Source: a virus. Taken from it: a stretch of 64,000 nucleotides of DNA. The stretch spans positions 1 to 64,000 of the IMG/VR virus record IMGVR_UViG_3300033121_002167. One strand, written 5' to 3'. Under the pieces are notes generated by a model, which had not been told where the DNA came from, did not search any database, and saw only the letters and a program-made list of their open reading frames with translations. A program made the translations under genes and the position numbers. How positions within the stretch are numbered: position 1 is the first letter of the stretch; every line of letters starts with the position of its first letter. This document shows, piece by piece, positions 1-64,000 of this stretch.

Positions 1-756
1 ATGTCAATCAATGTTGGGATCAAAGGCCTGAAGCGTGGGACGAACATCATGGACGTCAAGGTCCCGGATGCCCTGCGCCGGCGTGTGAAGACGGGCGTCA
101 CCTGGTTCGACGATGCGGTGGGCGGTGAGGGATTCGTGCCTTCCTCGGTGATGATGCTGACGGGTACGCCGGGTGCTGGGAAGACCACGATGCTGCTGCA
201 GGTTGCAGATTCCATCACGAAGTCCGGTCACATCTGCCTGTACAACACGGGCGAGGAATCCCTGCACCAGGTCCGCATGGTCACCGAGCGCCTCAACCTG
301 AAGCACGGCTTCGTCTGCGGTCAGGACATCATGGTGCCGGATCTCCTGGCCCATGCTGATGAACTGCGCAAGGCTCACAAGGGCAAGCAGGTCTTCATCC
401 TCCAGGACTCCTTGCAGACCCTGGACGACGGGAAGTACTCCAACGGGACGAACGGGACTACGCCGCTCCGTGCAACTGAGATGCTGACCGAGTGGGCCAA
501 GGCGACTTACGGGTGCGTGGTCTTCATCGGCCAGGTGAACAAGGACGGCGAGTTCTCTGGGAAGAACGGCATCCTCCACGCCATCGACGTCCGAGGAAAG
601 CTTTACATCGACCAGCAGGAGAAGTCTCCCTCTTACGGGCAGCGCATCTTCGAGGTGACAAAGAATAGGTTTGGATGTTCCGGTCGGGGTTACGTCCTTG
701 GCTACAATAAGGAAGGACTGCACGAGATGGGTCAGATCAACGTCTTTGAGTTATGA
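1..756 (+). CDS. RecA-superfamily ATPase (RadA/Sms- or DnaB-C-terminal-like); may extend upstream of window
   Basis: P-loop GTPGAGKTT preceded by TGVTWFDDAVGGEGFVPSSV (resembles RadA 'TGIxELDRVLGGGLVPGS..GxPGIGKST'); later FIGQVNKDGEFSG typical of RecA-fold strand; ORF starts at nt 1. Confidence 0.5.
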   Translation: MSINVGIKGLKRGTNIMDVKVPDALRRRVKTGVTWFDDAVGGEGFVPSSVMMLTGTPGAGKTTMLLQVADSITKSGHICLYNTGEESLHQVRMVTERLNLKHGFVCGQDIMVPDLLAHADELRKAHKGKQVFILQDSLQTLDDGKYSNGTNGTTPLRATEMLTEWAKATYGCVVFIGQVNKDGEFSGKNGILHAIDVRGKLYIDQQEKSPSYGQRIFEVTKNRFGCSGRGYVLGYNKEGLHEMGQINVFEL

Positions 757-1428
757 ACTACCCACTGGATTAGTAATCTTCAACGCCAGGTCTTCAACGG
801 ACCTGGCGTTTCGTGCTTCTACATCAGTGATTCTGATCAATCTTTTTCCTTGATCTGCAAACCACAGATCTTGAGCTCGATCACGAAGAACAGCGCCCGG
901 TTTTGAATGCCAGTATACGCCGTCGAATTGAAGCCAAACATCATGAACAGGTGACCAAGCATCGATCCACCAACCGTTGATGTATACTTGCGTCTCTAGT
1001 TTATAACCCAAGGCCCCGGCCAGGGCATCAAAGAACTTGATCTCAGCTTTAGATCGTGTCAAAAACAGCCCACGTCTTAGCTGAACTGTTGTGCTCTTCA
1101 AAGATTCTCTGACGGCGGCCCGCCGCCGGGCTTCTGCTTCAGGCGTGTGAGATCTCGCTGCGTTTTGAGCAAGAATTTGAGGCGTGATGATGAAGTAAGG
1201 AACACCATATTTTTCGACGCTAGTTTTCTTTCGCGAGGCATCAGCGATACCACCTTTACGTAGAGCGCTCGCAGCGCAGCCAGATGAACAATATTGTCGT
1301 GGTCGCGACATGAGCATCCTTACATTCTTGTTACGAACAAATTCAACATTGCATTGATCGCACTTCATGCGTAGATGTTGAACTTTTGCTTCAACAAACT
1401 TCTCGATCACCAGGTGTATAATATACAT
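751..1428 (-). CDS. putative homing-type endonuclease (N-terminal C4 zinc ribbon; C-terminal Vsr/DUF559-like 'FDGVYWH' PD-(D/E)xK region)
   Basis: CDQC...CSSGC zinc ribbon; C-terminus WLQFDGVYWHSKP...KRLIRITDVE shared with 62945..63925 paralog; lower GC than surroundings. Confidence 0.4.
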   Translation of the reverse strand: MYIIHLVIEKFVEAKVQHLRMKCDQCNVEFVRNKNVRMLMSRPRQYCSSGCAASALRKGGIADASRKKTSVEKYGVPYFIITPQILAQNAARSHTPEAEARRRAAVRESLKSTTVQLRRGLFLTRSKAEIKFFDALAGALGYKLETQVYINGWWIDAWSPVHDVWLQFDGVYWHSKPGAVLRDRAQDLWFADQGKRLIRITDVEARNARSVEDLALKITNPVGSS

Positions 1429-2070
1429 TAAACGAGTTACAATGAAACCATGAGTGACCCGTGATCTCTCGGGCAGAGGGGCAATAATCTCAGGAGAGTC
1501 TGGGGCTTAAACCACCCGAGCCGCCATGCGCGCGTCCCTGTTCGACTCAGGGTTGCTCCACAGGTTGATGAGCCCAGCTCATCACTCCACCGGGTGACGC
1601 GCATGCGTCAATCCACAAGTTTCCACACATGCTTTTCATCCCCACAACTGACGTCCGAGCTGGCGCACTCATCCAGTGGGCCTCTTCGCTGTACGTTGTC
1701 TTGTGCATCAGTAAAGTTCCCAATCCCACGCTGAGGGACGACTTCTGGTACAAAGTCACGATGCTTGAGCATTCCTGGCACTCCCCCATGAGCCGGCTCA
1801 ACTGGATCGAAGTCCAGGAGAACCACCTGTGGCCTGTGTGCGACGACATTGAGAAGTTCAAGCGTGAGTTCGGTGATTCAGTCACTCCCTTCATACTCGC
1901 ACAATCGTTCCAAGGTTGACGACGCCAGTGACAGTCATGGTGATCGGCATCTGGGCTCACGAGAGCAACGTTTATTGGAGGAGGGTCAGATTCTTCTGCG
2001 CGGAAGAGCAGAGATTCTGGGATACTGTCAGTGAAGTCGACGAGCAGTACTACTACGCAACGATGCTATT

Positions 2071-2295
2071 ATGGTGTACGTAAAAGATCTTCAACCGGGA
2101 ACGTTGCTCCTGTGGGACAAGGAAGGCTGGAGACCCGGCGGCGGTCGCAAGGCGATGGTCATGGTGATCTGGAAGACGATGAAGCACGACGATGGTGAAT
2201 TGCTCGACATTGGGTTCATGAGCTTGGAAACTTTTAAGGTCTGGAAGAGCTACCCGACCCATGATGACACGTACGATTCATTGACCGCCTTTTAG
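2071..2295 (+). CDS. small protein, possible outlying member of GDL-motif family
   Basis: N-terminal 'LQPGTLLLW' resembles family G-D-L-V motif; 74 aa. Confidence 0.25.
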   Translation: MVYVKDLQPGTLLLWDKEGWRPGGGRKAMVMVIWKTMKHDDGELLDIGFMSLETFKVWKSYPTHDDTYDSLTAF

Positions 2296-2367
2296 GCCCG
2301 TGAGCCTCACAGAGAATTCACACAATTCGAGGGTGGAAAACCACTCTCAATTTAATTCGAATATTCT

Positions 2368-3309
2368 GTGCAAACCCTCGAAGAAACGTGGTACAATAAA
2401 CCTATGGACGAGACGAACCCTCTCACCGACCAGGTCAATGCACTCGTTGCTTCGGCATCTGCTCTTCCCCCGCCGGCTCTCCCTGCGGACGCTGATGAAG
2501 ACTGGGGTCTTGCTGGCCGCGATCCGGACGCTGCGTGGGCGGACCGCAATGCCCGGAAGCCAGACATCTCTCACCTGAAGCCTGCGCTTGTGGTGGTGGA
2601 CGGTGCTCCCCTCCCGCTCTTTAACATCGGTGACAAGATCGTCATCGAGCGCTATGCTTCTGTCCTGGCAGCGCGTCCGTGGCTCGATACCCTGACGTAC
2701 ACGGTGGAGAGCATCGATGACGAGACTGGTGTGGTGAGTCTCTGGAACGAAGACCTGAAGCAGCATGCCCTGGGCAACTACATCACCGGCCCGAAGAAGG
2801 GTGACGTGTACTGCCTGGCCATCGCCAAGGAGACCATCGGCAAGAAGAAGCGTGGCCGACCGCGAGTTCGACCGTTGCCGCCGGAGGGTGAGCCCAAGCC
2901 TGTCCGCAAGGGGAAGCGCGGTCGCCCGCCTGGTTCCAAGAACCGCCCGAAAGATGTCATCGCTGCAGAGCGTGCTGCCAAGGAGAAGCGCGCAGAGGTC
3001 TCTGCTAAGCGGAAGCGTGGTCGACCGCGGAAGGTGAAGTTACCAGTGGCCCGCAAGAGGTGGACGTTCGGAACGCTGGAGCCTGGCGACTTGCTCTTTT
3101 CTGTCCCGGGCTCGATGCTCAACGAGTACTTGCTCGTCGTTGCAACCGTCCGGAATGAGATGCACGGCGCGTGTCACGATATCGTCACAATGTCAATGAT
3201 CAGCATATCCCCCGACGGGATGACACCGTTCACTGTGAACTTGAACGCTGACAGGAATGATTCAGATTTCTCGCTCCTGTTAAATTTGTTACTGGGAGTA
3301 CCTTTTTGA
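2368..3309 (+). CDS. AT-hook DNA-binding protein fused to C-terminal GDL-family domain
   Basis: three AT-hook cores KRGRPRV / KRGRPPG / KRGRPRK in a K/R/P-rich linker; C-terminal 'LEPGDLLFSVPGSMLNEYLLVVATV' matches array family. Confidence 0.5.
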   Translation: MQTLEETWYNKPMDETNPLTDQVNALVASASALPPPALPADADEDWGLAGRDPDAAWADRNARKPDISHLKPALVVVDGAPLPLFNIGDKIVIERYASVLAARPWLDTLTYTVESIDDETGVVSLWNEDLKQHALGNYITGPKKGDVYCLAIAKETIGKKKRGRPRVRPLPPEGEPKPVRKGKRGRPPGSKNRPKDVIAAERAAKEKRAEVSAKRKRGRPRKVKLPVARKRWTFGTLEPGDLLFSVPGSMLNEYLLVVATVRNEMHGACHDIVTMSMISISPDGMTPFTVNLNADRNDSDFSLLLNLLLGVPF

Positions 3310-3319
3310 GGTTGAACAC

Positions 3320-3646
3320 ATGTTTGGCACCATTATCAACGAAACTGATCGAGCTCGTCTGAAAAAGGCTGGGCTGATGAATTGGCGCGACGTTGCAAAA
3401 GACCTTGTCCCGGGCGATCTTCTTTTCTTCTCCGGACCGGTCTCGACAGCTGCGCCCGGGGTGGTGCAGTATCATACGATGGGTCTTGTGATCTGCAATT
3501 TCGCACGGCCTTGGGATGGCAGCGGTCCTCAACATGGCACCGTGACGTTCATCATCTATTCTTCTACGTACGGCAGGCTCTCCGGGAAGCACGTGTCTAG
3601 AGAATGGAATAAAGGTGACATCAATGAGTACGTTCGAGTTAACTGA
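3320..3646 (+). CDS. GDL-family small protein (array member, N-extended)
   Basis: internal 'DLVPGDLLFFSGP' + central 'LVICNF' strand. Confidence 0.45.
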   Translation: MFGTIINETDRARLKKAGLMNWRDVAKDLVPGDLLFFSGPVSTAAPGVVQYHTMGLVICNFARPWDGSGPQHGTVTFIIYSSTYGRLSGKHVSREWNKGDINEYVRVN

Positions 3647-3895
3647 ATGAAGCTGATGAATCCGAAGTACCTCACATGGCGCGAGATTGGTGATCTTGCC
3701 GTCGGTGACCTGGTCATCTGGCACACCATCGATCGCGATATCTCGTACGAGATCGGACCGCACGTGGAGCTCATCGTGGGCCGGACAGTAGGTGACAGGG
3801 GCATCGAGCTCCTCATGTGGCGAGCTGCGACGGGTCACATGTGGTCAGCCCGTGAGACAGGGACGTTTGAAGATCGGGTGAACAAGGTATCATGA
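3647..3895 (+). CDS. GDL-family small protein (array member)
   Basis: 'AVGDLVIWH', 'ELIVGRT', ATGA coupling with neighbours. Confidence 0.5.
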   Translation: MKLMNPKYLTWREIGDLAVGDLVIWHTIDRDISYEIGPHVELIVGRTVGDRGIELLMWRAATGHMWSARETGTFEDRVNKVS

Positions 3896-4125
3896 TCATG
3901 AAGAACTTGAAGCACGGAGAAGTAAGACCTGGAGACATCTTGGTCTGGGCAACTGACCCTGTCGACGACGACCGCCCGCGCTACGACTTGGTAGTCTCAG
4001 TCCACGTAACTGGTGAATTCGTTTACTACTGGTGTTTTGAGTTGAGCAGCTTGGAAATATGGTCTTCGCAGAGCGCCTACAAGCGCACGCCGCTCACACC
4101 CGACGTTCTCAGGGTTGAGCCATGA
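3892..4125 (+). CDS. GDL-family small protein (array member)
   Basis: 'RPGDILVWA', overlaps neighbours by 4 nt. Confidence 0.5.
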   Translation: MIMKNLKHGEVRPGDILVWATDPVDDDRPRYDLVVSVHVTGEFVYYWCFELSSLEIWSSQSAYKRTPLTPDVLRVEP

Positions 4126-4382
4126 AGGGGCGGGGCGGCTGGCCGTTCATCGATCTTCTGCTACAAGTACCTTTGGCACGCATGGTGCCGGGAGACATCA
4201 TCGTCTTCAGAACCGCGTTTCCAGATCTCCTCATCTACAAGAGCGAACCGCAAGGTGTTAGGCACAAAGACATCACGATCGTCTTCTACCACGATGTCGT
4301 CTTCTACCACGATGGGCAGCTGAAGACGTTCCGCGTGACAACTGAAGCGCGGCTGACTTACATGGTGAAGTGCTCCAAGTGA
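4122..4382 (+). CDS. GDL-family small protein (array member)
   Basis: 'VPGDIIVFR'. Confidence 0.5.
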   Translation: MKGRGGWPFIDLLLQVPLARMVPGDIIVFRTAFPDLLIYKSEPQGVRHKDITIVFYHDVVFYHDGQLKTFRVTTEARLTYMVKCSK

Positions 4383-4492
4383 AATATGAGGATCAAGAAT
4401 GGCGGTCGAGCGGCGGTGGAGCGCGGCCCGGAGACTCTTGCGAGAGCCAAATTCATCGCTGTGAGCATATTCCCACCCAGTGCACACAACCC

Positions 4493-4771
4493 ATGAAATC
4501 CAAGATGAAGGCAGATAACACAGCGATGCGCGGTGATGAACCGGGTGTCCATCGAGCGGCGGTCCAGCTCGAGCCGGGAGACGTCTGGTACGACACAGAT
4601 CATCCAAGCGTCTACATCCTCCTGTCGACATCACCGTGGACCTTCCTCATCGTTGACGGCGGGAGGCTAGAACCGGTCCTGTGGTCGCCGCAGCTTCTTC
4701 CTGGAGAGGGTGAGGGTTACATCCGGACGCTGTTCATCGATGTTGTCTTCGTGCCGGGGAGAGATCGATGA
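4493..4771 (+). CDS. GDL-family small protein (array member; start uncertain)
   Basis: 'LEPGDVWYD'; shares ~26-bp direct repeat (ILLSTSPWTF codons) with next gene. Confidence 0.35.
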   Translation: MKSKMKADNTAMRGDEPGVHRAAVQLEPGDVWYDTDHPSVYILLSTSPWTFLIVDGGRLEPVLWSPQLLPGEGEGYIRTLFIDVVFVPGRDR

Positions 4772-5037
4772 CATCCCTAACCCCAGGAGCCACGTGGCTA
4801 GAGAAAGCCTACGATGGGCACTCAGAACCGCACTTCGTGATGTTCATCCTCCTGTCGACATCACCGTGGACATTCTTGGTCTCCAGCAAGATCGGTCAAC
4901 CAGAGGTATGGGTACTCAGTGGTCCGGATACAGAGAGTCACATCCTCTACCTCTTCGAGCACTCTGAAAAATTGGGTGAGAAATTGATCACCGCGATGAA
5001 TGCGTTAGTGCCATTCCCAGCCACCCTGAAATCGTGA
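4768..5037 (+). CDS. divergent GDL-family member
   Basis: repeat of 'catcctcctgtcgacatcaccgtggac' from previous gene; 89 aa. Confidence 0.35.
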   Translation: MTSLTPGATWLEKAYDGHSEPHFVMFILLSTSPWTFLVSSKIGQPEVWVLSGPDTESHILYLFEHSEKLGEKLITAMNALVPFPATLKS

Positions 5038-5543
5038 TCGCTGTGAGGAATTCCCACGAAAAAAGTCCCCCTCGTGCGTCGCTGTGAGGAAAGTGTCTCT
5101 CCAGAAGTTCAGCCTGCCACGTGACAACCGACAACCTCACAGAGCTGCGCTGCGATGACCCATATCCTCATAGACGACAATTTCGCCGGTGTTCCCAAGG
5201 AAACTGCACAGCAGCCTCACCGCAAGGAATTGCCCTCTGAGGGCATCTGTGACCCGGGCGGCGGAAGCCCTCCAAAGAGCCACTCACGAGAGTGCACTTC
5301 TGTTCTGCTGTGGTATACCATGGAGAGATGGAGGTGGTACCGTGGTAGGTTCGCTGTTTCGCGCCTTGAGTGGCGGTTTCTTGTTCCTCAGCAGCAAGTT
5401 GGAGTGGGAATGGATGCTGCTAGCGGGAACAGATCCGCACGGTGTGTTCATCTGCCTTGGTGAAGATTCTTACGAGGATATCCCGTTGCTCTGGGTATTG
5501 ACACCTTGGTCCACTGTGATGCGCGTTAACTGCGGGAACCTCG

Positions 5544-5843
5544 ATGCAATCCGGTGACTTGTGCTGCACTGTGGGGATGTACTGGGTTGAAGTTGGTCGG
5601 GAGCGCTTCTTTCGACTTGACGTCTACAACCGCCCCAGAACTTCTGGGAAGTGGCCATCTGGGCCTTGCATCTGGTTGTCCCGCGAGACCGTGGGCACCT
5701 CAGCAGGAACTGTTGTCCCGTGCGGGTGGATCATGAAGCCGGATGGTTCTGTCGTTCGGATTCCGATGGAGAGCTTGAGAGAATGTTTAGAGCTGGTGAT
5801 CTTCTCTCCGCGCAGCGTCTGGATACGGCGATCTACTCGTTGA
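5544..5843 (+). CDS. GDL-family small protein (array member)
   Basis: 'MQSGDLCCT', 'IMKPDGSVVRI'. Confidence 0.4.
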   Translation: MQSGDLCCTVGMYWVEVGRERFFRLDVYNRPRTSGKWPSGPCIWLSRETVGTSAGTVVPCGWIMKPDGSVVRIPMESLRECLELVIFSPRSVWIRRSTR

Positions 5844-5989
5844 GGTTGGGCCTTCGCTCGAGGCGCAGTAACTTCACGGTCTTGGTCACCTACGTCTCAC
5901 GGCATCCATGGAATCCGAACTACAGCTACGTTCTCTATTGCGGAGAGCTCGTTGCCATCTATGATAGCGACTTCGTGGTGATCAGATGA
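5783..5989 (+). CDS. GDL-family small protein (array member; internal start of ORF 5651..5989)
   Basis: 'MFRAGDLLSA', 'YVLYCGELVAIY'. Confidence 0.4.
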   Translation: MFRAGDLLSAQRLDTAIYSLRLGLRSRRSNFTVLVTYVSRHPWNPNYSYVLYCGELVAIYDSDFVVIR

Positions 5990-6153
5990 GAGCTGGAGAC
6001 TTGCTGGTTCTCTCCCACCGGACGTTGCATTACCCAATGGGTTACATCTTCATATTTGTCTCCTGCGTGTACGATCAGCTCACCGTCATGGACAATCACG
6101 GGTGCTTCATCTACCTTTGGAAGAACGAGGTGAGGCATGTTCTCCCCCGGTGA
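5986..6153 (+). CDS. GDL-family small protein (55 aa, below ORF-track cutoff)
   Basis: translates MRAGDLLVLSHRTLHYPMGYIFIFVSCVYDQ...; ATGA overlap upstream. Confidence 0.4.
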   Translation: MRAGDLLVLSHRTLHYPMGYIFIFVSCVYDQLTVMDNHGCFIYLWKNEVRHVLPR

Positions 6154-6364
6154 TTTGGTTCGGTTGGATTCTTTCGACGATGTCTTTCCGACAGTTGTCA
6201 GCACCGCACCATTTCGCTGCCGCATGTTTTACCCCACTGGTGAAGACGATGCTGCGGCCGGGGTCGCCGTTGGCACCCTAAAGATCGATGATGACGATTG
6301 CACCATTGTTCTTCACCGGTCCCGCGTTTTGATCACTTACCCTCACCGATGGCGACCACTCTGA
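6137..6364 (+). CDS. GDL-family small protein (array member)
   Basis: 'MFSPGDLVRL'. Confidence 0.5.
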   Translation: MFSPGDLVRLDSFDDVFPTVVSTAPFRCRMFYPTGEDDAAAGVAVGTLKIDDDDCTIVLHRSRVLITYPHRWRPL

Positions 6365-6567
6365 TGGCTTTTAATCGCGGTGATCTGCTCATGCCGAAGT
6401 ACCCAATGATCCAGTACCATGACCCATCGCATGAAAAGTGGCTCGTAGAGCACTTGGGTCCCATGGTCTTCTTGGGTTACCATGAAATTTGGGCTAAACG
6501 TTACATGTACGTCATTGCTGGTGATAAGATCCTCGTGGTTTCTTCTGGAGAGGTGTCACCCCTATGA
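6364..6567 (+). CDS. GDL-family small protein (array member)
   Basis: 'MAFNRGDLLMP','MVFLGYHE'; TGATG overlap. Confidence 0.45.
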   Translation: MAFNRGDLLMPKYPMIQYHDPSHEKWLVEHLGPMVFLGYHEIWAKRYMYVIAGDKILVVSSGEVSPL

Positions 6568-6812
6568 TGACGCTTGGAGACGTTCTTAGAATCCGGCGCA
6601 TCGAGGGCTGTGATTTCACTTACGTTGAGTATGCTGAAGTGCAGCCGGGCAAGTTCTCGGGTCGCATGGTCGATGTAGCTGGTGATTTTCCGCTCATCTA
6701 CCTTGGTGACTGCAACGTCCGGGGTGTCTCGCTGTGCTGGGTGATGTTTCCTTCTGGCCGCGTTTCCCGTGTTCTAGCTTCTGATTTGAAGGTTGTCTCC
6801 AGTGATCGGTGA
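6564..6812 (+). CDS. GDL-family small protein (array member)
   Basis: 'MMTLGDVLRI','LIYLGD','VMFPSGRVSRV'; GGAGAGG SD upstream. Confidence 0.55.
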   Translation: MMTLGDVLRIRRIEGCDFTYVEYAEVQPGKFSGRMVDVAGDFPLIYLGDCNVRGVSLCWVMFPSGRVSRVLASDLKVVSSDR

Positions 6813-7008
6813 TCTTCTAACCGGGAATTACGAAGGGAAGTACGCCCCTGTTTACGATGTTCGTAGGGGCACGTGGGGTACGGAGATAGTTGACCCTCTC
6901 CTCGTGATTGGTTGCTCGGCACGAGATCAAGAGTACGTGTATGGGCTTCTTGGAGAACGGATCGTGATAATCAAGATTGATGATTTTGTGAAGGTTGTCT
7001 CCCGATGA
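6793..7008 (+). CDS. GDL-family small protein (array member)
   Basis: 'VIGDLLTG','LLVIGCS'. Confidence 0.5.
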   Translation: MSPVIGDLLTGNYEGKYAPVYDVRRGTWGTEIVDPLLVIGCSARDQEYVYGLLGERIVIIKIDDFVKVVSR

Positions 7009-7106
7009 GCCGCTTTCCATTTATCCACGGTGATCTTCTTCTACCGATGGGAGATACTTTCACAACTATGAACATGTCAACCCACGTTGGTGTGTTGGGC
7101 ATTTAA
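7005..7106 (+). pseudogene. truncated GDL-family member (premature stop after ~33 codons)
   Basis: MSRFPFIHGDLLLPMGDTFTTMNMSTHVGVLGI* then ~125 nt with no family ORF. Confidence 0.35.
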
Positions 7107-7231
7107 TCGCAACGAACCGCTTATATACGTGAGTTCGTATGTCCCAGCTGGGAACTGTTACCACTTTGCTCTGGTTATAAATGTAGAAGGTTGTGCTGTA
7201 GAGTATTGGTTGAACGAGCTGGAACTGCTGC

Positions 7232-7405
7232 ATGAAGCGTGAACAGTTTAAGTCAGGCGATCTGGTCTATTGGATCCATGATGAAGTTCCGGGCATCAAC
7301 GTGTTCATCTGCACTGCGTCTGACACCGAGCACGTTGCTCTTATCATCCGCCCGACCGGCGATGTTCGCTGGCGTTGGGTTGATGAGCTTCTGGAGATAC
7401 AATGA
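7232..7405 (+). CDS. GDL-family small protein (57 aa, below ORF-track cutoff)
   Basis: MKREQFKSGDLVYWIHDEVPGINVFICTAS... Confidence 0.4.
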   Translation: MKREQFKSGDLVYWIHDEVPGINVFICTASDTEHVALIIRPTGDVRWRWVDELLEIQ

Positions 7406-7632
7406 CGATTCGTGCTGGTGATTTGCTGAGCGCAGTGTACACAACGTACATTGTGCTAGATCGTCACGGCACATGGAATTCAGTCCGGGCATGGGATCCA
7501 GAACGTGGGCATGTGGTCTTCATCTACCTTGCGCAGATGTTCGTTGGCAACATCAGAGCGTACCTGGTTCTGACATCGCATGGGCAAGTAGCAACGGTAG
7601 CAAGGAGCGATCTGAAGATTGATGAAACATAA
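7402..7632 (+). CDS. GDL-family small protein (array member)
   Basis: 'MTIRAGDLLSA','VVFIYLAQ'. Confidence 0.5.
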   Translation: MTIRAGDLLSAVYTTYIVLDRHGTWNSVRAWDPERGHVVFIYLAQMFVGNIRAYLVLTSHGQVATVARSDLKIDET

Positions 7633-7807
7633 TTTTGTCACAGGTGATCTTGTCACCATTTCTCTTGCATGGGACCGTGAGATCTATGTTTACTTGGCCG
7701 GTGTGATGTACGAAGTGGCAAAGGTCGCAATTCTTATGGGGTCGAACGGGAACATCAAAAGGTTCTACGAAAGCGACGTACAACCGCTTTGTAGGAGTCC
7801 ACTATGA
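7619..7807 (+). CDS. GDL-family small protein (array member)
   Basis: 'FVTGDLVTI','IYVYLAG'. Confidence 0.5.
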   Translation: MMKHNFVTGDLVTISLAWDREIYVYLAGVMYEVAKVAILMGSNGNIKRFYESDVQPLCRSPL

Positions 7808-8049
7808 AAGCTGGTGTTCTGGTCGTTCCCACGTTCAAGAGAATTTCAATGAATCCGCACGAGGCAGATCACTTCCTCAAAGTGAGGCAATCAAAGATTG
7901 CAGATGATTTCGCCGTAAACTTCTGCGTTGCTGTATACGTAAACAGCTTCAAAGTTGACGGTTTGCAGTACGTGTGGATCTTGCTACCAGACGGTCGTGT
8001 TATCTCTACGTACGCCGGCTCCGTTAAAGAGCTGCAGTGGGTTGAATGA
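7804..8049 (+). CDS. GDL-family small protein (array member)
   Basis: 'MKAGVLVVP','YVWILLPDGRVIS'. Confidence 0.5.
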   Translation: MKAGVLVVPTFKRISMNPHEADHFLKVRQSKIADDFAVNFCVAVYVNSFKVDGLQYVWILLPDGRVISTYAGSVKELQWVE

Positions 8050-8273
8050 ATATCGAACCTGGAGATCTTGTCTGCTCGAAGAGCAAGTTCATATCAACCT
8101 GCAATCCGATATCTGGTTATTACCTGGGTCAGTGCTTGGTTGACGATGAAGTGTTGCTGTGCGTCGGTGTTTTCATTATCGAGCCTACCCAGTTTCGTCG
8201 CAATCGCATACTGATCATGCGCGAAACTGGTGAGCTGGTTGTTACGTACGTCGACAACGTGTTTTTCATCTGA
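8046..8273 (+). CDS. GDL-family small protein (array member)
   Basis: 'MNIEPGDLVCS','VLLCVGV'. Confidence 0.5.
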   Translation: MNIEPGDLVCSKSKFISTCNPISGYYLGQCLVDDEVLLCVGVFIIEPTQFRRNRILIMRETGELVVTYVDNVFFI

Positions 8274-8285
8274 TGAGGTGTCGCT

Positions 8286-8447
8286 ATGAAAGTTGGTGAC
8301 TTGGTTGTCCCACGAAAAAATTATTTGCCAGAAGCGTGCATCATCATAGGGTTTGGTCAGCTCAAGTCAGGAGCGACTTGGGCTTGGGTCTTGCTGTTCA
8401 GCGGACGCGTCAACAGATACTACGTTGGTGCACTAGAGCTGCTATGA
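8286..8447 (+). CDS. GDL-family small protein (53 aa, below ORF-track cutoff)
   Basis: MKVGDLVVPRKNYLPEACIIIGFGQLKSGATWAWVLLFSGRVNRYYVGALELL*. Confidence 0.4.
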   Translation: MKVGDLVVPRKNYLPEACIIIGFGQLKSGATWAWVLLFSGRVNRYYVGALELL

Positions 8448-8662
8448 AGATCGGCGATCTGGTCTGCAGCGACTCGAGAGATCTGTACGTCCTCACGTTG
8501 AAAGCACCCTATGAATATGGTCTTCACGGCTTCGAAGTTCCCGGTTCTGGACCTTTCGTGTACGTTGGTATTAGCGGTCGTGGCAACGGAAGCTTGGTTC
8601 TTATCTTGCTTCCGTCTGGTGTCTTGGTAGAAGTTCATCCATCAAGACTAAGGCCTTTGTAA
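8444..8662 (+). CDS. GDL-family small protein (array member; internal start of ORF 8336..8662)
   Basis: 'MKIGDLVCS','FVYVGIS','LILLPSGVLVEV'. Confidence 0.5.
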   Translation: MKIGDLVCSDSRDLYVLTLKAPYEYGLHGFEVPGSGPFVYVGISGRGNGSLVLILLPSGVLVEVHPSRLRPL

Positions 8663-8702
8663 CGCTGTGCACTGGTGCCACAAAATGGGTTACAATTGTT
8701 AG

Positions 8703-8951
8703 ATGGCAGTGACACTTCCGGGTGACATGGTGATTCTACAATCGCATGGAAGTACGTACGTGACGACCATTTCACTGCATGAGGACGGCGCGCGGCTCGT
8801 GTATAAAGATTTCAAGCCCACAGATGAAGAATGCCGAGCAGCTGGCACTTTTCTTGGCACGGTCACGTGGGATGATTGTAACCTCGCAGTCGTATTGTTC
8901 CGCGGTGAGATCTGGGTCTCTTTCCCGCACCAGTTCAAGGTTGTCAAGTGA
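8703..8951 (+). CDS. GDL-family small protein (array member)
   Basis: 'TLPGDMVIL','AVVLFRGEI'. Confidence 0.5.
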   Translation: MAVTLPGDMVILQSHGSTYVTTISLHEDGARLVYKDFKPTDEECRAAGTFLGTVTWDDCNLAVVLFRGEIWVSFPHQFKVVK

Positions 8952-9115
8952 GCGATTCATTTCGTAGCGGTGACTTGGTTAACTGGGCCGCCCAGCACAC
9001 CGTGTACATCTACTTGTGTCGTTGTGATCCGGATTCTGCATTCGCTTACGTTATAGCACCGAATGGGCAGATTGATTGGTTCTACGTCTGTGATCTGAAG
9101 CACGCGGAGCAATGA
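8948..9115 (+). CDS. GDL-family small protein (GTG start, 55 aa)
   Basis: (V)SDSFRSGDLVNWAAQHTVYIYLCR...APNGQIDWFYV. Confidence 0.35.
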   Translation: MSDSFRSGDLVNWAAQHTVYIYLCRCDPDSAFAYVIAPNGQIDWFYVCDLKHAEQ

Positions 9116-9285
9116 TGAAATCCGGGGATCTGGTCTATTGGATCTACGATAACCACGTAATACCAAAGAGGTCAGTGTTGATCTACGTGGGCACGGACCA
9201 TGTTCACCCTAGCATTGCCTGCGTTGTCTGCTCGTCTGGGCAAGTTGCCTGGCGATACGCAAGCGAGCTGAGAGAGCTGCTATGA
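9112..9285 (+). CDS. GDL-family small protein (57 aa)
   Basis: MMKSGDLVYWIYDNH...VLIYVGT...CSSGQVAW. Confidence 0.4.
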   Translation: MMKSGDLVYWIYDNHVIPKRSVLIYVGTDHVHPSIACVVCSSGQVAWRYASELRELL

Positions 9286-9503
9286 TGCTGCCGGGAGATC
9301 TGCTTACCACGCGGCACACAACGATCATTGAAGCACCCATGATACCCATGGTATTTGAGAAATTTGCGTTCTTCAAAGTTAAACCCAACTTCATCTGCAT
9401 GTGTGTAGGTTGCGAGACGATCGCCGGCGAGGATTACAAGTGGGTCCTGCTTCCGTCAGGGAAGTTGACACGCATCGTTGCAGCTGACTTGGTGCCCGCA
9501 TGA
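9282..9503 (+). CDS. GDL-family small protein (array member)
   Basis: 'MMLPGDLLTT','VLLPSGKLTRI'. Confidence 0.5.
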   Translation: MMLPGDLLTTRHTTIIEAPMIPMVFEKFAFFKVKPNFICMCVGCETIAGEDYKWVLLPSGKLTRIVAADLVPA

Positions 9504-9679
9504 AAGAATCATTCAAGACTGGTGATCTGCTGCGATTTGAAAACCGATTGTCTCAGACTCGGAGCCCCATGGTGTGTATGGGAACGCTTGACAGCCTTCA
9601 CGGCGACTGCCTGGTTCGCGTCATGTTTCCCAACGGACAGATTGCAGTGTACTACGCGAGCAACTTGAGGAAGCTATGA
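9500..9679 (+). CDS. GDL-family small protein (59 aa)
   Basis: MKESFKTGDLLRFEN...MVCMGTL...VMFPNGQIAVYY. Confidence 0.4.
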   Translation: MKESFKTGDLLRFENRLSQTRSPMVCMGTLDSLHGDCLVRVMFPNGQIAVYYASNLRKL

Positions 9680-9888
9680 AAACCGGTACTTTGGTGAAGA
9701 TCAACAGAGACAATGTCATCATATGCGAGCTTGATTCTGATCATCCAAAGATTCGCAACTTTGGCTCTAACGAGCGACTTGCTGTTTACTTGAACGACTA
9801 TCGAGTGCATGGTGGTAATTACGCGTTGGTGATTCTTCCATCTGGTCACTTGATTTACGTGTACAACCACGACTTGAGTCTCCCGTGA
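9676..9888 (+). CDS. GDL-family small protein (array member)
   Basis: 'MKTGTLVKI','LAVYLND','LVILPSGHLIYVY'. Confidence 0.5.
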   Translation: MKTGTLVKINRDNVIICELDSDHPKIRNFGSNERLAVYLNDYRVHGGNYALVILPSGHLIYVYNHDLSLP

Positions 9889-10064
9889 AGAAGATTAAGA
9901 TCGGCGATCTAGTTCAGGCGAAGGTTGGATATCATTCTCATGATACCATCATGATTTGCATCGGCCTTCGCGTTGGGGCTTGGGGTGATCTGATCGTTCG
10001 AGTGATGCTGCCAAACGGCAGGGTGCTAACGTACTACGCCTATGATATTATTGCGCTATCATGA
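9885..10064 (+). CDS. GDL-family small protein (GTG start, 59 aa)
   Basis: (V)KKIKIGDLVQAK...IMICIGL...VMLPNGRVLTYY. Confidence 0.35.
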   Translation: MKKIKIGDLVQAKVGYHSHDTIMICIGLRVGAWGDLIVRVMLPNGRVLTYYAYDIIALS

Positions 10065-10160
10065 ATGATGTTTCAATTAACGTCGGCGACCTGCTTTCTT
10101 CTGGGTCATGCTTCCCAATGGTAAAGTTGTTTCTACCCTCGCGAGCGAAGTGAAAGATGC
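10061..10160 (+). pseudogene. degraded GDL-family member (internal deletion/frameshift)
   Basis: MNDVSINVGDLLSS then C-terminal 'WVMLPNGKVVSTLASEVK' only in a different frame. Confidence 0.3.
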
Positions 10161-10390
10161 CCGCGTCTAAGTGTATATTCAAACCAGGGGACCTTATGAA
10201 GCCCACGTTGTCAGACTTGTGCTATAACGATCCAGATGATGTTAGAACGCACCGGACAAAAACACATGTTGGCAAACCAATCCTCTTGTGCACTGGCATA
10301 ACAGATGATGATCTCGGGGTTGTCGTGTTCTTCATGTTTCCTTGGGGAGAGACCGGTAGAACATCTTACGCTGAGGTACAACCATTGTGA
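10157..10390 (+). CDS. GDL-family small protein (array member)
   Basis: 'FKPGDLMKP','ILLCTGI','FMFPWGETGRT'. Confidence 0.5.
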   Translation: MPASKCIFKPGDLMKPTLSDLCYNDPDDVRTHRTKTHVGKPILLCTGITDDDLGVVVFFMFPWGETGRTSYAEVQPL

Positions 10391-10605
10391 ACGTTGGTGA
10401 TCTGCTTAGGTCGAAGTACGACGACATCTTGTACCGTCGATTCAACGATGGTATTTTGACCGGCGCACGGATGTTGAGCGGTCGATACTTCTTCCTATTG
10501 TACTTGGGTACGTTTACAGACGTTGGTGGAACGCCAGGTTTTATATTCATGTTCCCATGGGGTGAGGTTGGCTGGGCTGCGATGCACGAGCTTGAAACAC
10601 TATGA
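10387..10605 (+). CDS. GDL-family small protein (array member)
   Basis: 'MNVGDLLRS','FLLYLGT','FMFPWGEVGWA'. Confidence 0.5.
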   Translation: MNVGDLLRSKYDDILYRRFNDGILTGARMLSGRYFFLLYLGTFTDVGGTPGFIFMFPWGEVGWAAMHELETL

Positions 10606-10811
10606 AAGTCGGCGATCTGCTAACGTCAACGTACAGCAACTTTTTGTACTTCATTGGTGATGATCCAGCGCAAAAGGCGTCACGTTTTCACAGCGGCCGC
10701 GGTCTTGTTCTCTTGTGCCTGGGATTCGACGAGAACCGCAGTTACGTGTACTTCTTGCTGCCATCAGGTGCTATCGGCCACGCAAAGCACAGTGAGATCA
10801 TAGGCCTATGA
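10602..10811 (+). CDS. GDL-family small protein (array member)
   Basis: 'MKVGDLLTS','LVLLCLGF','FLLPSGAIGHA'. Confidence 0.55.
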   Translation: MKVGDLLTSTYSNFLYFIGDDPAQKASRFHSGRGLVLLCLGFDENRSYVYFLLPSGAIGHAKHSEIIGL

Positions 10812-11032
10812 AGTTCAAAATTGGTGATCTTGTTGGATGTGATTGGCCTGAGCTAATCATCAATGATGATGAATCTATGTCTGGTTACAAGCACGGAAAC
10901 GCCAAAGAGCTTTTCTTGTGCATCGGAACTTTCTGCGTGGAGGAGCAAGAAGTCATTGTCATCATGTTTCCAAATGGCAGGGTTGAAAGGGTCAACTCAT
11001 GCGAGCTGATAATCCTCAAGGAGGCGGAGTGA
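10808..11032 (+). CDS. GDL-family small protein (array member)
   Basis: 'FKIGDLVGC','LFLCIGT','IMFPNGRVERV'. Confidence 0.55.
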   Translation: MKFKIGDLVGCDWPELIINDDESMSGYKHGNAKELFLCIGTFCVEEQEVIVIMFPNGRVERVNSCELIILKEAE

Positions 11033-11038
11033 ACCGTC

Positions 11039-11389
11039 ATGTGCACCGGTGATTTGGTGAGAACACGATCACGCTATGGATCCAGAACGTTCTATACAGA
11101 AGGGGGCAAGTGGTGGATGCACGACGCATCGAAAGGGTTGAAGTCATACATGTTGTATTCCGATGAACAGTGCATGTACTTGGGAAAAGCAGACGATTCA
11201 GTGATCGGTAGCTTCTTCTGCATCCCGCGGTGCCAAATAGTCTTTGTCGAAGTTGACGGGATGCAGGTGATATTATGCGCGCGGGCGATCTTGCTAGAGC
11301 GCGACATGAGCATGTTCGCGCTCAAATTTGGGTTGAAGATGAGGGCTGGTTTAACGATGGAGAACGAATTCCAGCGAGAGATCTTCTGA
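11039..11389 (+). CDS. GDL-family small protein (array member, C-terminally extended ORF)
   Basis: 'MCTGDLVRT','CMYLGKA'; next member starts inside at 11275. Confidence 0.4.
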   Translation: MCTGDLVRTRSRYGSRTFYTEGGKWWMHDASKGLKSYMLYSDEQCMYLGKADDSVIGSFFCIPRCQIVFVEVDGMQVILCARAILLERDMSMFALKFGLKMRAGLTMENEFQREIF

Positions 11390-11493
11390 TCTACGTGGGT
11401 GTTGTGCAGAGCGACACGTTGACGTACTTCTTGCACTGCTCGTCGGGGAAAATAATTGTTTGCGATATCTTTGACGTAACTAAGGTGTGGTGA
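11275..11493 (+). CDS. GDL-family small protein (array member)
   Basis: 'MRAGDLARA','LLIYVGV'. Confidence 0.5.
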   Translation: MRAGDLARARHEHVRAQIWVEDEGWFNDGERIPARDLLIYVGVVQSDTLTYFLHCSSGKIIVCDIFDVTKVW

Positions 11494-11726
11494 TGGAGAG
11501 CGGCGATCTTGTGATAGCCAAGGGTTCGCATGGGGTCTACGTATATCATTACGACAACAAGGGGTTTTGGGTCTGGAATGGTACAATTGCGGCGGCGTTT
11601 CAACTACACGTATACTTGTGTAAAGTTCCACACGTTAAACATGGGCGTCTTTCTTACTTTTTGTCTACCGTCGATTTGAAGATTCGTGTGTGTCGCGAAT
11701 ATGCCTTCGTAAAGATTGAACCATGA
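11487..11726 (+). CDS. GDL-family small protein (array member)
   Basis: 'MESGDLVIA'. Confidence 0.5.
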   Translation: MVMESGDLVIAKGSHGVYVYHYDNKGFWVWNGTIAAAFQLHVYLCKVPHVKHGRLSYFLSTVDLKIRVCREYAFVKIEP

Positions 11727-11953
11727 AGGCGCAGACTGTCGGACAGCTCGTTTGCTTGAAACGATCGTTGCCATTTGACTTTGCTATCACGTTCGTGAAA
11801 ACTAGTCATGGTCTTGGTACGATGGGACAAATGGTTGATAGAGCCACACTTCTAGTGTACTTGGGTGATTATGACAATAGCTACGGTTACTACCTTGTCA
11901 ACGTTACCGGTTCCATTGTAATATCACTCAAAGGAAACTTCGAACCACTATGA
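11723..11953 (+). CDS. GDL-family small protein (array member)
   Basis: 'TVGQLVCL','LLVYLGD'. Confidence 0.5.
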   Translation: MKAQTVGQLVCLKRSLPFDFAITFVKTSHGLGTMGQMVDRATLLVYLGDYDNSYGYYLVNVTGSIVISLKGNFEPL

Positions 11954-12186
11954 GCACAGAGTTCAAGACTGGTGATCTAGTGAAGTCCGTCGAGGACGAG
12001 GTGGCGACGTACAAGATTAGCCATGATCCACGCATCGGTCCAATTCAGTTTGAACGTTACGTAGGGGTGAGCGGTTTTCATGTCTTCTTGGGATACATCG
12101 ACGGGAGCAAAAATAACGGTTACTTTCTTAACGCTCGCGATGGTCGAATCTACATCTGCTTCAGGGGAAACTTTAGGCTAGCATGA
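11950..12186 (+). CDS. GDL-family small protein (array member)
   Basis: 'FKTGDLVKS','HVFLGYI'. Confidence 0.5.
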   Translation: MSTEFKTGDLVKSVEDEVATYKISHDPRIGPIQFERYVGVSGFHVFLGYIDGSKNNGYFLNARDGRIYICFRGNFRLA

Positions 12187-12401
12187 AATCAGGCGACCTA
12201 GTGATCACTTGCGCGAATTCTACATACATCAAAGAGTTTGCTCTCTACGACCCTCGATCAGAAGAACTCCTGTGTTGGCAGGGCAGCAACGTGTTGTTCA
12301 TCTATTTGGGTCCTCATCGATCTAAGATCATGAGCTACTACGTGCGTTACGATGGTTTGATCTGTGCCGCCCATTGTCGCAATTTTGCGAAGCTACAATG
12401 A
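12183..12401 (+). CDS. GDL-family small protein (array member)
   Basis: 'MKSGDLVIT','LFIYLGP'. Confidence 0.5.
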   Translation: MKSGDLVITCANSTYIKEFALYDPRSEELLCWQGSNVLFIYLGPHRSKIMSYYVRYDGLICAAHCRNFAKLQ

Positions 12402-12646
12402 AGATAGGAACGTTGCTGAAGTTGAAGGAAGGCACAGTGCGTTACTGCGTATGCTGGTCGCCTGCTCCACGGGACAACGGCACGTGGTACTGGATGTACG
12501 CTAATGATGTGCGCATGGAAGATGAATTCATTGTGTTCCTTGGACATCACGAAGGCGACACCCTGTCAAAGAGCGTCGGTTGCTTCTTGTCTGTGTCGCA
12601 AGGAATCATCTGGCTTTCAAAGCACAATTTCGTCGAGGTTAAATGA
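12398..12646 (+). CDS. GDL-family small protein (array member; internal start of ORF 12374..12646)
   Basis: 'MKIGTLLKL','FIVFLGH'. Confidence 0.45.
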   Translation: MKIGTLLKLKEGTVRYCVCWSPAPRDNGTWYWMYANDVRMEDEFIVFLGHHEGDTLSKSVGCFLSVSQGIIWLSKHNFVEVK

Positions 12647-12885
12647 TAGCTGTCGGTGATCTTCTTGTTCTGAAATCCAGAAGTGAAAACTTTGCGCCTG
12701 GTTGGGATTCTTCTCTCAGTGAAAGCTGCTGGATGTCACCGGACGACGTGTTCATCTTTCTCGGCGTTGCAGAGAAGTGGACAGATCAGGCAGGTTCGAG
12801 ATGGTATGGAATCGTCTTGCGAGCTAGAGATGAAAAAGTGCTAGTGTTCCCTGATTACTGCTTTGAACCATGTCACCCCAACTGA
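12643..12885 (+). CDS. GDL-family small protein (array member)
   Basis: 'AVGDLLVL','VFIFLGV'. Confidence 0.5.
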   Translation: MIAVGDLLVLKSRSENFAPGWDSSLSESCWMSPDDVFIFLGVAEKWTDQAGSRWYGIVLRARDEKVLVFPDYCFEPCHPN

Positions 12886-13106
12886 TACAACATCGCTGGA
12901 CGCAGATCGGATACCACGTGGAATTTGAGCATGCTTACGAGATCCCACATCGTGCCATGCCCTGGCTTCCTGGTGATGTTGTCAGACCGGCGTGGGATGA
13001 CTACGATCGCAAACTAAACGATTTTGCTCCGGAGCCAGCTGGCATCGTTATCAACTATGATCGAACGACAAAAGACATGCTGATCCTGTGGAGCGATGCA
13101 CCGTGA
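12870..13106 (+). CDS. divergent GDL-family member
   Basis: 'WLPGDVVRP','MLILWSD'. Confidence 0.4.
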   Translation: MSPQLIQHRWTQIGYHVEFEHAYEIPHRAMPWLPGDVVRPAWDDYDRKLNDFAPEPAGIVINYDRTTKDMLILWSDAP

Positions 13107-13333
13107 AGAGCGTGAAAAAGCTGAAGATAGGATCATTGTTGATCCCAACCTCTTCATTTCATTGGTTGTACTCAACAAATCCGATTCACTCGCAGGTGAT
13201 CACAGCTCACGGTCGACCACTGTACGTGTACCTCGGAAACATGGTTGACCGTGATGATGCTCCGGCTCTGTACATTCTTACGCCAGATTGTGAAATCTAC
13301 TTGACCGATGCTGAGAACGTTGAAGAGCTATGA
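13088..13333 (+). CDS. GDL-family small protein (array member)
   Basis: 'LKIGSLLIP','LYVYLGN','YILTPDCEIYL'. Confidence 0.5.
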   Translation: MERCTVKSVKKLKIGSLLIPTSSFHWLYSTNPIHSQVITAHGRPLYVYLGNMVDRDDAPALYILTPDCEIYLTDAENVEEL

Positions 13334-13578
13334 AATCAGGTGACCTGGTCGCATCGCGGTTCGCAGCAACAACGTGCTTCGAAGTGCACCCTGAATTCGG
13401 TCTGCTGATCAGAACGATAGCTAGCGATGAAATTTGCACGTTCATCTGCAAGCTCTCCCGTGATGACCAAAGAAGGGTGCATCCATCGTTGGGCACGTAC
13501 ACCGCTGCGACGATGATGATCATGCGTGCTGATTGCAGCCTCGTGTACGTCGACAAAAGGATGCTATCAAAGCTATGA
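13330..13578 (+). CDS. GDL-family small protein (array member)
   Basis: 'MKSGDLVAS'. Confidence 0.5.
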   Translation: MKSGDLVASRFAATTCFEVHPEFGLLIRTIASDEICTFICKLSRDDQRRVHPSLGTYTAATMMIMRADCSLVYVDKRMLSKL

Positions 13579-13823
13579 TCGATCTAGATGATCTACTTCT
13601 TGGAACGTTGCTTCGACCGAATGCTGACGCTTCTGGATCTCGTCACTGGATTTATAAGTGGAACGTTTCTAAGACGTACGAAGCGTTTTATGAAGCACCA
13701 GGACCGGTGTATGCGTACATGGGCATGATTCCCGTTGAGGGTGAAACAACTGCTTATGCTTTGAGCTCTAAGGACGGTGCTTTGTACGAAATATGCACGA
13801 GAGAATTTGAGGTCATCCCGTGA
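13575..13823 (+). CDS. GDL-family small protein (array member; internal start of ORF 13533..13823)
   Basis: 'LDDLLLGTLLRP','VYAYMGM'. Confidence 0.4.
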   Translation: MIDLDDLLLGTLLRPNADASGSRHWIYKWNVSKTYEAFYEAPGPVYAYMGMIPVEGETTAYALSSKDGALYEICTREFEVIP

Positions 13824-14065
13824 AGTCAGGCGATCTTGTGATACCAGGGCACGAAGCGATATACTGCTTCGCTGACAGAGAGCCGGCTGGTTACACGACG
13901 ATCTTGTGGAAAGAAATTCTTATTTACGTCAGCGATCTTACACAAGATGACTGCGATTACGAGTACTTCTCGCGGTGGACGAAGTCACCAGAAAACATTG
14001 CACGCGTCATCAGAGAGTCTGGGAGGATTGTCTACATCGACAGAAGGGACGTTGTGACCCTATGA
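13820..14065 (+). CDS. GDL-family small protein (array member)
   Basis: 'MKSGDLVIP','ILIYVSD'. Confidence 0.5.
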   Translation: MKSGDLVIPGHEAIYCFADREPAGYTTILWKEILIYVSDLTQDDCDYEYFSRWTKSPENIARVIRESGRIVYIDRRDVVTL

Positions 14066-14337
14066 AAGTGCGCGCGCCCACAGATTGCCATGGCACTAAA
14101 ATCAGCTGCGGATCGATCGTAGTACCGTCTGACGCTGCAGTCAACATGCCGCCGTTGACACGGCACCTTAAGGGCACTTGGGTCACATCATTCCGCAATG
14201 GAATACCAAACACCAAGAAAGAATTTCTTCTTTGCATTGGGCATGAAGCGTACATCGAAGGAGGTTCTGTGCTTCACCTCTTTTCACCAACGATAGGATT
14301 GATCAACTTGTACGCGCATGAGGTGGCGCTGTGTTGA
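14062..14337 (+). CDS. GDL-family small protein (array member; internal start of ORF 13975..14337)
   Basis: 'GSIVVPS','FLLCIGH','HLFSPTIGLINLY'. Confidence 0.4.
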   Translation: MKVRAPTDCHGTKISCGSIVVPSDAAVNMPPLTRHLKGTWVTSFRNGIPNTKKEFLLCIGHEAYIEGGSVLHLFSPTIGLINLYAHEVALC

Positions 14338-14564
14338 CGGGCGACTTGTGCATGCCCGCGAGATGGAGCTCGACAACAGACGTCAGATACTTGTCTGCAC
14401 AGAACGTGGTAACATCACGACGAGCTCAATACGGTGATATTTTTCTGTTCATGTGTTGGTACGCTGAACCCAATAAGTTCGGTGATCGTAGACAGCTAGC
14501 ACAATTGATGCTCTCTGACGGATCGATAGTCATGCTTTACGACGGAGAGTTTCAGAAGATATGA
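14331..14564 (+). CDS. GDL-family small protein (GTG start)
   Basis: 'LTGDLCMP','IFLFMCW','LMLSDGSIVMLY'. Confidence 0.45.
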   Translation: MLTGDLCMPARWSSTTDVRYLSAQNVVTSRRAQYGDIFLFMCWYAEPNKFGDRRQLAQLMLSDGSIVMLYDGEFQKI

Positions 14565-14794
14565 ACATAAACATTGGTGATCTATGCTCGCCGATTGGAA
14601 ACGGTGCAGTAAGCTACATCGACCCAGTTGGAAATTTTCCAACCAATGTTTGGGCGCGAAGGAGCGATGTGCTACTGTTCATCGGCTGGGTTAACATTGT
14701 CACCCTCTCTACGCAAAGTACGTCGTTGGCTGTGTTTGTGCTGCCTGATGGAACGATAGCATCGCTGTACAACAGAGAATTTAAGCTGCTATGA
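14561..14794 (+). CDS. GDL-family small protein (array member)
   Basis: 'NIGDLCSP','VLLFIGW','FVLPDGTIASLY'. Confidence 0.55.
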   Translation: MNINIGDLCSPIGNGAVSYIDPVGNFPTNVWARRSDVLLFIGWVNIVTLSTQSTSLAVFVLPDGTIASLYNREFKLL

Positions 14795-15066
14795 CGATCA
14801 AAGTCGGTGATCTGTGCACCCCCTCGGGAGACGTCATCCAATTCAGGTACATGAACATCACGCCTCGCGAAAACGGAACGAACGTTTGGACTGTCAACAT
14901 GAATCTTCCACGGATTAACCCAAACGTCACGTTCTTGTGCATCGGATTCTTGCAGGCGCGGAGGATTGACGTTTCAACTATGGAGATGTCCACAATTGCT
15001 ATTTTGCTGCACGCACAGCTCAAAACTGTCACATTTCTCCTTGCTGAAGAGATCGAGGCACTGTGA
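14791..15066 (+). CDS. GDL-family small protein (array member)
   Basis: 'KVGDLCTP','TFLCIGF'. Confidence 0.5.
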   Translation: MTIKVGDLCTPSGDVIQFRYMNITPRENGTNVWTVNMNLPRINPNVTFLCIGFLQARRIDVSTMEMSTIAILLHAQLKTVTFLLAEEIEAL

Positions 15067-15287
15067 TGGATGGCATTCGCGCCGGTGCTCTTTGCTCACC
15101 AACACCAGAGCTTGAAGGTGAAATTTACTGCAACGCTCATTTTGCTATGCACAAGCGCATCGTCATATTCCGTCATCACAAGCTAGTGTTCTTGTACAGC
15201 GCTGATAGAGAGTACCCAAGGCTGTGCTACTTCATCTTGGGTGATCAGATAGTTGGACTGATCGAGGGTGAGTTCAAAGAACTATGA
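15063..15287 (+). CDS. GDL-family small protein (array member)
   Basis: 'IRAGALCSP','FILGDQIVGLIEGEF'. Confidence 0.5.
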   Translation: MMDGIRAGALCSPTPELEGEIYCNAHFAMHKRIVIFRHHKLVFLYSADREYPRLCYFILGDQIVGLIEGEFKEL

Positions 15288-15538
15288 TGAACTATTCAAG
15301 CGTCAAAATTCTGCCTGGCGACCTTTGCCGCCCAACGAGAGCATGTGCCAGCAGCAATTTGCAGTACATCAACTTTGCTAGCGCAACGGCATCTGAACGT
15401 GTTGTCAAGAGAGATGACGTTCTTGTGTTCATCTGCTGGAGAGCATGGCGCGTGGACCAGCCAGCAAATTACGCTCAGTTCATCACTCCCGACGGAGAAA
15501 TACTGTCGCTGAGAGCTGGGGAGTTTGAGGTTATATGA
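15284..15538 (+). CDS. GDL-family small protein (array member)
   Basis: 'LPGDLCRP','VLVFICW','FITPDGEILSL'. Confidence 0.5.
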   Translation: MMNYSSVKILPGDLCRPTRACASSNLQYINFASATASERVVKRDDVLVFICWRAWRVDQPANYAQFITPDGEILSLRAGEFEVI

Positions 15539-15789
15539 AGACATTTCGGGCAGGCGATCTTGTTGTCACTGACTTCGCACCGGGCAGTGCCATGTACATT
15601 GCAGTCGATGAAGGATATGGTTACAATCACTTCACAGCGAGTGGAGATGAAATTTCAAGTTCTGACGTATCATCTGGTTACGTGTTCTTGGGTTATCATC
15701 CTGACAATCTCAGCGTTGTGATGCTGCTCAACAACAGCGACGGAAGGATCGTTCAACTTTACGATGACGAGATTGAGCAGCTAAGATGA
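15535..15789 (+). CDS. GDL-family small protein (array member)
   Basis: 'FRAGDLVVT','YVFLGYH','LLNNSDGRIVQLY'. Confidence 0.55.
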   Translation: MKTFRAGDLVVTDFAPGSAMYIAVDEGYGYNHFTASGDEISSSDVSSGYVFLGYHPDNLSVVMLLNNSDGRIVQLYDDEIEQLR

Positions 15790-16031
15790 AACCCGTTGTT
15801 AAGCCCGGAGCGATTGTTAAGCCCATCGACGACATCTTCTTCTTTGAGGACATAGGGGCGCAGGTGGTGGGTCGTGAGCTCACGAACCATGCCGGTTTGT
15901 GCGCCGTCGTATATTCACCCGGCTGTGATTGCGCGTCATGGTGCCCTGAACTTCACGTGTTGGGCTTGCTCACTGCTAGCGGGCGAATCAAGTTCGTATA
16001 CTCATCTCAAGTAAAGATCATTGTTGACTAA
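15786..16031 (+). CDS. GDL-family small protein (array member)
   Basis: 'VKPGAIVKP','LLTASGRIKFVY'. Confidence 0.5.
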   Translation: MKPVVKPGAIVKPIDDIFFFEDIGAQVVGRELTNHAGLCAVVYSPGCDCASWCPELHVLGLLTASGRIKFVYSSQVKIIVD

Positions 16032-16039
16032 AGGAACCA

Positions 16040-16240
16040 TGGGTCAAAATCGATTCAAGATTGGTGATCTTGTCGACATGCAGCTTTACGTAAAGATATT
16101 CAACAAGGAAGAATACGCTGGTACGTAGTAGTCGGTCTCTTGGATGACACGCACGTTAAATTGATGATGAGCCATGGCAGAATCATGATGAGCCACGTGA
16201 ACTACGTGACACTAGTGCAAAGCGCCAGAGCAGCGGTGTA
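16040..16240 (+). pseudogene. frameshifted GDL-family member
   Basis: MGQNRFKIGDLVDMQLYVKIFNKEEYAGT* then C-terminal half (WYVVVGLLDDTHVKLMMSHGRIMMSHVNY...) continues in another frame. Confidence 0.35.
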
Positions 16241-16242
16241 AG

Positions 16243-16500
16243 ATGACTAAAAAACTGTCAATTGGAGACATGCTGTACATTGAGCCTGATGATGAAGGCA
16301 TGTGGACTTTTAAGTGGCATGAAGCAAGTCAACAAATGTATTATCTTGATCCCATTAAACGCGGCGCGCATGTCGTTGTGGGATCAAGCATGATAGAACC
16401 CAGCACAAATTGTATCTTCTGGCCGCTGCTTTCACCATCGGGGGATATATTTTGGGTTAGAGCTGATCATCTTGGTGTGAACATTGATATTCCCAGGTGA
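16243..16500 (+). CDS. GDL-family small protein (array member)
   Basis: 'LSIGDMLYI','HVVVGSS','PLLSPSGDIFWV'. Confidence 0.5.
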   Translation: MTKKLSIGDMLYIEPDDEGMWTFKWHEASQQMYYLDPIKRGAHVVVGSSMIEPSTNCIFWPLLSPSGDIFWVRADHLGVNIDIPR

Positions 16501-16699
16501 TCTAGCGTTGGTAAAGAGTCACGGACGCTATTACGGGCTTGGAACTGCGCTTCGTCCGCTTGAAGAAGGCATCCATGTCGTAGTATCTTGGAAGATTAAC
16601 GAAGAAACGTGCCTGCTGATGACACCCTCTGGCATCATCGTTCGAACTTGGGTTATCCACGTTAACGTTGTGAAAGAATCATGCGAGAAAAATACGTAG
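16484..16699 (+). CDS. GDL-family small protein (TTG start in track)
   Basis: 'FPGDLALV','HVVVSWK','LMTPSGIIVRT'. Confidence 0.4.
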   Translation: MIFPGDLALVKSHGRYYGLGTALRPLEEGIHVVVSWKINEETCLLMTPSGIIVRTWVIHVNVVKESCEKNT

Positions 16700-16923
16700 C
16701 CAAGTTCTCTGTCGGCGAGCTTGTTGTCCCACGTCCTGAGATGCAGTTCGGAAACAAGAATTACCTAGAACGTGGTGGAATGAGCTATTATTGCGGTACA
16801 ATCCAAAATGGCTTCCACGTGGTCATCAACTCGCGGATCGTCATGGGTTCAAAGTGCACAGAGTTGATCAACCCAAGCGGGCAGCGATGCTTGCTGTTTG
16901 AAGAAGAGCTGCAATTGCCATGA
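16681..16923 (+). CDS. GDL-family small protein (array member)
   Basis: 'FSVGELVVP','LINPSGQRCLL'. Confidence 0.5.
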   Translation: MREKYVAKFSVGELVVPRPEMQFGNKNYLERGGMSYYCGTIQNGFHVVINSRIVMGSKCTELINPSGQRCLLFEEELQLP

Positions 16924-17168
16924 ATCTCAAGATCGGTTCTCTTCTGAAGATCAATTGCAACGCTGTTACGCTACGTTCAGCACCGATCGATGATGTTCGG
17001 TGGGAGTATAGCGCTACTATAACGCAAAATCGATATCATTGTCTCATGCTGCTTGGAATCAATCAGTTGGGTCACTTCAATGATGAAGTAGATTGCTACG
17101 TTCTTGCTAATACTGCTTCGGGAATTTGCCTAGGTTGGCTACGTTCTGGTTTGCTTGAGGATGCCTGA
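16920..17168 (+). CDS. GDL-family small protein (array member)
   Basis: 'LKIGSLLKI','CLMLLGI'. Confidence 0.5.
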   Translation: MNLKIGSLLKINCNAVTLRSAPIDDVRWEYSATITQNRYHCLMLLGINQLGHFNDEVDCYVLANTASGICLGWLRSGLLEDA

Positions 17169-17398
17169 TGGTCTCTACCGGCGATATGATGATATTCCAG
17201 TGTGATGTTGCTCTACGATCACGTTCTTTGAAAGAACCAGATTGGGAGTACAAACGTTGCACCAAAGCCAAAGGCTCCATCTGCATCGTTGTAGGAACTC
17301 AAAGCTATGGTGACGATGGGGTAGATTGCTGCATATACGTTGCCAACAACCATCAGGTGGGATGGGTTAGATCAATCATCCTTGAACCGCTTCGATGA
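17168..17398 (+). CDS. GDL-family small protein (array member)
   Basis: 'STGDMMIF','ICIVVGT'. Confidence 0.5.
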   Translation: MVSTGDMMIFQCDVALRSRSLKEPDWEYKRCTKAKGSICIVVGTQSYGDDGVDCCIYVANNHQVGWVRSIILEPLR

Positions 17399-17646
17399 AA
17401 AACAAGCGATGGTATACGCACACAAAATGTATCGGCGATCTTGTGAAGATCGATGATGCACTTTTGTTGAGAACGCACCCCGTGAGACATCCCGACGGAA
17501 AGTACAAAAACACGCTTGGAGACGATAGCATGCTATTTTTGATCATCGGGATCATGATCTACGATGAAGGTGTAGATGTTTGCGTCACAGGTTGCCAAGG
17601 AGAAATAGGTTGGATAAATCAGCTGCTAGTGACGAAGTTCGAATGA
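17395..17646 (+). CDS. GDL-family small protein (array member)
   Basis: 'KCIGDLVKI','LFLIIGI'. Confidence 0.5.
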   Translation: MKNKRWYTHTKCIGDLVKIDDALLLRTHPVRHPDGKYKNTLGDDSMLFLIIGIMIYDEGVDVCVTGCQGEIGWINQLLVTKFE

Positions 17647-17876
17647 ACAATTTTTCTCCGGGTGACTTGGTCATCACGACAACGAGGCTAGCATTTCGTG
17701 CCATCGAAGATCGATCATCGCACTACATCACGCTACCTGGGACATTGCTACAGATCATCCAGATCATGGACATGGAAGATGTCGATCCCTATGCTCAGGG
17801 CCGCGGTGCACTATGCTTCTATGCACCCATGGGTCACACGATACTGTGCAACCTTGACTTCTTGAAGCCAGCATGA
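17643..17876 (+). CDS. GDL-family small protein (array member; internal start of ORF 17580..17876)
   Basis: 'FSPGDLVIT'. Confidence 0.45.
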   Translation: MNNFSPGDLVITTTRLAFRAIEDRSSHYITLPGTLLQIIQIMDMEDVDPYAQGRGALCFYAPMGHTILCNLDFLKPA

Positions 17877-18100
17877 TGTACCCAGGAGACGTGTTCGCGT
17901 ACCCAGTTTCACCAAGGGCTTGGTACTTGTGCATCGGCATCGAGGAGCTTGGGCACAATAACATCTGGGTCACTTGCGTGCTATTCAACAGCGACGTAAG
18001 CGCTCGTGTATACAAAGTGCAGATGAAGGCATATGACCCGCAGTGCACCAACGGAGCCAAGATCGTGCTCTCTAGCTGCCCACAGAATATTCAGCGATAA
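17873..18100 (+). CDS. GDL-family small protein (array member)
   Basis: 'MMYPGDVFAY','WYLCIGI'. Confidence 0.5.
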   Translation: MMYPGDVFAYPVSPRAWYLCIGIEELGHNNIWVTCVLFNSDVSARVYKVQMKAYDPQCTNGAKIVLSSCPQNIQR

Positions 18101-18149
18101 TGCGTTGCAGTTATCCACAGCCTAATTCAGTGAGTAAAATGAAAGCATC

Positions 18150-33744: not shown

Positions 33745-35594
33745 AAAGGGGCGTCGCCCTCGGGGCCGCCTCCTTCTTCGTTCTCTTCACCCTCAAGATC
33801 TTCAGTGATAGGACCGTTATCGGGCGGATCAGTCTTCATAGAGTGATCATCAAGTGCTGTCACTTCAGGCGCCGGATCATCTTCGTACTTCTCGAGCCGA
33901 GCGACGCGCTTCGAAAGCTCGATCGTAGACTCAGACGCCTCAACCGCAGACATGAACCGACGCCTCTTCACGTACTCCTGGATGAAGGCGATGGGCCAGT
34001 TCTTGACAAGCTCGTAAGCTTCATCAGCGTAAGTCCCCAGGATCGACCTGACAACGTCGCCATCCATAGTCTTCACGAACAACATCTCATCGAAGCGACC
34101 AGGACGAAGGATTGCCTCATCAAGGCTGTTGCGATTGTTTACGGTTGCGATGACAAGCTTCACGTGCCTCTGGAAGAACTCAAGAGTCTCAAGCAGCTGC
34201 GCCTGCGCATGTGCTCTGTCAAAGTCATCCAAGATGATTGCATCGGGTTCAAAGATCGTGATAGCCTCAAAGAGCGTAGAGCTCTCAAGGTTAGCAACAT
34301 CCTCAACGCGAATTCGGAAGCTGCGCATGCCAAGGTTCTCCACGATGGTTCGAGCCATCGTAGACTTTCCAGTCCCCGGCGGACCGTACAGCATCACCGA
34401 TCGCGGCACGTCAGCGTCGATGCAGCGCTTCAAGTATGCTGCGTACGAAGTTGCTCTCTCAGATGCAAGGGGATGAAAGGCATCGTCAGATTCAAACACG
34501 ATCCTAGAATCATCGTCAGACGTTCCGACGCGCTTGTTCTGCCTCATGACGAGGTTTGAATCTTTCAAAGATTCCCACAAGATCTTCTTGATGAGAGCTT
34601 GAGCCTCTTTCAGCTTCGCAGTGTCAACGTAGATGTTGCCGGGAACGTTGAGGCGGGTGTTCATCGTGTAACCCATCTTGATGCCATCAGCATCGATCAT
34701 GCGAATGATCGTAGCATCATCGTTGGTGCGAATGTTCTCGTAAGGATAGCGACTGACGACCTTGATGATCGTAGAGTTGAAGTCCCTGCTGTAAGGTGCA
34801 GACCACTCATCGCCAGAGAAGAAATCATCTCCCCACACTTCAAACTGCTCAATGAGCACTTTGGAGATCGAGAAGCTGCTCTTCAAACCGTTCCACCAGG
34901 TGGGATCTTCCAAGAAGGGCGTTGATGCTTGAAAGATGTCAGTTCCAACGTGGATGACTTGCTTCACCTTGCTCACGTTGAAGAAATCTCTAACTTGCGT
35001 CACTAGCGTCTTGTTCTTTTCAGTCATTTTGTCTCGTGGTGCTAAAAGTTCAACGTTGTAACGAACTCGCTTGTTTGCTTTTGACGTGAAAGTCACGTCG
35101 CACTCTTCGTACTTCCCGTCTACGATCGCTGCCCCCACGACCTTTGTAACGTGCTCATAATCTTTATCGACGTACGTCATGATGAAGAATGCTCGACCCG
35201 TTGTCAGGGGCGCAAGCTTCTTGATGACCACGTTCTCAAAAGAATTATTCGCAGTGTTTTCAACATCCGACCAGTAGATCTTTGGGATGCTGATGAACTC
35301 GTAACCTGCTTGCGGGTAAGCGCAATGCTTGCAGAAACGAGCGTCATTATCGTTCATTGCCTTACACTGGCTGCACTCTTTTGCTTCGCCGCAATTGTCA
35401 TATACATCAACAACATCGTCAATGAATGTGCAGCACATGTCGCTGTGCTCTTCTTGGATGTTCCTTAGATCTGACACTTTCACTTTCAAAGTGCTGTGGA
35501 ACGTCGTGATGCTATCGATCACAGATTTCTTGGCTTTGGTGCTTGGTGCCATAAGTTGAAATGTACCCTGCAGATCAGCTATTTTACAAGCCAC
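33702..35594 (-). CDS. classic-clade AAA ATPase with N-terminal zinc-ribbon-containing region
   Basis: Walker A 'GPPGTGKST', Walker B 'IILDDFD', second region of homology 'ILRPGRFD'; 'CSQCKAMNDNDARFCKHC' zinc ribbon. Confidence 0.7.
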   Translation of the reverse strand: MACKIADLQGTFQLMAPSTKAKKSVIDSITTFHSTLKVKVSDLRNIQEEHSDMCCTFIDDVVDVYDNCGEAKECSQCKAMNDNDARFCKHCAYPQAGYEFISIPKIYWSDVENTANNSFENVVIKKLAPLTTGRAFFIMTYVDKDYEHVTKVVGAAIVDGKYEECDVTFTSKANKRVRYNVELLAPRDKMTEKNKTLVTQVRDFFNVSKVKQVIHVGTDIFQASTPFLEDPTWWNGLKSSFSISKVLIEQFEVWGDDFFSGDEWSAPYSRDFNSTIIKVVSRYPYENIRTNDDATIIRMIDADGIKMGYTMNTRLNVPGNIYVDTAKLKEAQALIKKILWESLKDSNLVMRQNKRVGTSDDDSRIVFESDDAFHPLASERATSYAAYLKRCIDADVPRSVMLYGPPGTGKSTMARTIVENLGMRSFRIRVEDVANLESSTLFEAITIFEPDAIILDDFDRAHAQAQLLETLEFFQRHVKLVIATVNNRNSLDEAILRPGRFDEMLFVKTMDGDVVRSILGTYADEAYELVKNWPIAFIQEYVKRRRFMSAVEASESTIELSKRVARLEKYEDDPAPEVTALDDHSMKTDPPDNGPITEDLEGEENEEGGGPEGDAPFCPPLETLVILLRS

Positions 35595-35598
35595 AGCT

Positions 35599-36513
35599 TC
35601 AAGCGTACTTGCACATCAGCTGCTCACCAAGATCCTTGAGGAACGGTGCACCGTAGTTACCATCACGGCCAGCTTCAAGGTCGGTTTCAAGGAAGCTCGG
35701 CAACGCTTCGTCAGAATAGCGTGCAGATGCAATGCCCCATGCGATCGCAGCGACAGAGTCTGTGTCTCCGCCCCAGCTCGCAACTCGAGACATGATCCCT
35801 GCCAACGACTTTTCTTTGACGAGCAACGTATGAACAGCCCAAGCCGTGTTCCAACCGAGGCCACGATCCCCCGGCTGCTTTGGTCGAGCCTTCACAGAGC
35901 CCTCCCAGGGCTTCGAGAAATAATCAAAAGAATCTAGGTAACGGCTACACCATCCTAGCATGTGATTAAAATCTCGACGGTCGTAGAGGGCATAATGCGA
36001 CATCAACGCAACAGCGATCGAGGAGTTGATGCCACCCCACGTGGCATGCGTTGTAGCTGCTTGCAACCCAGCGTAGCGAACGACGTCGTCCGGATCTTTG
36101 ATGACGCCTATGGGAACTGAGCGCATCGCTGCACCGTTCTTGTCGGAATTTGGTTGAAGCTTCAGCTTCAGCTCATCACCGCTCTTTGAAGATTCTAGCA
36201 GCTGCTGCATCGCTCTGCTGTAGCCATCGCGTAGATCTCTTGCATGAACTTCCCAGAACTTGCCAACAAAATCAACGGCGCTGGGTGATTCGCTGGTGCA
36301 CAGCAGCTCTGCGATCGCAATGTTCTGCTGGGTATCATCTGAGTACCAGCCTGGCTTCATCAGCTCGTACGTTGGATGCTGAACGTAACGATTCATAGAG
36401 CCAACAGCTTCAAAAAGCTCGCCATGCTTCTCTTTATCGATGAATTCGATGCCCAACGCCAATGCGTCTGCTTGCGCAATGCGCAGCAGCATGTTGCTGT
36501 TCTTTCGTCTCAT
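35599..36513 (-). CDS. ADP-ribosylglycohydrolase (ARH/DraG family)
   Basis: N-terminal 'IAQADALALG' and C-terminal 'GGDTDSVAAIAWGIAS' Mg-binding motifs. Confidence 0.7.
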   Translation of the reverse strand: MRRKNSNMLLRIAQADALALGIEFIDKEKHGELFEAVGSMNRYVQHPTYELMKPGWYSDDTQQNIAIAELLCTSESPSAVDFVGKFWEVHARDLRDGYSRAMQQLLESSKSGDELKLKLQPNSDKNGAAMRSVPIGVIKDPDDVVRYAGLQAATTHATWGGINSSIAVALMSHYALYDRRDFNHMLGWCSRYLDSFDYFSKPWEGSVKARPKQPGDRGLGWNTAWAVHTLLVKEKSLAGIMSRVASWGGDTDSVAAIAWGIASARYSDEALPSFLETDLEAGRDGNYGAPFLKDLGEQLMCKYA

Positions 36514-36803
36514 AGTTTCCTTATGAAGGTTCGAAGCACGAAGAAAGATTCACCAAGCGAGGGAACGATGACTTTTGCGTAATCTGGTCCCAAGTGCGTA
36601 ACGATGCACATCGTATTCTTGAATACGGGTATATACCCGACGGGTATGTAATCTCTTTTGCTAATCCGAACAGCAGTGTCTTTGCTAATCCGATGAACAG
36701 CAGTGTCAAAAACAAAATACCACAGCTCTGCTTCTAGCAACTGTGCCAAGGAGTGACGCACAATGAATTCGTTGCAATATTGTTCTGCTGGGTTCAACCC
36801 CAT
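36510..36803 (-). CDS. hypothetical small protein
   Basis: ORF only. Confidence 0.3.
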   Translation of the reverse strand: MGLNPAEQYCNEFIVRHSLAQLLEAELWYFVFDTAVHRISKDTAVRISKRDYIPVGYIPVFKNTMCIVTHLGPDYAKVIVPSLGESFFVLRTFIRKL

Positions 36804-37126
36804 CGCCTGTGCGGTCTCCTATTTCTGTCAACGTTGCCATCCAGCGCATCGTTCAAAATTTGGGACGCAATCGACCACAAATCTTCTTCTGAACGAACCC
36901 TTCTGTTGAACTGCGCGTTCTGAACTTTAGCTCCAACATCGTCTAGGCCAATGCGCTGGAGCTCTTCACCGAGCCAGTTAGCAGTCGTTATCACTTCTTT
37001 AGTTCTGACATCACATGACCAGTTCGCTGGTCTTCCAGCGCTGTGCCCAGCGAATAGTCTTTCAATGTTGCGCTGAACGTTCTCTCTGACCATGTCAGGA
37101 GAATAGCGCGGTGCTACTTTTTCCAT
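36794..37126 (-). CDS. hypothetical small protein
   Basis: ORF only. Confidence 0.35.
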   Translation of the reverse strand: MEKVAPRYSPDMVRENVQRNIERLFAGHSAGRPANWSCDVRTKEVITTANWLGEELQRIGLDDVGAKVQNAQFNRRVRSEEDLWSIASQILNDALDGNVDRNRRPHRRWG

Positions 37127-37129
37127 CTT

Positions 37130-37945
37130 CTACTTCTGTCTTTTTGGACACCAGTAAGTTGTTCGACCATCAGCGGTCGAGTCTTTTTCTACTGGAAATC
37201 CATGAGGATCAGTGACTTGATTGTACACTGAAAATCTGTCTGATATCCATGATGTGCCATCCGGACCCACTGAGTAAGCCCCGCCGAGCTCGTACGACAG
37301 GTTCATCATCATTATGATAGCTGATCGTAGGTCAGCAAAGTCTTCGTGGGTTAGCGACGAAACTGGGCGATGCGGTGATATCTTCGCAGCATACAAAGAT
37401 TCACACTTCAAGTAATTACCGACGCCAGAGACGCAGCTTTGGTCCATCAGAGCTTCAGCGATCGTTCGATTGCTCTTGAACATCATGCGCTCGATGAATT
37501 CTTCATCATCTGGTGGTGAGTTAAGCATGTCCGGACCTATTGACTTCAGCTTTGAAGCTAGCACTTCGGCAGAAGACGTGAAGCTCAACGTCCCGAATCG
37601 ACGCTGGTCAATGAACGTCGTTGTCAACTCATCAGACATGATTGACATGACAGCGTGCCCAGCCGTGGGCCGCGTCGTCCACTTTCCCGTCATCCCGTAG
37701 GTACACATCATGTACCAATCGGGCTCAAGATATTTCTTGAACGTCCACCATGAGAACTTTCCCTTTACGCGAGCTGCTTCCATCATGTAGCCATCACGAA
37801 CAGCAGAAGCGAAATTTTGGTAACCAGCGGGCTCTTTCGAAGAGTAACGACCAGTGTTGTGCAGCTGAACGGCACGAATGATCTCACCGCTGAACAGGTT
37901 GTTGATCTCTTCGACGCTCAACGTGACTTCAACGCCCTCGGGCAT
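37130..37945 (-). CDS. Fpg/Nei-family DNA glycosylase (zincless-finger type)
   Basis: starts MPEGVEV (Pro2/Glu3 catalytic), H2TH region, C-terminal 'GRTTYWCPKRQK' aligns to Fpg 'RATFYCRQCQK' but lacks the 4 Cys. Confidence 0.7.
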   Translation of the reverse strand: MPEGVEVTLSVEEINNLFSGEIIRAVQLHNTGRYSSKEPAGYQNFASAVRDGYMMEAARVKGKFSWWTFKKYLEPDWYMMCTYGMTGKWTTRPTAGHAVMSIMSDELTTTFIDQRRFGTLSFTSSAEVLASKLKSIGPDMLNSPPDDEEFIERMMFKSNRTIAEALMDQSCVSGVGNYLKCESLYAAKISPHRPVSSLTHEDFADLRSAIIMMMNLSYELGGAYSVGPDGTSWISDRFSVYNQVTDPHGFPVEKDSTADGRTTYWCPKRQK

Positions 37946-38275
37946 TCATCCCTCCAGTGCAGCGGCTCCAGCAGCTGCGGCATTGTAGAACCTGACATCG
38001 ACATTGTCTGATGCCTTGAAGAGAAACCACTGGTTGAGCGTCTCGTCCCAAGCGTGGATCGTTCCATCTTCATCGATCTTGTGGATCTCGCAAGATGAAG
38101 TGTGAGGACGAGCATGGCGCAACCGAGTCACCAAGATCTTGCTACCAACTGGTGCTAGCAGCACGCCGTCGGCGATCGCAGGCACTGTCTTTGGATCGAT
38201 CTTCACTCTCTTCTTTCGTAGAGCCTTCGGCGCTTTCTCTTTAACGCGCTCAGCGATCTTCTTTGCATTGCTCAT
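37946..38275 (-). CDS. hypothetical small basic protein
   Basis: ORF only. Confidence 0.35.
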   Translation of the reverse strand: MSNAKKIAERVKEKAPKALRKKRVKIDPKTVPAIADGVLLAPVGSKILVTRLRHARPHTSSCEIHKIDEDGTIHAWDETLNQWFLFKASDNVDVRFYNAAAAGAAALEG

Positions 38276-38696
38276 GTTTCTTTATCCAGTCGTAGTATAT
38301 GCCCAATGCACCGTCTGACGGGCGGTAGCTACCCACATCACATTGGAAGAACATCTTCCATGATCTCCAACCGTACTCGCCGATACCGGGCAGCTCCCGG
38401 GCATCTGACCAAGATTTGCTCACGTAAGCCTTTGTCATTGACCTGATCGTGGCTTCGCGACGATTCTTGAATCCAAGGGACCGGATCAAGTCAGCGACTT
38501 CAGCTGGAGAGCTCTCCAAGTACTTCTCAGGTGTTGACCAACGAGACATGAATTCAGGTAGGATCTTTTCCACCTGCGTTCTCTTCGTCCGGTTCAGCAT
38601 GATGCAGCTGACGAGGACGAGCCATTCATTGGGCCATAGAGATTCTTGTATGAGACTGTGAGGACTTGCTAGCGGTATCATACCACTTGCCAACAT
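38250..38696 (-). CDS. HhH-GPD DNA glycosylase, MBD4-like
   Basis: 'LVSCIMLNRT' ~ MBD4 'LIATIFLNRT'; 'LPGIGEYGWRSWKMF' ~ 'LHGIGKYGNDSYRIF'. Confidence 0.7.
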   Translation of the reverse strand: MLASGMIPLASPHSLIQESLWPNEWLVLVSCIMLNRTKRTQVEKILPEFMSRWSTPEKYLESSPAEVADLIRSLGFKNRREATIRSMTKAYVSKSWSDARELPGIGEYGWRSWKMFFQCDVGSYRPSDGALGIYYDWIKKHEQCKEDR

Positions 38697-38720
38697 TGTA
38701 ATTCGTCTAGCTGGGCAAGT

Positions 38721-39395
38721 TCATCTGCCGTACTTCTTGTCAAAGTACGTGTTACCAAGTTGGTACAGAACATTTTCTAGCGATGATTGCTTCACGTCGT
38801 GCTTTGCCAGCTGCTGAGCAACTTCACCATGCCTCTGGATCAAGCTTGATTTTGCCGCGCTTTGTCCTGGCCCGTCGTAAGAGTAGTTCAATACCTTGTT
38901 TGGATCTTTCACAAGCTCGCAGTCATCGCATTCTTCTGGTGTCTTTGGATCATCACGATCATCAAACGGTTTCTTGTCAACATCACTGCGCTTCGAAGAG
39001 TAATATTGCCACAACTTCTCGGCAGAAGAATTTGTCGATACCCTATCTGGCATCAAGCCACCGTCGCCATCGCTCATGACAATATCGTACATGAGCGGAC
39101 CGTAGCCTTTCGAAGCAGCAGATCGATGAACTTCGATAGCGTCATTGCACTCGTCAGAGTGTGGGATGGCTTCGATGAAACCGTAGATAAATTCATCGAG
39201 AGGTTTGGAGAATCGCATGCTCCAGAAACCCGGTTCTTGCATGACAGACGCTAGAGTCTTGGGCTCGTAAAGAACGTAGTAAATCTTACCTTCTCGCTGT
39301 CCCCTATAAAGAGCTAGCCCAGCATCTATAGCTTGATCTCCGCCCACTGCTGCTTCAATGAGGTGTGATATGTACGACTTCAAGTGTTGCTTCAT
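38721..39395 (-). CDS. hypothetical protein
   Basis: 224-aa ORF. Confidence 0.4.
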   Translation of the reverse strand: MKQHLKSYISHLIEAAVGGDQAIDAGLALYRGQREGKIYYVLYEPKTLASVMQEPGFWSMRFSKPLDEFIYGFIEAIPHSDECNDAIEVHRSAASKGYGPLMYDIVMSDGDGGLMPDRVSTNSSAEKLWQYYSSKRSDVDKKPFDDRDDPKTPEECDDCELVKDPNKVLNYSYDGPGQSAAKSSLIQRHGEVAQQLAKHDVKQSSLENVLYQLGNTYFDKKYGR

Positions 39396-39703
39396 AGGAT
39401 TCCCACCCTCTTGAACAGCTTTCGATTGTAGTCGCTGAAAGATCCTTGCAGGAGAACAGCGGGTTCAACCCACTTCACCACACCAGATTCATCAGTGTCA
39501 ACGTTACCCATGACTGAGCAAGAGTAAGTCGTCACGAAGTAACCAGCATCATCTTTCTGCGAGAACACTTTTGTTAGATTGACAGCAGTGTAACCGGTCT
39601 CTTCTTCGAGCTCTCTTGCAGCGGCTTCAACCTCAACCTCACCAGGATCCACTTTCCCGTGGGAAATTGTTGCAACTATATTCTTCTTGATCAAGCTTAC
39701 CAC
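39392..39703 (-). CDS. Nudix hydrolase fragment (C-terminal two-thirds, retains Nudix box)
   Basis: 'GKVDPGEVEVEAAARELEEETGY'; paralogous to 40467..41039 but lacks N-terminal ~85 aa; 5' end abuts GIY-YIG gene. Confidence 0.45.
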   Translation of the reverse strand: MVSLIKKNIVATISHGKVDPGEVEVEAAARELEEETGYTAVNLTKVFSQKDDAGYFVTTYSCSVMGNVDTDESGVVKWVEPAVLLQGSFSDYNRKLFKRVGIL

Positions 39704-39715
39704 CTATATAATTTC

Positions 39716-40543
39716 ATGTTTGTGTACAAAATAACTTGCATCATAAGTAACCGAATTTACGTTGGAAAAACAATTCATAGCATAGAGTCTAGATTCAATC
39801 GTCACATAAAACAATCAAAAAATCCTAGTACAAAATTTCATCATGAAATTGCAAAATTTGGAAAAGAAAATTTCGAAATTGTTCTACTACAAGAATGCAA
39901 TTCAGTTAAAGAGCTCAATCAGGCAGAAAGAGATTGGATTGAAAAACTAAACAGTACTGATCCTATCGTTGGTCTTAATTCAACATGCGGTGGTCAGTGT
40001 GGTTTGATGACATGTGAAACAAAAATCAAAATATCAAACGCACTAAAAAATAGAAAACTTTCGAACGAACATCGATCAAAGATATCTGCAATAATGAAAA
40101 CCAAGCACGGTGCATTGAACAATTTTTACGGACGTCATCATGACGATAACACTAAAAAATCAATTTCAAATTCAATGAAAGGTGAGCGCGGTCCGTGCTA
40201 TGGAAGAACGGGCTCAAAACATCCGATGTTTGGAAAAACACATAGCGATGAATCAAAAAAGAAAATGTCAGACATTAAGTCTGGTAAGAAACTTACAGAC
40301 AAGCACTACAAAGCCGTTAAAGCCTGGCATGCGAAAAGAAAAGAAATAATCTCAACCCGTGATGATCAGATTTTTGATCTTATTTTCAACAAAGGCTTTT
40401 CGAAGAAGAACGCGGCAGAGGCTCTAGGCGTGGGTATCAATCTCATTTACGGAGCAATGCATCGATTCAAAGTATCGAAATCTTCTGAAAGAGAAGTTGA
40501 TTGTAACGATAAAATGGAGATTGATTCGGATCGATCAAACTAG
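39716..40543 (+). CDS. GIY-YIG homing endonuclease (I-TevI-like, NUMOD3 repeats + C-terminal HTH)
   Basis: 'FVYKITCIISNRIYVGKT...RFNRH'; repeats 'HRSKISAIMK','TKKSISNSMKG','SKKKMSDIKSG'; AT-rich island (track ORF 39659..40543). Confidence 0.75.
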   Translation: MFVYKITCIISNRIYVGKTIHSIESRFNRHIKQSKNPSTKFHHEIAKFGKENFEIVLLQECNSVKELNQAERDWIEKLNSTDPIVGLNSTCGGQCGLMTCETKIKISNALKNRKLSNEHRSKISAIMKTKHGALNNFYGRHHDDNTKKSISNSMKGERGPCYGRTGSKHPMFGKTHSDESKKKMSDIKSGKKLTDKHYKAVKAWHAKRKEIISTRDDQIFDLIFNKGFSKKNAAEALGVGINLIYGAMHRFKVSKSSEREVDCNDKMEIDSDRSN

Positions 40544-41039
40544 AAGGATTTACCCACCTGATTACGCCACTTTCATTTGTATGAATTGTACCGGATACGT
40601 TTCCGGAAAACGTTGTTGTCATAAATCCATGAGAATCTCTCATTGAAAATATTTCAACTAGATCAGTTACATCAAGTCCAGTTTCTTCTTTCAACTCTCT
40701 TCTAGCAGCGTCAATATCTTTTTCACCAACATCAACATGTCCACCAGGCATACCAAGCGCATTTGGATCATCTTTCCTAGAGACTGCCAAGATCTTTCCG
40801 TTTGGGTTCCTAACAAGAACGCATGCAGCTCGCGGGGCATTCAAAGCTGCGAGCGTCTCGTCTTCTTCGTCATTTGCCAACGAACCACCCACTTCGACGT
40901 TTGTTATCGGCGGTCGAGGATCTGTCAACATCTCACGGATGAGCTGCTTCAGAAGCTTAACTTCTTTGGTTCTGGAAGTGGACATGATTCGATCTGATCG
41001 CAGCTCGTTATGTTCTTGACGCAAGACGGAGCGAGCCAA
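40467..41039 (-). CDS. Nudix hydrolase
   Basis: Nudix box 'GGHVDVGEKDIDAARRELKEETGL'; N-terminal 'KLLKQLIREML' propeptide-like motif. Confidence 0.7.
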   Translation of the reverse strand: MARSVLRQEHNELRSDRIMSTSRTKEVKLLKQLIREMLTDPRPPITNVEVGGSLANDEEDETLAALNAPRAACVLVRNPNGKILAVSRKDDPNALGMPGGHVDVGEKDIDAARRELKEETGLDVTDLVEIFSMRDSHGFMTTTFSGNVSGTIHTNESGVIRWVNPSSLIDPNQSPFYRYNQLLFQKISIL

Positions 41040-41323
41040 ACGCCTGCTGCTTGCGTATCACGGCAGAACACGCTGCACGTTGCCACGCAGTGGTTCGCTA
41101 CGCAACCATGACCCAAGTCACAATCACCAGTGTCAGCGCACAACCTCTTCATGTCGATATCACGGCCCTCTTCGCAACCCAAGTTGTTGAGACGATCACA
41201 TGCAGCCTGGCAGTCACCCGTATCGGTCACAACTGGCGGTTGAGGTGTTACGTTGGACCCACGAGGGCACCCAGAAATAATCAATGTAATGAGAAGGATA
41301 GATACTGCGCCCAATTTTTTCAT
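40949..41323 (-). CDS. Cys-rich putative lipoprotein
   Basis: signal peptide + lipobox 'LIISGC'; 16 Cys in mature region. Confidence 0.5.
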   Translation of the reverse strand: MKKLGAVSILLITLIISGCPRGSNVTPQPPVVTDTGDCQAACDRLNNLGCEEGRDIDMKRLCADTGDCDLGHGCVANHCVATCSVFCRDTQAAGVWLAPSCVKNITSCDQIESCPLPEPKKLSF

Positions 41324-41330
41324 TATTCTC

Positions 41331-41678
41331 TCAAATTTCTCTCAAGTACCCAAACTTAGCATTGAAGAGCCCAACAAGCGCTGAATCTGTTTCCTTGAAA
41401 TCATTGTTGTGCTTGCGGAATAGCTTCGCGTACTTTGAAGATGCATAATCGATGATCTCACGTCTGATATTATCAGGCAGAGGTTCATCATTGATCTCTT
41501 CTGTCTTTCTGATCCAGAAAACGGCAGCAGTGCGACCATTTGATGCTAGCGACGGCGCCATGTGCCTCTTTAGCCGGGCGATGAACTTTGTGTCAAGCTT
41601 GAGCTCAGCAATGATAGTTGAGACGTACTCTTTCAGCAGCTGTTGATCGCTCATGTACCCTCCAAAAACGGTACCCAA
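41331..41678 (-). CDS. hypothetical protein
   Basis: ORF only. Confidence 0.35.
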   Translation of the reverse strand: MGTVFGGYMSDQQLLKEYVSTIIAELKLDTKFIARLKRHMAPSLASNGRTAAVFWIRKTEEINDEPLPDNIRREIIDYASSKYAKLFRKHNNDFKETDSALVGLFNAKFGYLREI

Positions 41679-43633
41679 AAGCTGTTTGCAGAGCTTTCGT
41701 CTAGGTACTTAAACGGCACCCAAGCGTAACCATCATCTCCCCACCAAGTTCCCCAAGAGTTGCGAACCAACCACAGCTCTCTTCCAAGATCGTAGCCTAC
41801 GATCACTTGGCAGTGACCTCCAGCGCCGGCCCTAACGGACTTTGGCATCGCAACGGGTGGACCGCCGCGGTACGCCATGTAATCTTTATCGACAGTCATG
41901 CCAAAGACGATCGGATGGCTTGCTTGCAGCGCAGAGATGATGTAGTTTTTCTGCGCTTGACCAGATCCACCGATAGAATAGTAGCTGTCGATTTTGTTGA
42001 CGTAAGCGTCTCTGTAAGAACCCCAAGACGGTCGAATGAAGACCTTGCTGGTGTCATAAGGCCACTTTTCTTCTGCACAAGTTCCCAATGATGACAGCGT
42101 TCCGAACGCCATGTGAATGTAAGCACCCTCATCGCGATCTTGCATTCGTGACATCAAACGAGCATTGTAGTAGACGAACATCCTAGACAAGTCTACGAAA
42201 GGTTTGCCGTTGCGGATCTGAAGAAACTCGAGAGCCCCAACGACACCGTTGCCGACGCAGTTATGAACAAAAACACCGCTAGCTAGAGCGAAATTATGCT
42301 GTTCATTATCAACCGTTAGACAGTACACATCTATTTTTTCATCTAGATGTTCAATGCTGACTATTTTGTGATTGTAATTTTCAGCAGCTTCTTTCAGCTC
42401 ATTCAGAGAACTGAAGTATTTTTCTATTGACTTGAATGTCGAAAAATTTGGAATCCCAGATGATCTTTTAGTTTTTTCCCACGCCTCTTGCGTGAGCTCA
42501 CTATTCTCTGTGATGACACGATTAGCATACTTGATCAATTTCAATCTTCCAGATTCAGAACCAATTGATCGCATTGATTCTCGTACAACTGACATAAATC
42601 GATCATCACTTTTTATTCTCTTGCTTATCTGTTTTCCAATCAGTTTCTTTTGTTCTTGCGTTCTATTTGAAAGCGTTTCTTTCAACGACAAACGTGCCTT
42701 TGCTCTTGATTCAGAGCTATGACCTTTCATGAAAAACTGTTGACGCCAACTTTCCATCTTGTTTTCATCATTCATTCGATTGATGTGCGCTTGTGTACCT
42801 CCTTTACCCTGGGCACCAGCATTCCATAGTGGATTATCTGCGTACTGTTTTAGTATCGTTCTACGCGAATCTTCGCTTTGTTTTTTCGAACCATGATACC
42901 AAGTTCCACCATGAGGCGTTTGTTGTGAATGATACAAAAAGTGCTCTTGTATACCCATGAACTTTAGATTCTCAGGATCATTGTTCTTCTTGTTGAAATC
43001 AATGTGATGAACACACTTAACATTTTCATCAATATGCTGCAACTGTTCTGAATGAACGTTGTACGCAACCATGTTGTGAGTTTTTACGTATGATGACTTA
43101 AAGTTGTCAAAAATCATCTGATACCCGTTCTTATCGTATTTTACATACAAAGGCATCAATGACATTGATGAAGTCAATGATTTAGCTTCACAATAAGTTC
43201 CATCTCTTAGAAGCCAACGATGATCTGGTGTGCAAATCACCACATCGCCAGAATCTAGTGTGACTTTAATGACCTCTTTTTTCAAACCAGTCAATTTTGC
43301 CGTTGCTTTGCCAGGTACGATTTTTCCTTCTGGTGTGCAAGAATAAATCCAAAATGGTTTGTTTGATTCGTGAAGTTCTTTCAATGATCGTTTTTCACCA
43401 TTGAGCAAACGAATAAGTGTATCACCAGAAAAGCAGCTTCCGATCTGACCTTGATCCTCCACGGGGGAGCACCACTGGCGCAGATCTAGGACGCCGTCGA
43501 CCTCTTGCGGAGCGCTAGCTGGTGATGCAGCTGCGAACTTAGAGATATTATCCGCAAAGACGTAGTTCTTGCTTGCGTCATGATCTGGATCTTCGTGGTC
43601 GGCTTTCCAGCCGCCTAGCTTTGGTACGTACAT
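41651..43633 (-). CDS. papain-like (C1) cysteine peptidase interrupted by an intein
   Basis: exteins: 'QGQIGS|CVGNGVVGALEF' (papain 'QGSCGSCWAF..AVVTIEG'), 'GGHCQVIVGYD' (His), 'NSWGTWWGDDGY' (Asn-Ser-Trp). Confidence 0.75.
   Translation of the reverse strand: MYVPKLGGWKADHEDPDHDASKNYVFADNISKFAAASPASAPQEVDGVLDLRQWCSPVEDQGQIGSCFSGDTLIRLLNGEKRSLKELHESNKPFWIYSCTPEGKIVPGKATAKLTGLKKEVIKVTLDSGDVVICTPDHRWLLRDGTYCEAKSLTSSMSLMPLYVKYDKNGYQMIFDNFKSSYVKTHNMVAYNVHSEQLQHIDENVKCVHHIDFNKKNNDPENLKFMGIQEHFLYHSQQTPHGGTWYHGSKKQSEDSRRTILKQYADNPLWNAGAQGKGGTQAHINRMNDENKMESWRQQFFMKGHSSESRAKARLSLKETLSNRTQEQKKLIGKQISKRIKSDDRFMSVVRESMRSIGSESGRLKLIKYANRVITENSELTQEAWEKTKRSSGIPNFSTFKSIEKYFSSLNELKEAAENYNHKIVSIEHLDEKIDVYCLTVDNEQHNFALASGVFVHNCVGNGVVGALEFLQIRNGKPFVDLSRMFVYYNARLMSRMQDRDEGAYIHMAFGTLSSLGTCAEEKWPYDTSKVFIRPSWGSYRDAYVNKIDSYYSIGGSGQAQKNYIISALQASHPIVFGMTVDKDYMAYRGGPPVAMPKSVRAGAGGHCQVIVGYDLGRELWLVRNSWGTWWGDDGYAWVPFKYLDESSANSFWVPFLEGT
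42260..43435 (-). mobile_element. intein (Hint domain with HNH homing-endonuclease insert), 392 aa
   Basis: block A 'CFSGDTLIRL', block B 'TPDHRW', HNH 'VHHIDFNKKNNDPENL', block F 'VYCLTVDNEQHNFALASG', block G 'VFVHN|C'; AT-rich vs host gene. Confidence 0.7.
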
Positions 43634-44445
43634 AATAGCTTCTTCCCTGTTAGCATTGAGATCAAGAACTTGACAGCGTTAAACAAGATCGCCAAGAAAC
43701 CTTTTGCATCTGGTGTTGGGGGAGGTGCAGGAGGCGGTTCAGGCACAATTATATCAACTGACGGTTGAGTTTTTACTTCAGGCTCTGGCTCTTCGATGAC
43801 AACTGGGATCAGAGGATGATCTGGAAGTTTGTCAGGCCAGTGAAGCGTCATAGCGGGGTACGTGTCTGGTTCTTCAAGAACTCGAGCAGCGTTGGTGAAC
43901 AAGATTACATTTGCCTCGTTGCGAGGCTTCAAGCCGGGATTTCCTGCTTCATTCATCTTGCACGTTGCCGCTGCAGTCAAGAAGTCTTTCTTCTTCACAG
44001 CGGCTTCGAAGCGTGGAAAGTTGAAGCCAGATCCCATAGCCCAAGACATGCTCATGATCCCAAGCTGAGCATCTGCGGGCCATGAATCAAACTCAGGGAA
44101 GCGCTTCTTGACGTGAGCTTCCATCTCTAGGAGCCTGCGCCTGACCAGGTCGTCGCAAGATTTCTGAGACAGCTTTAGAGCCGTGATAGCCCTGAACGAA
44201 GGAGCACCCTTCAGCGCGAGATCTGTCCTAGCTTTAACGTTGTGCCACTCTGTAGCAATTTCACCCGGCGGTGCCAGCCCGCCAGACTTCCTTTCAAATG
44301 GCAACGAAGTAGCCATAGAGATCGGATCGATCAGGTTTCCCCGAGCGATCGTCACCAGGCCTTTGACGTCTAGGTACATGTGCTCAACGACGCCTTCGAA
44401 GCGGCCCGTGAAGCTGCTGAAAGCATCTATGACTGATTGATGCAT
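43615..44445 (-). CDS. GH24 lysozyme (T4 lysozyme-like) with Pro-rich linker and C-terminal hydrophobic segment
   Basis: 'FEGVVEHMYLDVKGLVTIARGNLI' ~ T4L '[23 protein letters not shown]' (catalytic E, D, T). Confidence 0.7.
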   Translation of the reverse strand: MHQSVIDAFSSFTGRFEGVVEHMYLDVKGLVTIARGNLIDPISMATSLPFERKSGGLAPPGEIATEWHNVKARTDLALKGAPSFRAITALKLSQKSCDDLVRRRLLEMEAHVKKRFPEFDSWPADAQLGIMSMSWAMGSGFNFPRFEAAVKKKDFLTAAATCKMNEAGNPGLKPRNEANVILFTNAARVLEEPDTYPAMTLHWPDKLPDHPLIPVVIEEPEPEVKTQPSVDIIVPEPPPAPPPTPDAKGFLAILFNAVKFLISMLTGKKLLCTYQS

Positions 44446-44461
44446 GTACTCTAAGTATTGA

Positions 44462-44926
44462 TCAGCTCTTCCCAGTTTCTTTCAACTTCTTGAGCAGACC
44501 CTCTACGTCAACAAGCTGTCCAGCATGGCGCCTTGCATCTACCTCAAAAGGTGATGACCAGTAAGGATCTGATCCAGGGCAGCCTACTCTGATTGCTACG
44601 TAGCACAGTGCGTACATGATCGGCTGGAAGATTCCGAGCCGCATGACTTGATCTACGTGCTTCTGCTCGTGGATGAGAACCATCGGACGATCAACGGGTG
44701 AAACTTTAAGCACCACCACGTTGCCGATCGCTTGCCCGCCCCACTTCTTCCACAACGCCATCAACCAACTTGGTGATGTGGGTTTGACAGTCCAAACAAG
44801 AGCGTCTCCTTCGACGCCGTGCCATTTGTAAAACCCCGCAGCGGTCATCAGGGCAACGTACAACAACCCAAACAACGTCACTGGCGCGGCCCAGGCGTAA
44901 CCCAAAAACTTCAGAAACTTGGACAT
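44462..44926 (-). CDS. membrane protein with HExxH motif (possible zinc metallopeptidase-like)
   Basis: N-terminal TM helix; 'LIHEQKHVDQ'. Confidence 0.3.
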   Translation of the reverse strand: MSKFLKFLGYAWAAPVTLFGLLYVALMTAAGFYKWHGVEGDALVWTVKPTSPSWLMALWKKWGGQAIGNVVVLKVSPVDRPMVLIHEQKHVDQVMRLGIFQPIMYALCYVAIRVGCPGSDPYWSSPFEVDARRHAGQLVDVEGLLKKLKETGKS

Positions 44927-44984
44927 GTCAATCTCTCCTTGATCAGCTACATGCTGATAGGTAAGAGATGACGCCGAAGTTACG

Positions 44985-46178
44985 TCAGAATTCGCCGCGA
45001 GTTCCGTGCTTCGCGTAGTAATCAGCTTCGCGCCGAGCAGAAGACTTCTTGTGCTTCGACCAAGACTTGATCTCTTCTGGCGTTGGCTTCACTGCGTCTG
45101 CAAACATGTAGTCAGCGCGTTGAGCTCGGCCGTCAGTTGTCCGGCACGTGACGTAGCTACCACCAGTCGACGGCGTATCTTCAAACGAAGCGATCTGAAC
45201 GACAGCACCGCCTGGCAACTTCACCCAGTCACCGACGTTCCAGCCATCAAATGATGTCATTCCCTCGGTGAGAATCGTTCTGATCATCGACTTGAGCTCG
45301 CGAAGCTTGATCTTCATAGCGAGTAAGTATTCACCCCAAAGGTGATCAAACGTCGCAGTGAACTTTCCCCAAGCTTCATCTTTCAGAAGCGACTTAAAGC
45401 CGTACTTCTCGAACGTAGAGCGGACAGGTGCCCAATCTTTGGTCGGCTGCGAAGACGTCATACCGTGCGCCTCTTCGTCAGACCACGTGGTGAACTTGAT
45501 GAGCGAATAATTCTTTCGAAAGGCTTCTTTGTTAGCAGGATCGTTGAAGAACTCCTTCAACGCATCCGGGTCGTCCATCAGCGCCGTGGCAGCACCATCC
45601 GTGATAATCTTTGGGATGTTGTCAGTCGGATCGCCACGAAGAGCCTTCCATGTAACGTAATCAGCGGGAGCTTGCTCAACGTACGTCTTCTTCATCGGGT
45701 TATAGATGCTGACGCCCTCAAATTCATCTAGGAGCTGCGTGAAGTCAGAATCGTTCGATACAACTGTCCACTTCACGGCTCGAGTGCCACGCTTGATGAG
45801 GTTGTAGATCGTGTCATCGCACTCGTGGTGAGGATGACGCACGACAGAGAACGGAAAAGAACCTGCCAACAACCCGACTATCTCGTCGACCTGGCTGAAG
45901 AACTTCACCATCTCATCGTGCTCTTTGGTGCCGGCTTCTACGATGCGGTTCGCCTTGTATTGCGGCAAGATATCGTGACGAGCTTGCGGATGGCCTTCAA
46001 GCACGAAATACAAGCGACTGATATCAAGTTTTTCTACTAGTGCTCGTATGTTACGAAAAAAATTAAAAACTACAGGAGCTGGACCAGCTGTCCAGCCAGT
46101 TCTAGACCGGTGCAAAAAATTCATCCCATCTACTAGACAAATATGAGGACGCATAATTCTATTGTTACGTGCTTCCAT
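44985..46178 (-). CDS. 5'-3' exonuclease / flap endonuclease (T4 RNase H / Pol I 5'-exo family)
   Basis: 'ICLVDGMNFLHRS' (cf. Pol I 'LIDGSSLAFRAF'), 'LEGHPQARHDILPQYKANR'; N-terminal ~50 codons unusually AT-rich. Confidence 0.75.
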   Translation of the reverse strand: MEARNNRIMRPHICLVDGMNFLHRSRTGWTAGPAPVVFNFFRNIRALVEKLDISRLYFVLEGHPQARHDILPQYKANRIVEAGTKEHDEMVKFFSQVDEIVGLLAGSFPFSVVRHPHHECDDTIYNLIKRGTRAVKWTVVSNDSDFTQLLDEFEGVSIYNPMKKTYVEQAPADYVTWKALRGDPTDNIPKIITDGAATALMDDPDALKEFFNDPANKEAFRKNYSLIKFTTWSDEEAHGMTSSQPTKDWAPVRSTFEKYGFKSLLKDEAWGKFTATFDHLWGEYLLAMKIKLRELKSMIRTILTEGMTSFDGWNVGDWVKLPGGAVVQIASFEDTPSTGGSYVTCRTTDGRAQRADYMFADAVKPTPEEIKSWSKHKKSSARREADYYAKHGTRGEF

Positions 46179-46816
46179 TGCTTGTTAAGCTTAATCCGAT
46201 TTACTTGAGAACGACTAATATTGAACAGTTTCACAATGTCACAAACTCTAGTTCCAATTGACAATTGATACTTGATTCCCTTAACATCATCTTCAGTCAA
46301 TGAACAATTTGGATTTTTCACTCCAATCCGTAGTTTAGCATGCTCACTAATTTTTTTACGTGCTTGATCAGTAAGATGTGTTCCGAAATTTGGATTTCTA
46401 GCGCCACGCAAACCTTCCCAACCAAGTCTTGCACGAGAAATTGCCTGGCGATGTTCTAGTGACTTAGGTTTTCCGCGGTGTTTATCACTCATTTTCTGAC
46501 GAGTTTCTATCGAAACAACGCAACCCGTAGATCCTTCTCCTCCACGCGTCAGATTATAACCTCTATCGATGTTAAACGAATCATAATGTGATATCCAATA
46601 AATTTCACGATCATCACACTCATGATCATCACACTCTTCTAGAATTCGAAACTCGAAATTTTCATGACCATATTTTCGGATGGAACAGTAAAGAGGTCGA
46701 AGATCACCTTTCTTGGCAGAATACAAATGTCCTGCTTTTCTATTGGAAAAATTTTTCGTTTGCCCAACATATACTTTCCCGTTGATTAGATTCTGAATCA
46801 GATAAACATATCTCAT
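46133..46816 (-). CDS. GIY-YIG homing endonuclease (Seg-like) with C-terminal HTH
   Basis: 'VYLIQNLINGKVYVGQT...NRKAGH'; AT-rich. Confidence 0.75.
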   Translation of the reverse strand: MRYVYLIQNLINGKVYVGQTKNFSNRKAGHLYSAKKGDLRPLYCSIRKYGHENFEFRILEECDDHECDDREIYWISHYDSFNIDRGYNLTRGGEGSTGCVVSIETRQKMSDKHRGKPKSLEHRQAISRARLGWEGLRGARNPNFGTHLTDQARKKISEHAKLRIGVKNPNCSLTEDDVKGIKYQLSIGTRVCDIVKLFNISRSQVNRIKLNKQWKHVTIELCVLIFV

Positions 46817-47005
46817 TCAATTAAGTATATCGAACCGTGTTGGAGGGGCAAAGAATAGCGTCTCCACGAGAGACCTGATGTTCCTCATGAAGTTGAAGAC
46901 GACGGGCGCAGGACCGCCTGTCCATCCACTTCGGGCTCGATGCAGAAAATTCATGCCGTCGCACAGAACCACGTGAGGTTGTAGCATCTTCTTAGATTGT
47001 ACCAT
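46817..47005 (-). pseudogene. displaced N-terminal fragment (62 aa) of the 5'-3' exonuclease gene
   Basis: 'LCDGMNFLHRARSGWTGGPAPVVFNFMRNIRSLVE' ~ residues 13-50 of 44985..46178 protein but with GC-rich codons. Confidence 0.55.
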
Positions 47006-48014
47006 GACGTAACGTTTCGTTGCACTTCTTCAAGTACCATGCACGCGCAGCAGCTTGCAGCTGACCACGAACGTCGTGCCACTCCAACCCGCTGGCTTCA
47101 AGCTCAGCTTGTGCTTCCTTGAAGACGTCCTTGCACACCCAAGCCAAGAACGGTCCCGTGAGTCGCGGATGATATTCACCACCGAGCGTGGCGACACCTT
47201 GCTCTAGGCGAGCTTCAGACAGAACGAGAGCGACAAACTCAGCTGCAGATGCGGCAACTTCCGGATCAACTTGCGCTGGTTTTCCGTGCGTCAAGATCTT
47301 GTGAGCTTCACCCTTTGCCTTGAAAGCCAAGTTCGTGAACGTCTTCACCGTCGTTGGCAGTGGGTAGTAAACGAGACCTTCACCGACGCCCTCAACTTGG
47401 AACGTGGACTTCACCCAAGGATCGCATCTCTCAACTTCAGCAACGTCGCTGTTTATCTTGTCAACGATGGGTTGCAGATCTTCGACGCGGTGCAGCATGT
47501 TAACGTTGAACGACTTCGAGTGCCAAGGAAGCACGTACGCATCATGGACACCCGCGACCAGCGGCTCGAGCTCGTCAGGTTCAACGATCAGCTTCGACTC
47601 TTCGTTGTCAAATGCGTCTAGGACCGCAGCGGCAAAGACAGCAAAGAACTTCTTGCTGACTTGCGTCAATGCTGTTCCCTTGTTGATGCCAGGTCCGCAC
47701 CATTCACCGAAGATCACTTTGTCGACTGCCACGCCTGTGTCTAGAAACGATTGCGATTCTCTGTGAGCCCATGCTGCCAACCCAGCAAAATCGTTGCCAG
47801 GAGCGATGAACTGCTCGCGGGTCTGGACTGTGATGCCCTTTCGCCTGACTTGGATCCCTGCATTGGCACCATGAAGCTTCACCTTGGGCCTGAAGGTGAC
47901 GTTACCGTCACCCACGATGTGGGGGTAGTTCCTGATGTTCTTCCGAAGCGTGTGGAAGTTGACTATCTCTGGCCATCTGATGAACGACATCTGCTTTGAA
48001 TCCTTCCTGTGCAT
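46992..48014 (-). CDS. RNA ligase, Rnl2 family
   Basis: motif I 'KLHGANAG' (T4 Rnl2 'KIHGTNFS'); 'IFGEWCGPGINK' (T4 Rnl2 'VFGEFAGPGIQK'); 340 aa. Confidence 0.8.
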   Translation of the reverse strand: MHRKDSKQMSFIRWPEIVNFHTLRKNIRNYPHIVGDGNVTFRPKVKLHGANAGIQVRRKGITVQTREQFIAPGNDFAGLAAWAHRESQSFLDTGVAVDKVIFGEWCGPGINKGTALTQVSKKFFAVFAAAVLDAFDNEESKLIVEPDELEPLVAGVHDAYVLPWHSKSFNVNMLHRVEDLQPIVDKINSDVAEVERCDPWVKSTFQVEGVGEGLVYYPLPTTVKTFTNLAFKAKGEAHKILTHGKPAQVDPEVAASAAEFVALVLSEARLEQGVATLGGEYHPRLTGPFLAWVCKDVFKEAQAELEASGLEWHDVRGQLQAAARAWYLKKCNETLRHGTI

Positions 48015-49180
48015 GGAACGACGAGCCAGCAGTACACGCTGTCCCAGTCAATGTTAGCCCACGTTTTACTGATAAATGATACCACAGTACTAACCATTTG
48101 TTTATCTCGAATTAATTCGTGGGCTTCTCGTGATAACTCCGAGCGGTCTAAAGCGACCGACGGAGGATTCCCGTCCACACCGCACGAGAAGCTGACGATC
48201 TTGGTCTCAGTGGGATCGACCGCGACTTGCAACCAATACTTTGACACGTCGATGGCGTGGATGCCCGGCGGCGTGGGAACATTATCTCTGACCTTAAATG
48301 ACCACGTTCGAACTGCAGAACCATCAGCACGGCGCTTGAACTGCACCTTGCTAACGCAGTAGTAGCTAAGAAGATGGTACGCGATGACTCGAGCTGCATC
48401 TTCACGGAGATCTTTGTCATCAAGCGCAGAACGTTGCAACCTGAGATTATAGTTGCGGTGCTGCAAGTCCCACTTCACGTACTCTTCCACAGATTTGATC
48501 GTGGTCTTCAGGTACGCAGGAAAGTTACCTTGCGTATAGCGCAACTTTGCTTCACGCTCAGCACGCTGCAGGCGAGATTCACTCTCGGCACGCTTGATTG
48601 GAATTGCAAATGAATTGAACGTATCAAGCAGGTGCTTGATCTCACCCTGCGCAGTTGCTGTCAACCATTTCGGGTAATTGCGCTTGTCTTCCCGATCGTA
48701 CAGGTGCAAAGCGCCATCGATGGTTGCTGTGATATCCTTAAGCGTCAGCTTCTTGGGTGCCTTCGCTGCCTTCACCGCGGCTTCTTTGCCTGCGGTGAAG
48801 TTGTCTGGGAGCTCGTACTCAATGTTGTTGACGTCTTCGAGCTTTGCCCAGAAGCGAACTTTCGACTTTTCGCCGACAACTTTGAACGTGATCGAATCGT
48901 AGTTGTCAGATCCTTCCTTGGCCTTGTTCGCAGTTCGAACGTAAACTCGATCGATCTCCAACTTCGTGCCTTTCGGCAGCATCACAGACTCGTGCTTGTA
49001 ATCGAGCGGCCAGCCCTTTCCGGATTTGGAACGATTGTGCCAGTTGCTTTTCACATCCTCGTAGACTTTGGGTGCCAAGAGCTTCAGGCACGTGTCGTTC
49101 CTGTCTTCGAGGTAGAGCGAGAAGCTCCAGTCAGCAGCGAGGACGATCTGGTAACCAACTGCAGGTACGAAAAATTTCAC
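47963..49180 (-). CDS. hypothetical protein (operon with Rnl2)
   Basis: 405-aa ORF, overlaps neighbours. Confidence 0.4.
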   Translation of the reverse strand: MKFFVPAVGYQIVLAADWSFSLYLEDRNDTCLKLLAPKVYEDVKSNWHNRSKSGKGWPLDYKHESVMLPKGTKLEIDRVYVRTANKAKEGSDNYDSITFKVVGEKSKVRFWAKLEDVNNIEYELPDNFTAGKEAAVKAAKAPKKLTLKDITATIDGALHLYDREDKRNYPKWLTATAQGEIKHLLDTFNSFAIPIKRAESESRLQRAEREAKLRYTQGNFPAYLKTTIKSVEEYVKWDLQHRNYNLRLQRSALDDKDLREDAARVIAYHLLSYYCVSKVQFKRRADGSAVRTWSFKVRDNVPTPPGIHAIDVSKYWLQVAVDPTETKIVSFSCGVDGNPPSVALDRSELSREAHELIRDKQMVSTVVSFISKTWANIDWDSVYCWLVVPCTGRIQSRCRSSDGQR

Positions 49181-49950
49181 TTGGATGACTCCGTGGGCAA
49201 GTAAGGTTCTACAGAAAGAATTTCACCGTTGAGAGATCGAACTATGAAGCCGCCAGAATCAGAACGACTGTAGAAGCCAACTTTCCTGACAACAGAACCA
49301 TCTGGCTCTTTCTTGGTTGACAGCACGTTCCACATGTTTTTTTCATACATCAGATTGTTAAAGTAACGCTTGTTGTACATCAACGGGCGTGCACGGCCAG
49401 CGTACAAGTAGTTCTCAGCGTTTTGAGCGACTGCGTCCAGATGTTCCATTCTAGCACCGGGCACAGAATTGTTGACCATCGATACGATAACTTCGCGAAT
49501 GGCTCTGATGTGATCTTCAGCGGCCTTGCGCTTCTCTTTCTTCTCCTTGTAACTGGGATCAACTGCAGCGCGAGCCGATGACCGAAGAGATGCAGCGTAG
49601 TTTCCGCCTCGTAGCTGATTCTTTGCAACGAGATCCAAGTTGACAGAACCGATAGTCTGGAAGCTCACTGCAAACCGCAGGCCAACGTACTCGTGGCGCT
49701 CGCAGCTCGTGATGATGATCGTCACGTCGTTTGTGTTGAATTCATCACCGATGTCATCGATGGTGAACGTAGTTCCGGCTGGAAGCGTCACAGTTGCCTC
49801 GCCTGGCTGATTATAGAGCTTCAGCAGCTTAAGAGCAACTGTGCTCTTTGAATCTTTCTTGATCGTGGCAGACCATGACATCTGCTCGACGCTGAACGAA
49901 TCTCCGAGATCAGGGATGTAAATCTTCATAAGTCCTCTACGATGACCCAA
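49177..49950 (-). CDS. hypothetical protein (operon with Rnl2)
   Basis: 257-aa ORF, ATGA coupling. Confidence 0.4.
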   Translation of the reverse strand: MGHRRGLMKIYIPDLGDSFSVEQMSWSATIKKDSKSTVALKLLKLYNQPGEATVTLPAGTTFTIDDIGDEFNTNDVTIIITSCERHEYVGLRFAVSFQTIGSVNLDLVAKNQLRGGNYAASLRSSARAAVDPSYKEKKEKRKAAEDHIRAIREVIVSMVNNSVPGARMEHLDAVAQNAENYLYAGRARPLMYNKRYFNNLMYEKNMWNVLSTKKEPDGSVVRKVGFYSRSDSGGFIVRSLNGEILSVEPYLPTESSK

Positions 49951-50594
49951 CCGATAACGTGACTGTCATCAGGCGTGGTGACGACCTCGAGCCTGTAGTT
50001 GTCACCAAATAGATTCGAGTCGAAGAGCCTGTAGATGCACTTCTCTGCCTCAGATCGCCCCGAATACCGAGCGCACAACTCTCGATCGTGATCGCCCATG
50101 AAATCTTCCATGAAACCACCCATGACGTTGCCGTTCATCTCATAGATAAAATCTGGGTGATCTGCACCGAGGCGCCGCTTCTCAGTGCGTTGCCAGCTCT
50201 TCGGATTGCACCACAGATCCCATATCTTCTGGCGAGCCTCCTCGGCCGTCAGACCGGGCTTCAATCCAAACCTAGCAACCGATCGGTCGATGAACTCTTG
50301 AAGCGTCAGCTTGCTGAACCAGTAGTTTGGCTTCCCATGATTCTTGTGATAATGATCAACATCAACGAGGTGATCAAAGCGTCCACGAGCGCTAGGATCG
50401 TTCAACCAACCCTTCATCATCTCCTTGATGCGTTCTGTCGACAACTTCTTACCTTCCACTGCGCCATCGTTAAGAGCCACGTTACAGCCTCCTTTGCAGC
50501 CTTCAATGCCTTTGCGTGATCTTCCTCGATCGATTTCTGCAGGCGCTTTCGTTCCATAACTGCGCTTCTGTTGTTGTGACCGTAGCAGTTCCAC
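49926..50594 (-). CDS. hypothetical protein (operon with Rnl2)
   Basis: 222-aa ORF. Confidence 0.4.
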   Translation of the reverse strand: MELLRSQQQKRSYGTKAPAEIDRGRSRKGIEGCKGGCNVALNDGAVEGKKLSTERIKEMMKGWLNDPSARGRFDHLVDVDHYHKNHGKPNYWFSKLTLQEFIDRSVARFGLKPGLTAEEARQKIWDLWCNPKSWQRTEKRRLGADHPDFIYEMNGNVMGGFMEDFMGDHDRELCARYSGRSEAEKCIYRLFDSNLFGDNYRLEVVTTPDDSHVIGWVIVEDL

Positions 50595-51565
50595 ACAGCG
50601 TTGAACTGTGTCCTAAGGCTGTCGTCAAGGTAAAAATTGCGCAGTTCATCTTGGTTTCCGGTCACGTACGGCCGTGAATCGTTGGCGTTCATGAACATCG
50701 ATGCAGGAAAGTCCTTCAAAACTTCTCCAGCAGACACGAACTTCGGGCTGCTCAAGAAGATGACGGGCTTGTAGAATCGATCATCGTCTCTGTCGGGTCG
50801 ATCGTAACGCGTGTATCGATCCAGCTCCACGTAATCGTAGCGAGCCTTCCATGACATGGATTCCCACGCATCGGCAATATCGTTGTTCTTCTTGACGAAA
50901 GAAGGAACACCGCCGTTATTAGCAGCCACCTCGGGATCGTAACGATCGGGTGGCGCCGGAAGCTCGACGAAAGCATGAAGAGTTCCCTTCAGGTGCGGGA
51001 ATTTTGCACGGCCCAAGAAGACGAGCTTCGTTCCATCGCGCTTCTGGCACACCGTGCCTGGGGCCATCGTCTTCAAAGTCAAAGGATTCCAAGACGCTGC
51101 CGCAGAGGCATCGATCGAACCCTGAACCATCTCTGCGTACGAATCGCCGCCGACGAGAGTCAGGCGCAACGTTGACCCATCAACGCCCCACACGAACTGC
51201 CCGCCGAGCTTCCCGCCCCGGGCGATGCCCTCGCGCTTGATGCACTCCAGAAGCTGATCCTCACGGAGATCGTGCTGGCGATTGAACTGATCGATGACTT
51301 TGTACGCTCGACCACCTTCGCTGCGAACCTCAAGGTTCGTGATCTTCAGCACAAGACCGCTGTTAAGCTCTGTGATGGGTTCAAACACGCCTTTGTTCCG
51401 ACCGTACCAGTTTGTCTCGACCCAGCGCTTTGCGGTCGCAGGGGAAGTCTTCGACTCCGGGTTGAAGGTGAACGTCGGACGAACTTCGATATCGTTCCCA
51501 GAGAGGTCTTTCACCTTCTCTGAATTTCGACATGCGAAAGAAACCTTTTCAAGAAGCCTTGCCAT
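50417..51565 (-). CDS. hypothetical protein (first gene of Rnl2 operon)
   Basis: 382-aa ORF. Confidence 0.4.
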   Translation of the reverse strand: MARLLEKVSFACRNSEKVKDLSGNDIEVRPTFTFNPESKTSPATAKRWVETNWYGRNKGVFEPITELNSGLVLKITNLEVRSEGGRAYKVIDQFNRQHDLREDQLLECIKREGIARGGKLGGQFVWGVDGSTLRLTLVGGDSYAEMVQGSIDASAAASWNPLTLKTMAPGTVCQKRDGTKLVFLGRAKFPHLKGTLHAFVELPAPPDRYDPEVAANNGGVPSFVKKNNDIADAWESMSWKARYDYVELDRYTRYDRPDRDDDRFYKPVIFLSSPKFVSAGEVLKDFPASMFMNANDSRPYVTGNQDELRNFYLDDSLRTQFNAVWNCYGHNNRSAVMERKRLQKSIEEDHAKALKAAKEAVTWLLTMAQWKVRSCRQNASRR

Positions 51566-51833
51566 GTATCTTACTGTACCTCAAGAGCAATAAGGGTTGC
51601 ACAACCGTGTATCGTGATGGATTATTCATCCACTTTTCGTACGTTTCATTGTGAAGTCGTCACGAATTATCGTCGACTGTCGAACTTCACACGACCATCT
51701 TTGAAGAATCCTACGTAATGAACGTAGCAATTGCTACCCAATCTATACACGGCAGTGCACAAGAGGACGCCACGCCAAGATATAGAATCAGAGATCACTA
51801 GCGTTCCTGGCACAATCTTCGGTTCAACATTAC

Positions 51834-52046
51834 TCATATGAACCCGCAGAACTCGTGATCGTAATCTTCTACGTACAGCTTTGTCTTCTTTGCGATGAAA
51901 GTCTTAGTGAGCTCTGACGTTGCTACGTTCATCCATATGACGCACTTATCATGAGCATCATGATCGTACAACGCCAGCAGCATGAACGAGAACGATTGAA
52001 ACTTTGACAGCAAAATCATGCCAGGAACGATAGGCGTTTTCTTCAT
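51834..52046 (-). CDS. small paralogous protein (tandem trio)
   Basis: 'IVPGMILLSK'. Confidence 0.3.
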   Translation of the reverse strand: MKKTPIVPGMILLSKFQSFSFMLLALYDHDAHDKCVIWMNVATSELTKTFIAKKTKLYVEDYDHEFCGFI

Positions 52047-52255
52047 GGTTCAATGAGCATGTAAAGTTCACGCATCGCCGTGCGTTTCAGACTGTCGACA
52101 TGTATTCGTGCGCTGATGATCTCGCTGTTTGTTATGTTAAACCACACTACGTTATAGATGCAGTCTTCCACGACATTGTAGCTTACAAGCAACCACCACG
52201 TGGTCATATCGTTCTTGTTAAGCAACAACGTTCCCGGCGTGATCATAGATTTCAT
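52043..52255 (-). CDS. small paralogous protein (tandem trio)
   Basis: 'ITPGTLLLNK'. Confidence 0.3.
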   Translation of the reverse strand: MKSMITPGTLLLNKNDMTTWWLLVSYNVVEDCIYNVVWFNITNSEIISARIHVDSLKRTAMRELYMLIEP

Positions 52256-52463
52256 AGAGCACCTTCATGTACGCTATTGACACAAGATCGATAGGTTGCG
52301 GCAGCCCAACGAACAACTCTTGCCCCGCGCTCAACCAACAGATCGTGTACTTCTGAACGCCATCGACCACGTGAACGCGGGTTGATATGACAACCCACGT
52401 TTCAAGTAGATCATCTGTCTTGGGTATGAACAGCATCCCTGGTGTTGGAAATTCACTCTCCAT
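52218..52463 (-). CDS. small paralogous protein (tandem trio)
   Basis: 'PTPGMLFIPK'. Confidence 0.3.
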   Translation of the reverse strand: MESEFPTPGMLFIPKTDDLLETWVVISTRVHVVDGVQKYTICWLSAGQELFVGLPQPIDLVSIAYMKVLYEIYDHAGNVVA

Positions 52464-52646
52464 GAAGAGACACGACGTAATCGATCGCCCAGCGCTGAGG
52501 TTTGAACAAGAACGTTGCGTACTCTTGAGGAGTCATTCCCAGGTGCGTCATCAAGTCGTTTGGGCAACCTGCGATGAACCAATCGGCGATCTCATCATCG
52601 ATTCCTTCGAGGATGACTTTGGCTCGCGATTCCAGGCTCGTGTCGT

Positions 52647-52898
52647 TCATTTGAGAGGGCACTCCAACTTTTTGGCAGTTGCATGAAGATCATCGATCGA
52701 CATAGACGACTGAATCTCTCTGTTGAACCTCCACTGTCGATTTGCCATCAACGAGTACCTGCCAGTGTAATCAGCGCGGGTGATGAAGCAATAGTCTGTT
52801 CGACCGTCAGCTTTGATGACGAAGACGCTGCATGCGATCAACCCGGCCACGATAACAACGATGAAAAGAGTCGTAAGAGTGGCGAAAATATCATCCAT
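52647..52898 (-). CDS. small membrane protein
   Basis: N-terminal TM 'LFIVVIVAGLIACSVFVI'. Confidence 0.3.
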   Translation of the reverse strand: MDDIFATLTTLFIVVIVAGLIACSVFVIKADGRTDYCFITRADYTGRYSLMANRQWRFNREIQSSMSIDDLHATAKKLECPLK

Positions 52899-52908
52899 AG
52901 AGAAATCC

Positions 52909-64000: not shown

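Follow-up and report, generated by a model that had tools for sequence, protein, structure and literature searches.

Introduction

AT-hooks are a classic motif of eukaryotic chromatin, and their best-studied prokaryotic case is represented by the CarD protein of myxobacteria. In some eukaryotic proteins, extended AT-hooks bind RNA. The CarD protein of Myxococcus consists of an N-terminal domain, which binds RNA polymerase via the β subunit as well as CarG, and of an HMGA-like tail, whose four AT-hooks bind to the minor grooves of AT-rich DNA (PMC6061681). The titles of two references cited in that paper (refs 45-46) point to an interchange of HMGA-like and H1-like tails among CarD orthologues. 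AT-rich minor grooves are also read by H-NS and Lsr2, which use AT-hook-like motifs of the Q/RGR type and have homologues encoded by mobile elements including phages (PMC10011098, PMC7074111).

Here, we analyzed a 64,000-nucleotide stretch of viral DNA (positions 1 to 64,000 of IMG/VR record IMGVR_UViG_3300033121_002167, referred to as the window), which codes for a protein with three AT-hook cores next to a long array of small genes. With moderate confidence, we interpret this protein as a member of a huge-phage family that combines a β-barrel with HMGA-type hooks and may serve as a DNA-anchored adaptor in the manner of HMGA or CarD, and the reading frame appended to its C-terminus as a recently captured neighbour.

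Genomic Setting and Reading Frame

The window derives from the genome of a huge phage. It contains a gene for a homologue of the major vault protein at 19824-22511 (MVP_shoulder, 2e-30) and further codes for a Cpn60-type chaperonin, UvdE, an AAA ATPase, an ADP-ribosylglycohydrolase, an intein-bearing C1 peptidase, an RNA ligase and homing endonucleases. The only GenBank phage matches to the vault-like protein were three records labelled 'uncultured phage' of 462-735 kb, and the largest genome described in PMC7162821 has 735 kb. The gene order of a RecA/KaiC-like ATPase, the AT-hook gene, small ORFs and the vault-like gene is kept in the 309-kb JGI contig L003, where fragments of a T4-type capsid protein (Gp23) come after the vault-like gene. 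The AT-hook and vault-like genes are separated by three small genes in this contig, versus 16.5 kb of small genes in the window. Searching 50,697 GenBank phage records yielded no match to either positions 1-12000 of the window (megablast) or the AT-hook protein (tblastn).

According to the ORF list and its translation, the frame of the AT-hook gene is open without interruption from a GTG at 2368 to 3309 on the + strand, corresponding to 313 amino acids, and ends with a TGA at 3307-3309. The first-pass annotation had placed a 313-aa protein upstream of the array, and the frame was indeed found at this site in the orientation of the array, with 10 nt separating it from the first small ORF (3320). 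The ATG at 2404, which yields a protein of 301 amino acids (2404..3309, + strand), is more likely to be the start than the GTG at 2368, because most orthologue gene calls start with MDETNPL (P0002, P0003, P0004 and the gene in L006) and a terminator-like hairpin is located just 5' of the GTG. This hairpin (2329..2348, + strand; GAGGGTGG-AAAA-CCACTCTC followed by AATTTAATT), predicted from a consensus scan, separates the AT-hook gene from the small ORF before it. A sigma-70 promoter scan around the gene did not reveal anything convincing.

The ORF is genuine, and its sequence is maintained by strong purifying selection. Orthologues share 98%, 90% and 84-100% identity with the AT-hook protein, and the pN/pS ratios amount to 0.03-0.09 for the N-terminal part and to 0.19-0.32 for the C-terminal part, which evolves several-fold faster but is still subject to purifying selection. 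The protein starts with an acidic tail of variable sequence (aa 1-47; 2404..2544, + strand), with 10 D/E and 2 R among the first 50 residues. It is poorly conserved in the alignments and was modelled by AlphaFold2 (AF2) as short helices (residues 6-18, 28-38 and 41-50) with a pLDDT of about 68-87.

AT-Hooks of the Phage Protein

The three AT-hook cores that had been recognized before are all present, each as a K/R-RGRP motif (KKKRGRPRV, KGKRGRPPGSKNRPK and KRKRGRPRK), at residues 161, 183 and 216 when counted from the GTG of the 313-aa frame. In the numbering of the 301-aa protein, which is used from here on, the RGRP tetrapeptides occupy residues 150-153, 172-175 and 205-208. They are embedded in a stretch of 85 amino acids with 32 K/R and 11 P, including the basic, proline-rich flanks in KKKRGRPRVRP and KRKRGRPRKVK. 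Their number goes far beyond chance expectation, as shuffling the protein produced at least three RGRP motifs in none of 100,000 permutations and at least one in only 1% of them.

Two of the hooks are conserved throughout the family. Hook 1 (KKKRGRPRV; 2842..2868, + strand) shows R150, G151, R152 and P153 invariant in 20 homologues and nearly invariant in 119, and hook 2, which is of the extended HMGA type (KGKRGRPPGSKNRPK; 2908..2952, + strand), retains R172, G173, R174, P175, G177, K179 and N180 in all of the 119 homologues. It is followed by a basic helix (KDVIAAERAAKEKRAEVSAKRKR; 2950..3018, + strand) predicted by AF2 for residues 183-205 with a pLDDT of about 88-92, of which the 'VIxAEK' part is conserved. 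Hook 3 (KRKRGRPRK; 3007..3033, + strand) is specific to the lineage, being found in the window, P0001, P0002 and L006. Two hooks are present in 108 of the 119 homologues and three in 8 of them, and the family consensus reads KKRGRPRK for one and KRGRPxGSKNRPKxVIxAEK for the other conserved hook region. The hook segments appear in the AF2 model without regular secondary structure and with low pLDDT.

The check with the Pfam AT_hook model (PF02178, 13 positions) that the first-pass annotation had suggested gave a divided result. The window protein scored 13.5-13.7 bits (E 0.06-0.07) and stayed below the gathering score of 17.4 bits, whereas 92 of the 119 family members were matched at E ≤ 1, the best of them at 3.1e-4. 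The other evidence for the AT-hooks is much stronger than this sub-threshold score. When the family profile was compared to the sequences of solved structures, the best match was the AT-hook peptide of HMGA1 (2ezd, RGRPKGSKNK), which aligned to hook 2 (E 0.073).

The phage protein shares with HMGA1 (HMG-I/Y, PF02178) the multiple RGRP cores, the flanks rich in K/R and P, the disordered basic region and an acidic tail, the latter being N-terminal in the phage protein, and hook 2 (KRGRPPGSKNRPK) is nearly a copy of the human HMGA1 hook RGRPKGSKNK. In contrast to HMGA, which does not contain a globular domain, it carries a conserved β-barrel, is encoded by a prokaryotic virus, remains below the Pfam threshold and has hooks with a presumed role in DNA binding.

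A Family Defined by a Predicted Small β-Barrel

The segment between the acidic tail and the hooks (aa 48-141; 2545..2826, + strand; RKPDISHL...PLFNIGDKIVIERYAS...RPWLDTLTY...IDDETG...LWN...GDVYCLA) is predicted to form the SH3/Tudor-like β-barrel that defines the family. AlphaFold2, run with an alignment of 119 sequences, modelled residues from about 45 to 140 as an all-β domain with a pLDDT of 94-98, and the model of aa 48-141 is a five- or six-stranded small barrel of the SH3-like/Tudor kind that matches known structures. Small barrels of this type are known from ribosomal protein L19, SAWADEE, Spindlin, the SMN Tudor domain and KOW. The phage barrel carries a 'GDKIVIE' strand of its own. 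The conserved barrel had been absent from the first-pass description of the protein.

A search of 5.8 billion proteins retrieved at least 264 homologues, nearly all of them unannotated metagenomic proteins of about 200 amino acids, encoded on contigs of up to 309 kb. Alignments of 20 and 119 sequences consistently show a variable acidic N-terminal tail followed by the conserved block KPDISxL...PLFxxGDKIVIERYAxxLxGxPWLDTxTYxVxxID..TG...LW. Using this block alone as a query against 1.84 billion representative sequences, we obtained 274 clusters at 50% identity, whose members all consist of 114-334 amino acids and contain the block near the N-terminus. An [RKP]GRP motif is absent in 50 of 132 representatives, some of which are fragments, and the hooks of distant members are degenerate or missing. 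Therefore, the barrel represents the constant element of the family, and a basic tail of a DNA-binding type is its frequent but variable partner. Alternative tails of distant members include histone-H1-like sequences rich in K, A and P (P0042, P0053, P0105 and P0113) as well as a different β-rich domain.

Neither Pfam nor PHROG contains a model matching the barrel or the family, and PHROGs were likewise empty for the array members and the vault-like protein. We found no literature on a family combining AT-hooks with this barrel, and a Foldseek search with the full model against BFVD gave no match at E ≤ 1e-3. The family is apparently confined to uncultivated huge phages. It is noteworthy that it comprises at least 274 clusters in which HMGA-type hooks are paired with a Tudor/SH3-like barrel, and that the gene is located near those for a RecA-like ATPase and a homologue of the major vault protein.

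The arrangement of a small β-rich interaction domain in front of an AT-hook tail corresponds to the module logic of Myxococcus xanthus CarD (PMC6061681), and H1-like K/A/P tails occur in some relatives of both proteins, as judged on the CarD side from reference titles in the same paper. By analogy, the phage protein might be a transcription adaptor whose barrel would bind the RNA polymerase of host or phage and whose hooks would dock on AT-rich DNA upstream of promoters, activating or redirecting transcription. We regard this as unlikely: the CarD_TRCF_RID model did not match the window protein or any of the 119 homologues at E ≤ 1, and the genes in the vicinity relate to DNA metabolism, to chaperones and to the vault-like protein instead of transcription. 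Membership of the phage protein in the CarD family is not supported.

The combination of an L19- or Sm-like barrel with arginine-rich 'extended AT-hooks' would also be conceivable for a protein binding structured RNA rather than DNA, in analogy to the eukaryotic proteins mentioned above. This appears very unlikely to us, as hook 2 agrees almost residue for residue with a canonical DNA-binding hook of HMGA1, and the H1-like tails of the relatives likewise point to DNA.

C-Terminal Extension and the Downstream Array

The AT-hook gene is followed by a core array of about 57 small paralogous genes (5174..19805, + strand) which mostly overlap by ATGA. Their products of 53-122 amino acids are characterized by a GDL motif at the N-terminus and by an SH3-like small β-barrel fold. 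An HMM iterated within the window identified 57 members on the + strand at 5174-19805 plus two more near 29.7-30.2 kb, which are 11-34% identical to each other, and the model of one array member shows an SH3-like barrel with a pLDDT of 93.9. Pfam searches with 56 array members yielded scattered single matches only. Between the AT-hook gene and the core array, there are six proximal small ORFs (3320..5037, + strand), several of which contain a PGD[LI] motif. They are divergent and gave no significant match to the array HMM; a jackhmmer search grouped ORFs 3647, 3892 and 4122 with one another and with ORFs of L013, while their link to the main array was not significant.

Small ORFs with a PGD[LMIR] motif are also found directly 3' of the AT-hook gene in L003, L004, L008, L011, L012, L013 and L014. 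One of these contigs, L011, belongs to a phage of low GC content and contains an independent run of at least 12 ORFs with PGD motifs; its AT-hook protein shares no more than 35% identity with that of the window. Significant matches to the array HMM within 6 kb of the AT-hook gene were obtained in L004, L011, L012 and L013. The recurrent neighbourhood and the translational coupling suggest co-expression and a possible functional link.

The C-terminal extension of the AT-hook protein (aa 211-301; 3034..3309, + strand) contains an EPGDLLF motif (3079-3099), β-rich segments and a tail helix, SDFSLLLNLLL (3262-3294). In the AF2 model, the last approximately 75 residues reach a pLDDT of 44-65, with strands at 242-249, 260-267 and 280-283 and a helix at 287-297, and the most conserved piece of the C-terminal part is the hydrophobic tail SDFSLLLNLLLG. 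The extension had been described previously as a domain matching the array family, which would make the protein a genuine two-module fusion of a 'GDL' domain with AT-hooks and would place the array proteins on or near nucleic acid. We found no significant full-domain match, the short EPGDLLF motif being all that both have in common. With the HMM iterated on the 57 array members, the 313-aa ORF went undetected up to E = 10 although all filters had been switched off. A broader HMM, which included the arrays of relatives, was run against 4008 ORFs and gave E values of 6, 0.42 and 1.2 for the window, L001 and L006, respectively. Searches with the C-terminal region by phmmer, blastp and jackhmmer retrieved orthologues only, and hhalign aligned it to the array over 16 residues around PGDLL, with a probability of 19.5% and P=0.0012.

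The position of EPGDLLF near the start of the appended ORF and this hhalign match favour the two-module interpretation, as does a pattern of the segments YLLVVATV, IVTMSMIS and ISPDGMTPFTV, which resembles β2, β3, the PxG turn and β4 of the array proteins. Further points on its side are that the C-terminal piece takes the first position in the series of small genes, and that array-HMM matches recur near the AT-hook gene in the four contigs named above. A GD[LIMV][LIVMC] motif has a chance of about 2.4% of occurring in an 88-aa segment from the other proteins of this phage. Its presence is mildly informative, and the resemblance to the array is therefore suggestive at the motif level only. A control alignment of the N-terminal barrel against the array by hhalign gave a similar motif-only match via the strand FNIGDKIVIE (P about 0.01, probability about 4%). 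A first strand with G-D-hydrophobic residues is therefore common to such small barrels and is no signature of the family. As an indication of homology between the N-terminal barrel and the array, considered in its own right, this match was rejected, since it covered only the F-x-x-GD strand.

The motif is also not stable among orthologues: the window, P0001 and P0121 contain EPGDLLF, but the motif is altered to PGNLLAS in P0002, which is 89% identical, and deleted in P0003, where half of the region is missing, whereas its G is invariant in 56 array members. Array-family domains joined to other modules were not encountered elsewhere, as a word-index search of limited sensitivity returned 12 matches, all of them stand-alone proteins of 74-81 amino acids. 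The C-terminal extensions of two other family members (P0029 and P0030) were considered as an independent fusion to an array-family domain and discarded, since they gave no significant HMM match. Together with the low pLDDT of the C-terminus and the polymorphism described below, these data make a genuine two-module protein improbable, and the appended piece may have a small β-rich fold like the neighbouring SH3-like array proteins.

Split and Fused Alleles

A search with residues 215-301 (window positions 3046-3306) retrieved a stand-alone protein of 91 amino acids with 91% identity (P0121), which is encoded in the close relative L006 and corresponds to the entire C-terminal extension. The AT-hook gene of L006 codes for 210 amino acids and ends with ...KRGRPRG*, and the GTG start codon of P0121 overlaps with its TGA stop codon (GTGA). 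P0121 is followed by a 107/108-aa orthologue of ORF 3320, and it is organized like the array genes, being a stand-alone member of a series on the same strand with a 4-nt overlap of start and stop codons.

A DNA alignment located the junction at 3028..3039 (+ strand), where the window and L001 read CGG AAG GTG AAG and L006 reads CGG GGG TGA. The sequences of the window (CGGAAGGTGAAG) and of L006 (CGGGGGTGAAG) differ here by one net base, AA in the former corresponding to G in the latter, which joins both frames. In outgroups, the end of the AT-hook gene overlaps with the start of a small ORF that contains a PGD motif and codes for 80 amino acids in L003 and for 59 in L008. Therefore, two separate genes were probably the original state of the clade, and the fusion is recent. 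Judging from these sequence comparisons, the last 91 residues probably represent the first small downstream gene, which would ancestrally have been translated separately from the GTGA overlap and would have been joined in frame by the one-net-base change. The direction of the change among the closest sequences is uncertain: fused sequences are more common, a single split case was observed, and the N-terminal part of L006 is more similar to the window than that of L001.

The split state in a close relative and the difference of a single net base would also be expected if the long ORF were an artefact of assembly or sequencing and two genes were present everywhere. We consider this hardly credible, because the fused frame is found in independent assemblies, namely those of the window, L001/P0001 (a cluster of 27 sequences), P0002 (5 sequences), P0003 (8 sequences) and P0004, and the AA to G change is not a homopolymer-length error in the version of the window.

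The covalent link between the AT-hook protein and its extension is recent, polymorphic and apparently dispensable, and it therefore constitutes weak evidence for array proteins acting on nucleic acid. Of the earlier proposal that the fusion implies such a role for the array family, the argument from the link itself is weakened by the one-base polymorphism, and a weaker form is retained by the PGD-motif ORFs recurring downstream of the AT-hook gene. The two alleles illustrate that an indel at a gene boundary can yield an apparent multidomain protein, and they call for caution in deriving function from a single fusion.

Proposed Function

In our preferred interpretation of a DNA-anchored adaptor, the RGRP cores would anchor the protein on the DNA by entering the minor groove at short A/T tracts, and the barrel would offer a surface for interaction with a partner, either a protein or a nucleic acid. 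The protein may then operate as an adaptor or architectural factor in the style of HMGA or CarD, participating in DNA transactions or transcription of the phage. Binding to AT-rich DNA, if it takes place, would make the protein a candidate for an architectural or transcription-adaptor protein and a handle on the genome organisation of huge phages.

A more speculative extension of this idea, to which we assign a slim chance, regards the AT-hook protein as the DNA-anchoring hub of a 'chromatin-like' phage system, with the small SH3-like proteins as interchangeable docking partners. Partner genes would then number one to three in relatives and about 57 in the window, with an independent array in L011, and this assignment is equally speculative. 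The polymorphism of split and fused alleles might, with as little likelihood, be taken for a natural 'Rosetta stone' indicating physical interaction of hub and partner. It is similarly doubtful that the G-run before the stop codon of the split allele (CGG GGG TGA) could permit some -1 frameshifting and hence the synthesis of short and long forms.

The possible targets of the hooks were approached via the distribution of A/T runs. The window contains 48 runs of at least eight A/T (W ≥ 8), versus 82.5 +/- 6.3 in codon shuffles; A/T tracts are depleted, and their enrichment as putative binding sites was rejected. Abundant targets in the phage's own genome are therefore not evident. Provided that the protein binds DNA, its sites may be rare in the phage genome or located in the DNA of the host.

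Such a depletion would fit a protein directed at the host, which might act as a nucleoid factor or counter-silencer competing with H-NS, Lsr2 and MvaT for AT-rich minor grooves, or might coat AT-rich host DNA during takeover. The AT-hook-like motifs of H-NS and Lsr2 and the occurrence of their homologues in phages also agree with this role. We nevertheless judge it quite unlikely. The depletion is modest and may have arisen for other reasons, and the window protein does not contain an oligomerisation domain like those of H-NS and Lsr2. Neither this protein nor any of the 119 homologues matched the Pfam families of H-NS/Lsr2 type. The architectures differ as well, since H-NS and Lsr2 combine an oligomerisation domain with a single Q/RGR motif in a folded DNA-binding domain, whereas the phage protein consists of a barrel and a disordered tail with several hooks.

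Nine of the 48 A/T runs with W ≥ 8 are located in the non-coding 12% of the window.

Genomic context of the AT-hook gene

Downstream of the AT-hook gene, the iterated array HMM delineated about 57 tandem small paralogues on the plus strand of the window (5174–19805), along with two further ORFs of the same family at 29730–29966 (plus strand) and 29961–30155 (minus strand). The paralogues are 53–122 aa long, show pairwise identities of 11–34%, and most neighbouring genes are linked by ATGA overlaps. They belong to no family in Pfam or PHROG, and structure modelling predicts an SH3-like small beta-barrel fold (pLDDT 93.9). A search of 5.8 billion proteins, which was of limited sensitivity, recovered only 12 stand-alone relatives, and the related 309-kb contig L003 carries just three small genes at the position of the array. 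A low-GC phage coding for an AT-hook protein of only 35% identity (L011, IMGVR_UViG_3300033075_001734) contains its own run of at least 12 small ORFs with PGDL motifs directly 3' of the AT-hook gene (2212–5512), five of which match the array HMM significantly.

The first-pass annotation had described the AT-hook gene as heading the array. Small ORFs on the same (plus) strand are also present on its 5' side (window 1629–2295), including one with the sequence LQPGTLLLW (2071–2295), and the close relative L006 contains five ORFs of 76–92 aa each at the equivalent position (2239–3455). Therefore, the gene lies within a zone of small genes and not strictly at its head. None of the ORFs upstream of the AT-hook gene matched the array HMM significantly.

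The gene at 19824–22511 (plus strand) codes for a protein of 895 aa that is homologous to the eukaryotic major vault protein, as recognised by MVP_shoulder (2e-30), Vault repeats and an SPFH-like region. Its location beside the AT-hook locus is conserved in L003, and its GenBank phage matches are only records of "uncultured phage" of 462–735 kb. In one subclade of related contigs (L004, 7768–12058; L007 and L010), the AT-hook gene is flanked by genes for a MoxR-type AAA_5 ATPase and a VWA-like/metallopeptidase-like DUF2201 protein; an AAA_5 gene is found near the AT-hook gene of L003 as well.

C-terminal variants of the AT-hook protein

The C-terminus of the AT-hook protein differs by allele among genomes of more than 84% identity. 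In the orthologue P0003 (a cluster of eight sequences), the GDL motif is lost together with the first strands through an in-frame deletion, and the gene call of orthologue P0004 comprises 222 aa, ending after WTF. L006 shows a two-gene split form (4169–4468) with a run of five G directly before the stop codon (CGG GGG TGA), which might conceivably act as a −1 slippage site. Among other family members, P0042, P0053, P0105 and P0113 have a long histone-H1-like K/A/P-rich tail added beyond both hooks, and in P0143, P0163, P0180, P0191, P0193 and P0195 the tail is exchanged for a different conserved beta-rich C-terminal domain (consensus ...RRIY..KG..HTR..G..YV.P...W.E.W).

Other features of the window

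Compared to within-gene codon shuffles of the whole window, A/T runs of at least 8 were rarer than expected (48 observed vs. 82.5 ± 6.3), as were those of at least 6 (283 vs. 348 ± 14). The minus strand codes for a Cpn60/TCP-1 chaperonin (30571–32196), a UvdE UV-endonuclease (32542–33474), an ADP-ribosylglycohydrolase (35599–36513) and an RNA ligase (46992–48014), an auxiliary set typical of huge phages, and for a papain-family (C1) cysteine peptidase with an intein insertion (41651–43633; Intein_splicing 4e-18). Three probable homing endonucleases are likewise encoded on this strand, based on GIY-YIG and NUMOD1 domains (57987–58832), a ROS_MUCR zinc finger with NUMOD3 (62945–63925) and a weak match to a PHROG homing endonuclease (751–1428), the last being located between the gene for a RecA-like ATPase and the AT-hook locus.

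What the first reader, a model, noticed from the sequence alone, without database searches (positions are those of the whole stretch)
39392..41039. Nudix gene duplicated and split by a GIY-YIG homing endonuclease
A 103-aa Nudix fragment (39392..39703) keeps the Nudix box and the same C-terminal block ('ESGV[IV][KR]WV.P...Y.[RN].LF...IL') as the full 190-aa Nudix (40467..41039). It lacks the N-terminal third of the fold. A GIY-YIG endonuclease gene (39716..40543, opposite strand) sits exactly between them. This looks like a homing-endonuclease insertion accompanied by partial target duplication.
Basis: seen in the sequence. Interest (0 to 1): 0.5.

Follow-up and report, generated by a model that had tools for sequence, protein, structure and literature searches.

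The report
Homing endonuclease carrying replacement Nudix half
A selfish endonuclease gene has inserted into the Nudix hydrolase gene of an uncultured jumbo phage, bringing a foreign copy of the gene's second half that keeps the enzyme whole, and identical copies in diverged relatives show that it is still spreading.

Summary
Two Nudix ORFs lie on the minus strand (39392..39703 and 40467..41039) and share 45% amino-acid identity (BLASTP E 1e-28). A GIY-YIG/NUMOD3 endonuclease gene (39716..40543, plus strand) lies between them.

It is an insertion, but not a target duplication. Twenty-one related metagenomic loci carry one intact Nudix gene. Its first 278 nt match the 5' part of the window's long ORF, and its nt 298-564 match the short ORF.

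The window instead carries a 1,103-bp, low-GC cassette (39659..40761; GC 0.36 against about 0.50). The cassette holds a foreign Nudix 3' half fused in frame at codon 93/94, plus the endonuclease gene on the opposite strand. It replaces 19 native nt and leaves the native 3' half downstream as an orphan.

Eleven loci carry the cassette at the same junctions, in two variants that differ by 4%. Each variant is 100% identical across genomes whose flanks differ by about 3-8%. Both cassette ORFs evolve mostly by synonymous change.

The best reading is active intronless homing of a self-complementing endonuclease cassette. The same hybrid-gene structure is known from mobile endonuclease ORFs in fungal mitochondria. 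I found no phage report of it. Cleavage activity and the cut site are inferred, not shown.

The parts
40762..41039 (-). Native 5' part of the Nudix gene: gene nt 1-278 from the TTG start, with the likely real start at the ATG at 40985. It encodes the N-terminal helices and the first two beta-strands.
   Evidence: It is 100% identical over 278 nt to the intact gene of L001, and GC is 0.50. Secondary-structure elements come from the AF2 model.
39659..40761 (.). Mobile cassette of 1,103 bp (type T1). It holds the foreign Nudix 3' half, the endonuclease gene and a 57-nt segment upstream of that gene. It replaces 19 native nt (CGATTTTGGATTGCCGGGT).
   Evidence: It is absent from 21 related loci. 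It shows 0 differences in 1,103 nt between the window and L003-5, although the flanks differ by 41 and 38 of 560 nt. GC is 0.361. There are no terminal repeats.
40467..40761 (-). Foreign Nudix 3' half (residues 94-190 of the 190-aa ORF), fused in frame after Asn93. It contains the Nudix box GHVDVGEKDIDAARRELKEETGL.
   Evidence: It is 47% aa / 54% nt identical to the native 3' half, and GC is 0.376. The closest database relatives are only 57% identical. Between cassette types T1 and T2 there are 9 synonymous changes and 1 conservative change.
40467..40985 (-). Hybrid Nudix hydrolase ORF of 172 aa from the ATG (190 aa from the TTG at 41039).
   Evidence: Pfam NUDIX covers positions 3-127 of 134. 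The AF2 model has mean pLDDT 88.7, with block means of 91-98 across the junction at residue 75/76. Foldseek places it in the Nudix fold.
39716..40543 (+). Free-standing GIY-YIG + NUMOD3 homing endonuclease gene (275 aa), convergent with the hybrid Nudix ORF and overlapping its 3' end by 77 nt.
   Evidence: Pfam, PHROGs and NCBIfam hits. Its alignment to the I-TevI catalytic domain retains Tyr4, Tyr15, Gly17, Arg26, His30 and Glu71. T1 and T2 differ at 21 synonymous and 5 non-synonymous codons.
39659..39715 (+). Cassette segment upstream of the endonuclease start codon, presumably carrying its expression signals. On the minus strand it supplies a TAG stop, then a GTG and 15 codons that read in frame into the native remnant.
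   Evidence: Sequence. No sigma-70-like promoter was detected here. T1 and T2 differ at 5 of 57 nt.
39392..39658 (-). Displaced native 3' half of the Nudix gene (gene nt 298-564, residues 100-187 of the intact protein). It is an orphan fragment that lacks the N-terminal helices and the first two beta-strands.
   Evidence: It differs from the intact L001 gene at 3 of 267 nt, and the proteins are identical. It stays open in all eight cassette-bearing copies that include it, and dN/dS is the same as among intact alleles.
38721..39395 (-). Downstream 224-aa gene of unknown function. Its ATG overlaps the stop of the Nudix gene or remnant (ATGA).
   Evidence: The overlap is the same in cassette-free and cassette-bearing alleles.

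Best explanation
The window comes from an uncultured jumbo phage; a related contig is 313,755 bp long.

**Structure.** A mobile cassette has invaded the phage's single Nudix hydrolase gene, just upstream of the Nudix-box coding sequence. The cassette has two parts:
- a free-standing I-TevI-like GIY-YIG/NUMOD3 homing endonuclease gene;
- a foreign, low-GC copy of the 3' half of a Nudix gene from a distantly related phage.

The foreign half is fused in frame to the native 5' part at codon 93/94. The phage therefore still makes a complete, hybrid Nudix enzyme. The native 3' half is pushed 1.1 kb downstream and remains as an orphan fragment.

**Proposed mechanism (inferred).**
1. During co-infection the endonuclease cuts cassette-free alleles at or within about 20 bp of the insertion point. 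That point lies in the sequence coding KDDPNDFGLPGGKVDPGE.
2. The break is repaired from the cassette-bearing genome. The native 5' part and the native 3' remnant serve as the two homology arms, so the whole cassette is copied in.
3. Cassette-bearing genomes would be immune for two reasons. The site is split by the cassette, and the homologous stretch of the foreign half differs at 15 of 48 positions.

**Proposed origin (inferred).** The founding event was probably a one-sided repair, homeologous on the Nudix 5' side and illegitimate on the other side, with loss of 19 native nt.
For: **Shown here**
- **Empty site.** Twenty-one related loci from many samples have one intact gene. The window's long ORF matches its nt 1-278 at 100%. 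The remnant matches nt 298-564 with 3 differences in 267 nt. Only 19 nt are missing.
- **Foreign origin.** Cassette GC is 0.361 against about 0.50 in the flanks. The two 3' halves are 54% identical at nucleotide level.
- **Horizontal movement as a unit.** All 11 cassette-bearing copies share the left junction. The eight that reach the right end share that junction too. Type T1 shows 0/1,103 differences between backgrounds whose flanks differ at 41/560 and 38/560 nt; at that divergence the chance of no difference is about 1e-35. Type T2 is identical in three backgrounds whose flanks differ at 16-43 of 560 nt. Cassette-free alleles exist with both 560-nt flanks identical to a cassette-bearing allele, for example L108 and L003.
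- **Both ORFs are constrained.** Between T1 and T2 (44 differences) the foreign Nudix half has 9 synonymous changes and 1 V-to-I change. The endonuclease has 21 synonymous and 5 non-synonymous codons. The 77-nt overlap has no change.
- **The hybrid protein looks whole.** It has a full Nudix box, full Pfam coverage and a confident model across the junction.
- **The endonuclease looks active.** The residues aligned to the I-TevI catalytic domain are retained.
- **It is not an intron or a transposon.** There is no Rfam match and there are no terminal repeats.
- **The cut is probably close to the insertion point.** Background-specific polymorphisms resume 8 nt from the right junction and 18 nt from the left.
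- **The pattern recurs.** A second GIY-YIG gene in the window (46133..46816) shows the mirror-image arrangement on the 5'-3' exonuclease gene.

**From the literature**
- The same hybrid-gene structure, with an inserted foreign C-terminus, an endonuclease ORF and a displaced native C-terminus, is described for mobile endonuclease ORFs in Allomyces and Glomus mitochondria (PMC3630166).
- One-sided, illegitimate double-strand-break repair with resection is documented for T4 intron homing (PMC2988022).
Against: - No biochemical or expression data exist. Cleavage activity, the cut site and immunity of cassette-bearing alleles are all inferred.
- No promoter-like site was found for the endonuclease gene, which lies antisense to every neighbouring gene.
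- No donor was found. The closest Nudix relative of the foreign half is 57% identical. The closest endonuclease relative is 40% identical and sits in unrelated contexts.
- Ordinary homologous recombination between co-infecting phages could also move the cassette between backgrounds without help from the endonuclease.
- The very short co-conversion tracts are unusual for T4-type homing. Later recombination could have produced them instead.
- All related sequences are metagenomic assemblies.
Confidence: 0.8

Rival explanations
1. One reading: the endonuclease inserted with a partial duplication of the phage's own Nudix gene. Both copies then descend from the resident gene, and one has since diverged.
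For: Two overlapping Nudix segments flank the endonuclease gene and share the Nudix box and the C-terminal block.
Against: - The copies are 54% identical at nucleotide level, while the remnant differs from the intact gene of L001 at only 3 of 267 nt.
- The copy next to the endonuclease gene has the GC of that gene (0.376), not of the host (0.49-0.50).
- It moves with the endonuclease gene as an invariant block.
- Alleles with identical 560-nt flanks exist with and without the cassette, which leaves no time for 46% divergence after a duplication.
Confidence: 0.03
2. The cassette and the hybrid gene are real, but the endonuclease is inactive or does not target this site. On this view the presence/absence pattern and the identical copies in different backgrounds come from ordinary homologous recombination among co-infecting phages, not from homing.
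For: - Flank haplotypes are mosaic, with left and right flanks sorting independently, so recombination is frequent in this population.
- No promoter was detected for the endonuclease gene.
- Co-conversion tracts are shorter than 8-18 nt.
Against: - The endonuclease ORF is intact in all copies and keeps its catalytic residues.
- It shows about 4:1 synonymous to non-synonymous codon changes between T1 and T2, which implies selection for a working protein.
- Two cassette variants have each reached several backgrounds with no internal change, as expected for a driven element.
Confidence: 0.12
3. A 'genes-in-pieces' arrangement, as with mobE in nrdA of phage Aeh1. Here the insertion would split Nudix into two polypeptides that reassemble, so the short ORF would be a needed subunit.
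For: - The short ORF is open in all eight cassette-bearing copies that include it.
- The cassette provides it with a GTG start.
- Its stop still overlaps the start of the next gene.
Against: - The upstream ORF does not end at the junction. It continues through a complete second half of the fold, so the two ORFs overlap in content rather than complement each other.
- The openness of the remnant is explained by recent insertion. Its dN/dS is the same as among intact alleles, and that divergence predates insertion.
Confidence: 0.03
4. The arrangement is an assembly chimera that joins reads from two phages with different Nudix genes.
For: All the data are metagenomic.
Against: - The same two junctions recur in independent assemblies from JGI, ENA and Logan samples.
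- They occur in at least five flank backgrounds.
- The cassette is single-copy in each contig and has no repeats that could mislead an assembler.
Confidence: 0.01

Closest known systems
Mobile endonuclease ORFs (mORFs) that form hybrid genes in fungal mitochondria: Allomyces macrogynus atp6; Glomus sp. atp6, atp9, cox2 and nad3; Rhizopus atp9; Mortierella cox2 (as described in PMC3630166)
   Same: The element has the same three parts: an inserted foreign C-terminal coding segment in frame with the native 5' part, an endonuclease ORF (GIY-YIG in Glomus atp9), and a displaced native C-terminus downstream. The sequence relationships also match. The native remnant is near-identical to close relatives, while the inserted segment is only about 60-80% identical. 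Horizontal transfer is inferred in the same way.
   Different: - The host here is a jumbo bacteriophage, not an organelle.
- The target is a Nudix hydrolase gene, cut at the Nudix box.
- The endonuclease gene is on the opposite strand and overlaps the hybrid gene's 3' end by 77 nt. In the fungal cases it lies on the same strand, after or fused to the gene.
- Population data here show the same cassette in several diverged backgrounds.
Intronless homing by free-standing GIY-YIG Seg endonucleases of phage T4 (SegB, SegF, SegG), with co-conversion of flanking markers (PMC2988022, PMC2330249)
   Same: Both involve a free-standing GIY-YIG gene in a phage. Both spread by double-strand-break repair during co-infection and carry adjacent coding sequence along, which produces mosaic genes.
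   Different: In T4 the co-converted flank replaces the homologous recipient sequence and leaves no remnant. The Seg genes sit between genes and often cut at a distance. Here the cassette sits inside a gene, carries a strongly diverged substitute for half of it, and leaves the native half behind. The exchange points lie within 8-18 nt of the cassette ends.
Genes-in-pieces insertions in phages: mobE in nrdA of Aeromonas phage Aeh1, mobA in T4 gene 60/39, seg in gene 43 of phage 25 (PMC2988022)
   Same: A free-standing endonuclease gene is inserted inside a conserved region of a phage enzyme gene, without an intron or intein.
   Different: In those cases the gene is split into two complementary polypeptides that reassemble. 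Here the gene stays in one piece because the cassette supplies the missing half, and the leftover piece is redundant.
I-TevI (intron-encoded GIY-YIG endonuclease of the T4 td intron)
   Same: The N-terminal catalytic domain aligns and retains the catalytic residues. It is followed by NUMOD3 DNA-binding modules. The protein passes the TIGR01453 cutoff. A cut close to the insertion point is inferred, as for I-TevI.
   Different: It is not inside an intron (no Rfam hit). Identity to its nearest relatives is only 40%. Its target is unrelated.

Membership tests
GIY-YIG homing endonucleases (I-TevI / Seg type) | N-terminal GIY-YIG catalytic domain with the conserved Tyr...Tyr-x-Gly, Arg, His and Glu residues | tested here: met
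   Pfam GIY-YIG at 2.7e-13. The alignment to I-TevI chains 1mk0 and 1ln0 shows Tyr4, Tyr15, Gly17, Arg26, His30 and Glu71 at the positions of I-TevI Tyr6, Tyr17, Gly19, Arg27, His31 and Glu75.
GIY-YIG homing endonucleases (I-TevI / Seg type) | C-terminal modular DNA-binding region (NUMOD repeats or a helix-turn-helix) | tested here: met
   NUMOD3 at 2.4e-14 in three stretches. TIGR01453 scores 88.7 bits against a 56.05 cutoff. A C-terminal helix-turn-helix is only suspected from the sequence and was not tested.
GIY-YIG homing endonucleases (I-TevI / Seg type) | Presence/absence polymorphism at one site among close relatives, with an intact empty site | tested here: met
   Twenty-one cassette-free loci and 11 cassette-bearing copies, with shared junctions wherever the contig reaches them.
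GIY-YIG homing endonucleases (I-TevI / Seg type) | Site-specific cleavage of the endonuclease-free allele and resistance of the endonuclease-bearing allele | not testable with these tools
   This needs purified protein and a cleavage assay. The only evidence here is indirect: exchange points lie within 8-18 nt of the junctions, and the homologous site in the foreign half has 15 of 48 mismatches.
Hybrid-gene-forming mobile endonuclease ORFs (fungal mitochondrial mORF type) | A foreign C-terminal coding segment fused in frame to the native 5' part, much more diverged from relatives than the rest of the gene | tested here: met
   The native part is 100% identical to L001. The inserted half is 54% nt / 47% aa identical to the native half and is fused at codon 93/94.
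Hybrid-gene-forming mobile endonuclease ORFs (fungal mitochondrial mORF type) | The displaced native C-terminus is retained downstream of the endonuclease ORF and is near-identical to that of element-free relatives | tested here: met
   The remnant 39392..39658 differs from L001 at 3 of 267 nt and the protein is identical.
Hybrid-gene-forming mobile endonuclease ORFs (fungal mitochondrial mORF type) | The hybrid transcript is expressed and the native C-terminus is not part of the product | not testable with these tools
   No RNA data are available. The hybrid ORF ends at its own stop codon at 40467-40469.
Nudix hydrolase superfamily (the hybrid protein) | Nudix box G-x5-E-x7-R-E-U-x-E-E-x-G-U within an alpha/beta/alpha fold | tested here: met
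   The sequence GHVDVGEKDIDAARRELKEETGL fits the motif. Pfam NUDIX covers positions 3-127 of 134. The AF2 model and Foldseek matches support the fold. No NCBIfam equivalog cutoff is reached, so the substrate is unassigned.
Group I intron-encoded endonuclease (as named by JGI and TIGR01453) | The endonuclease ORF lies within a self-splicing group I intron | tested here: not met
   No Rfam family matches 39000..41400, even at E<=1. The hybrid ORF is continuous, and the endonuclease gene is on the opposite strand.
Transposon / insertion sequence | Terminal inverted repeats and a target-site duplication | tested here: not met
   There are no repeats at the cassette ends. Nineteen nt of the target are deleted rather than duplicated.

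The most novel reading that the evidence does not exclude
'Self-complementing' free-standing homing endonuclease genes may be a general and so far overlooked way for these genes to invade phage genes. Each would carry a cleavage-resistant foreign substitute for the part of the gene it disrupts. That would let it enter catalytic-motif coding sequence with no intron or intein.

This one phage window shows three possible stages:
- the Nudix cassette, which is polymorphic and currently spreading;
- the 5'-3' exonuclease cassette, which is present in every relative that covers it and whose remnant is decaying;
- a possible third case at 62945..63925.

One further possibility is that the orphan fragment is kept because it serves as the homing arm and preserves translational coupling to the downstream gene.
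Probability: 0.3. Interest if true: 0.6.

Novelty: new member of a known kind. Interest (0 to 1): 0.45.

Why it matters
**What the case offers.** It is a clean natural example of homing caught in progress in an uncultured jumbo phage. The data include:
- filled and empty sites in otherwise identical genomes;
- exact junctions;
- two circulating cassette variants.

**Wider point.** A free-standing endonuclease gene can invade the conserved core of an enzyme gene without an intron, intein or gene split, by bringing a substitute half-gene. This structure is known from fungal mitochondria. I found no phage report of it in the literature I could search.

**Practical consequences**
- **Annotation.** Truncated 'extra' gene copies next to phage endonuclease genes should be read as displaced natives, and the full-length neighbour as a chimera. 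This affects annotation, phylogenies of such genes and estimates of horizontal transfer.
- **A testable enzyme.** The case yields a candidate site-specific GIY-YIG nuclease whose target is predicted to within about 45 bp and can be tested directly.

Tried and rejected
- **Phage GenBank nucleotide search.** A blastn search of the region (37000..44000) against phage GenBank records found nothing. Protein-level searches found only distant relatives at 42-46% identity. No cultured relative is known.
- **Metagenome scan.** The scan with the intact Nudix protein was swamped by generic Nudix-box matches. It returned only 29-56% relatives, so it was useless for synteny.
- **Search for the donor.**
  - The best match to the foreign half is 57% identical (P0042, P0043), and no endonuclease gene lies next to those genes.
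  - The closest endonuclease relatives are 40% identical and sit between unrelated genes.
  - The donor remains unidentified.
- **Promoter and terminator scan.** It gave nothing above the shuffle background and nothing upstream of the endonuclease gene.
- **Remnant evolution.** A test for decay or constraint of the remnant by dN/dS was uninformative. The values (0.04-0.14) match those among intact alleles, because the divergence predates insertion.
- **Rejected readings.**
  - Loss by simple deletion in the cassette-free alleles: they contain 19 nt that cassette-bearing alleles lack.
  - Group I intron: no Rfam match.
  - Transposon: no terminal repeats.
  - Stop-codon recoding as the reason for the ORF-poor region at 5-20 kb: TGA-recoded ORFs translate to junk, and the region is in fact an array of small genes.
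Full report
**1. What is in the window**

Three ORFs lie at the stated coordinates.
- **Short Nudix ORF.** 103 aa at 39392..39703 on the minus strand. It matches Pfam NUDIX at E 1.1e-11, but only profile positions 33-132 of 134.
- **Long Nudix ORF.** 190 aa at 40467..41039 on the minus strand, from a TTG start. Gene callers on related contigs use the ATG at 40985, giving 172 aa. It matches NUDIX at E 3.6e-20, positions 3-127 of 134.
- **Endonuclease ORF.** 275 aa at 39716..40543 on the plus strand. It carries a GIY-YIG domain and three NUMOD3 stretches. It hits PHROG homing-endonuclease families and passes the NCBIfam TIGR01453 cutoff.

The two Nudix ORFs share 41/91 identical residues (E 1e-28), from the Nudix box to the C-terminus. 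The endonuclease gene is convergent with the long Nudix ORF and overlaps its last 77 nt.

A sharp GC trough of 0.29-0.41 runs from about 39700 to about 40700, against roughly 0.45-0.55 on either side. The trough covers the endonuclease gene and also the 3' part of the long Nudix ORF. That was the first hint that this part is not native.

**2. The empty site**

A 140-kb IMG/VR contig (L001/L002) is 96-98% identical to the window across the aligned 31-50 kb. It has a single 187-aa Nudix gene that directly abuts the 224-aa downstream gene. A base-by-base comparison gives three results:
- Gene nt 1-278 are 100% identical to the 5' part of the window's long ORF (41039..40762).
- Gene nt 298-564 match the window's short ORF from 39658 down to 39392, with three synonymous differences.
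- The 19 nt between them (CGATTTTGGATTGCCGGGT) are absent from the window.

The window therefore carries 1,103 bp (39659..40761) in place of 19 bp. Cassette-free alleles cannot be deletion derivatives of cassette-bearing ones, because they contain 19 nt that the latter lack.

**3. The inserted block is foreign and includes half a Nudix gene**

| Segment | GC |
|---|---|
| Whole cassette | 0.361 |
| Endonuclease gene | 0.355 |
| Foreign Nudix half | 0.376 |
| Native Nudix 5' part | 0.500 |
| Native remnant | 0.487 |
| 2 kb beyond the remnant (37659..39658) | 0.50 |

- The inserted Nudix half (residues 94-190) is 47% aa / 54% nt identical to the native half it stands in for.
- Its best database matches are only 57% identical. 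They come from other uncultured phage-like contigs with partly similar gene neighbourhoods (Nudix near an HhH-GPD glycosylase), and no endonuclease gene lies beside them.
- The nearest endonuclease homologues are 40% identical and lie in unrelated contexts.
- The donor is therefore unknown.
- The cassette has no terminal repeats and no match to any Rfam family, including group I introns.

**4. Population evidence**

Exact-protein look-ups recovered many more loci of this phage group from JGI, ENA and Logan assemblies. One is a 313,755-bp contig, so this is a jumbo phage. In total, 21 loci lack the cassette and 11 copies carry it, counting the window.

- **Junctions.** Every cassette-bearing copy has the left junction ...GATCCAAA|. 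The eight that reach the right end all have |GGGAAAGT....
- **Two variants.** T1 is in the window and L003-5. T2 is in L089, L090, L105 and L106, and three truncated contigs (L091, L092, L107) carry its left end. T1 and T2 differ at 44 of 1,103 positions.
- **T1 across backgrounds.** T1 is identical in two backgrounds whose 560-nt flanks differ at 41 and 38 positions. At that divergence the chance of no difference in 1,103 nt is about 1e-35.
- **T2 across backgrounds.** T2 is identical in three backgrounds whose flanks differ at 16-43 of 560 positions.
- **Matched pairs.** Cassette-free alleles exist with both 560-nt flanks identical to those of cassette-bearing L003-5, for example L108.

The cassette therefore moves horizontally as a unit into one site, and has done so recently and repeatedly.

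Background-specific polymorphisms resume 8 nt from the right junction and 18 nt from the left. If the exchange is break-induced, the break lies at or very near the insertion point.

**5. Selection**

Between T1 and T2:
- the foreign Nudix half has 10 differences, of which 9 are synonymous and 1 is V104I;
- the endonuclease has 26 changed codons, of which 21 are synonymous and 5 are not;
- the 77-nt overlap of the two ORFs has no change.

Both genes are therefore maintained as working genes.

The endonuclease retains the residues aligned with the catalytic Tyr, Tyr-x-Gly, Arg, His and Glu of I-TevI.

The hybrid Nudix has a perfect Nudix box. It is predicted with mean pLDDT 88.7, and 10-residue block means of 91-98 from residue 51 to the C-terminus. 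This includes the junction at residue 75/76, which falls between the second beta-strand and the loop before the Nudix helix. Its best structural matches are Nudix ADP-ribose pyrophosphatases and MutT. The substrate cannot be assigned.

The native remnant begins at the first Gly of the Nudix box, so it lacks the N-terminal helices and two strands. It is open in all eight cassette-bearing copies that include it. Its dN/dS (0.04-0.14) equals that among intact alleles. That divergence predates insertion, so the value says nothing about present function.

**6. Mechanism**

Shown:
- the structure and the empty site;
- the foreign origin of the cassette;
- its unit mobility between backgrounds;
- constraint on both ORFs.

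Inferred:
1. The endonuclease cuts the cassette-free allele in the stretch coding KDDPNDFGLPGGKVDPGE.
2. The break is repaired from a co-infecting cassette-bearing genome. The native 5' part and the remnant act as homology arms.
3. Cassette-bearing genomes are immune because the site is split, and because the homologous stretch of the foreign half differs at 15 of 48 positions.

The founding event is best explained as one-sided repair, homeologous in the Nudix 5' region and illegitimate on the other side, with resection that removed 19 nt. This pathway is documented for T4 intron homing (PMC2988022).

The main rival is that general recombination, not the endonuclease, moves the cassette. This cannot be excluded without a cleavage assay. 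It fits poorly with the purifying selection on the endonuclease and with two variants each sweeping into several backgrounds.

**7. Comparison with what is known**

| Known system | Relation to this case | Source |
|---|---|---|
| Mobile endonuclease ORFs in fungal mitochondria (Allomyces macrogynus atp6; Glomus atp6, atp9, cox2, nad3) | Same three-part structure: foreign C-terminus in frame, endonuclease ORF, displaced native C-terminus that is near-identical to relatives | PMC3630166, |
| T4 Seg endonucleases | They co-convert flanks but leave no remnant | PMC2988022, PMC2330249 |
| Phage endonuclease insertions inside genes (mobE in nrdA, mobA in genes 60/39, seg in gene 43) | They give genes in pieces, not hybrids | PMC2988022, |

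Six full-text searches turned up no phage example of the hybrid-gene type. The library is incomplete, so this is not proof of absence.

I file the finding as a new member of a known kind. It is new in host type (a jumbo phage), in target (the Nudix box), and in the antisense, overlapping layout of the endonuclease gene.

**8. A second and possibly a third case in the same window**

- **Exonuclease gene.** A flank-against-flank protein comparison showed the mirror image at the GIY-YIG gene 46133..46816.
  - A host-GC fragment (46820..47029, GC 0.54) lies upstream of that gene.
  - The fragment is 56-64% aa / 60% nt identical to residues 4-50 of the 5'-3' exonuclease that follows the endonuclease gene.
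  - The first 150 nt of that exonuclease gene have endonuclease-like GC (0.39).
  - The fragment already carries a 9-codon deletion.
  - The endonuclease gene is present in L001 and L003, so this insertion looks older.
- **Possible third case.** A weak echo, 19 aa sharing GGAVGHLQ, flanks the endonuclease-like gene 62945..63925.
- **No duplication.** The GIY-YIG gene at 57987..58832 and the intein show none.

**9. Verdict**

The case is well supported and instructive, though not categorically new. Interest is 0.45.

Noticed in passing
window 44985..47029: A second GIY-YIG/NUMOD3 endonuclease gene (46133..46816, minus strand) shows the mirror-image arrangement. A host-GC fragment (46820..47029, GC 0.54) is 56-64% aa identical to residues 4-50 of the downstream 5'-3' exonuclease ORF (44985..46178), whose first 150 nt are low-GC (0.39). 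The native 5' end appears to have been displaced and a foreign 5' end supplied. The fragment carries a 9-codon deletion. No allele lacking this endonuclease gene was seen; L001 and L003 both have it.
   Followed up: partly
window 62945..64000: An endonuclease-like gene (MucR-type zinc finger plus NUMOD3, 326 aa, low GC) is preceded by a short frame, ..KKNYVNEGGAVGHLQ, that resembles the N-terminus of the 711-aa ORF after it (..RKKELLLCGGAVGHLQH). This may be a third displaced gene end. The evidence is weak (19 aa, E 7e-4), and the window ends here.
   Followed up: partly
window 41651..43633 (insert 42254..43448): The papain-family (Peptidase_C1) gene carries an intein with an HNH endonuclease domain (660 aa against 268 aa without it). 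The insert has GC 0.376. It is absent from L001, L003, L004, L090 and many others, and present in L089. Its presence varies independently of the Nudix cassette.
   Followed up: partly
window ~4180..19500 (+ strand), plus 28876..29076 and 29730..29969: About 15 kb has almost no ORF of 150 aa or more. Stop-codon recoding is not the cause. The region is a dense head-to-tail array of more than 35 small paralogous genes (49-116 aa). Each starts M-x(1-6)-G-D-L-[VL], and they share a hydrophobic core pattern. Their function is unknown.
   Followed up: partly
window 19824..22511 (+): An 895-aa ORF matches the major vault protein shoulder domain (E 2e-30), the vault repeats and the SPFH/Band 7 domain. 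This is an unusual protein for a phage genome.
   Followed up: no
window 35599..41039 (- strand): The Nudix gene sits in a run of genes that includes a short HhH-GPD glycosylase (38250..38696) and an Fpg/Nei glycosylase (37130..37945). An ADP-ribosylglycohydrolase homologue lies further on in related loci. The run could be a cluster for repair of oxidised bases or for ADP-ribose metabolism. The Nudix substrate is unresolved.
   Followed up: no
window 30571..32196 (-) and 1478..1561 (+): The phage encodes a GroEL-type chaperonin (541 aa, PHROG 5725 at E 3e-145) and a tRNA-Leu(TAA). No cultured phage relative is closer than about 46% at protein level.
   Followed up: no
window 36621..36787 vs L001 11169..11290: There is a small replaced segment between the window and its closest relative (167 nt against 122 nt). 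It lies in the stretch between the 304-aa ORF (35599..36513) and the Fpg gene.
   Followed up: no
window 39659..39715 and 40710..40761: Differences between cassette types T1 and T2 cluster at the two ends of the cassette: 6 in the first 52 nt and 5 in the last 57 nt, against 4% overall. These ends include the stretch homologous to the presumed target site. This could reflect selection on cleavage resistance or partial conversion by the host sequence.
   Followed up: no

Follow-up and report, generated by a model that had tools for sequence, protein, structure and literature searches.

A class-1 intein with a predicted HNH endonuclease directly precedes the catalytic cysteine of a papain-family peptidase encoded in a putative huge-phage genome

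In synthetic biology, engineered intein-caged or split proteases gain activity only after protein splicing. Protease-borne inteins have been described in the chloroplast ClpP of Chlamydomonas eugametos and in archaeal or NCLDV Lon/LonB (PMC4760082, PMC10710043), with LonB inteins being tabulated among P-loop NTPases (PMC4760082), and intein insertion at a catalytic nucleophile was termed rare in a large survey (PMC4760082). Here we evaluated an insert in a peptidase gene within a 64,000-nt stretch of a virus record (IMG/VR IMGVR_UViG_3300033121_002167, positions 1 to 64,000; hereafter, the window), which a sequence-only reading had proposed to be an HNH-bearing intein. Our analyses make it very probable that the insert is a class-1 intein with a nested HNH endonuclease, acquired by homing into the gene for a xylellain-like C1A peptidase of a huge phage.

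The interrupted gene lies on the minus strand (Table 1), an orientation absent from the sequence-only reading. Its insert spans precursor aa 67-458 and comprises 1176 nt, or 392 codons, in frame; it begins with CFSGDTLI, ends with GVFVHN and is followed by Cys459, such that the host sequence is broken at ...QGQIGS|CVGNGVVGALEF... and the spliced junction peptide would read ...QGQIGSCVGNGVVGALEFLQIR. Position, length, termini and the splitting of QGQIGS had all been given in the sequence-only reading, and the open reading frame and a codon check bore out every detail. The residues that make up the peptidase active site beyond the insert are encoded at 42257-42259 (Cys459), 41813-41815 (His607) and 41759-41761 (Asn625). 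The open 392-codon frame is not due to chance: stops are expected at 7.5% of codons given the base composition of the insert (P = 6.6e-14 for 392 open codons), the frame was open in 0 of 20000 shuffles, and each of the other five frames holds 17-39 stops.

Table 1. Coordinates of the interrupted peptidase gene, the parts of its intein and the neighbouring genes, in window positions.
Feature	Position	Strand	Remarks
Precursor ORF	41651..43633	-	660 aa; N-extein + intein + C-extein, C1A papain-family cysteine peptidase
N-extein, aa 1-66	43436..43633	-	ends ...DQGQIGS; Gln61 = oxyanion-hole Gln19 equivalent; Ser66 = -1 residue
Intein	42260..43435	-	392 aa, class 1 (Cys1 ... His391-Asn392, +1 Cys); nested HNH homing endonuclease (predicted); GC 37%
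N-terminal Hint half, intein aa 1-118	43082..43435	-	pLDDT 92-98; NCBIfam intein_Nterm above cutoff
HNH endonuclease core (predicted), intein aa 119-172	42920..43081	-	VHHIDFNKKNNDPENLKFMGIQEHFLYH
Helical Lys/Ser/Arg-rich endonuclease region, intein aa 173-354	42374..42919	-	all-helical model, pLDDT 50-95
C-terminal Hint half, intein aa 355-392	42260..42373	-	block F DVYCLTVDNEQHNFAL; block G GVFVHN
C-extein, aa 459-660 + stop codon	41651..42259	-	
T4-lysozyme-fold (GH24-like) protein	43615..44445	-	276 aa; Pro-rich linker; C-terminal hydrophobic helix aa 247-265
Protein with HEQKH (HExxH) motif	44462..44926	-	154 aa; N-terminal hydrophobic segment; next upstream

The insert also differs from its surroundings in base composition, with a GC content of 37.2% against 55.6% in the N-extein, 51.1% in the C-extein and 49.2% in the window. 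So sharp a drop (37% vs 51-56%) exactly at the boundaries could suggest an assembly chimera in which low-GC foreign DNA was joined into a phage contig, but the insert keeps the reading frame to the codon and has canonical splice junctions at both ends, and other homing-endonuclease genes within the window are similarly low in GC (35-38%). The same intein, within an identical 660-aa protein (P0121), is moreover present in an independent assembly that is 99.86% identical and derives from a separate sequencing run (L008, SRR12901019), and more than 20 homologous intein-peptidase fusions come from unrelated samples. The independent assemblies refute the chimera, to which we assign a negligible probability.

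Profile searches placed the insert among inteins, with scores above cutoff for Pfam Intein_splicing (PF14890, 68.5 bits vs 35.8), NCBIfam intein_Nterm (TIGR01445, 38.7 vs 24.5) and NCBIfam intein_Cterm (22.4 vs 15.6). The splicing blocks could be located to the codon, with block A being Cys1 (43433-43435), block B being TPDH with Thr69 at 43229-43231 and His72 at 43220-43222, and block G carrying His391 (42263-42265) and Asn392 (42260-42262); blocks F and G together read DVYCLTV...HNFAL...GVFVH391-N392, followed by the +1 residue C459, and the block F Asp is intact. Across 64 related inteins T69 and H72 are invariant, C1 is present in at least 90%, and N392 is conserved too. An AlphaFold2 model of the insert (mean pLDDT 86.6; 92-98 in the splicing halves) adopts a Hint fold; in a Foldseek search of the PDB, its 22 best matches are all inteins (RecA, DnaE, DnaB, NrdJ-1 and others; probability 1.00, E down to 1.3e-6). 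The intein identification, which the sequence-only reading had left to stand or fall in part on a Hint-fold prediction, is upheld by profiles and model alike. The insert has exact boundaries and is missing from orthologues, and its excision restores a contiguous conserved host sequence. As judged from sequence and model, this is a canonical class-1 intein of the Hint superfamily that is predicted to splice.

BIL and Hedgehog-type autoprocessing domains are Hint domains without the canonical His-Asn plus +1 nucleophile, which usually sit at variable, non-conserved host positions and carry no homing endonuclease. Such a domain was ruled out for this insert by the canonical HN|C junction, the conserved active-site position in the host and the nested HNH, and BIL and Hog structures ranked far below inteins in the Foldseek search.

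The HNH motif, picked out earlier from the letters of the insert, reads VHHIDFNKKNNDPENL...H...H, and its residues H143, H144, N152, N156, H165 and H169 are invariant in the 64 related inteins. The region matches a PHROG HNH endonuclease (1.2e-10), with Pfam HNH_3 scoring 20.1 bits, under its cutoff of 24.8, and the model shows a strand-strand-helix at 140-172 (strands 140-144 and 157-161, helix 162-172), as in a beta-beta-alpha-metal motif. We describe the insert as carrying a predicted HNH homing endonuclease, with cleavage likewise predicted. The helical region that follows, which is missing in a mini-intein (P0134) and partly deleted in another relative (P0370), is presumably DNA-binding.

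Once spliced in silico, the host protein matched Pfam Peptidase_C1 (PF00112) at 70.5 bits (cutoff 20.7, E = 2.8e-19), and the best solved relative of the extein was xylellain (PDB 3OIS; E = 1e-29 over residues 57-262), with the GSC of the query aligning to the catalytic GSC of xylellain. The papain-like C1 peptidase named as host in the sequence-only reading was thus recovered, as was the dual role proposed for the +1 Cys as both splice nucleophile and catalytic residue: 17 homologues all keep Q61, C459, H607 and N625, the equivalents of Gln19, Cys25, His159 and Asn175, and in xylellain and procerain B these residues align with the motifs QGxxGSC, GGH and NSWG (Asn625 falling within RNSWG). 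By the numbering of papain, Ser24 and Cys25 flank the insertion point, and because the +1 Cys corresponds to the Cys25 nucleophile, the precursor is predicted to be proteolytically inactive before splicing. By sequence the spliced 268-aa protein is a C1A peptidase (papain family, clan CA), with activity predicted. An NCBIfam search of the extein and the neighbouring proteins gave no match.

Natural intein-less counterparts of the gene exist. The spliced product is identical at 266 of 268 residues to one such protein (P0001), and precisely this 1176-nt stretch is missing from six syntenic contigs (L001-L006, 93-95% nucleotide identity). When joined, the 120-nt DNA junction aligned to the empty sites without gaps and with 117/120 identities, and only two synonymous changes (+9 and +12) and one nonsynonymous change (-19/-20) were seen around the site; the empty site of L001 reads GGTCAGATCGGAAGC|TGCGTCGGAAATGGT at the junction, and the window has its own variant there (GGCAAC). 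Identity in 100-nt bins was flat at 94-97% on both sides, with no co-conversion tract evident around the insertion site. Related inteins occupy the same site in at least 20 other protein clusters (13, plus seven from a representative library), a set that includes the 137-aa mini-intein P0134 and P0370, in which the HNH is deleted; judged by their sequences, these two are the decay phase of the homing cycle. Among the best 120 extein homologues listed, no intein domain or intein-sized extra length was found. Across deep divergence, intein identity exceeds extein identity (e.g., 55% vs 31%), with no correlation between them (Spearman 0.10, p = 0.37). Intein divergence is thus uncoupled from that of the host gene, which indicates homing, and presence or absence of the element varies among near-identical genomes. 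Because a 99%-identical peptidase exists without the intein, the element is most likely selfish.

The surroundings of the gene were evaluated as well. Directly upstream, and overlapping the peptidase start by 19 nt, lies a lysozyme-like gene whose product gave no match in a sequence search of the PDB and scored 18.8 against Pfam PF00959, under the cutoff of 22.3; its T4-lysozyme fold came from structure prediction and fold search (pLDDT 90; top Foldseek matches to T4 lysozyme, TM ~0.6 normalised to target). The E-x8-D-x5-T spacing is present, with D26 invariant and E17 and T32 nearly invariant, and JGI labels the homologues GH24. The next protein upstream matches only PHROG 37302 (unknown function) and is conserved in related phage contigs L009 and L011. 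The sequence-only reading had the peptidase followed by a GH24 lysozyme and an HExxH membrane protein; the former stands at the level of fold, the latter only as a motif with an N-terminal hydrophobic segment, and "followed" is correct in plus-strand coordinates only, both genes being upstream in the direction of transcription. In the 20.8-kb locus of L009, a 357-kb relative, tblastn gave no match to the lysozyme, and the locus keeps the HExxH protein, a 115-aa protein, a lipoprotein and NUDIX; in L011 the genes lie scattered, and L007 lacks them. The idea of a conserved lysis cassette, which we had considered, is weakened by this pattern, and the virion- or lysis-associated role suggested for the protease in the sequence-only reading stands as a hypothesis, as does a regulatory one.

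Searching 50,697 phage records with the nucleotide sequence of the gene returned no match. Protein matches, which came from the LR7565xx series of huge phages, from Burkholderia phage FLC9 and from Lak phages, lead us to infer that the genome belongs to a huge (jumbo-class) phage. A giant eukaryotic virus, an origin raised by the presence of UvdE, Fapy glycosylase, NUDIX and a vault-like protein, was rejected in favour of a huge phage; GroEL is most like GroEL/GroL from phage and bacterial records, genes are densely packed and overlapping, and the best matches are huge phages. In a search aimed at explaining nearby endonuclease insertions, positions 38000-48500 gave no Rfam match at E <= 0.1 to a group I intron or other RNA.

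Two further insertion sites occur in the peptidase family, one after the catalytic His159 (P0361) and one after NSWGxxWG (P0494), and a two-intein protein is also found. The P0361 intein shares 37% identity with a caspase intein at SGHG|, from which it may have come by ectopic homing. The three placements bear on a regulatory reading, which we regard as unlikely, in which a domesticated intein would act as a natural zymogen lock, its conditional splicing (redox, temperature, timing or metal) caging a potentially toxic or lysis-linked protease until late infection and thereby setting when this phage cysteine protease, whose gene adjoins that of a lysozyme, becomes active. The intein would in effect substitute for the missing papain-type prodomain, and its splicing might be thiol-redox conditional, given that free thiols are needed at Cys1 as well as at the +1 catalytic Cys. 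Several observations are consistent with such a lock: insertion exactly at the nucleophile means that the precursor must be inactive, all three sites in this one gene family abut a catalytic-triad residue (the window site preceding Cys25), the N-terminal extension is short (~50 aa) with no I29-type prodomain by Pfam, and the lysozyme gene is directly upstream. If the lock were real, the recurrence of inteins at all three triad positions would owe something to selection for caging besides homing to conserved DNA. However, the 99%-identical intein-less peptidase in sister genomes marks the intein as dispensable; the conserved HNH residues, low GC and patchy presence and absence fit a selfish mobile element, and active-site targeting is expected from homing to conserved DNA without any regulatory selection.

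Whether the interrupted gene still functions bears on another alternative, a dead insertion, which would hold that the intein no longer splices and that the peptidase has been inactivated in this phage lineage, with the pseudogene-like frame open only through its recent origin. Counting in favour of the intein reading, the extein differs from the empty allele by 34 synonymous and 2 nonsynonymous codon differences; most of this purifying selection may date from before the insertion, and these counts are therefore no proof that the interrupted gene still works. The peptidase may be non-essential, as many phages lack it or have it elsewhere (only 9 phage records match), and the insertion looks recent from its 117/120 junction, such that decay would not yet be visible. 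Against this, the splice-critical residues are all intact (Cys1, TxxH, the Asp of block F, His-Asn and +1 Cys), and all 392 codons stay open although the DNA is AT-rich. Lineages whose inteins have drifted to 34-65% identity keep the architecture together with the splice residues and the catalytic triad of the extein, and such persistence requires long-term selection for splicing. We consider a dead insertion very improbable.

Returning to acquisition by homing, we propose that the translation product is a 660-aa precursor in which a 392-residue insert holds the peptidase nucleophile out of position and which would thus be proteolytically inert. Cys1 of the intein would undergo an N-to-S acyl shift, Cys459, which is the +1 residue and later becomes the catalytic Cys, would attack the resulting thioester, cyclisation of Asn392, aided by His391, would release the intein, and an S-to-N shift would restore ...QGQIGS-CVGNG... 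in an active 268-aa peptidase. These splicing steps are established intein chemistry. The HNH nuclease of the freed intein would then cut intein-less alleles (e.g., L001-L006) during co-infection, with recombinational repair copying the intein into the cut allele. As a side effect, the intein would impose a zymogen-like, splicing-dependent delay on the protease.

Relative to known systems, the closest described inteins are the HNH-type inteins of the PF14890 group, whose hosts are RtcB, GyrB, dCTP deaminase, gp25-like baseplate proteins and radical-SAM enzymes (e.g., NCBIfam NF052663, intein-containing RtcB). These are 29-33% identical to the window intein over full length (NF052663 alignment 2e-60), carry a nested HNH of the same type, and match it in their blocks (CF-GDT-I-LLNG, FWVYS, GKIVPG, CTPDH-FMLRDG-Y, SLMPLY, NHK-V-I, DVYCLTV and HNFAL-SGVFVHN), whereas host protein and insertion site differ. 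In RtcB, too, the intein lies immediately ahead of a conserved Cys that follows a Gly (YDIG|C...HN|CGM). Inteins of C1 peptidases nevertheless group together, at 34-65% identity to the window intein, with the best full-length non-C1 intein (RtcB, P0136) at 33%. That such a host is uncommon had been surmised from the sequence and is supported: across billions of proteins we encountered a few dozen such clusters. In the literature searched, whose coverage excluded most subscription journals, we found no report of inteins in papain-like, C1 or cysteine proteases, and no earlier report was found for this host protein family and insertion position.

A papain-family cysteine protease would thus be a new addition to the list of intein hosts, while the understanding of how inteins work is unchanged by the finding. 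Within one peptidase family we see the full homing cycle, from empty sites (99% protein identity) to HNH inteins, an HNH-deleted form and a mini-intein, which makes the family a compact natural system in which to study how inteins invade, switch ectopically to new sites and decay. The intein-caged protease and its 137-aa mini-intein relative are possible parts for self-activating proteases. Xylellain, a bacterial C1A cysteine protease of Xylella fastidiosa, shares the DQGxIGSC, GGH and RNSWG motifs with the window extein, but it has no intein and the window protein is phage-encoded. As in the window, the inteins of ClpP and Lon/LonB interrupt a protease and make its maturation dependent on protein splicing, whereas those hosts are ATP-dependent serine proteases with folds unrelated to that of the window peptidase. 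Engineered intein-caged proteases are man-made, and the window element is their natural counterpart, placed at the nucleophile itself.

The peptidase gene encodes a precursor whose host sequence, ...DQGQIGS/CVGNGVVGALEF... (slash at the insertion point), is interrupted by an insert that in the translated ORF starts with CFSGDTLI, finishes with GVFVHN and is followed directly by Cys459; the coordinates and boundary strings proposed in the sequence-only reading match this ORF exactly. Chance does not account for the open frame: with a composition like that of the insert, 7.5% of codons should be stops, which gives 392 open codons a probability of 6.6e-14; every one of 20000 shuffled inserts contained a stop, and 17-39 stops occur in the other five frames. 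GC is lower in the insert (37.2%) than in the N-extein (55.6%), the C-extein (51.1%) and the window as a whole (49.2%).

Coordinates of the intein-bearing peptidase gene and of other features in the window
Feature	Position	Strand	Details
tRNA-Leu(TAA)	1478..1561	plus	
Vault-like ORF, 895 aa	19824..22511	plus	MVP_shoulder 2e-30, Vault_3, Vault, Band_7 (eukaryote-type Major Vault Protein domains)
GroEL-type chaperonin	30571..32196	minus	Cpn60_TCP1 6.5e-65; 44-46% identical to phage/bacterial-record GroEL/GroL
Second GIY-YIG/NUMOD3 insertion	39659..40761		ORF 39659..40543 (plus)
124-aa Cys-rich protein	40949..41323	minus	signal peptide and lipobox (LIISGC)
Precursor ORF	41651..43633	minus	660 aa
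Intein insert	42260..43435	minus	precursor residues 67-458; 1176 nt, 392 codons
Full-length FEN ORF, 397 aa	44985..46178		
GIY-YIG/NUMOD3 insertion in FEN gene	46020..46856	minus	ORFs 46133..46816 and 46817..47005
Endonuclease-like gene	57987..58832	minus	
Endonuclease-like gene	62945..63925	minus	

Curated profiles identified the insert as an intein, with Pfam Intein_splicing scoring 68.5 bits (cutoff 35.8) over the whole insert and leaving the endonuclease as an internal gap, and with NCBIfam intein_Nterm (38.7 vs 24.5) and intein_Cterm (22.4 vs 15.6) both above their cutoffs. Alignment with 63 related inteins revealed an invariant T69 and H72 in the block B TxxH motif, while C1, D369 (block F) and N392 were each kept in at least 90%. 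The sequence-only reading had called the insert an intein and had named a missing Hint-fold prediction among the grounds that would count against this; the fold was recovered: an AlphaFold2 model built on the related-intein alignment had a mean pLDDT of 86.6 (92-98 over both splicing halves), and its top 22 Foldseek matches in the PDB were all inteins (RecA, DnaE, DnaB, NrdJ-1, PolII, CDC21), with Hedgehog and BIL domains ranking below them. Nested within the intein is an endonuclease segment, VHHIDFNKKNNDPENLKFMGIQEHFLYH, whose assignment to the HNH class holds up: Pfam HNH_3 fell slightly under its gathering score (20.1 vs 24.8 bits), PHROG HNH-endonuclease families matched at 1.2e-10 and 1.9e-7, and H143, H144, N152, N156, H165 and H169 were invariant in all 64 inteins. 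The model places the expected strand-strand-helix at intein residues 140-172, followed by a long helical region rich in Lys, Arg and Ser.

Evaluating the host protein, we found that the 268-aa product spliced in silico matched Peptidase_C1 (2.8e-19, profile positions 6-202) and xylellain (PDB 3OIS, 1e-29), in agreement with the papain-like host proposed earlier. The query DQGQIGSC aligned to DQGRIGSC of xylellain and QGQCGSCW of procerain B, and in these alignments GGH fell on the catalytic His and RNSWG on the Asn motif, the established papain-family equivalents being Gln19, Cys25, His159 and Asn175. Q61, C459, H607 and N625 of the precursor were invariant across 17 homologues. Because Cys459 lies in the aligned GSC motif and is invariant, one residue probably serves as both the +1 splice nucleophile and the protease nucleophile, as had been suggested. 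The unspliced precursor would presumably not be an active protease, since it holds Ser24 and Cys25 392 residues apart. Known intein chemistry predicts an N-S shift at Cys1 of the intein and then a trans-thioesterification in which Cys459 attacks; Asn392 would next cyclise with the help of His391, and an S-N shift would regenerate Ser-Cys and an active peptidase.

Comparison with related contigs revealed the empty site. Among homologues of the spliced sequence, the best is P0001, an intein-less peptidase of 268 aa (266/268 identical). At least six contigs (L001-L006) encode it, and these share synteny with the window at a nucleotide identity of 93-95%. By blastn, window 46019..43433 corresponds to L001 3662..6248 and window 42260..40678 to L001 6245..7827, the two blocks overlapping on L001 by 4 nt, which are the TGC(+1) shared at both intein ends. 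The two joined 60-nt window flanks aligned without gaps to the empty sites (117/120 in all six). Of the three differences, one is nonsynonymous (Asp60 to Ala, some 20 nt upstream) and two, at +9 and +12, are synonymous. At the latter (window 42248..42251 region, minus strand) the intein allele reads GGC AAC and all six empty alleles GGA AAT. These differences could mark co-conversion by the HNH nuclease or immunity of the target site to it; no broader co-conversion tract was seen around the insertion site between window and empty alleles. Comparing the extein between the window and L001 gives 34 synonymous codon differences and 2 nonsynonymous ones. An assembly chimera is excluded because the intein recurs in L008, which was assembled independently (run SRR12901019) and matches the window at 99.86% identity.

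Anatomy, conservation, empty sites and evidence of mobility were all observed, and the intein is best read as a selfish element, because sister genomes hold a 99%-identical enzyme that lacks it. During co-infection, following established homing biology, the HNH endonuclease would cut empty alleles and repair would copy the intein in. We consider it very improbable that the intein instead plays a regulatory, zymogen-like role; nothing in the data requires one.

The same site is occupied well beyond these contigs. Searching with the intein only, we recovered 13 further clusters with a related intein (34-65% identity) in a C1 peptidase, all 13 sharing the insertion site G(S/A)/C...HN/C(T/V/A) and one of them (P0134) being a 137-aa mini-intein without HNH. 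When 1.84 billion representative proteins were searched with a profile, P0361-P0365, P0370 (HNH region deleted), P0372 and P0385 (both truncated) also emerged. Intein identity exceeds extein identity over deep host divergence (55% vs 31% between the window and P0123), the two are uncorrelated (Spearman 0.10, p = 0.37, 78 pairs), and among the listed 120 best extein homologues not one has an intein domain or a length able to hold one. Such patchy presence, together with the identity pattern and the mini- and HNH-deleted forms, bears the signature of horizontal spread by homing, then decay.

Two further sites were found in the family. A 1052-aa C1 peptidase (P0361) has two inteins, one at the Cys25 site and one directly after the catalytic His (...VVGGH/C...HN/CMV...), where it uses a Cys that also follows His in the window protein (GGHC), and a truncated 440-aa protein, also from the representative proteins (P0494), carries one after NSWGSDWGK, so that an intein site abuts each catalytic-triad residue somewhere in the family. 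The second P0361 intein is nearest to that of P0145 (37% identity, 2e-70); P0145 and P0210, both recovered by the intein search, are caspase-like Peptidase_C14 proteins in which a related HNH intein directly follows the catalytic His-Gly (...SGHG/C...HN/S...). This is a hint that inteins have moved ectopically between the two cysteine-peptidase families where their GH(G) sequences are alike. On the intein-bearing contig L011, an IS200/IS605 pair (Y1 transposase and OrfB/TnpB, 12052..13645) lies immediately downstream of the peptidase gene (P0126).

Several free-standing GIY-YIG/NUMOD3 endonuclease genes also occur in the window, and all its mobile endonuclease genes, like the intein, are low in GC (35-38%, vs 49% overall). 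One, by comparison with L001-L006, is inserted in a 5'-3' exonuclease (FEN) gene, leaving the native N-terminus as a 62-aa fragment ORF beside it; because a second copy of the FEN N-terminus came in with the insert, a full-length FEN ORF is restored downstream of the endonuclease gene. Rfam detected no group I intron at this insertion. Another lies between the NUDIX gene and the next gene, on the opposite strand, with about 66 nt of target (L001 7762..7827) matching both its flanks. It is absent from L001-L006 and from L008, and since L008 has the intein, the two elements are polymorphic independently. Of the remaining endonuclease-like genes, one matches a PHROG GIY-YIG homing endonuclease (1.7e-33) and one is ROS/MucR plus NUMOD3.

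Best matches of the window proteins are huge phages, and a related contig (L009) reaches 357 kb. Matches of the C1 peptidase are LR756511 (595 kb), Burkholderia phage FLC9 (322 kb) and Lak phages; for a 711-aa ORF, Microcystis phage Mel-JY01 (190 kb) ranks first, ahead of LR756500 and LR756508. Homologues of the vault-like ORF (41-45% identical) are found in LR756500, LR756501 and LR756503 (462-735 kb), and a vault-like shell protein of huge phages merits separate study. Along transcription the locus reads FEN, HExxH membrane protein, lysozyme, peptidase, 115-aa protein, Cys-rich lipoprotein and NUDIX. The neighbour previously named a lysozyme proved to be one by its model (pLDDT 90, top fold matches T4 lysozyme); D26 is invariant, E17 and T32 nearly so, all three at T4 spacing, a hydrophobic helix lies at its C-terminus, and peptidoglycan-binding domains are fused in some homologues. 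The lipoprotein gene, which keeps its place beside the peptidase gene in both L001-L006 and L009 and also occurs in L011, could encode a spanin-like or other envelope lipoprotein. The 357-kb relative keeps the HExxH protein, 115-aa protein, lipoprotein and NUDIX, no lysozyme was found at its peptidase locus, other intein-bearing relatives have a different gene context, and no hydrophobic segment was found in the peptidase. A lysis-linked role for the peptidase is possible but weak.

Outside C1 peptidases, the inteins most closely related to that of the window are in RtcB, where they sit in front of a conserved Cys (YDIG/C...HN/CGM). In the literature we covered, which was incomplete and included intein surveys and reviews, no cysteine peptidase, of the papain family or any other, was described as an intein host. 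Since the insert passes every sequence and model-based test applied for class-1 inteins and the host those applied for family C1, this would be a new extein family of a known intein class, neat and useful to specialists, less so surprising, its novelty being in the extein family and insertion sites, not the mechanism. Among proteases, ClpP and Lon/LonB are known intein hosts (PMC4760082, PMC10710043); these are serine proteases unrelated to the C1 peptidase.

Follow-up and report, generated by a model that had tools for sequence, protein, structure and literature searches.

The window, a 64,000-nt stretch of viral DNA (IMG/VR record IMGVR_UViG_3300033121_002167, positions 1 to 64,000), encodes the start of one exonuclease twice, on either side of a GIY-YIG endonuclease gene. 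Which of the two copies is native, and how did the other one come to head the working gene? The anatomy of the locus, three allelic states in close relatives, an island of sequence identity and recurrence in other lineages point to a mobile cassette. It consists of a promoter-like leader, an I-TevI-like GIY-YIG gene and an AT-rich 5' end of about 54 exonuclease codons. Most likely, the cassette entered by a one-sided event and afterwards spread by homing (probability of this reading roughly 80%). The surrounding genome is phage-like: contigs reach 313 kb, and genes for a chaperonin, a vault-protein-like product and a tRNA are present. The locus is clearly a natural case, in a jumbo phage, of a known kind of selfish-gene invasion.

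Anatomy of the locus

All features of the locus lie on the minus strand. An RNA-ligase-like gene (46992..48014; Pfam PF09414, E=2e-12) is followed by a 62-codon ORF (46817..47005) that runs through a 40-nt junction, by the endonuclease gene (46133..46816) and by the full exonuclease ORF (44985..46178, 397 aa). The ORF positions given in the original prediction are thus correct. The first 149 nt of the 62-codon ORF (46857..47005) are native exonuclease sequence, codons 1–50, and are referred to as the remnant. Its start codon overlaps the stop of the RNA-ligase-like gene. The last 12 codons belong to the left end of the cassette, the 40-nt junction (46817..46856), and the terminal TGA directly abuts the ATG of the endonuclease gene.

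The AT-rich 5' end of the full exonuclease gene (codons 1–54, 46017..46178) overlaps the 3' end of the endonuclease gene by 46 nt and continues in frame, without a break, into the native codons 55–397 (44985..46016). It ends with AGT at 46017, and native alleles are matched from CGCTTG at 46016 onwards. The true start codon of the exonuclease may be that of M9 at 46154.

The endonuclease is encoded by a free-standing gene and has 227 residues. Pfam assigns a GIY-YIG domain (PF01541, E=6e-11, 43 bits, cut-off 22.6) and NUMOD3 (PF07460, E=7e-8, 32.7 bits, cut-off 20.4). A faint match to the helix-turn-helix family HTH_7 is present on one homologue (P0123) only. The catalytic domain (residues 4–90) weakly matches the I-TevI structures 1mk0 and 1ln0 (E=2e-6). 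Since this domain alone matches I-TevI, and weakly, the endonuclease is not an orthologue. Arg26, Glu71 and Asn88 align to Arg27, Glu75 and Asn90 of I-TevI and are, together with Tyr16, invariant in an alignment of six endonuclease sequences. Judging by the aligned catalytic domain and these three residues, the endonuclease looks active.

A promoter scan of the leader of the cassette identified a sigma-70-like motif, TTGCCC-16 nt-TATACT, at 46851..46824 (9/12 matches, a consensus match only). A similar motif, TTGACC...GATATAC, precedes most of the endonuclease homologues that were checked and is in register in loci L019, L021 and L022; in L018, TGACCTTC is located farther upstream of the endonuclease. 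These motifs are candidate expression signals of the cassette.

The invaded gene encodes a 5'-3' exonuclease of the FEN/T4 RNase H type with a resolvase-like nuclease domain and an H3TH region. It matches PF02739 (E=9e-17, 61.7 bits, cut-off 34.3) and the T4 RNase H structure 1tfr (E=6e-7). The match to PF01367 is weak (17.4 bits, cut-off 40). The H3TH motif GIPGIGDK is absent from the exonuclease of the window and present in that of locus L003. The native part encodes the remainder of the FEN/T4 RNase H-like domain, followed by a C-terminal extension of ~110 aa that is specific to the lineage. The remnant lacks most of the nuclease domain.

The two 5' ends are similar in sequence and distinct in composition. 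GC3 is 0.22–0.25 in exonuclease codons 1–54/57 and 0.28 in the endonuclease gene (GC 0.38), compared with 0.62 both in the rest of the exonuclease gene and in the remnant. Five neighbouring native genes, taken as background in 1235 windows of 57 codons, have a mean GC3 of 0.60 (sd 0.08, minimum 0.33). The original prediction had described the fragment as GC-rich like the host genes and the first ~50 codons of the intact gene as AT-rich like the GIY-YIG gene. Both descriptions hold: the AT-rich tract ends at codon 54, and a compositional break inside the exonuclease gene was looked for and is present. The fragment had also been called near-identical to the N-terminus of the exonuclease. The similarity is beyond doubt (BLASTP E=7e-26 for the 62-aa ORF), but near-identity is not observed: the same residue is encoded in 32 of 42 aligned codons (76%), and DNA identity is 63.5%. 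Where the encoded residue agrees and the codon is degenerate (30 cases), the remnant and the AT-rich copy use different codons 24 times. The longest exact block common to both has 9 nt, ATGAATTTT, at 46946..46954 in the remnant and at 46116..46124 in the AT-rich copy (both on the minus strand).

BLASTP extended the alignment into the 12-codon tail of the 62-aa ORF ('LFFA--PPTRFDIL' vs 'LYFVLEGHPQARHDIL'). An exonuclease origin of this tail was rejected. Local alignments of the 48 nt upstream of the endonuclease gene to exonuclease codons 40–90 of five lineages score no better than shuffled sequences (fraction of shuffles reaching the observed score 0.27–0.95). The tail resembles the region upstream of the endonuclease gene in other lineages.

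Allelic states in close relatives and the extent of the cassette

Three states of the site are found among close relatives with 97–99% identical flanks: an empty native site, an occupied site and an endonuclease-free hybrid. The endonuclease gene is present in loci L005–L017 and L023 and absent from L001/L002 and L003/L004. Its presence thus varies at one and the same site.

Loci L001 and L002 have an empty site with an uninterrupted native exonuclease gene, and their flanks are 97–98% identical to the window. The first 149 nt of this gene are identical to the remnant (149/149), and the native part of the window gene shares 98% identity with L001. Neither the AT-rich 5' end nor the endonuclease gene is present in these alleles, and the 40-nt leader is missing from all of L001–L004. 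The RNA-ligase-like gene forms the left flank of occupied and endonuclease-free alleles alike; in L001 and L003 it immediately precedes the uninterrupted exonuclease gene. The comparison with endonuclease-free relatives, which had been proposed as a check, therefore identifies the remnant as the native 5' end. It supports the prediction that the cassette brought its own exonuclease 5' end and left the native one behind. The native 36-nt junction is missing from the window even if three mismatches are allowed; of all the loci, only L001/L002 contain it. A scan of metagenome and viral collections with a 20-mer from the 3' end of the remnant hit only a contig that was already known and, by chance, the unrelated L103.

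In the occupied state, the protein is identical to the endonuclease of the window on at least 23 contigs, and the junctions are identical as well. These contigs come from independent assemblies (JGI, Logan, ENA and IMG/VR). Both allele types coexist in metagenomes, so endonuclease-positive and endonuclease-free strains might have been mixed in one contig and the duplication might be an assembly artefact. The same junctions, base for base, in different samples, assemblers and repositories, and also on a contig of 313,755 bp, make the chance of such an artefact practically negligible.

The native 5' fragment could also be the first exon of a gene interrupted by a self-splicing group I intron, or of one read by another RNA-level bypass. 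Introns encode many of the GIY-YIG endonucleases related to I-TevI, and one source names the protein 'group I intron endonuclease'. A search of Rfam with 45800..47200 (both strands) gave no match at E<=1. Merely 40 nt separate the remnant from the endonuclease ATG, and a complete, conserved N-terminus is encoded after the endonuclease stop codon. Furthermore, joining the native break to the point at which native sequence resumes would remove 10 nt and shift the frame. With no ribozyme core in Rfam and exons out of frame, the endonuclease was not assigned to the intron-encoded class, and splicing is hardly a credible explanation.

The occupied alleles differ from each other in a distinct pattern. 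Cassettes in other backgrounds show 0–5 differences per 855 nt from that of the window, compared with a divergence of 2.5–8% upstream and 0.8–5.8% in the rest of the exonuclease gene. In L005, 3 of 855 positions differ in the cassette and 196 of 2790 (7%) in the flanks (Fisher p=9e-20). The dense differences end at position 104 of the remnant and restart at exonuclease codon 56. A near-invariant cassette between flanks that differ by 7% indicates recent horizontal spread. The 40-nt leader, the endonuclease gene and the AT-rich 5' tract together behave as one horizontally spreading unit.

Nine substitutions were found in the remnant (six in L005, three in L007). All are at third positions and synonymous. 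Most simply, they would have arisen in functional native genes before the invasion; a synonymous-only pattern would also suit selection on the 62-aa peptide. Such selection might act on a translated leader coupled to the endonuclease or on a small protein with a role of its own. No occupied allele has a disrupted ORF, all nine substitutions in codons 1–50 are silent and its stop adjoins the endonuclease start codon. The start that overlaps the ligase stop was inherited from the native gene. On the other hand, the substitutions fit the strain background: the remnant of L005 differs by 4% and the flanks by 7%, while the cassette is near-invariant. In the distant locus L021, the remnant ORF ends ~60 nt before the endonuclease ATG, so translational coupling is not conserved. 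Fifty residues are also too few to form the nuclease domain. Retention of the ORF by selection is therefore improbable, and a dead remnant is the preferred reading.

Loci L003 and L004 represent the endonuclease-free hybrid. They retain the AT-rich tract from ATGAATTTT to codon 54, and the switch from native to AT-rich sequence takes place exactly at this block, the longest that both copies have in common.

Distant lineages and the route of entry

Endonuclease homologues with 54–61% identity were checked in loci L018, L019/L020, L021, L022 and L024. Each of their genes is located directly upstream of an exonuclease gene. The upstream neighbour in the lineage of the window is a different one, the RNA ligase gene. 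In the four loci with complete exonuclease genes (L018, L019, L021 and L024), the first ~50–55 codons have a lower GC3 than the rest. The GC3 of this 5' tract equals that of the endonuclease gene in L018, L019 and L021 and is intermediate in L024. In L021, the layout of the window is repeated (endonuclease 61% identical), with a GC-rich N-terminal remnant of its own, then the endonuclease gene and the AT-rich 5' end. The L021 remnant breaks after '...ALVE' and the window remnant after '...LVETL', which is the same codon. In principle, both remnants could stem from one old event and not from two independent ones. No remnant is detectable in L018, L019, L022 and L024; it is thus not an obligatory part of the element. 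Among 80 IMG/VR loci with relatives of the endonuclease, linkage to an exonuclease gene was found only in L023, which belongs to the same lineage, and L024, and no further remnant-bearing lineage was found.

These loci also bear on a tandem duplication in place, in which the first ~50 codons were doubled, the endonuclease gene landed between the two, and AT content rose by drift in the downstream copy. The two direct copies on either side of the endonuclease gene are what such an event would leave. However, the AT-rich copy shares the GC3 of the endonuclease gene and sits within the same island of identity, and L018, L019 and L024 have the AT-rich tract without any duplicate. Furthermore, the upstream copy is undiverged from native alleles, whereas the synonymous sites of the downstream copy are near saturation. 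Duplication in place is therefore very unlikely.

For the mobile cassette, a search of 120 exonuclease homologues found no donor of the AT-rich tract; outside the lineage, the best match has 71% protein identity over 48 residues. A DNA search of cultured phage genomes with 44400..48100 gave no match, and a protein search of cultured phages returned only distant exonucleases (25–31% identity). Accordingly, neither a relative nor a donor is among the cultured phages. The putative donor is an unsampled phage.

The predicted cut in endonuclease-free alleles lies ~150–165 nt inside the exonuclease gene, near native codons 48–56 (CTCGTGGAGACGCT/CGAACCGACT/CGCTTGTATTTC). This position is derived from the junctions and the boundaries of the AT-rich tract only. 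With a cut inside the exonuclease gene, the DNA between the endonuclease gene and the cut would be copied along. In composition and history, the first ~55 exonuclease codons would consequently go with the endonuclease gene and not with the resident gene. The original prediction had called the locus a textbook footprint of homing with co-conversion. The homing cassette stands, but the footprint is not the textbook one, since in ordinary co-conversion the homologous flank is overwritten and no second copy persists. For the native 5' end to be retained, the event has to be one-sided: the 3' side is repaired by homology, and the 5' side is joined illegitimately.

Going by the arrangement of the sequences, the first acquisition may have proceeded as follows. 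The right break end would be repaired via homology to the exonuclease gene of the donor, and repair synthesis would run back through the AT-rich 5' end, the endonuclease gene and the leader. The product would then be joined illegitimately to the left break end of the recipient, which keeps recipient codons 1–50 as the upstream remnant. The insertion would destroy the target, with the remnant cut short at the site and recoded codons across it in the working copy. The AT-recoded copy is thus predicted to be resistant to cleavage. Ordinary homing would then carry the new allele through the phage population; the ligase gene and remnant would serve as its left homology arm, and the remaining exonuclease sequence as its right one. 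Occasional recombination between the diverged copies would remove the endonuclease gene and yield a hybrid allele, presumably resistant.

On this reading, the locus captures natural stages of homing: an empty target, an invaded allele with a remnant that marks the break, spread across diverged backgrounds and loss that leaves a hybrid. It would show a route by which an endonuclease enters a genome with homology on one side only, and pieces of an essential replication gene would be exchanged as passengers between distant phages. As a caution for annotation, a short ORF of typical GC content beside an AT-rich endonuclease gene can be a displaced gene end, and a gene that adjoins an endonuclease and a displaced end is a chimera.

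Comparison with known systems

Endonuclease insertions that split phage genes include mobE in nrdA of Aeromonas phage Aeh1 and mobA with the gene 60 bypass in T4. Function is kept there by two-piece expression or translational bypass. The present locus is similar in that a free-standing endonuclease gene lies in or beside an essential gene of replication or nucleotide metabolism and the host function is preserved. It differs in that the exonuclease function is kept through a complete replacement 5' end.

As in SegA–G and I-TevI, a GIY-YIG catalytic domain is combined with NUMOD3, the gene lies between phage genes and its presence varies among close relatives. The Seg enzymes of T4-like phages cut at a distance in a conserved neighbouring gene, and the intervening DNA is co-converted (PMC2988022). 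The cut proposed here is likewise at a distance inside a conserved neighbour, with co-conversion of the intervening DNA. Unlike the T4 Seg loci as described, the present locus retains, as a remnant, the native counterpart of the co-converted DNA; a literature search found no description of a retained native copy at those loci.

The suggested origin of the remnant by illegitimate double-strand-break repair resembles the one-sided homing of the T4 td intron, which uses homology on one side and a microhomology join on the other (Parker, Belisle and Belfort 1999, as cited in PMC2988022). One-sided td homing was proposed as a route into ectopic sites (PMC2988022). The td case is an engineered plasmid-phage system with an intron, whereas here a free-standing endonuclease gene forms a natural allele found throughout the population.

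A literature search for a phage endonuclease accompanied by a displaced gene end yielded cases from fungal mitochondria only. In fungal mitochondria, mORFs make hybrid genes, among them atp6 of Allomyces macrogynus and atp6, atp9, cox2 and nad3 of Glomus (PMC3630166). The displaced native end still matches endonuclease-free relatives with synonymous differences only (PMC3630166), and partial C-terminal duplications were described in a further report (PMC6279837). In both settings, an endonuclease ORF is accompanied by a foreign, diverged gene end in frame with the resident gene, and the native end is displaced and kept. The fungal mORFs are mitochondrial, mostly of the LAGLIDADG type and often fused in frame, and the 3' (C-terminal) end is replaced in all described cases. 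In the present case, the host is a phage, the 5' end including the start codon is replaced and the endonuclease is a separate upstream ORF. The exonuclease cassette thus works like an mORF hybrid and is outside that group. The window also contains a mirror-image case with a NUDIX 3' end (39305..41048), which is a closer 3'-end analogue of the fungal mORFs.

Gene-end replacement is found twice in the window, at the exonuclease 5' end and at the NUDIX 3' end, and a distant lineage repeats the exonuclease case. A third GIY-YIG gene (57987..58832) has no flanking duplication among the inspected ORFs. The homing endonucleases of this jumbo-phage group might routinely travel as gene-end replacement cassettes, an endonuclease gene together with the diverged end of the target gene next to the cut; the odds for this generalization are about even. 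A replacement cassette needs homology on one side only and could thus invade genomes with a different gene order. If the generalization is true, the native end left as a remnant becomes a homology arm for spread within the population, and loss through recombination between the copies leaves resistant hybrid alleles. Pieces of essential genes would then be exchanged regularly between distant phages, and such cassettes would be the phage counterpart of the fungal mitochondrial mORFs.

Composition of the exonuclease locus

The genes of the locus, all encoded on the minus strand, are in order an RNA-ligase-like gene (48014..46992; Pfam PF09414), a short ORF of 62 codons (47005..46817), a GIY-YIG/NUMOD3 ORF of 227 codons (46816..46133) and a 5'-3' exonuclease gene of 397 codons (46178..44985; PF02739), which is related to T4 RNase H. 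The original prediction regarded the short ORF as near-identical to the exonuclease N-terminus. The similarity is significant (BLASTP E=7e-26), but 'near-identical' overstates an identity of 76% (32/42 aligned residues). DNA identity is only 63.5%, degenerate codons for the same residue are spelled differently in 24 of 30 cases and the longest exact block common to both exonuclease 5' copies is 9 nt. The short ORF ends with 12 codons of non-exonuclease sequence.

GC3 is 0.22–0.25 in exonuclease codons 1–54 (hereafter the AT tract) and 0.28 in the endonuclease gene. It amounts to 0.62 in the first 50 codons of the short ORF, 0.62 in the exonuclease gene beyond the AT tract and 0.61 in the ligase gene. 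The clean step from 0.22–0.25 to 0.62 inside the exonuclease gene lies exactly after codon 54 (window 46017). Because the parts separate cleanly, with a minimum of 0.33 in the native neighbors (1235 windows of 57 codons from five neighboring genes), the initial observation of an AT-rich 5' end resembling the GIY-YIG gene and of a fragment with GC-rich, host-like codons is confirmed.

The catalytic domain of the endonuclease aligns with I-TevI, and R26, E71 and N88 occupy the positions of I-TevI Arg27, Glu75 and Asn90. Judged by its sequence, the enzyme looks active. The motif TTGCCC-16 nt-TATACT, promoter-like by consensus match only, lies within the 40 nt that separate the native part of the short ORF from the endonuclease start codon (ATG). 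A search for RNA families, including group I introns, gave no match in the region.

A short inverted repeat (GTCTC-TCGTG-GAGAC, window 46860..46874, minus strand) is positioned precisely at the 3' terminus of the native part of the short ORF and adjoins the inferred break point. It was found by a terminator scan, because the junction provides a T-rich tail. The repeat could be part of the endonuclease target or a chance occurrence.

The exonuclease carries a C-terminal extension of ~110 aa (residues about 285–397; window 44985..45330, minus strand), which begins near '...HLWGEYLLAMKIKLRELK'. This extension is missing from most homologues, whose sequences of about 275 aa stop at '...LWG', and may be a downstream gene fused through loss of a stop codon.

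Allelic states and spread of the cassette

Close relatives were obtained as metagenomic contigs by an exonuclease protein search, and the DNA of the locus was then compared. In two of them (L001 and L002) the endonuclease gene is absent and the ligase gene leads directly into an exonuclease gene of 396 codons. The first 149 nt of this gene are identical to the short ORF of the window, and the flanks are 97–98% identical. Therefore, from sequence comparison, the short ORF is the displaced native exonuclease 5' end and not a paralogue, in line with the predicted native remnant. The 36-nt native sequence across the insertion point is present only in L001 and L002 among all fetched loci; it was not found in the window with three mismatches allowed.

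At least 23 contigs, drawn from numerous samples and four repositories, encode the identical endonuclease protein; one of these contigs is 313,755 bp long. The occupied loci examined (L005–L017 and L023) all have the same junctions, which excludes an assembly artefact.

A third state is present in L003 and L004, where the endonuclease is absent and the exonuclease gene is a hybrid. This gene is native through ...GACGGC-ATGAATTTT, continues with the AT tract of the window to codon 54 and is native thereafter. The switch point lies in ATGAATTTT, which is the longest block common to both copies. Such a product would be expected if the two copies of an occupied allele recombined; a cut native allele repaired from the AT copy would yield an identical hybrid.

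The exonuclease gene contains a second mosaic patch (window about 45445..45675, minus strand; L003:6503-6735). Over ~230 nt of the H3TH region L003 and L004 cannot be aligned with the window, whereas both sides are 98–99% identical. L003 has the canonical GIPGIGDK in this patch and the window has KIITDGAA.

Between the window and the occupied locus L005, 122/1493 sites differ on the ligase side, 62/1063 in the exonuclease remainder and 12/234 in the downstream DNA. In contrast, only 3/855 sites differ across the junction, endonuclease gene and AT tract (Fisher p=9e-20). In other backgrounds this block has 0–5 differences compared with an upstream divergence of 2.5–3.5%. By this pattern of identity the cassette acts as one unit that spreads horizontally. 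The dense differences of L005 end at remnant position 104 and restart at exonuclease codon 56; thus the left boundary of exchange lies inside the remnant and the right one exactly at the transition from AT-rich to native sequence.

The remnant carries six substitutions in L005 and three in L007, all of them synonymous and at third positions. In the simplest reading, these predate the arrival of the cassette, having accumulated while the native genes of diverged strains were still functional, and each recipient kept its own 5' end. The exclusively synonymous pattern could also reflect selection on the 62-aa peptide, a weaker explanation.

Endonuclease lineage and proposed acquisition

On other phage contigs, endonuclease homologues with 54–61% identity (P0122 in L021, P0123 in L022, P0124 in L018, P0125 in L019 and L020, and one in L024) are all located immediately upstream of an exonuclease gene, with differing upstream neighbors. 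The L022 contig ends ~70 nt into this gene, which is complete in L018, L019, L021 and L024. In these four, the first ~50–55 codons have a clearly lower GC3 than the remainder, with the step near a conserved R(L/I/V)YF motif. GC3 of the 5' tract matches that of the endonuclease in L018, L019 and L021 and is intermediate in L024 (endonuclease 0.40, 5' tract 0.56, rest 0.80). An endonuclease gene residing upstream of the exonuclease gene, with a cut site about 150–165 nt inside the latter, would fit this pattern, and the DNA in between would be copied together with the endonuclease gene. A motif similar to the promoter-like one precedes most homologues checked; it is in register in L019, L021 and L022, and L018 has the version TGACCTTC further upstream.

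L021 repeats the layout of the window, with a remnant, the endonuclease gene (GC3 0.35) and a complete exonuclease gene (5' end 0.32–0.34, remainder 0.67–0.69). Its remnant is a GC-rich N-terminal portion (GC3 0.62), 'MASILCIDGMYLLHRGRSGFKLGPAPVIFNFMRTFRALVE', which runs into unrelated codons and then a stop. The break points of the two remnants ('...LVE' in L021, '...LVETL' in the window) are at most two codons apart. No remnant was seen in L018, L019, L022 and L024.

The probable cut site of the endonuclease in alleles that lack it is near native codons 48–56. Where donor and recipient have the upstream gene in common, ordinary homing would swap the 5' end with no remnant left behind, and L018, L019 and L024 would be examples. 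The upstream neighbor of the window lineage differs (the RNA ligase gene), and the first acquisition would therefore have to be one-sided. The 3' side would be repaired by homology, synthesis would extend back across the AT-rich 5' end and the endonuclease gene with its leader, and an illegitimate join would attach the product to the left end of the break. Codons 1–50 of the recipient would survive as the remnant, in a new allele without an intact target. This allele could then spread through the population by homing with ligase gene and remnant as left arm, which agrees with the island of identity as well as with remnants that are specific to strains. For the T4 td intron, experiments have demonstrated one-sided homing with microhomology joins (PMC2988022).

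Immediately upstream of its promoter-like motif, L022:1700-1741 (...GGAACGCCCATCTTCTTTTGACCC) resembles the window junction at 46845..46865 (...GGAGACGCTATTCTTTGCCCC). This single comparison by eye hints at ACGC microhomology in the illegitimate join.

Possible recurrence in the phage group and comparison with known systems

A second, mirror-image case spans window 39305..41048. The NUDIX gene (41039..40467, minus strand) has a native N-terminal half, matching the endonuclease-free gene of L006 and L007 through '...RKDDPN'; the C-terminal half beyond is foreign and AT-rich (GC3 0.10–0.30). A GIY-YIG/NUMOD3 gene (39659..40543, plus strand; GC3 0.31) runs antisense to it and is followed by a 103-codon ORF (39703..39392) that represents the native C-terminal half, now displaced. 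The first ~13 residues of this ORF are unrelated, the other ~90 are identical to the native protein of L006, and window 39658..39305 has 99% DNA identity to L006. L005 is arranged as the window, whereas L006 and L007 are empty. Since the NUDIX 3' end repeats the arrangement within the same window, it supports gene-end replacement as a recurrent mode of endonuclease invasion in this phage group.

An intein bearing an HNH endonuclease domain splits a papain-like peptidase C1 gene (41651..43633, minus strand; 660 aa). The intein is also polymorphic in the population: present in L001 and L010, absent (268-aa gene) in L004–L009 and L012–L014. A third GIY-YIG gene (57987..58832, minus strand) has NUMOD1 and I-HmuI-like modules in an AT-rich patch; inspection of its flanking ORFs revealed no duplication. 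An AT-rich ORF (62945..63925, minus strand; GC 0.37) contains ROS/MucR and NUMOD3 motifs. The window also encodes a major-vault-protein-like ORF with vault shoulder and repeat domains (19824..22511, plus strand), a GroEL-type chaperonin (30571..32196, minus strand) and a tRNA-Leu(TAA) (1478..1561, plus strand). This context, together with relatives on contigs of 270–350 kb, fits a jumbo phage that is uncultured.

Within the I-TevI/Seg-like group of free-standing GIY-YIG endonucleases, the enzyme is a new member. The searched literature contained no phage precedent for an endonuclease with a displaced gene end, although one could still exist. The arrangement is the mirror image of fungal mitochondrial mobile endonuclease ORFs, which bring a foreign C-terminal end to atp6, atp9, cox2 or nad3 and thereby displace the resident one (PMC3630166; PMC6279837). 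In those elements, too, the displaced native end differs only synonymously from endonuclease-free relatives (PMC3630166; PMC6279837). The feature is real and well explained, and it is a variant of a kind of selfish element already known; what makes it valuable is a full series of allelic states, along with a cleavage-site prediction that can be tested sharply.

What the first reader, a model, noticed from the sequence alone, without database searches (positions are those of the whole stretch)
46992..51565. Rnl2 RNA ligase heads a five-gene overlapping operon of unknowns; candidate RNA-repair / novel system
Five minus-strand genes overlap by 4-50 nt each, so they are likely co-translated:
- 50417..51565, 382 aa;
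- 49926..50594, 222 aa;
- 49177..49950, 257 aa;
- 47963..49180, 405 aa;
- 46992..48014, Rnl2.
Only Rnl2 is recognisable. T4 Rnl2's biological partners remain unclear. This tight cluster may encode end-healing or sealing partners, or an anti-defence RNA-repair pathway, for example against anticodon nucleases.
Basis: inference. Interest (0 to 1): 0.55.

Follow-up and report, generated by a model that had tools for sequence, protein, structure and literature searches.

The report
RNA ligase beside unrelated phage genes
A phage RNA-sealing enzyme lies at the end of a tightly packed row of four genes of unknown function, but related phages keep those neighbours without the ligase and the two modelled ones show no repair-enzyme fold, so this looks like ordinary dense gene packing rather than a new RNA-repair system.

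Summary
The five minus-strand genes are real. All are under purifying selection (dN/dS 0.06-0.34), and they overlap start-to-stop once the starts are corrected. The last one, not the first, is a genuine Rnl2-like RNA ligase: PF09414 at 2e-12, T4 Rnl2 structure 2hvq at 5.6e-6, motifs I, III, IV and V intact.

The proposed RNA-repair partnership is not supported.
2. B and C have no family hits. They share only one domain each with D (hhalign scores above 200 of 200 shuffles).
3. In seven more distant phage contigs, A lies a few genes upstream of the flap endonuclease (FEN) gene, and in four of them D follows A. None has an RNA ligase in the fetched stretch. Rnl2 occurs there only in the window's own lineage, wedged between D and FEN and overlapping FEN by 14 nt.
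4. Four-base overlaps are the genome's norm (37 of 103 close junctions).
5. Related ligases in other phages do sit near recognisable phosphoesterases, and no A, B or D homologue was detected in the four such phage loci searched.

A, B and D are conserved, uncharacterised phage families, and C is an orphan. The finding is ordinary, and interest is low to moderate.

The parts
50417..51565 (-). Gene A, 382 aa. Member of a conserved uncharacterised phage family built of SH3-like barrels plus helices. Invariant motif R81-SEGGRAYKV-90 ... D99-x-RED103.
49926..50459 (-). Gene B, about 172-177 aa (start GTG 50459 or TTG 50444; ATG 50420 is less likely). Member of an uncharacterised family of about 160 aa with the motif C..R.F.P...DN[FY]RLEVVTTPDD..V[VI]GW..VD.
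   Evidence: 106 cluster representatives at E<=1e-3. Alignment A3. No hit in Pfam, PHROGs, NCBIfam, PADLOC or PDB. A homologue lies directly after D in L005. The C-terminus resembles the C-terminal domain of D: hhalign 32.7 against 13.6+-2.8 for shuffles, 0 of 200 reaching it.
49177..49929 (-). Gene C, 250 aa. Lineage-restricted orphan whose N-terminal ~60 residues resemble the SH3-like N-domain of D.
   Evidence: Only 4 homologues, all 92-98% identical. No phage tblastn hit. dN/dS 0.16-0.30. hhalign against the D family 37.6 versus 15.1+-2.9 for shuffles, 0 of 200 reaching it. Not significant with HMMER.
47963..49180 (-). Gene D, 405 aa. SH3-like (FeoA-like) N-domain (1-125), a long helical middle, and a small beta C-domain. 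The last ~65 aa are a poorly conserved, low-confidence tail.
46992..47990 (-). Gene E, Rnl2-like ATP-dependent RNA ligase, 332 aa (the ORF extends to 48014).
   Evidence: PF09414 2.1e-12, 47.9 bits against a cut-off of 27. phrog_548 1e-37, full length. T4 Rnl2 2hvq 5.6e-6, aligned over residues 33-299 with KxHGxN, FGE, EG and KxK conserved. 149 phage records hit by tblastn, best about 33% identity in Ruegeria phages.
46817..47005 (-). Truncated 5' fragment (62 codons) of the FEN gene, overlapping Rnl2 by 14 nt. It is a remnant left by a homing-endonuclease insertion.
   Evidence: 96.6% identical to the 5' end of the intact FEN in L009. In L009 and L011 an intact FEN follows Rnl2 with the same 14-nt overlap.
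46133..46816 (-). GIY-YIG/NUMOD3 homing endonuclease inserted into the FEN gene.
   Evidence: PF01541 5.6e-11 and PF07460 7e-8. phrog_314 1.5e-43. Absent from L009 and L011, 100% identical in L004.
44985..46178 (-). Full-length flap endonuclease / 5'-3' exonuclease (FEN), the conserved downstream landmark of the neighbourhood.
   Evidence: PF02739 9e-17. A FEN gene lies 1-7 genes downstream of A in all seven distant relatives.
51621..51649 (-). Weak sigma-70-like promoter match in the 101-nt gap upstream of A. It is a possible start of the transcription unit.
   Evidence: 9 of 12 consensus match. The number of such sites in the region is no higher than in shuffles, so this is only a hint.

Best explanation
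The region is a stretch of a long, densely packed minus-strand transcription unit in the replication and repair part of a large uncultured phage.

Its fifth gene is a bona fide Rnl2-like RNA ligase. By analogy with T4 Rnl2, it is adenylylated on the motif-I lysine (K in KLHGAN), transfers AMP to a 5'-phosphate, and seals 3'-OH/5'-PO4 nicks in duplex or stem-loop RNA such as broken tRNA.

The four genes upstream are not its end-healing partners.
- A and D are non-enzymatic-looking proteins made of SH3-like beta-barrels and helices. They most likely bind a protein or nucleic acid.
- B and C are domain-level relatives of D.
- A is a backbone gene of this phage clade, always a few genes upstream of FEN.
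- D follows A in one subclade, B is sporadic, and C is an orphan.

Rnl2 is an accessory gene that entered the variable slot between D and FEN only in this lineage. The juxtaposition therefore reflects gene packing. The ligase acts alone, on breaks that already carry 3'-OH/5'-P ends, or with healing enzymes encoded elsewhere.

Shown: gene reality, ligase identity and motifs, folds of A and D, the synteny pattern, and the overlap statistics. Inferred: the ligase substrate, a binding role for A-D, and functional independence.

Synteny:
- L005-L008 carry A-D overlapping, then small genes, then FEN, with no RNA ligase.
- L015-L017 carry A, then 1-3 genes, then FEN, with no ligase and no D.
- Only L004, L009 and L011 (87-98% identical) carry A-B-C-D-Rnl2-FEN.

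Rnl2 overlaps FEN by 14 nt in L009 and L011, whereas L009 has a 120-nt gap between D and Rnl2.

37 of 103 close junctions are 4-nt overlaps.

Related ligases sit next to recognisable phosphoesterases: a metallophosphoesterase in DSS3_PM1 and phosphatases in VF16 and KE23. No A, B or D homologue was detected in the four such loci searched (RpAliso, VF16, KE23, DSS3_PM1).

No kinase or phosphoesterase domain was found in any window ORF of at least 150 aa.
Against: The five-gene order and overlaps are conserved in all three close relatives, and the genes are very likely co-transcribed. Small SH3, Tudor and KOW barrels are common RNA-binding modules, so an RNA-targeting accessory role for A or D remains possible.

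Only about +-7-8 kb of each distant relative was inspected, so those phages might carry Rnl2 elsewhere. Two of them carry Thg1 (a tRNA 5'-end repair polymerase) 1-3 genes upstream of A, which gives the neighbourhood a faint tRNA-repair flavour.
Confidence: 0.6

Rival explanations
1. The five genes form one functional RNA-repair or anti-defence module, in which A-D recognise or heal broken tRNA ends (or block an anticodon nuclease) and Rnl2 seals them.
For: The genes overlap tightly and are probably co-transcribed, and this arrangement is conserved in L004, L009 and L011. A and D contain SH3/Tudor/KOW-like barrels that could bind RNA. Thg1 lies near A in L005 and L007. The natural partners of T4 Rnl2 are unknown (my own knowledge).
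Against: A and D show no kinase, phosphatase or NTase fold or motif. B and C have no family hits. A-D, or A alone, is kept at the same locus without any ligase in seven distant relatives. No A, B or D homologue was detected next to the related ligases in the four other phage loci searched, three of which carry recognisable phosphoesterases nearby instead. The overlaps are the genomic norm.
Confidence: 0.1
2. Rnl2 is functionally tied to its downstream neighbour FEN and to the phage's DNA-repair set (mini PolX, Fpg, UvdE, HhH-GPD) rather than to A-D. It would seal nicks whose 3' side ends in ribonucleotides, for example after a PolX-type polymerase inserts rNMPs. This is analogous to the 3'-ribonucleotide preference of bacterial LigD.
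For: The 14-nt Rnl2/FEN overlap is conserved in L009 and L011. A 185-aa PolX-like NTase lies 5 kb upstream (PF14791 4e-5; PDB 3b0x 2.7e-6). Fpg, UvdE and FEN were identified in the same strand block of the window, and an HhH-GPD gene is annotated at the matching position in the close relatives L009 and L011. From my own recollection of published biochemistry, T4 Rnl2 needs ribonucleotides only at the 3'-OH side of a nick.
Against: This is purely positional. Rnl2-less relatives keep FEN and the repair genes. rNMP use by this PolX has not been tested. Overlaps are ubiquitous in this genome.
Confidence: 0.1
3. A-D (with B and C) form their own fast-diversifying module of binding proteins used for host takeover or counter-defence and have nothing to do with RNA sealing. 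The shared domains reflect duplication and shuffling under an arms race.
For: B and C share domains with D. L005 and L006 carry extra stand-alone D-N-domain genes. The D N-domain occurs as a stand-alone protein of about 150 aa in Pseudomonas, Rhizobium, Agrobacterium and Xanthomonas phages. C is an orphan. The genome holds other arrays of small paralogous genes.
Against: dN/dS values are clearly purifying, not diversifying. A is a stable backbone gene next to FEN, which fits a housekeeping replication or repair accessory role better. No known anti-defence family matched.
Confidence: 0.2

Closest known systems
Bacteriophage T4 RNA ligase 2 (gp24.1; PDB 2hvq/1s68) and the PF09414 / phrog_548 phage ligases (e.g. 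Ruegeria phages RpAliso and DSS3P8, Vibrio phage VF16)
   Same: Same overall length and two-domain layout. Motif I KxHGxN, motif III FGE, motif IV EG and motif V KxK are all aligned, and the alignment runs through the C-terminal domain to T4 residue 299. The match to phrog_548 is full length.
   Different: Only about 30-34% identical to the nearest isolates. It is far below the TIGR02307 Rnl2 equivalog cut-off, 13.8 against 197 bits. T4 E34 and D120 align to V and A (read from the alignment). Activity and substrate are untested.
T4 Pnkp + Rnl1 tRNA-repair pathway against the PrrC anticodon nuclease, and the RNA-repair gene sets of jumbo phages (ligase + PNK/HAD, 2H, cRec or RlaP; PMC7824862)
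   Same: A phage-encoded ATP-dependent RNA ligase that could reseal broken tRNA.
   Different: No kinase, phosphatase, 2H, metallophosphoesterase or RlaP (PF10127) partner was found in the cluster or in any window ORF of at least 150 aa. The nearby Pol-beta-type NTase is PolX-like, not RlaP.
Listeria phage P100 gp62 / phrog_12487 and phrog_2475 (uncharacterised Herelleviridae proteins of about 395 aa)
   Same: The N-terminal ~185 residues of A are homologous (36% identity). They are the best structural matches in BFVD.
   Different: The C-terminal halves differ. In List-36 the gene overlaps a PRPP-synthetase/NAMPT pair rather than lying near FEN. No function is known for either.
phrog_22676: stand-alone proteins of about 150 aa in Pseudomonas phage nickie, Rhizobium phages, Agrobacterium phage Atu_ph07 and Xanthomonas phage XaC1
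   Same: Homologous to the SH3-like N-domain of D, residues 1-125.
   Different: D adds a helical middle and a beta C-domain. All members are annotated as hypothetical proteins.

Membership tests
Rnl2-type RNA ligase (covalent nucleotidyltransferase superfamily, PF09414) | Motif I KxHGxN carrying the lysine that is adenylylated | tested here: met
   KLHGAN aligns with T4 KIHGTN.
Rnl2-type RNA ligase (covalent nucleotidyltransferase superfamily, PF09414) | Nucleotidyltransferase motifs III (FGE), IV (EG) and V (KxK) | tested here: met
   FGEW/FGEF, EGLVY/EGYVL and AFKAKG/AIKCKN align in the phmmer alignment to 2hvq.
Rnl2-type RNA ligase (covalent nucleotidyltransferase superfamily, PF09414) | Score above the curated family thresholds | tested here: inconclusive
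   Pfam PF09414 scores 47.9 bits against a cut-off of 27, which is met. The NCBIfam TIGR02307 Rnl2 equivalog scores 13.8 against 197 bits, which is not met. It is therefore a member of the broad family and a divergent subfamily (phrog_548).
Rnl2-type RNA ligase (covalent nucleotidyltransferase superfamily, PF09414) | Rnl2-specific C-terminal domain needed for nick sealing | tested here: inconclusive
   The alignment to T4 Rnl2 extends to residue 299 of 334, but with low per-residue confidence. phrog_548 is matched over positions 1-340 of 341. No structure model was made.
Rnl2-type RNA ligase (covalent nucleotidyltransferase superfamily, PF09414) | ATP-dependent sealing of 3'-OH/5'-PO4 nicks in duplex RNA | not testable with these tools
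   This needs biochemistry.
Phage tRNA/RNA-repair system (ligase plus end-healing enzymes, T4 Pnkp-Rnl type) | A 5'-kinase and/or 2',3'-cyclic or 3'-phosphoesterase encoded with the ligase | tested here: not met
   A and D have SH3-like barrels only. B and C have no hit in Pfam, NCBIfam, PHROGs or PADLOC, and B none in a PDB profile search. For B and C this is sequence-level evidence only.
Phage tRNA/RNA-repair system (ligase plus end-healing enzymes, T4 Pnkp-Rnl type) | Conserved co-occurrence of the ligase with the putative partner genes across relatives | tested here: not met
   Seven distant relatives keep A (four of them also D) without a ligase in the fetched stretch. Four other phage loci with related ligases (RpAliso, VF16, KE23, DSS3_PM1) show no A, B or D homologue.
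RlaP (RNA-ligase-associated Pol-beta NTase, PF10127) | A PF10127 nucleotidyltransferase near the ligase | tested here: not met
   The only Pol-beta-type NTase nearby (52909-53466) matches the PolX thumb and palm. It does not match PF10127, which is how RlaP is defined in PMC12776372.

The most novel reading that the evidence does not exclude
A, D and their domain relatives B and C would be a previously undescribed, clade-wide module of SH3-like-barrel proteins. A carries an invariant charged motif (RSEGGRAYKV ... DxRED). The module would act on nucleic acid together with FEN, and in this lineage it would have recruited an Rnl2-like ligase, for example in a repair pathway for RNA-containing nicks or broken tRNA that uses non-canonical, non-enzymatic end-recognition factors.
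Probability: 0.1. Interest if true: 0.6.

Novelty: new member of a known kind. Interest (0 to 1): 0.22.

Why it matters
If the five genes were a true RNA-repair system, they would finally give Rnl2-type ligases a set of biological partners. The evidence points the other way: the ligase is a lineage-specific add-on, and the neighbours are independent conserved unknowns.

What remains of value is modest.
- There is a divergent Rnl2-like ligase subfamily.
- There are three well-defined uncharacterised phage protein families (A, B, D), each now with an alignment, and A and D with structure models.
- There is a clean example showing that overlapping start and stop codons in a densely packed phage genome are not evidence of a functional module.

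Tried and rejected
- DNA similarity of 46.0-52.0 kb to 50,697 phage records found no match.
- tblastn of B and C against phages found no match.
- PDB sequence searches with A and D as single proteins and with the A, B and D profiles found nothing meaningful.
- Pfam scans of all 55 B-family members and of longer B-domain-containing proteins (P0120 and others) found no informative domain or fusion.
- PADLOC gave nothing for any of the five genes.
- HMMER profiles of the D domains against all window ORFs did not detect C or B significantly. Only hhalign with a shuffle control did. The paralogy is therefore domain-level and weak.
- hhalign of A against D and A against B showed no relation.
- XaC1_164 (385 aa, the same size as A and near a D-N-domain gene and NAMPT) is not detected by the A profile.
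- The weak Pfam ADP-ribosyltransferase hit of C (E 0.06, below cut-off) and the NCBIfam ssDNA-binding hit (E 0.016, 15 against 75 bits) were treated as noise.
- The AFDB50 Foldseek library was unavailable.
- The one B-family context obtained was a 1.7-kb contig next to an R2K ATP-grasp gene, which is too little to interpret.
- RlaP identity of the 185-aa NTase was rejected.


Full report
**Observation**

The window carries five consecutive minus-strand ORFs at the coordinates given. Comparison with three close relatives (L004, L009, L011; 87-98% protein identity) gives dN/dS of 0.06-0.34 for all five, including the orphan C, so they are real genes.

Reading the junctions and using family alignments corrects three starts.
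- C begins at ATG 49929, an ATGA overlap with B.
- D begins at GTG 49180, a GTGA overlap with C.
- Rnl2 begins at ATG 47990. The PHROG profile starts at residue 9, and relatives call a 332-aa gene.
- B begins at GTG 50459 or TTG 50444, because the conserved family N-terminus 'KLST..IK..WL' is encoded upstream of ATG 50420.

On the minus strand the order of transcription is A (51565) > B > C > D > Rnl2 (46992). Rnl2 therefore ends the row rather than heading it.

The row does not stop there. A 62-codon FEN fragment overlaps Rnl2 by 14 nt, followed by a GIY-YIG homing endonuclease and a full-length FEN gene.

Overlaps are not distinctive here. Of 103 same-strand junctions closer than 300 nt in the window, 37 are 4-nt overlaps. 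Promoter-like and terminator-like sites are at shuffle level. The only notable gap is 101 nt upstream of A, which holds a weak promoter match.

**The ligase**

Gene E matches Pfam RNA_ligase PF09414 (2.1e-12, above threshold) and phrog_548 'RNA ligase' over its full length (1e-37). It also matches the solved T4 Rnl2 structure 2hvq (5.6e-6) over T4 residues 33-299. Motif I (KLHGAN against KIHGTN), motif III (FGE), motif IV (EG) and motif V (KxK) are aligned.

It misses the strict NCBIfam Rnl2 equivalog threshold by far, 13.8 against 197 bits. Its nearest isolates are only about 30-34% identical, in Ruegeria, Rhodobacter and Vibrio phages. It is a divergent member of the Rnl2-like family.

**The four unknowns**

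None of A-D has a significant Pfam, NCBIfam or PADLOC hit.

- **A.** The N-terminal half matches two function-unknown PHROGs and hypothetical proteins of Listeria P100-like and Bacillus phages. The family has 58 members in the large database, none with a Pfam domain. It has an invariant motif R81..GGRAYKV90..D99xRED103 and no conserved Cys or His.
- **D.** It has 21 homologues of about 330 aa. Its first 125 residues equal phrog_22676, which is a stand-alone protein in several phage groups. Its last ~65 residues are lineage-specific, of low confidence, and frameshifted in L009.
- **B.** It belongs to a family of about 160 aa with 106 cluster representatives and a striking C-terminal motif, DN[FY]RLEVVTTPDD..VVGW..VD.
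- **C.** It has only near-identical relatives.

AlphaFold models were confident for A (pLDDT 88) and acceptable for D (pLDDT 77).

No kinase, phosphatase, nucleotidyltransferase or ligase fold appeared. Foldseek of A against viral models returned only uncharacterised phage proteins: P100 gp62, W.Ph. gp153, and proteins of Atu_ph07, phiPsa300 and fHe-Yen9-04.

Profile-profile comparison suggests that the N-terminus of C is related to the N-domain of D, and the C-terminus of B to the C-domain of D. Both scores exceeded all 200 shuffles: 37.6 against 15.1+-2.9, and 32.7 against 13.6+-2.8. HMMER does not see either relation, so this is a weak, domain-level link. A is unrelated to B and D.

**Comparative genomics**

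This is the decisive evidence. The contigs encoding D homologues and A homologues come from related large phages.

- In L005-L008, A and D are adjacent and overlapping (34-36% identity to the window's proteins). Small unannotated genes follow, then FEN, lysozyme and a papain-like peptidase, in the same backbone order as the window. There is no RNA ligase.
- In L005 a B homologue sits directly after D, and extra stand-alone D-N-domain genes occur in L005 and L006.
- In L015-L017, A is followed within 1-3 genes by FEN. There is no detectable D or B and no ligase.
- Only the window's own lineage (L004, L009, L011) has A-B-C-D-Rnl2-FEN. There Rnl2 overlaps FEN by 14 nt, while L009 has a 120-nt gap between D and Rnl2.

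Thus A is a backbone gene linked to FEN and D is subclade-specific. B is sporadic and movable, C is an orphan, and Rnl2 is a lineage-specific occupant of the variable slot between D and FEN.

Phages with related ligases tell the converse story. The ligase lies next to a metallophosphoesterase in DSS3_PM1, near phosphatases in VF16 and KE23, and near a PNK in RpAliso. No A, B or D homologue was detected in these four loci.

In the window itself, no kinase or phosphoesterase domain was found in any ORF of at least 150 aa. The nearby 185-aa Pol-beta-type enzyme is a mini PolX. It is not the RNA-ligase-associated RlaP family PF10127 (PMC12776372; PMC7824862).

**Interpretation**

The best-supported reading (confidence about 0.6) has two parts.
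- The ligase is an independent accessory gene. It seals 3'-OH/5'-P RNA nicks through the usual lysyl-AMP mechanism (inferred from the conserved motifs). It acts alone or with healing enzymes encoded outside this cluster.
- A-D are conserved, probably non-catalytic binding proteins of the phage's replication and repair region.

B and C remain unmodelled, barrels of this type often bind RNA, and Thg1 lies near A in two relatives.

Two further readings are listed as rivals. One links Rnl2 to FEN, PolX and the base-excision genes, sealing 3'-ribo nicks (about 0.1). The other treats A-D as a host-takeover or counter-defence family (about 0.2). Neither could be tested here.

**Comparison with the known, and novelty**

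Gene E works like T4 Rnl2. It passes the motif and Pfam tests for the broad family but not the strict equivalog model. The cluster fails both defining tests of a T4-type RNA-repair system: it has no healing enzyme and no conserved co-occurrence.

The A N-terminus and the D N-domain already exist as function-unknown PHROGs. The finding is therefore a new, divergent member of a known ligase family sitting beside uncharacterised but previously catalogued phage families. Interest is 0.22.

**Caveats**

- Only +-7-8 kb of the distant relatives was inspected.
- The AFDB library was unavailable.
- All functional statements about A-D are inference.

Noticed in passing
window 44985-47005 (-): The FEN gene has been hit by a homing endonuclease. 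A 62-codon FEN 5' fragment is 96.6% identical to the L009 allele. It is followed by a GIY-YIG/NUMOD3 endonuclease gene, then a full-length FEN whose 5' part is 97.4% identical to the different L011 allele and which has a new N-terminus. L009 and L011 have an intact FEN and no endonuclease, and L004 has the identical insertion. This is a mosaic typical of homing-driven recombination between co-infecting relatives.
   Followed up: yes
window 19824-22511 (+): An 895-aa homologue of the eukaryotic major vault protein (MVP_shoulder 2e-30, Vault repeats; rat and human MVP structures at 2e-20 over residues 478-816). Phage MVPs were first reported in a 2023 preprint (10.1101/2023.11.10.566534), so this is rare but not new.
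   Followed up: partly
window 41651-43633 (-): The papain-like peptidase (C1/C39_2) gene is 660 aa because it carries an intein with an HNH endonuclease (PF14890 4e-18). Homologues in relatives are 268-282 aa without it.
   Followed up: no
window 52909-53466 (-): A 185-aa minimal family-X DNA polymerase-like protein (PolX thumb 4e-5; T. thermophilus PolX palm 2.7e-6). It is comparable in size to the 174-aa ASFV Pol X (from memory) and is not the RlaP family.
   Followed up: partly
window 30571-40543 and 57472-57963: An unusually rich repair and stress gene set for a phage. It comprises Fpg glycosylase (37130-37945), UvdE UV endonuclease (32542-33474), ADP-ribosylglycohydrolase (35599-36513), an AAA ATPase (33702-35594), a GroEL-type chaperonin (30571-32196) and two NUDIX hydrolases (40467-41039, 57472-57963).
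   Followed up: no
window 4600-19800 (+) and 51667-52898 (-): About 60 tandem small ORFs (70-100 aa), mostly with 4-nt overlaps, fill 15 kb. At least 10 of them form one BLAST-linked paralogue family with the pattern GDL...C.G...P.G (probably small beta-barrels). Six similar small genes lie just upstream of gene A.
   Followed up: partly
window 27800-28309 (-): A 169-aa ORF with a translation initiation factor IF-1/eIF-1A domain (PF01176 1.3e-18), which is an unusual phage gene.
   Followed up: no
window 57987-58832 (-), 39659-40543 (+), 62945-63925 (-): Further mobile-element genes: two more GIY-YIG homing endonucleases and a ROS/MucR + NUMOD3 protein. Together with the intein and the endonuclease in FEN, the window holds at least five selfish elements.
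   Followed up: no
L005 5076-5897; L007 4946-5659 and 5853-6392: Distant relatives carry a Thg1-like 3'-5' polymerase (tRNA 5'-end repair) 1-3 genes upstream of their gene A homologue, and in L007 also an AAA_28 P-loop protein. No Thg1 domain was detected in the window proteins that were scanned.
   Followed up: no
L001 5001-8903 (Listeria phage List-36); L014 559-5327 (Xanthomonas phage XaC1); L018 313-5999 (Vibrio phage VF16): NAD-salvage genes recur near these families. The A-like gene of List-36 overlaps a PRPP-synthetase/NAMPT pair. The D-N-domain gene of XaC1 lies 3 kb from NAMPT. The Rnl2-like gene of VF16 lies 1.7 kb from a PRPP-synthetase, phosphatase and NAMPT cluster.
   Followed up: no
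L011 297-1542; L009 3988-5201: In close relatives gene A (L011) and the tail of gene D (L009) are split by frameshifts. These are either assembly errors or decay of those genes or segments.
   Followed up: no
window 1478-1561 (+): A single tRNA-Leu(UAA) gene.
   Followed up: no
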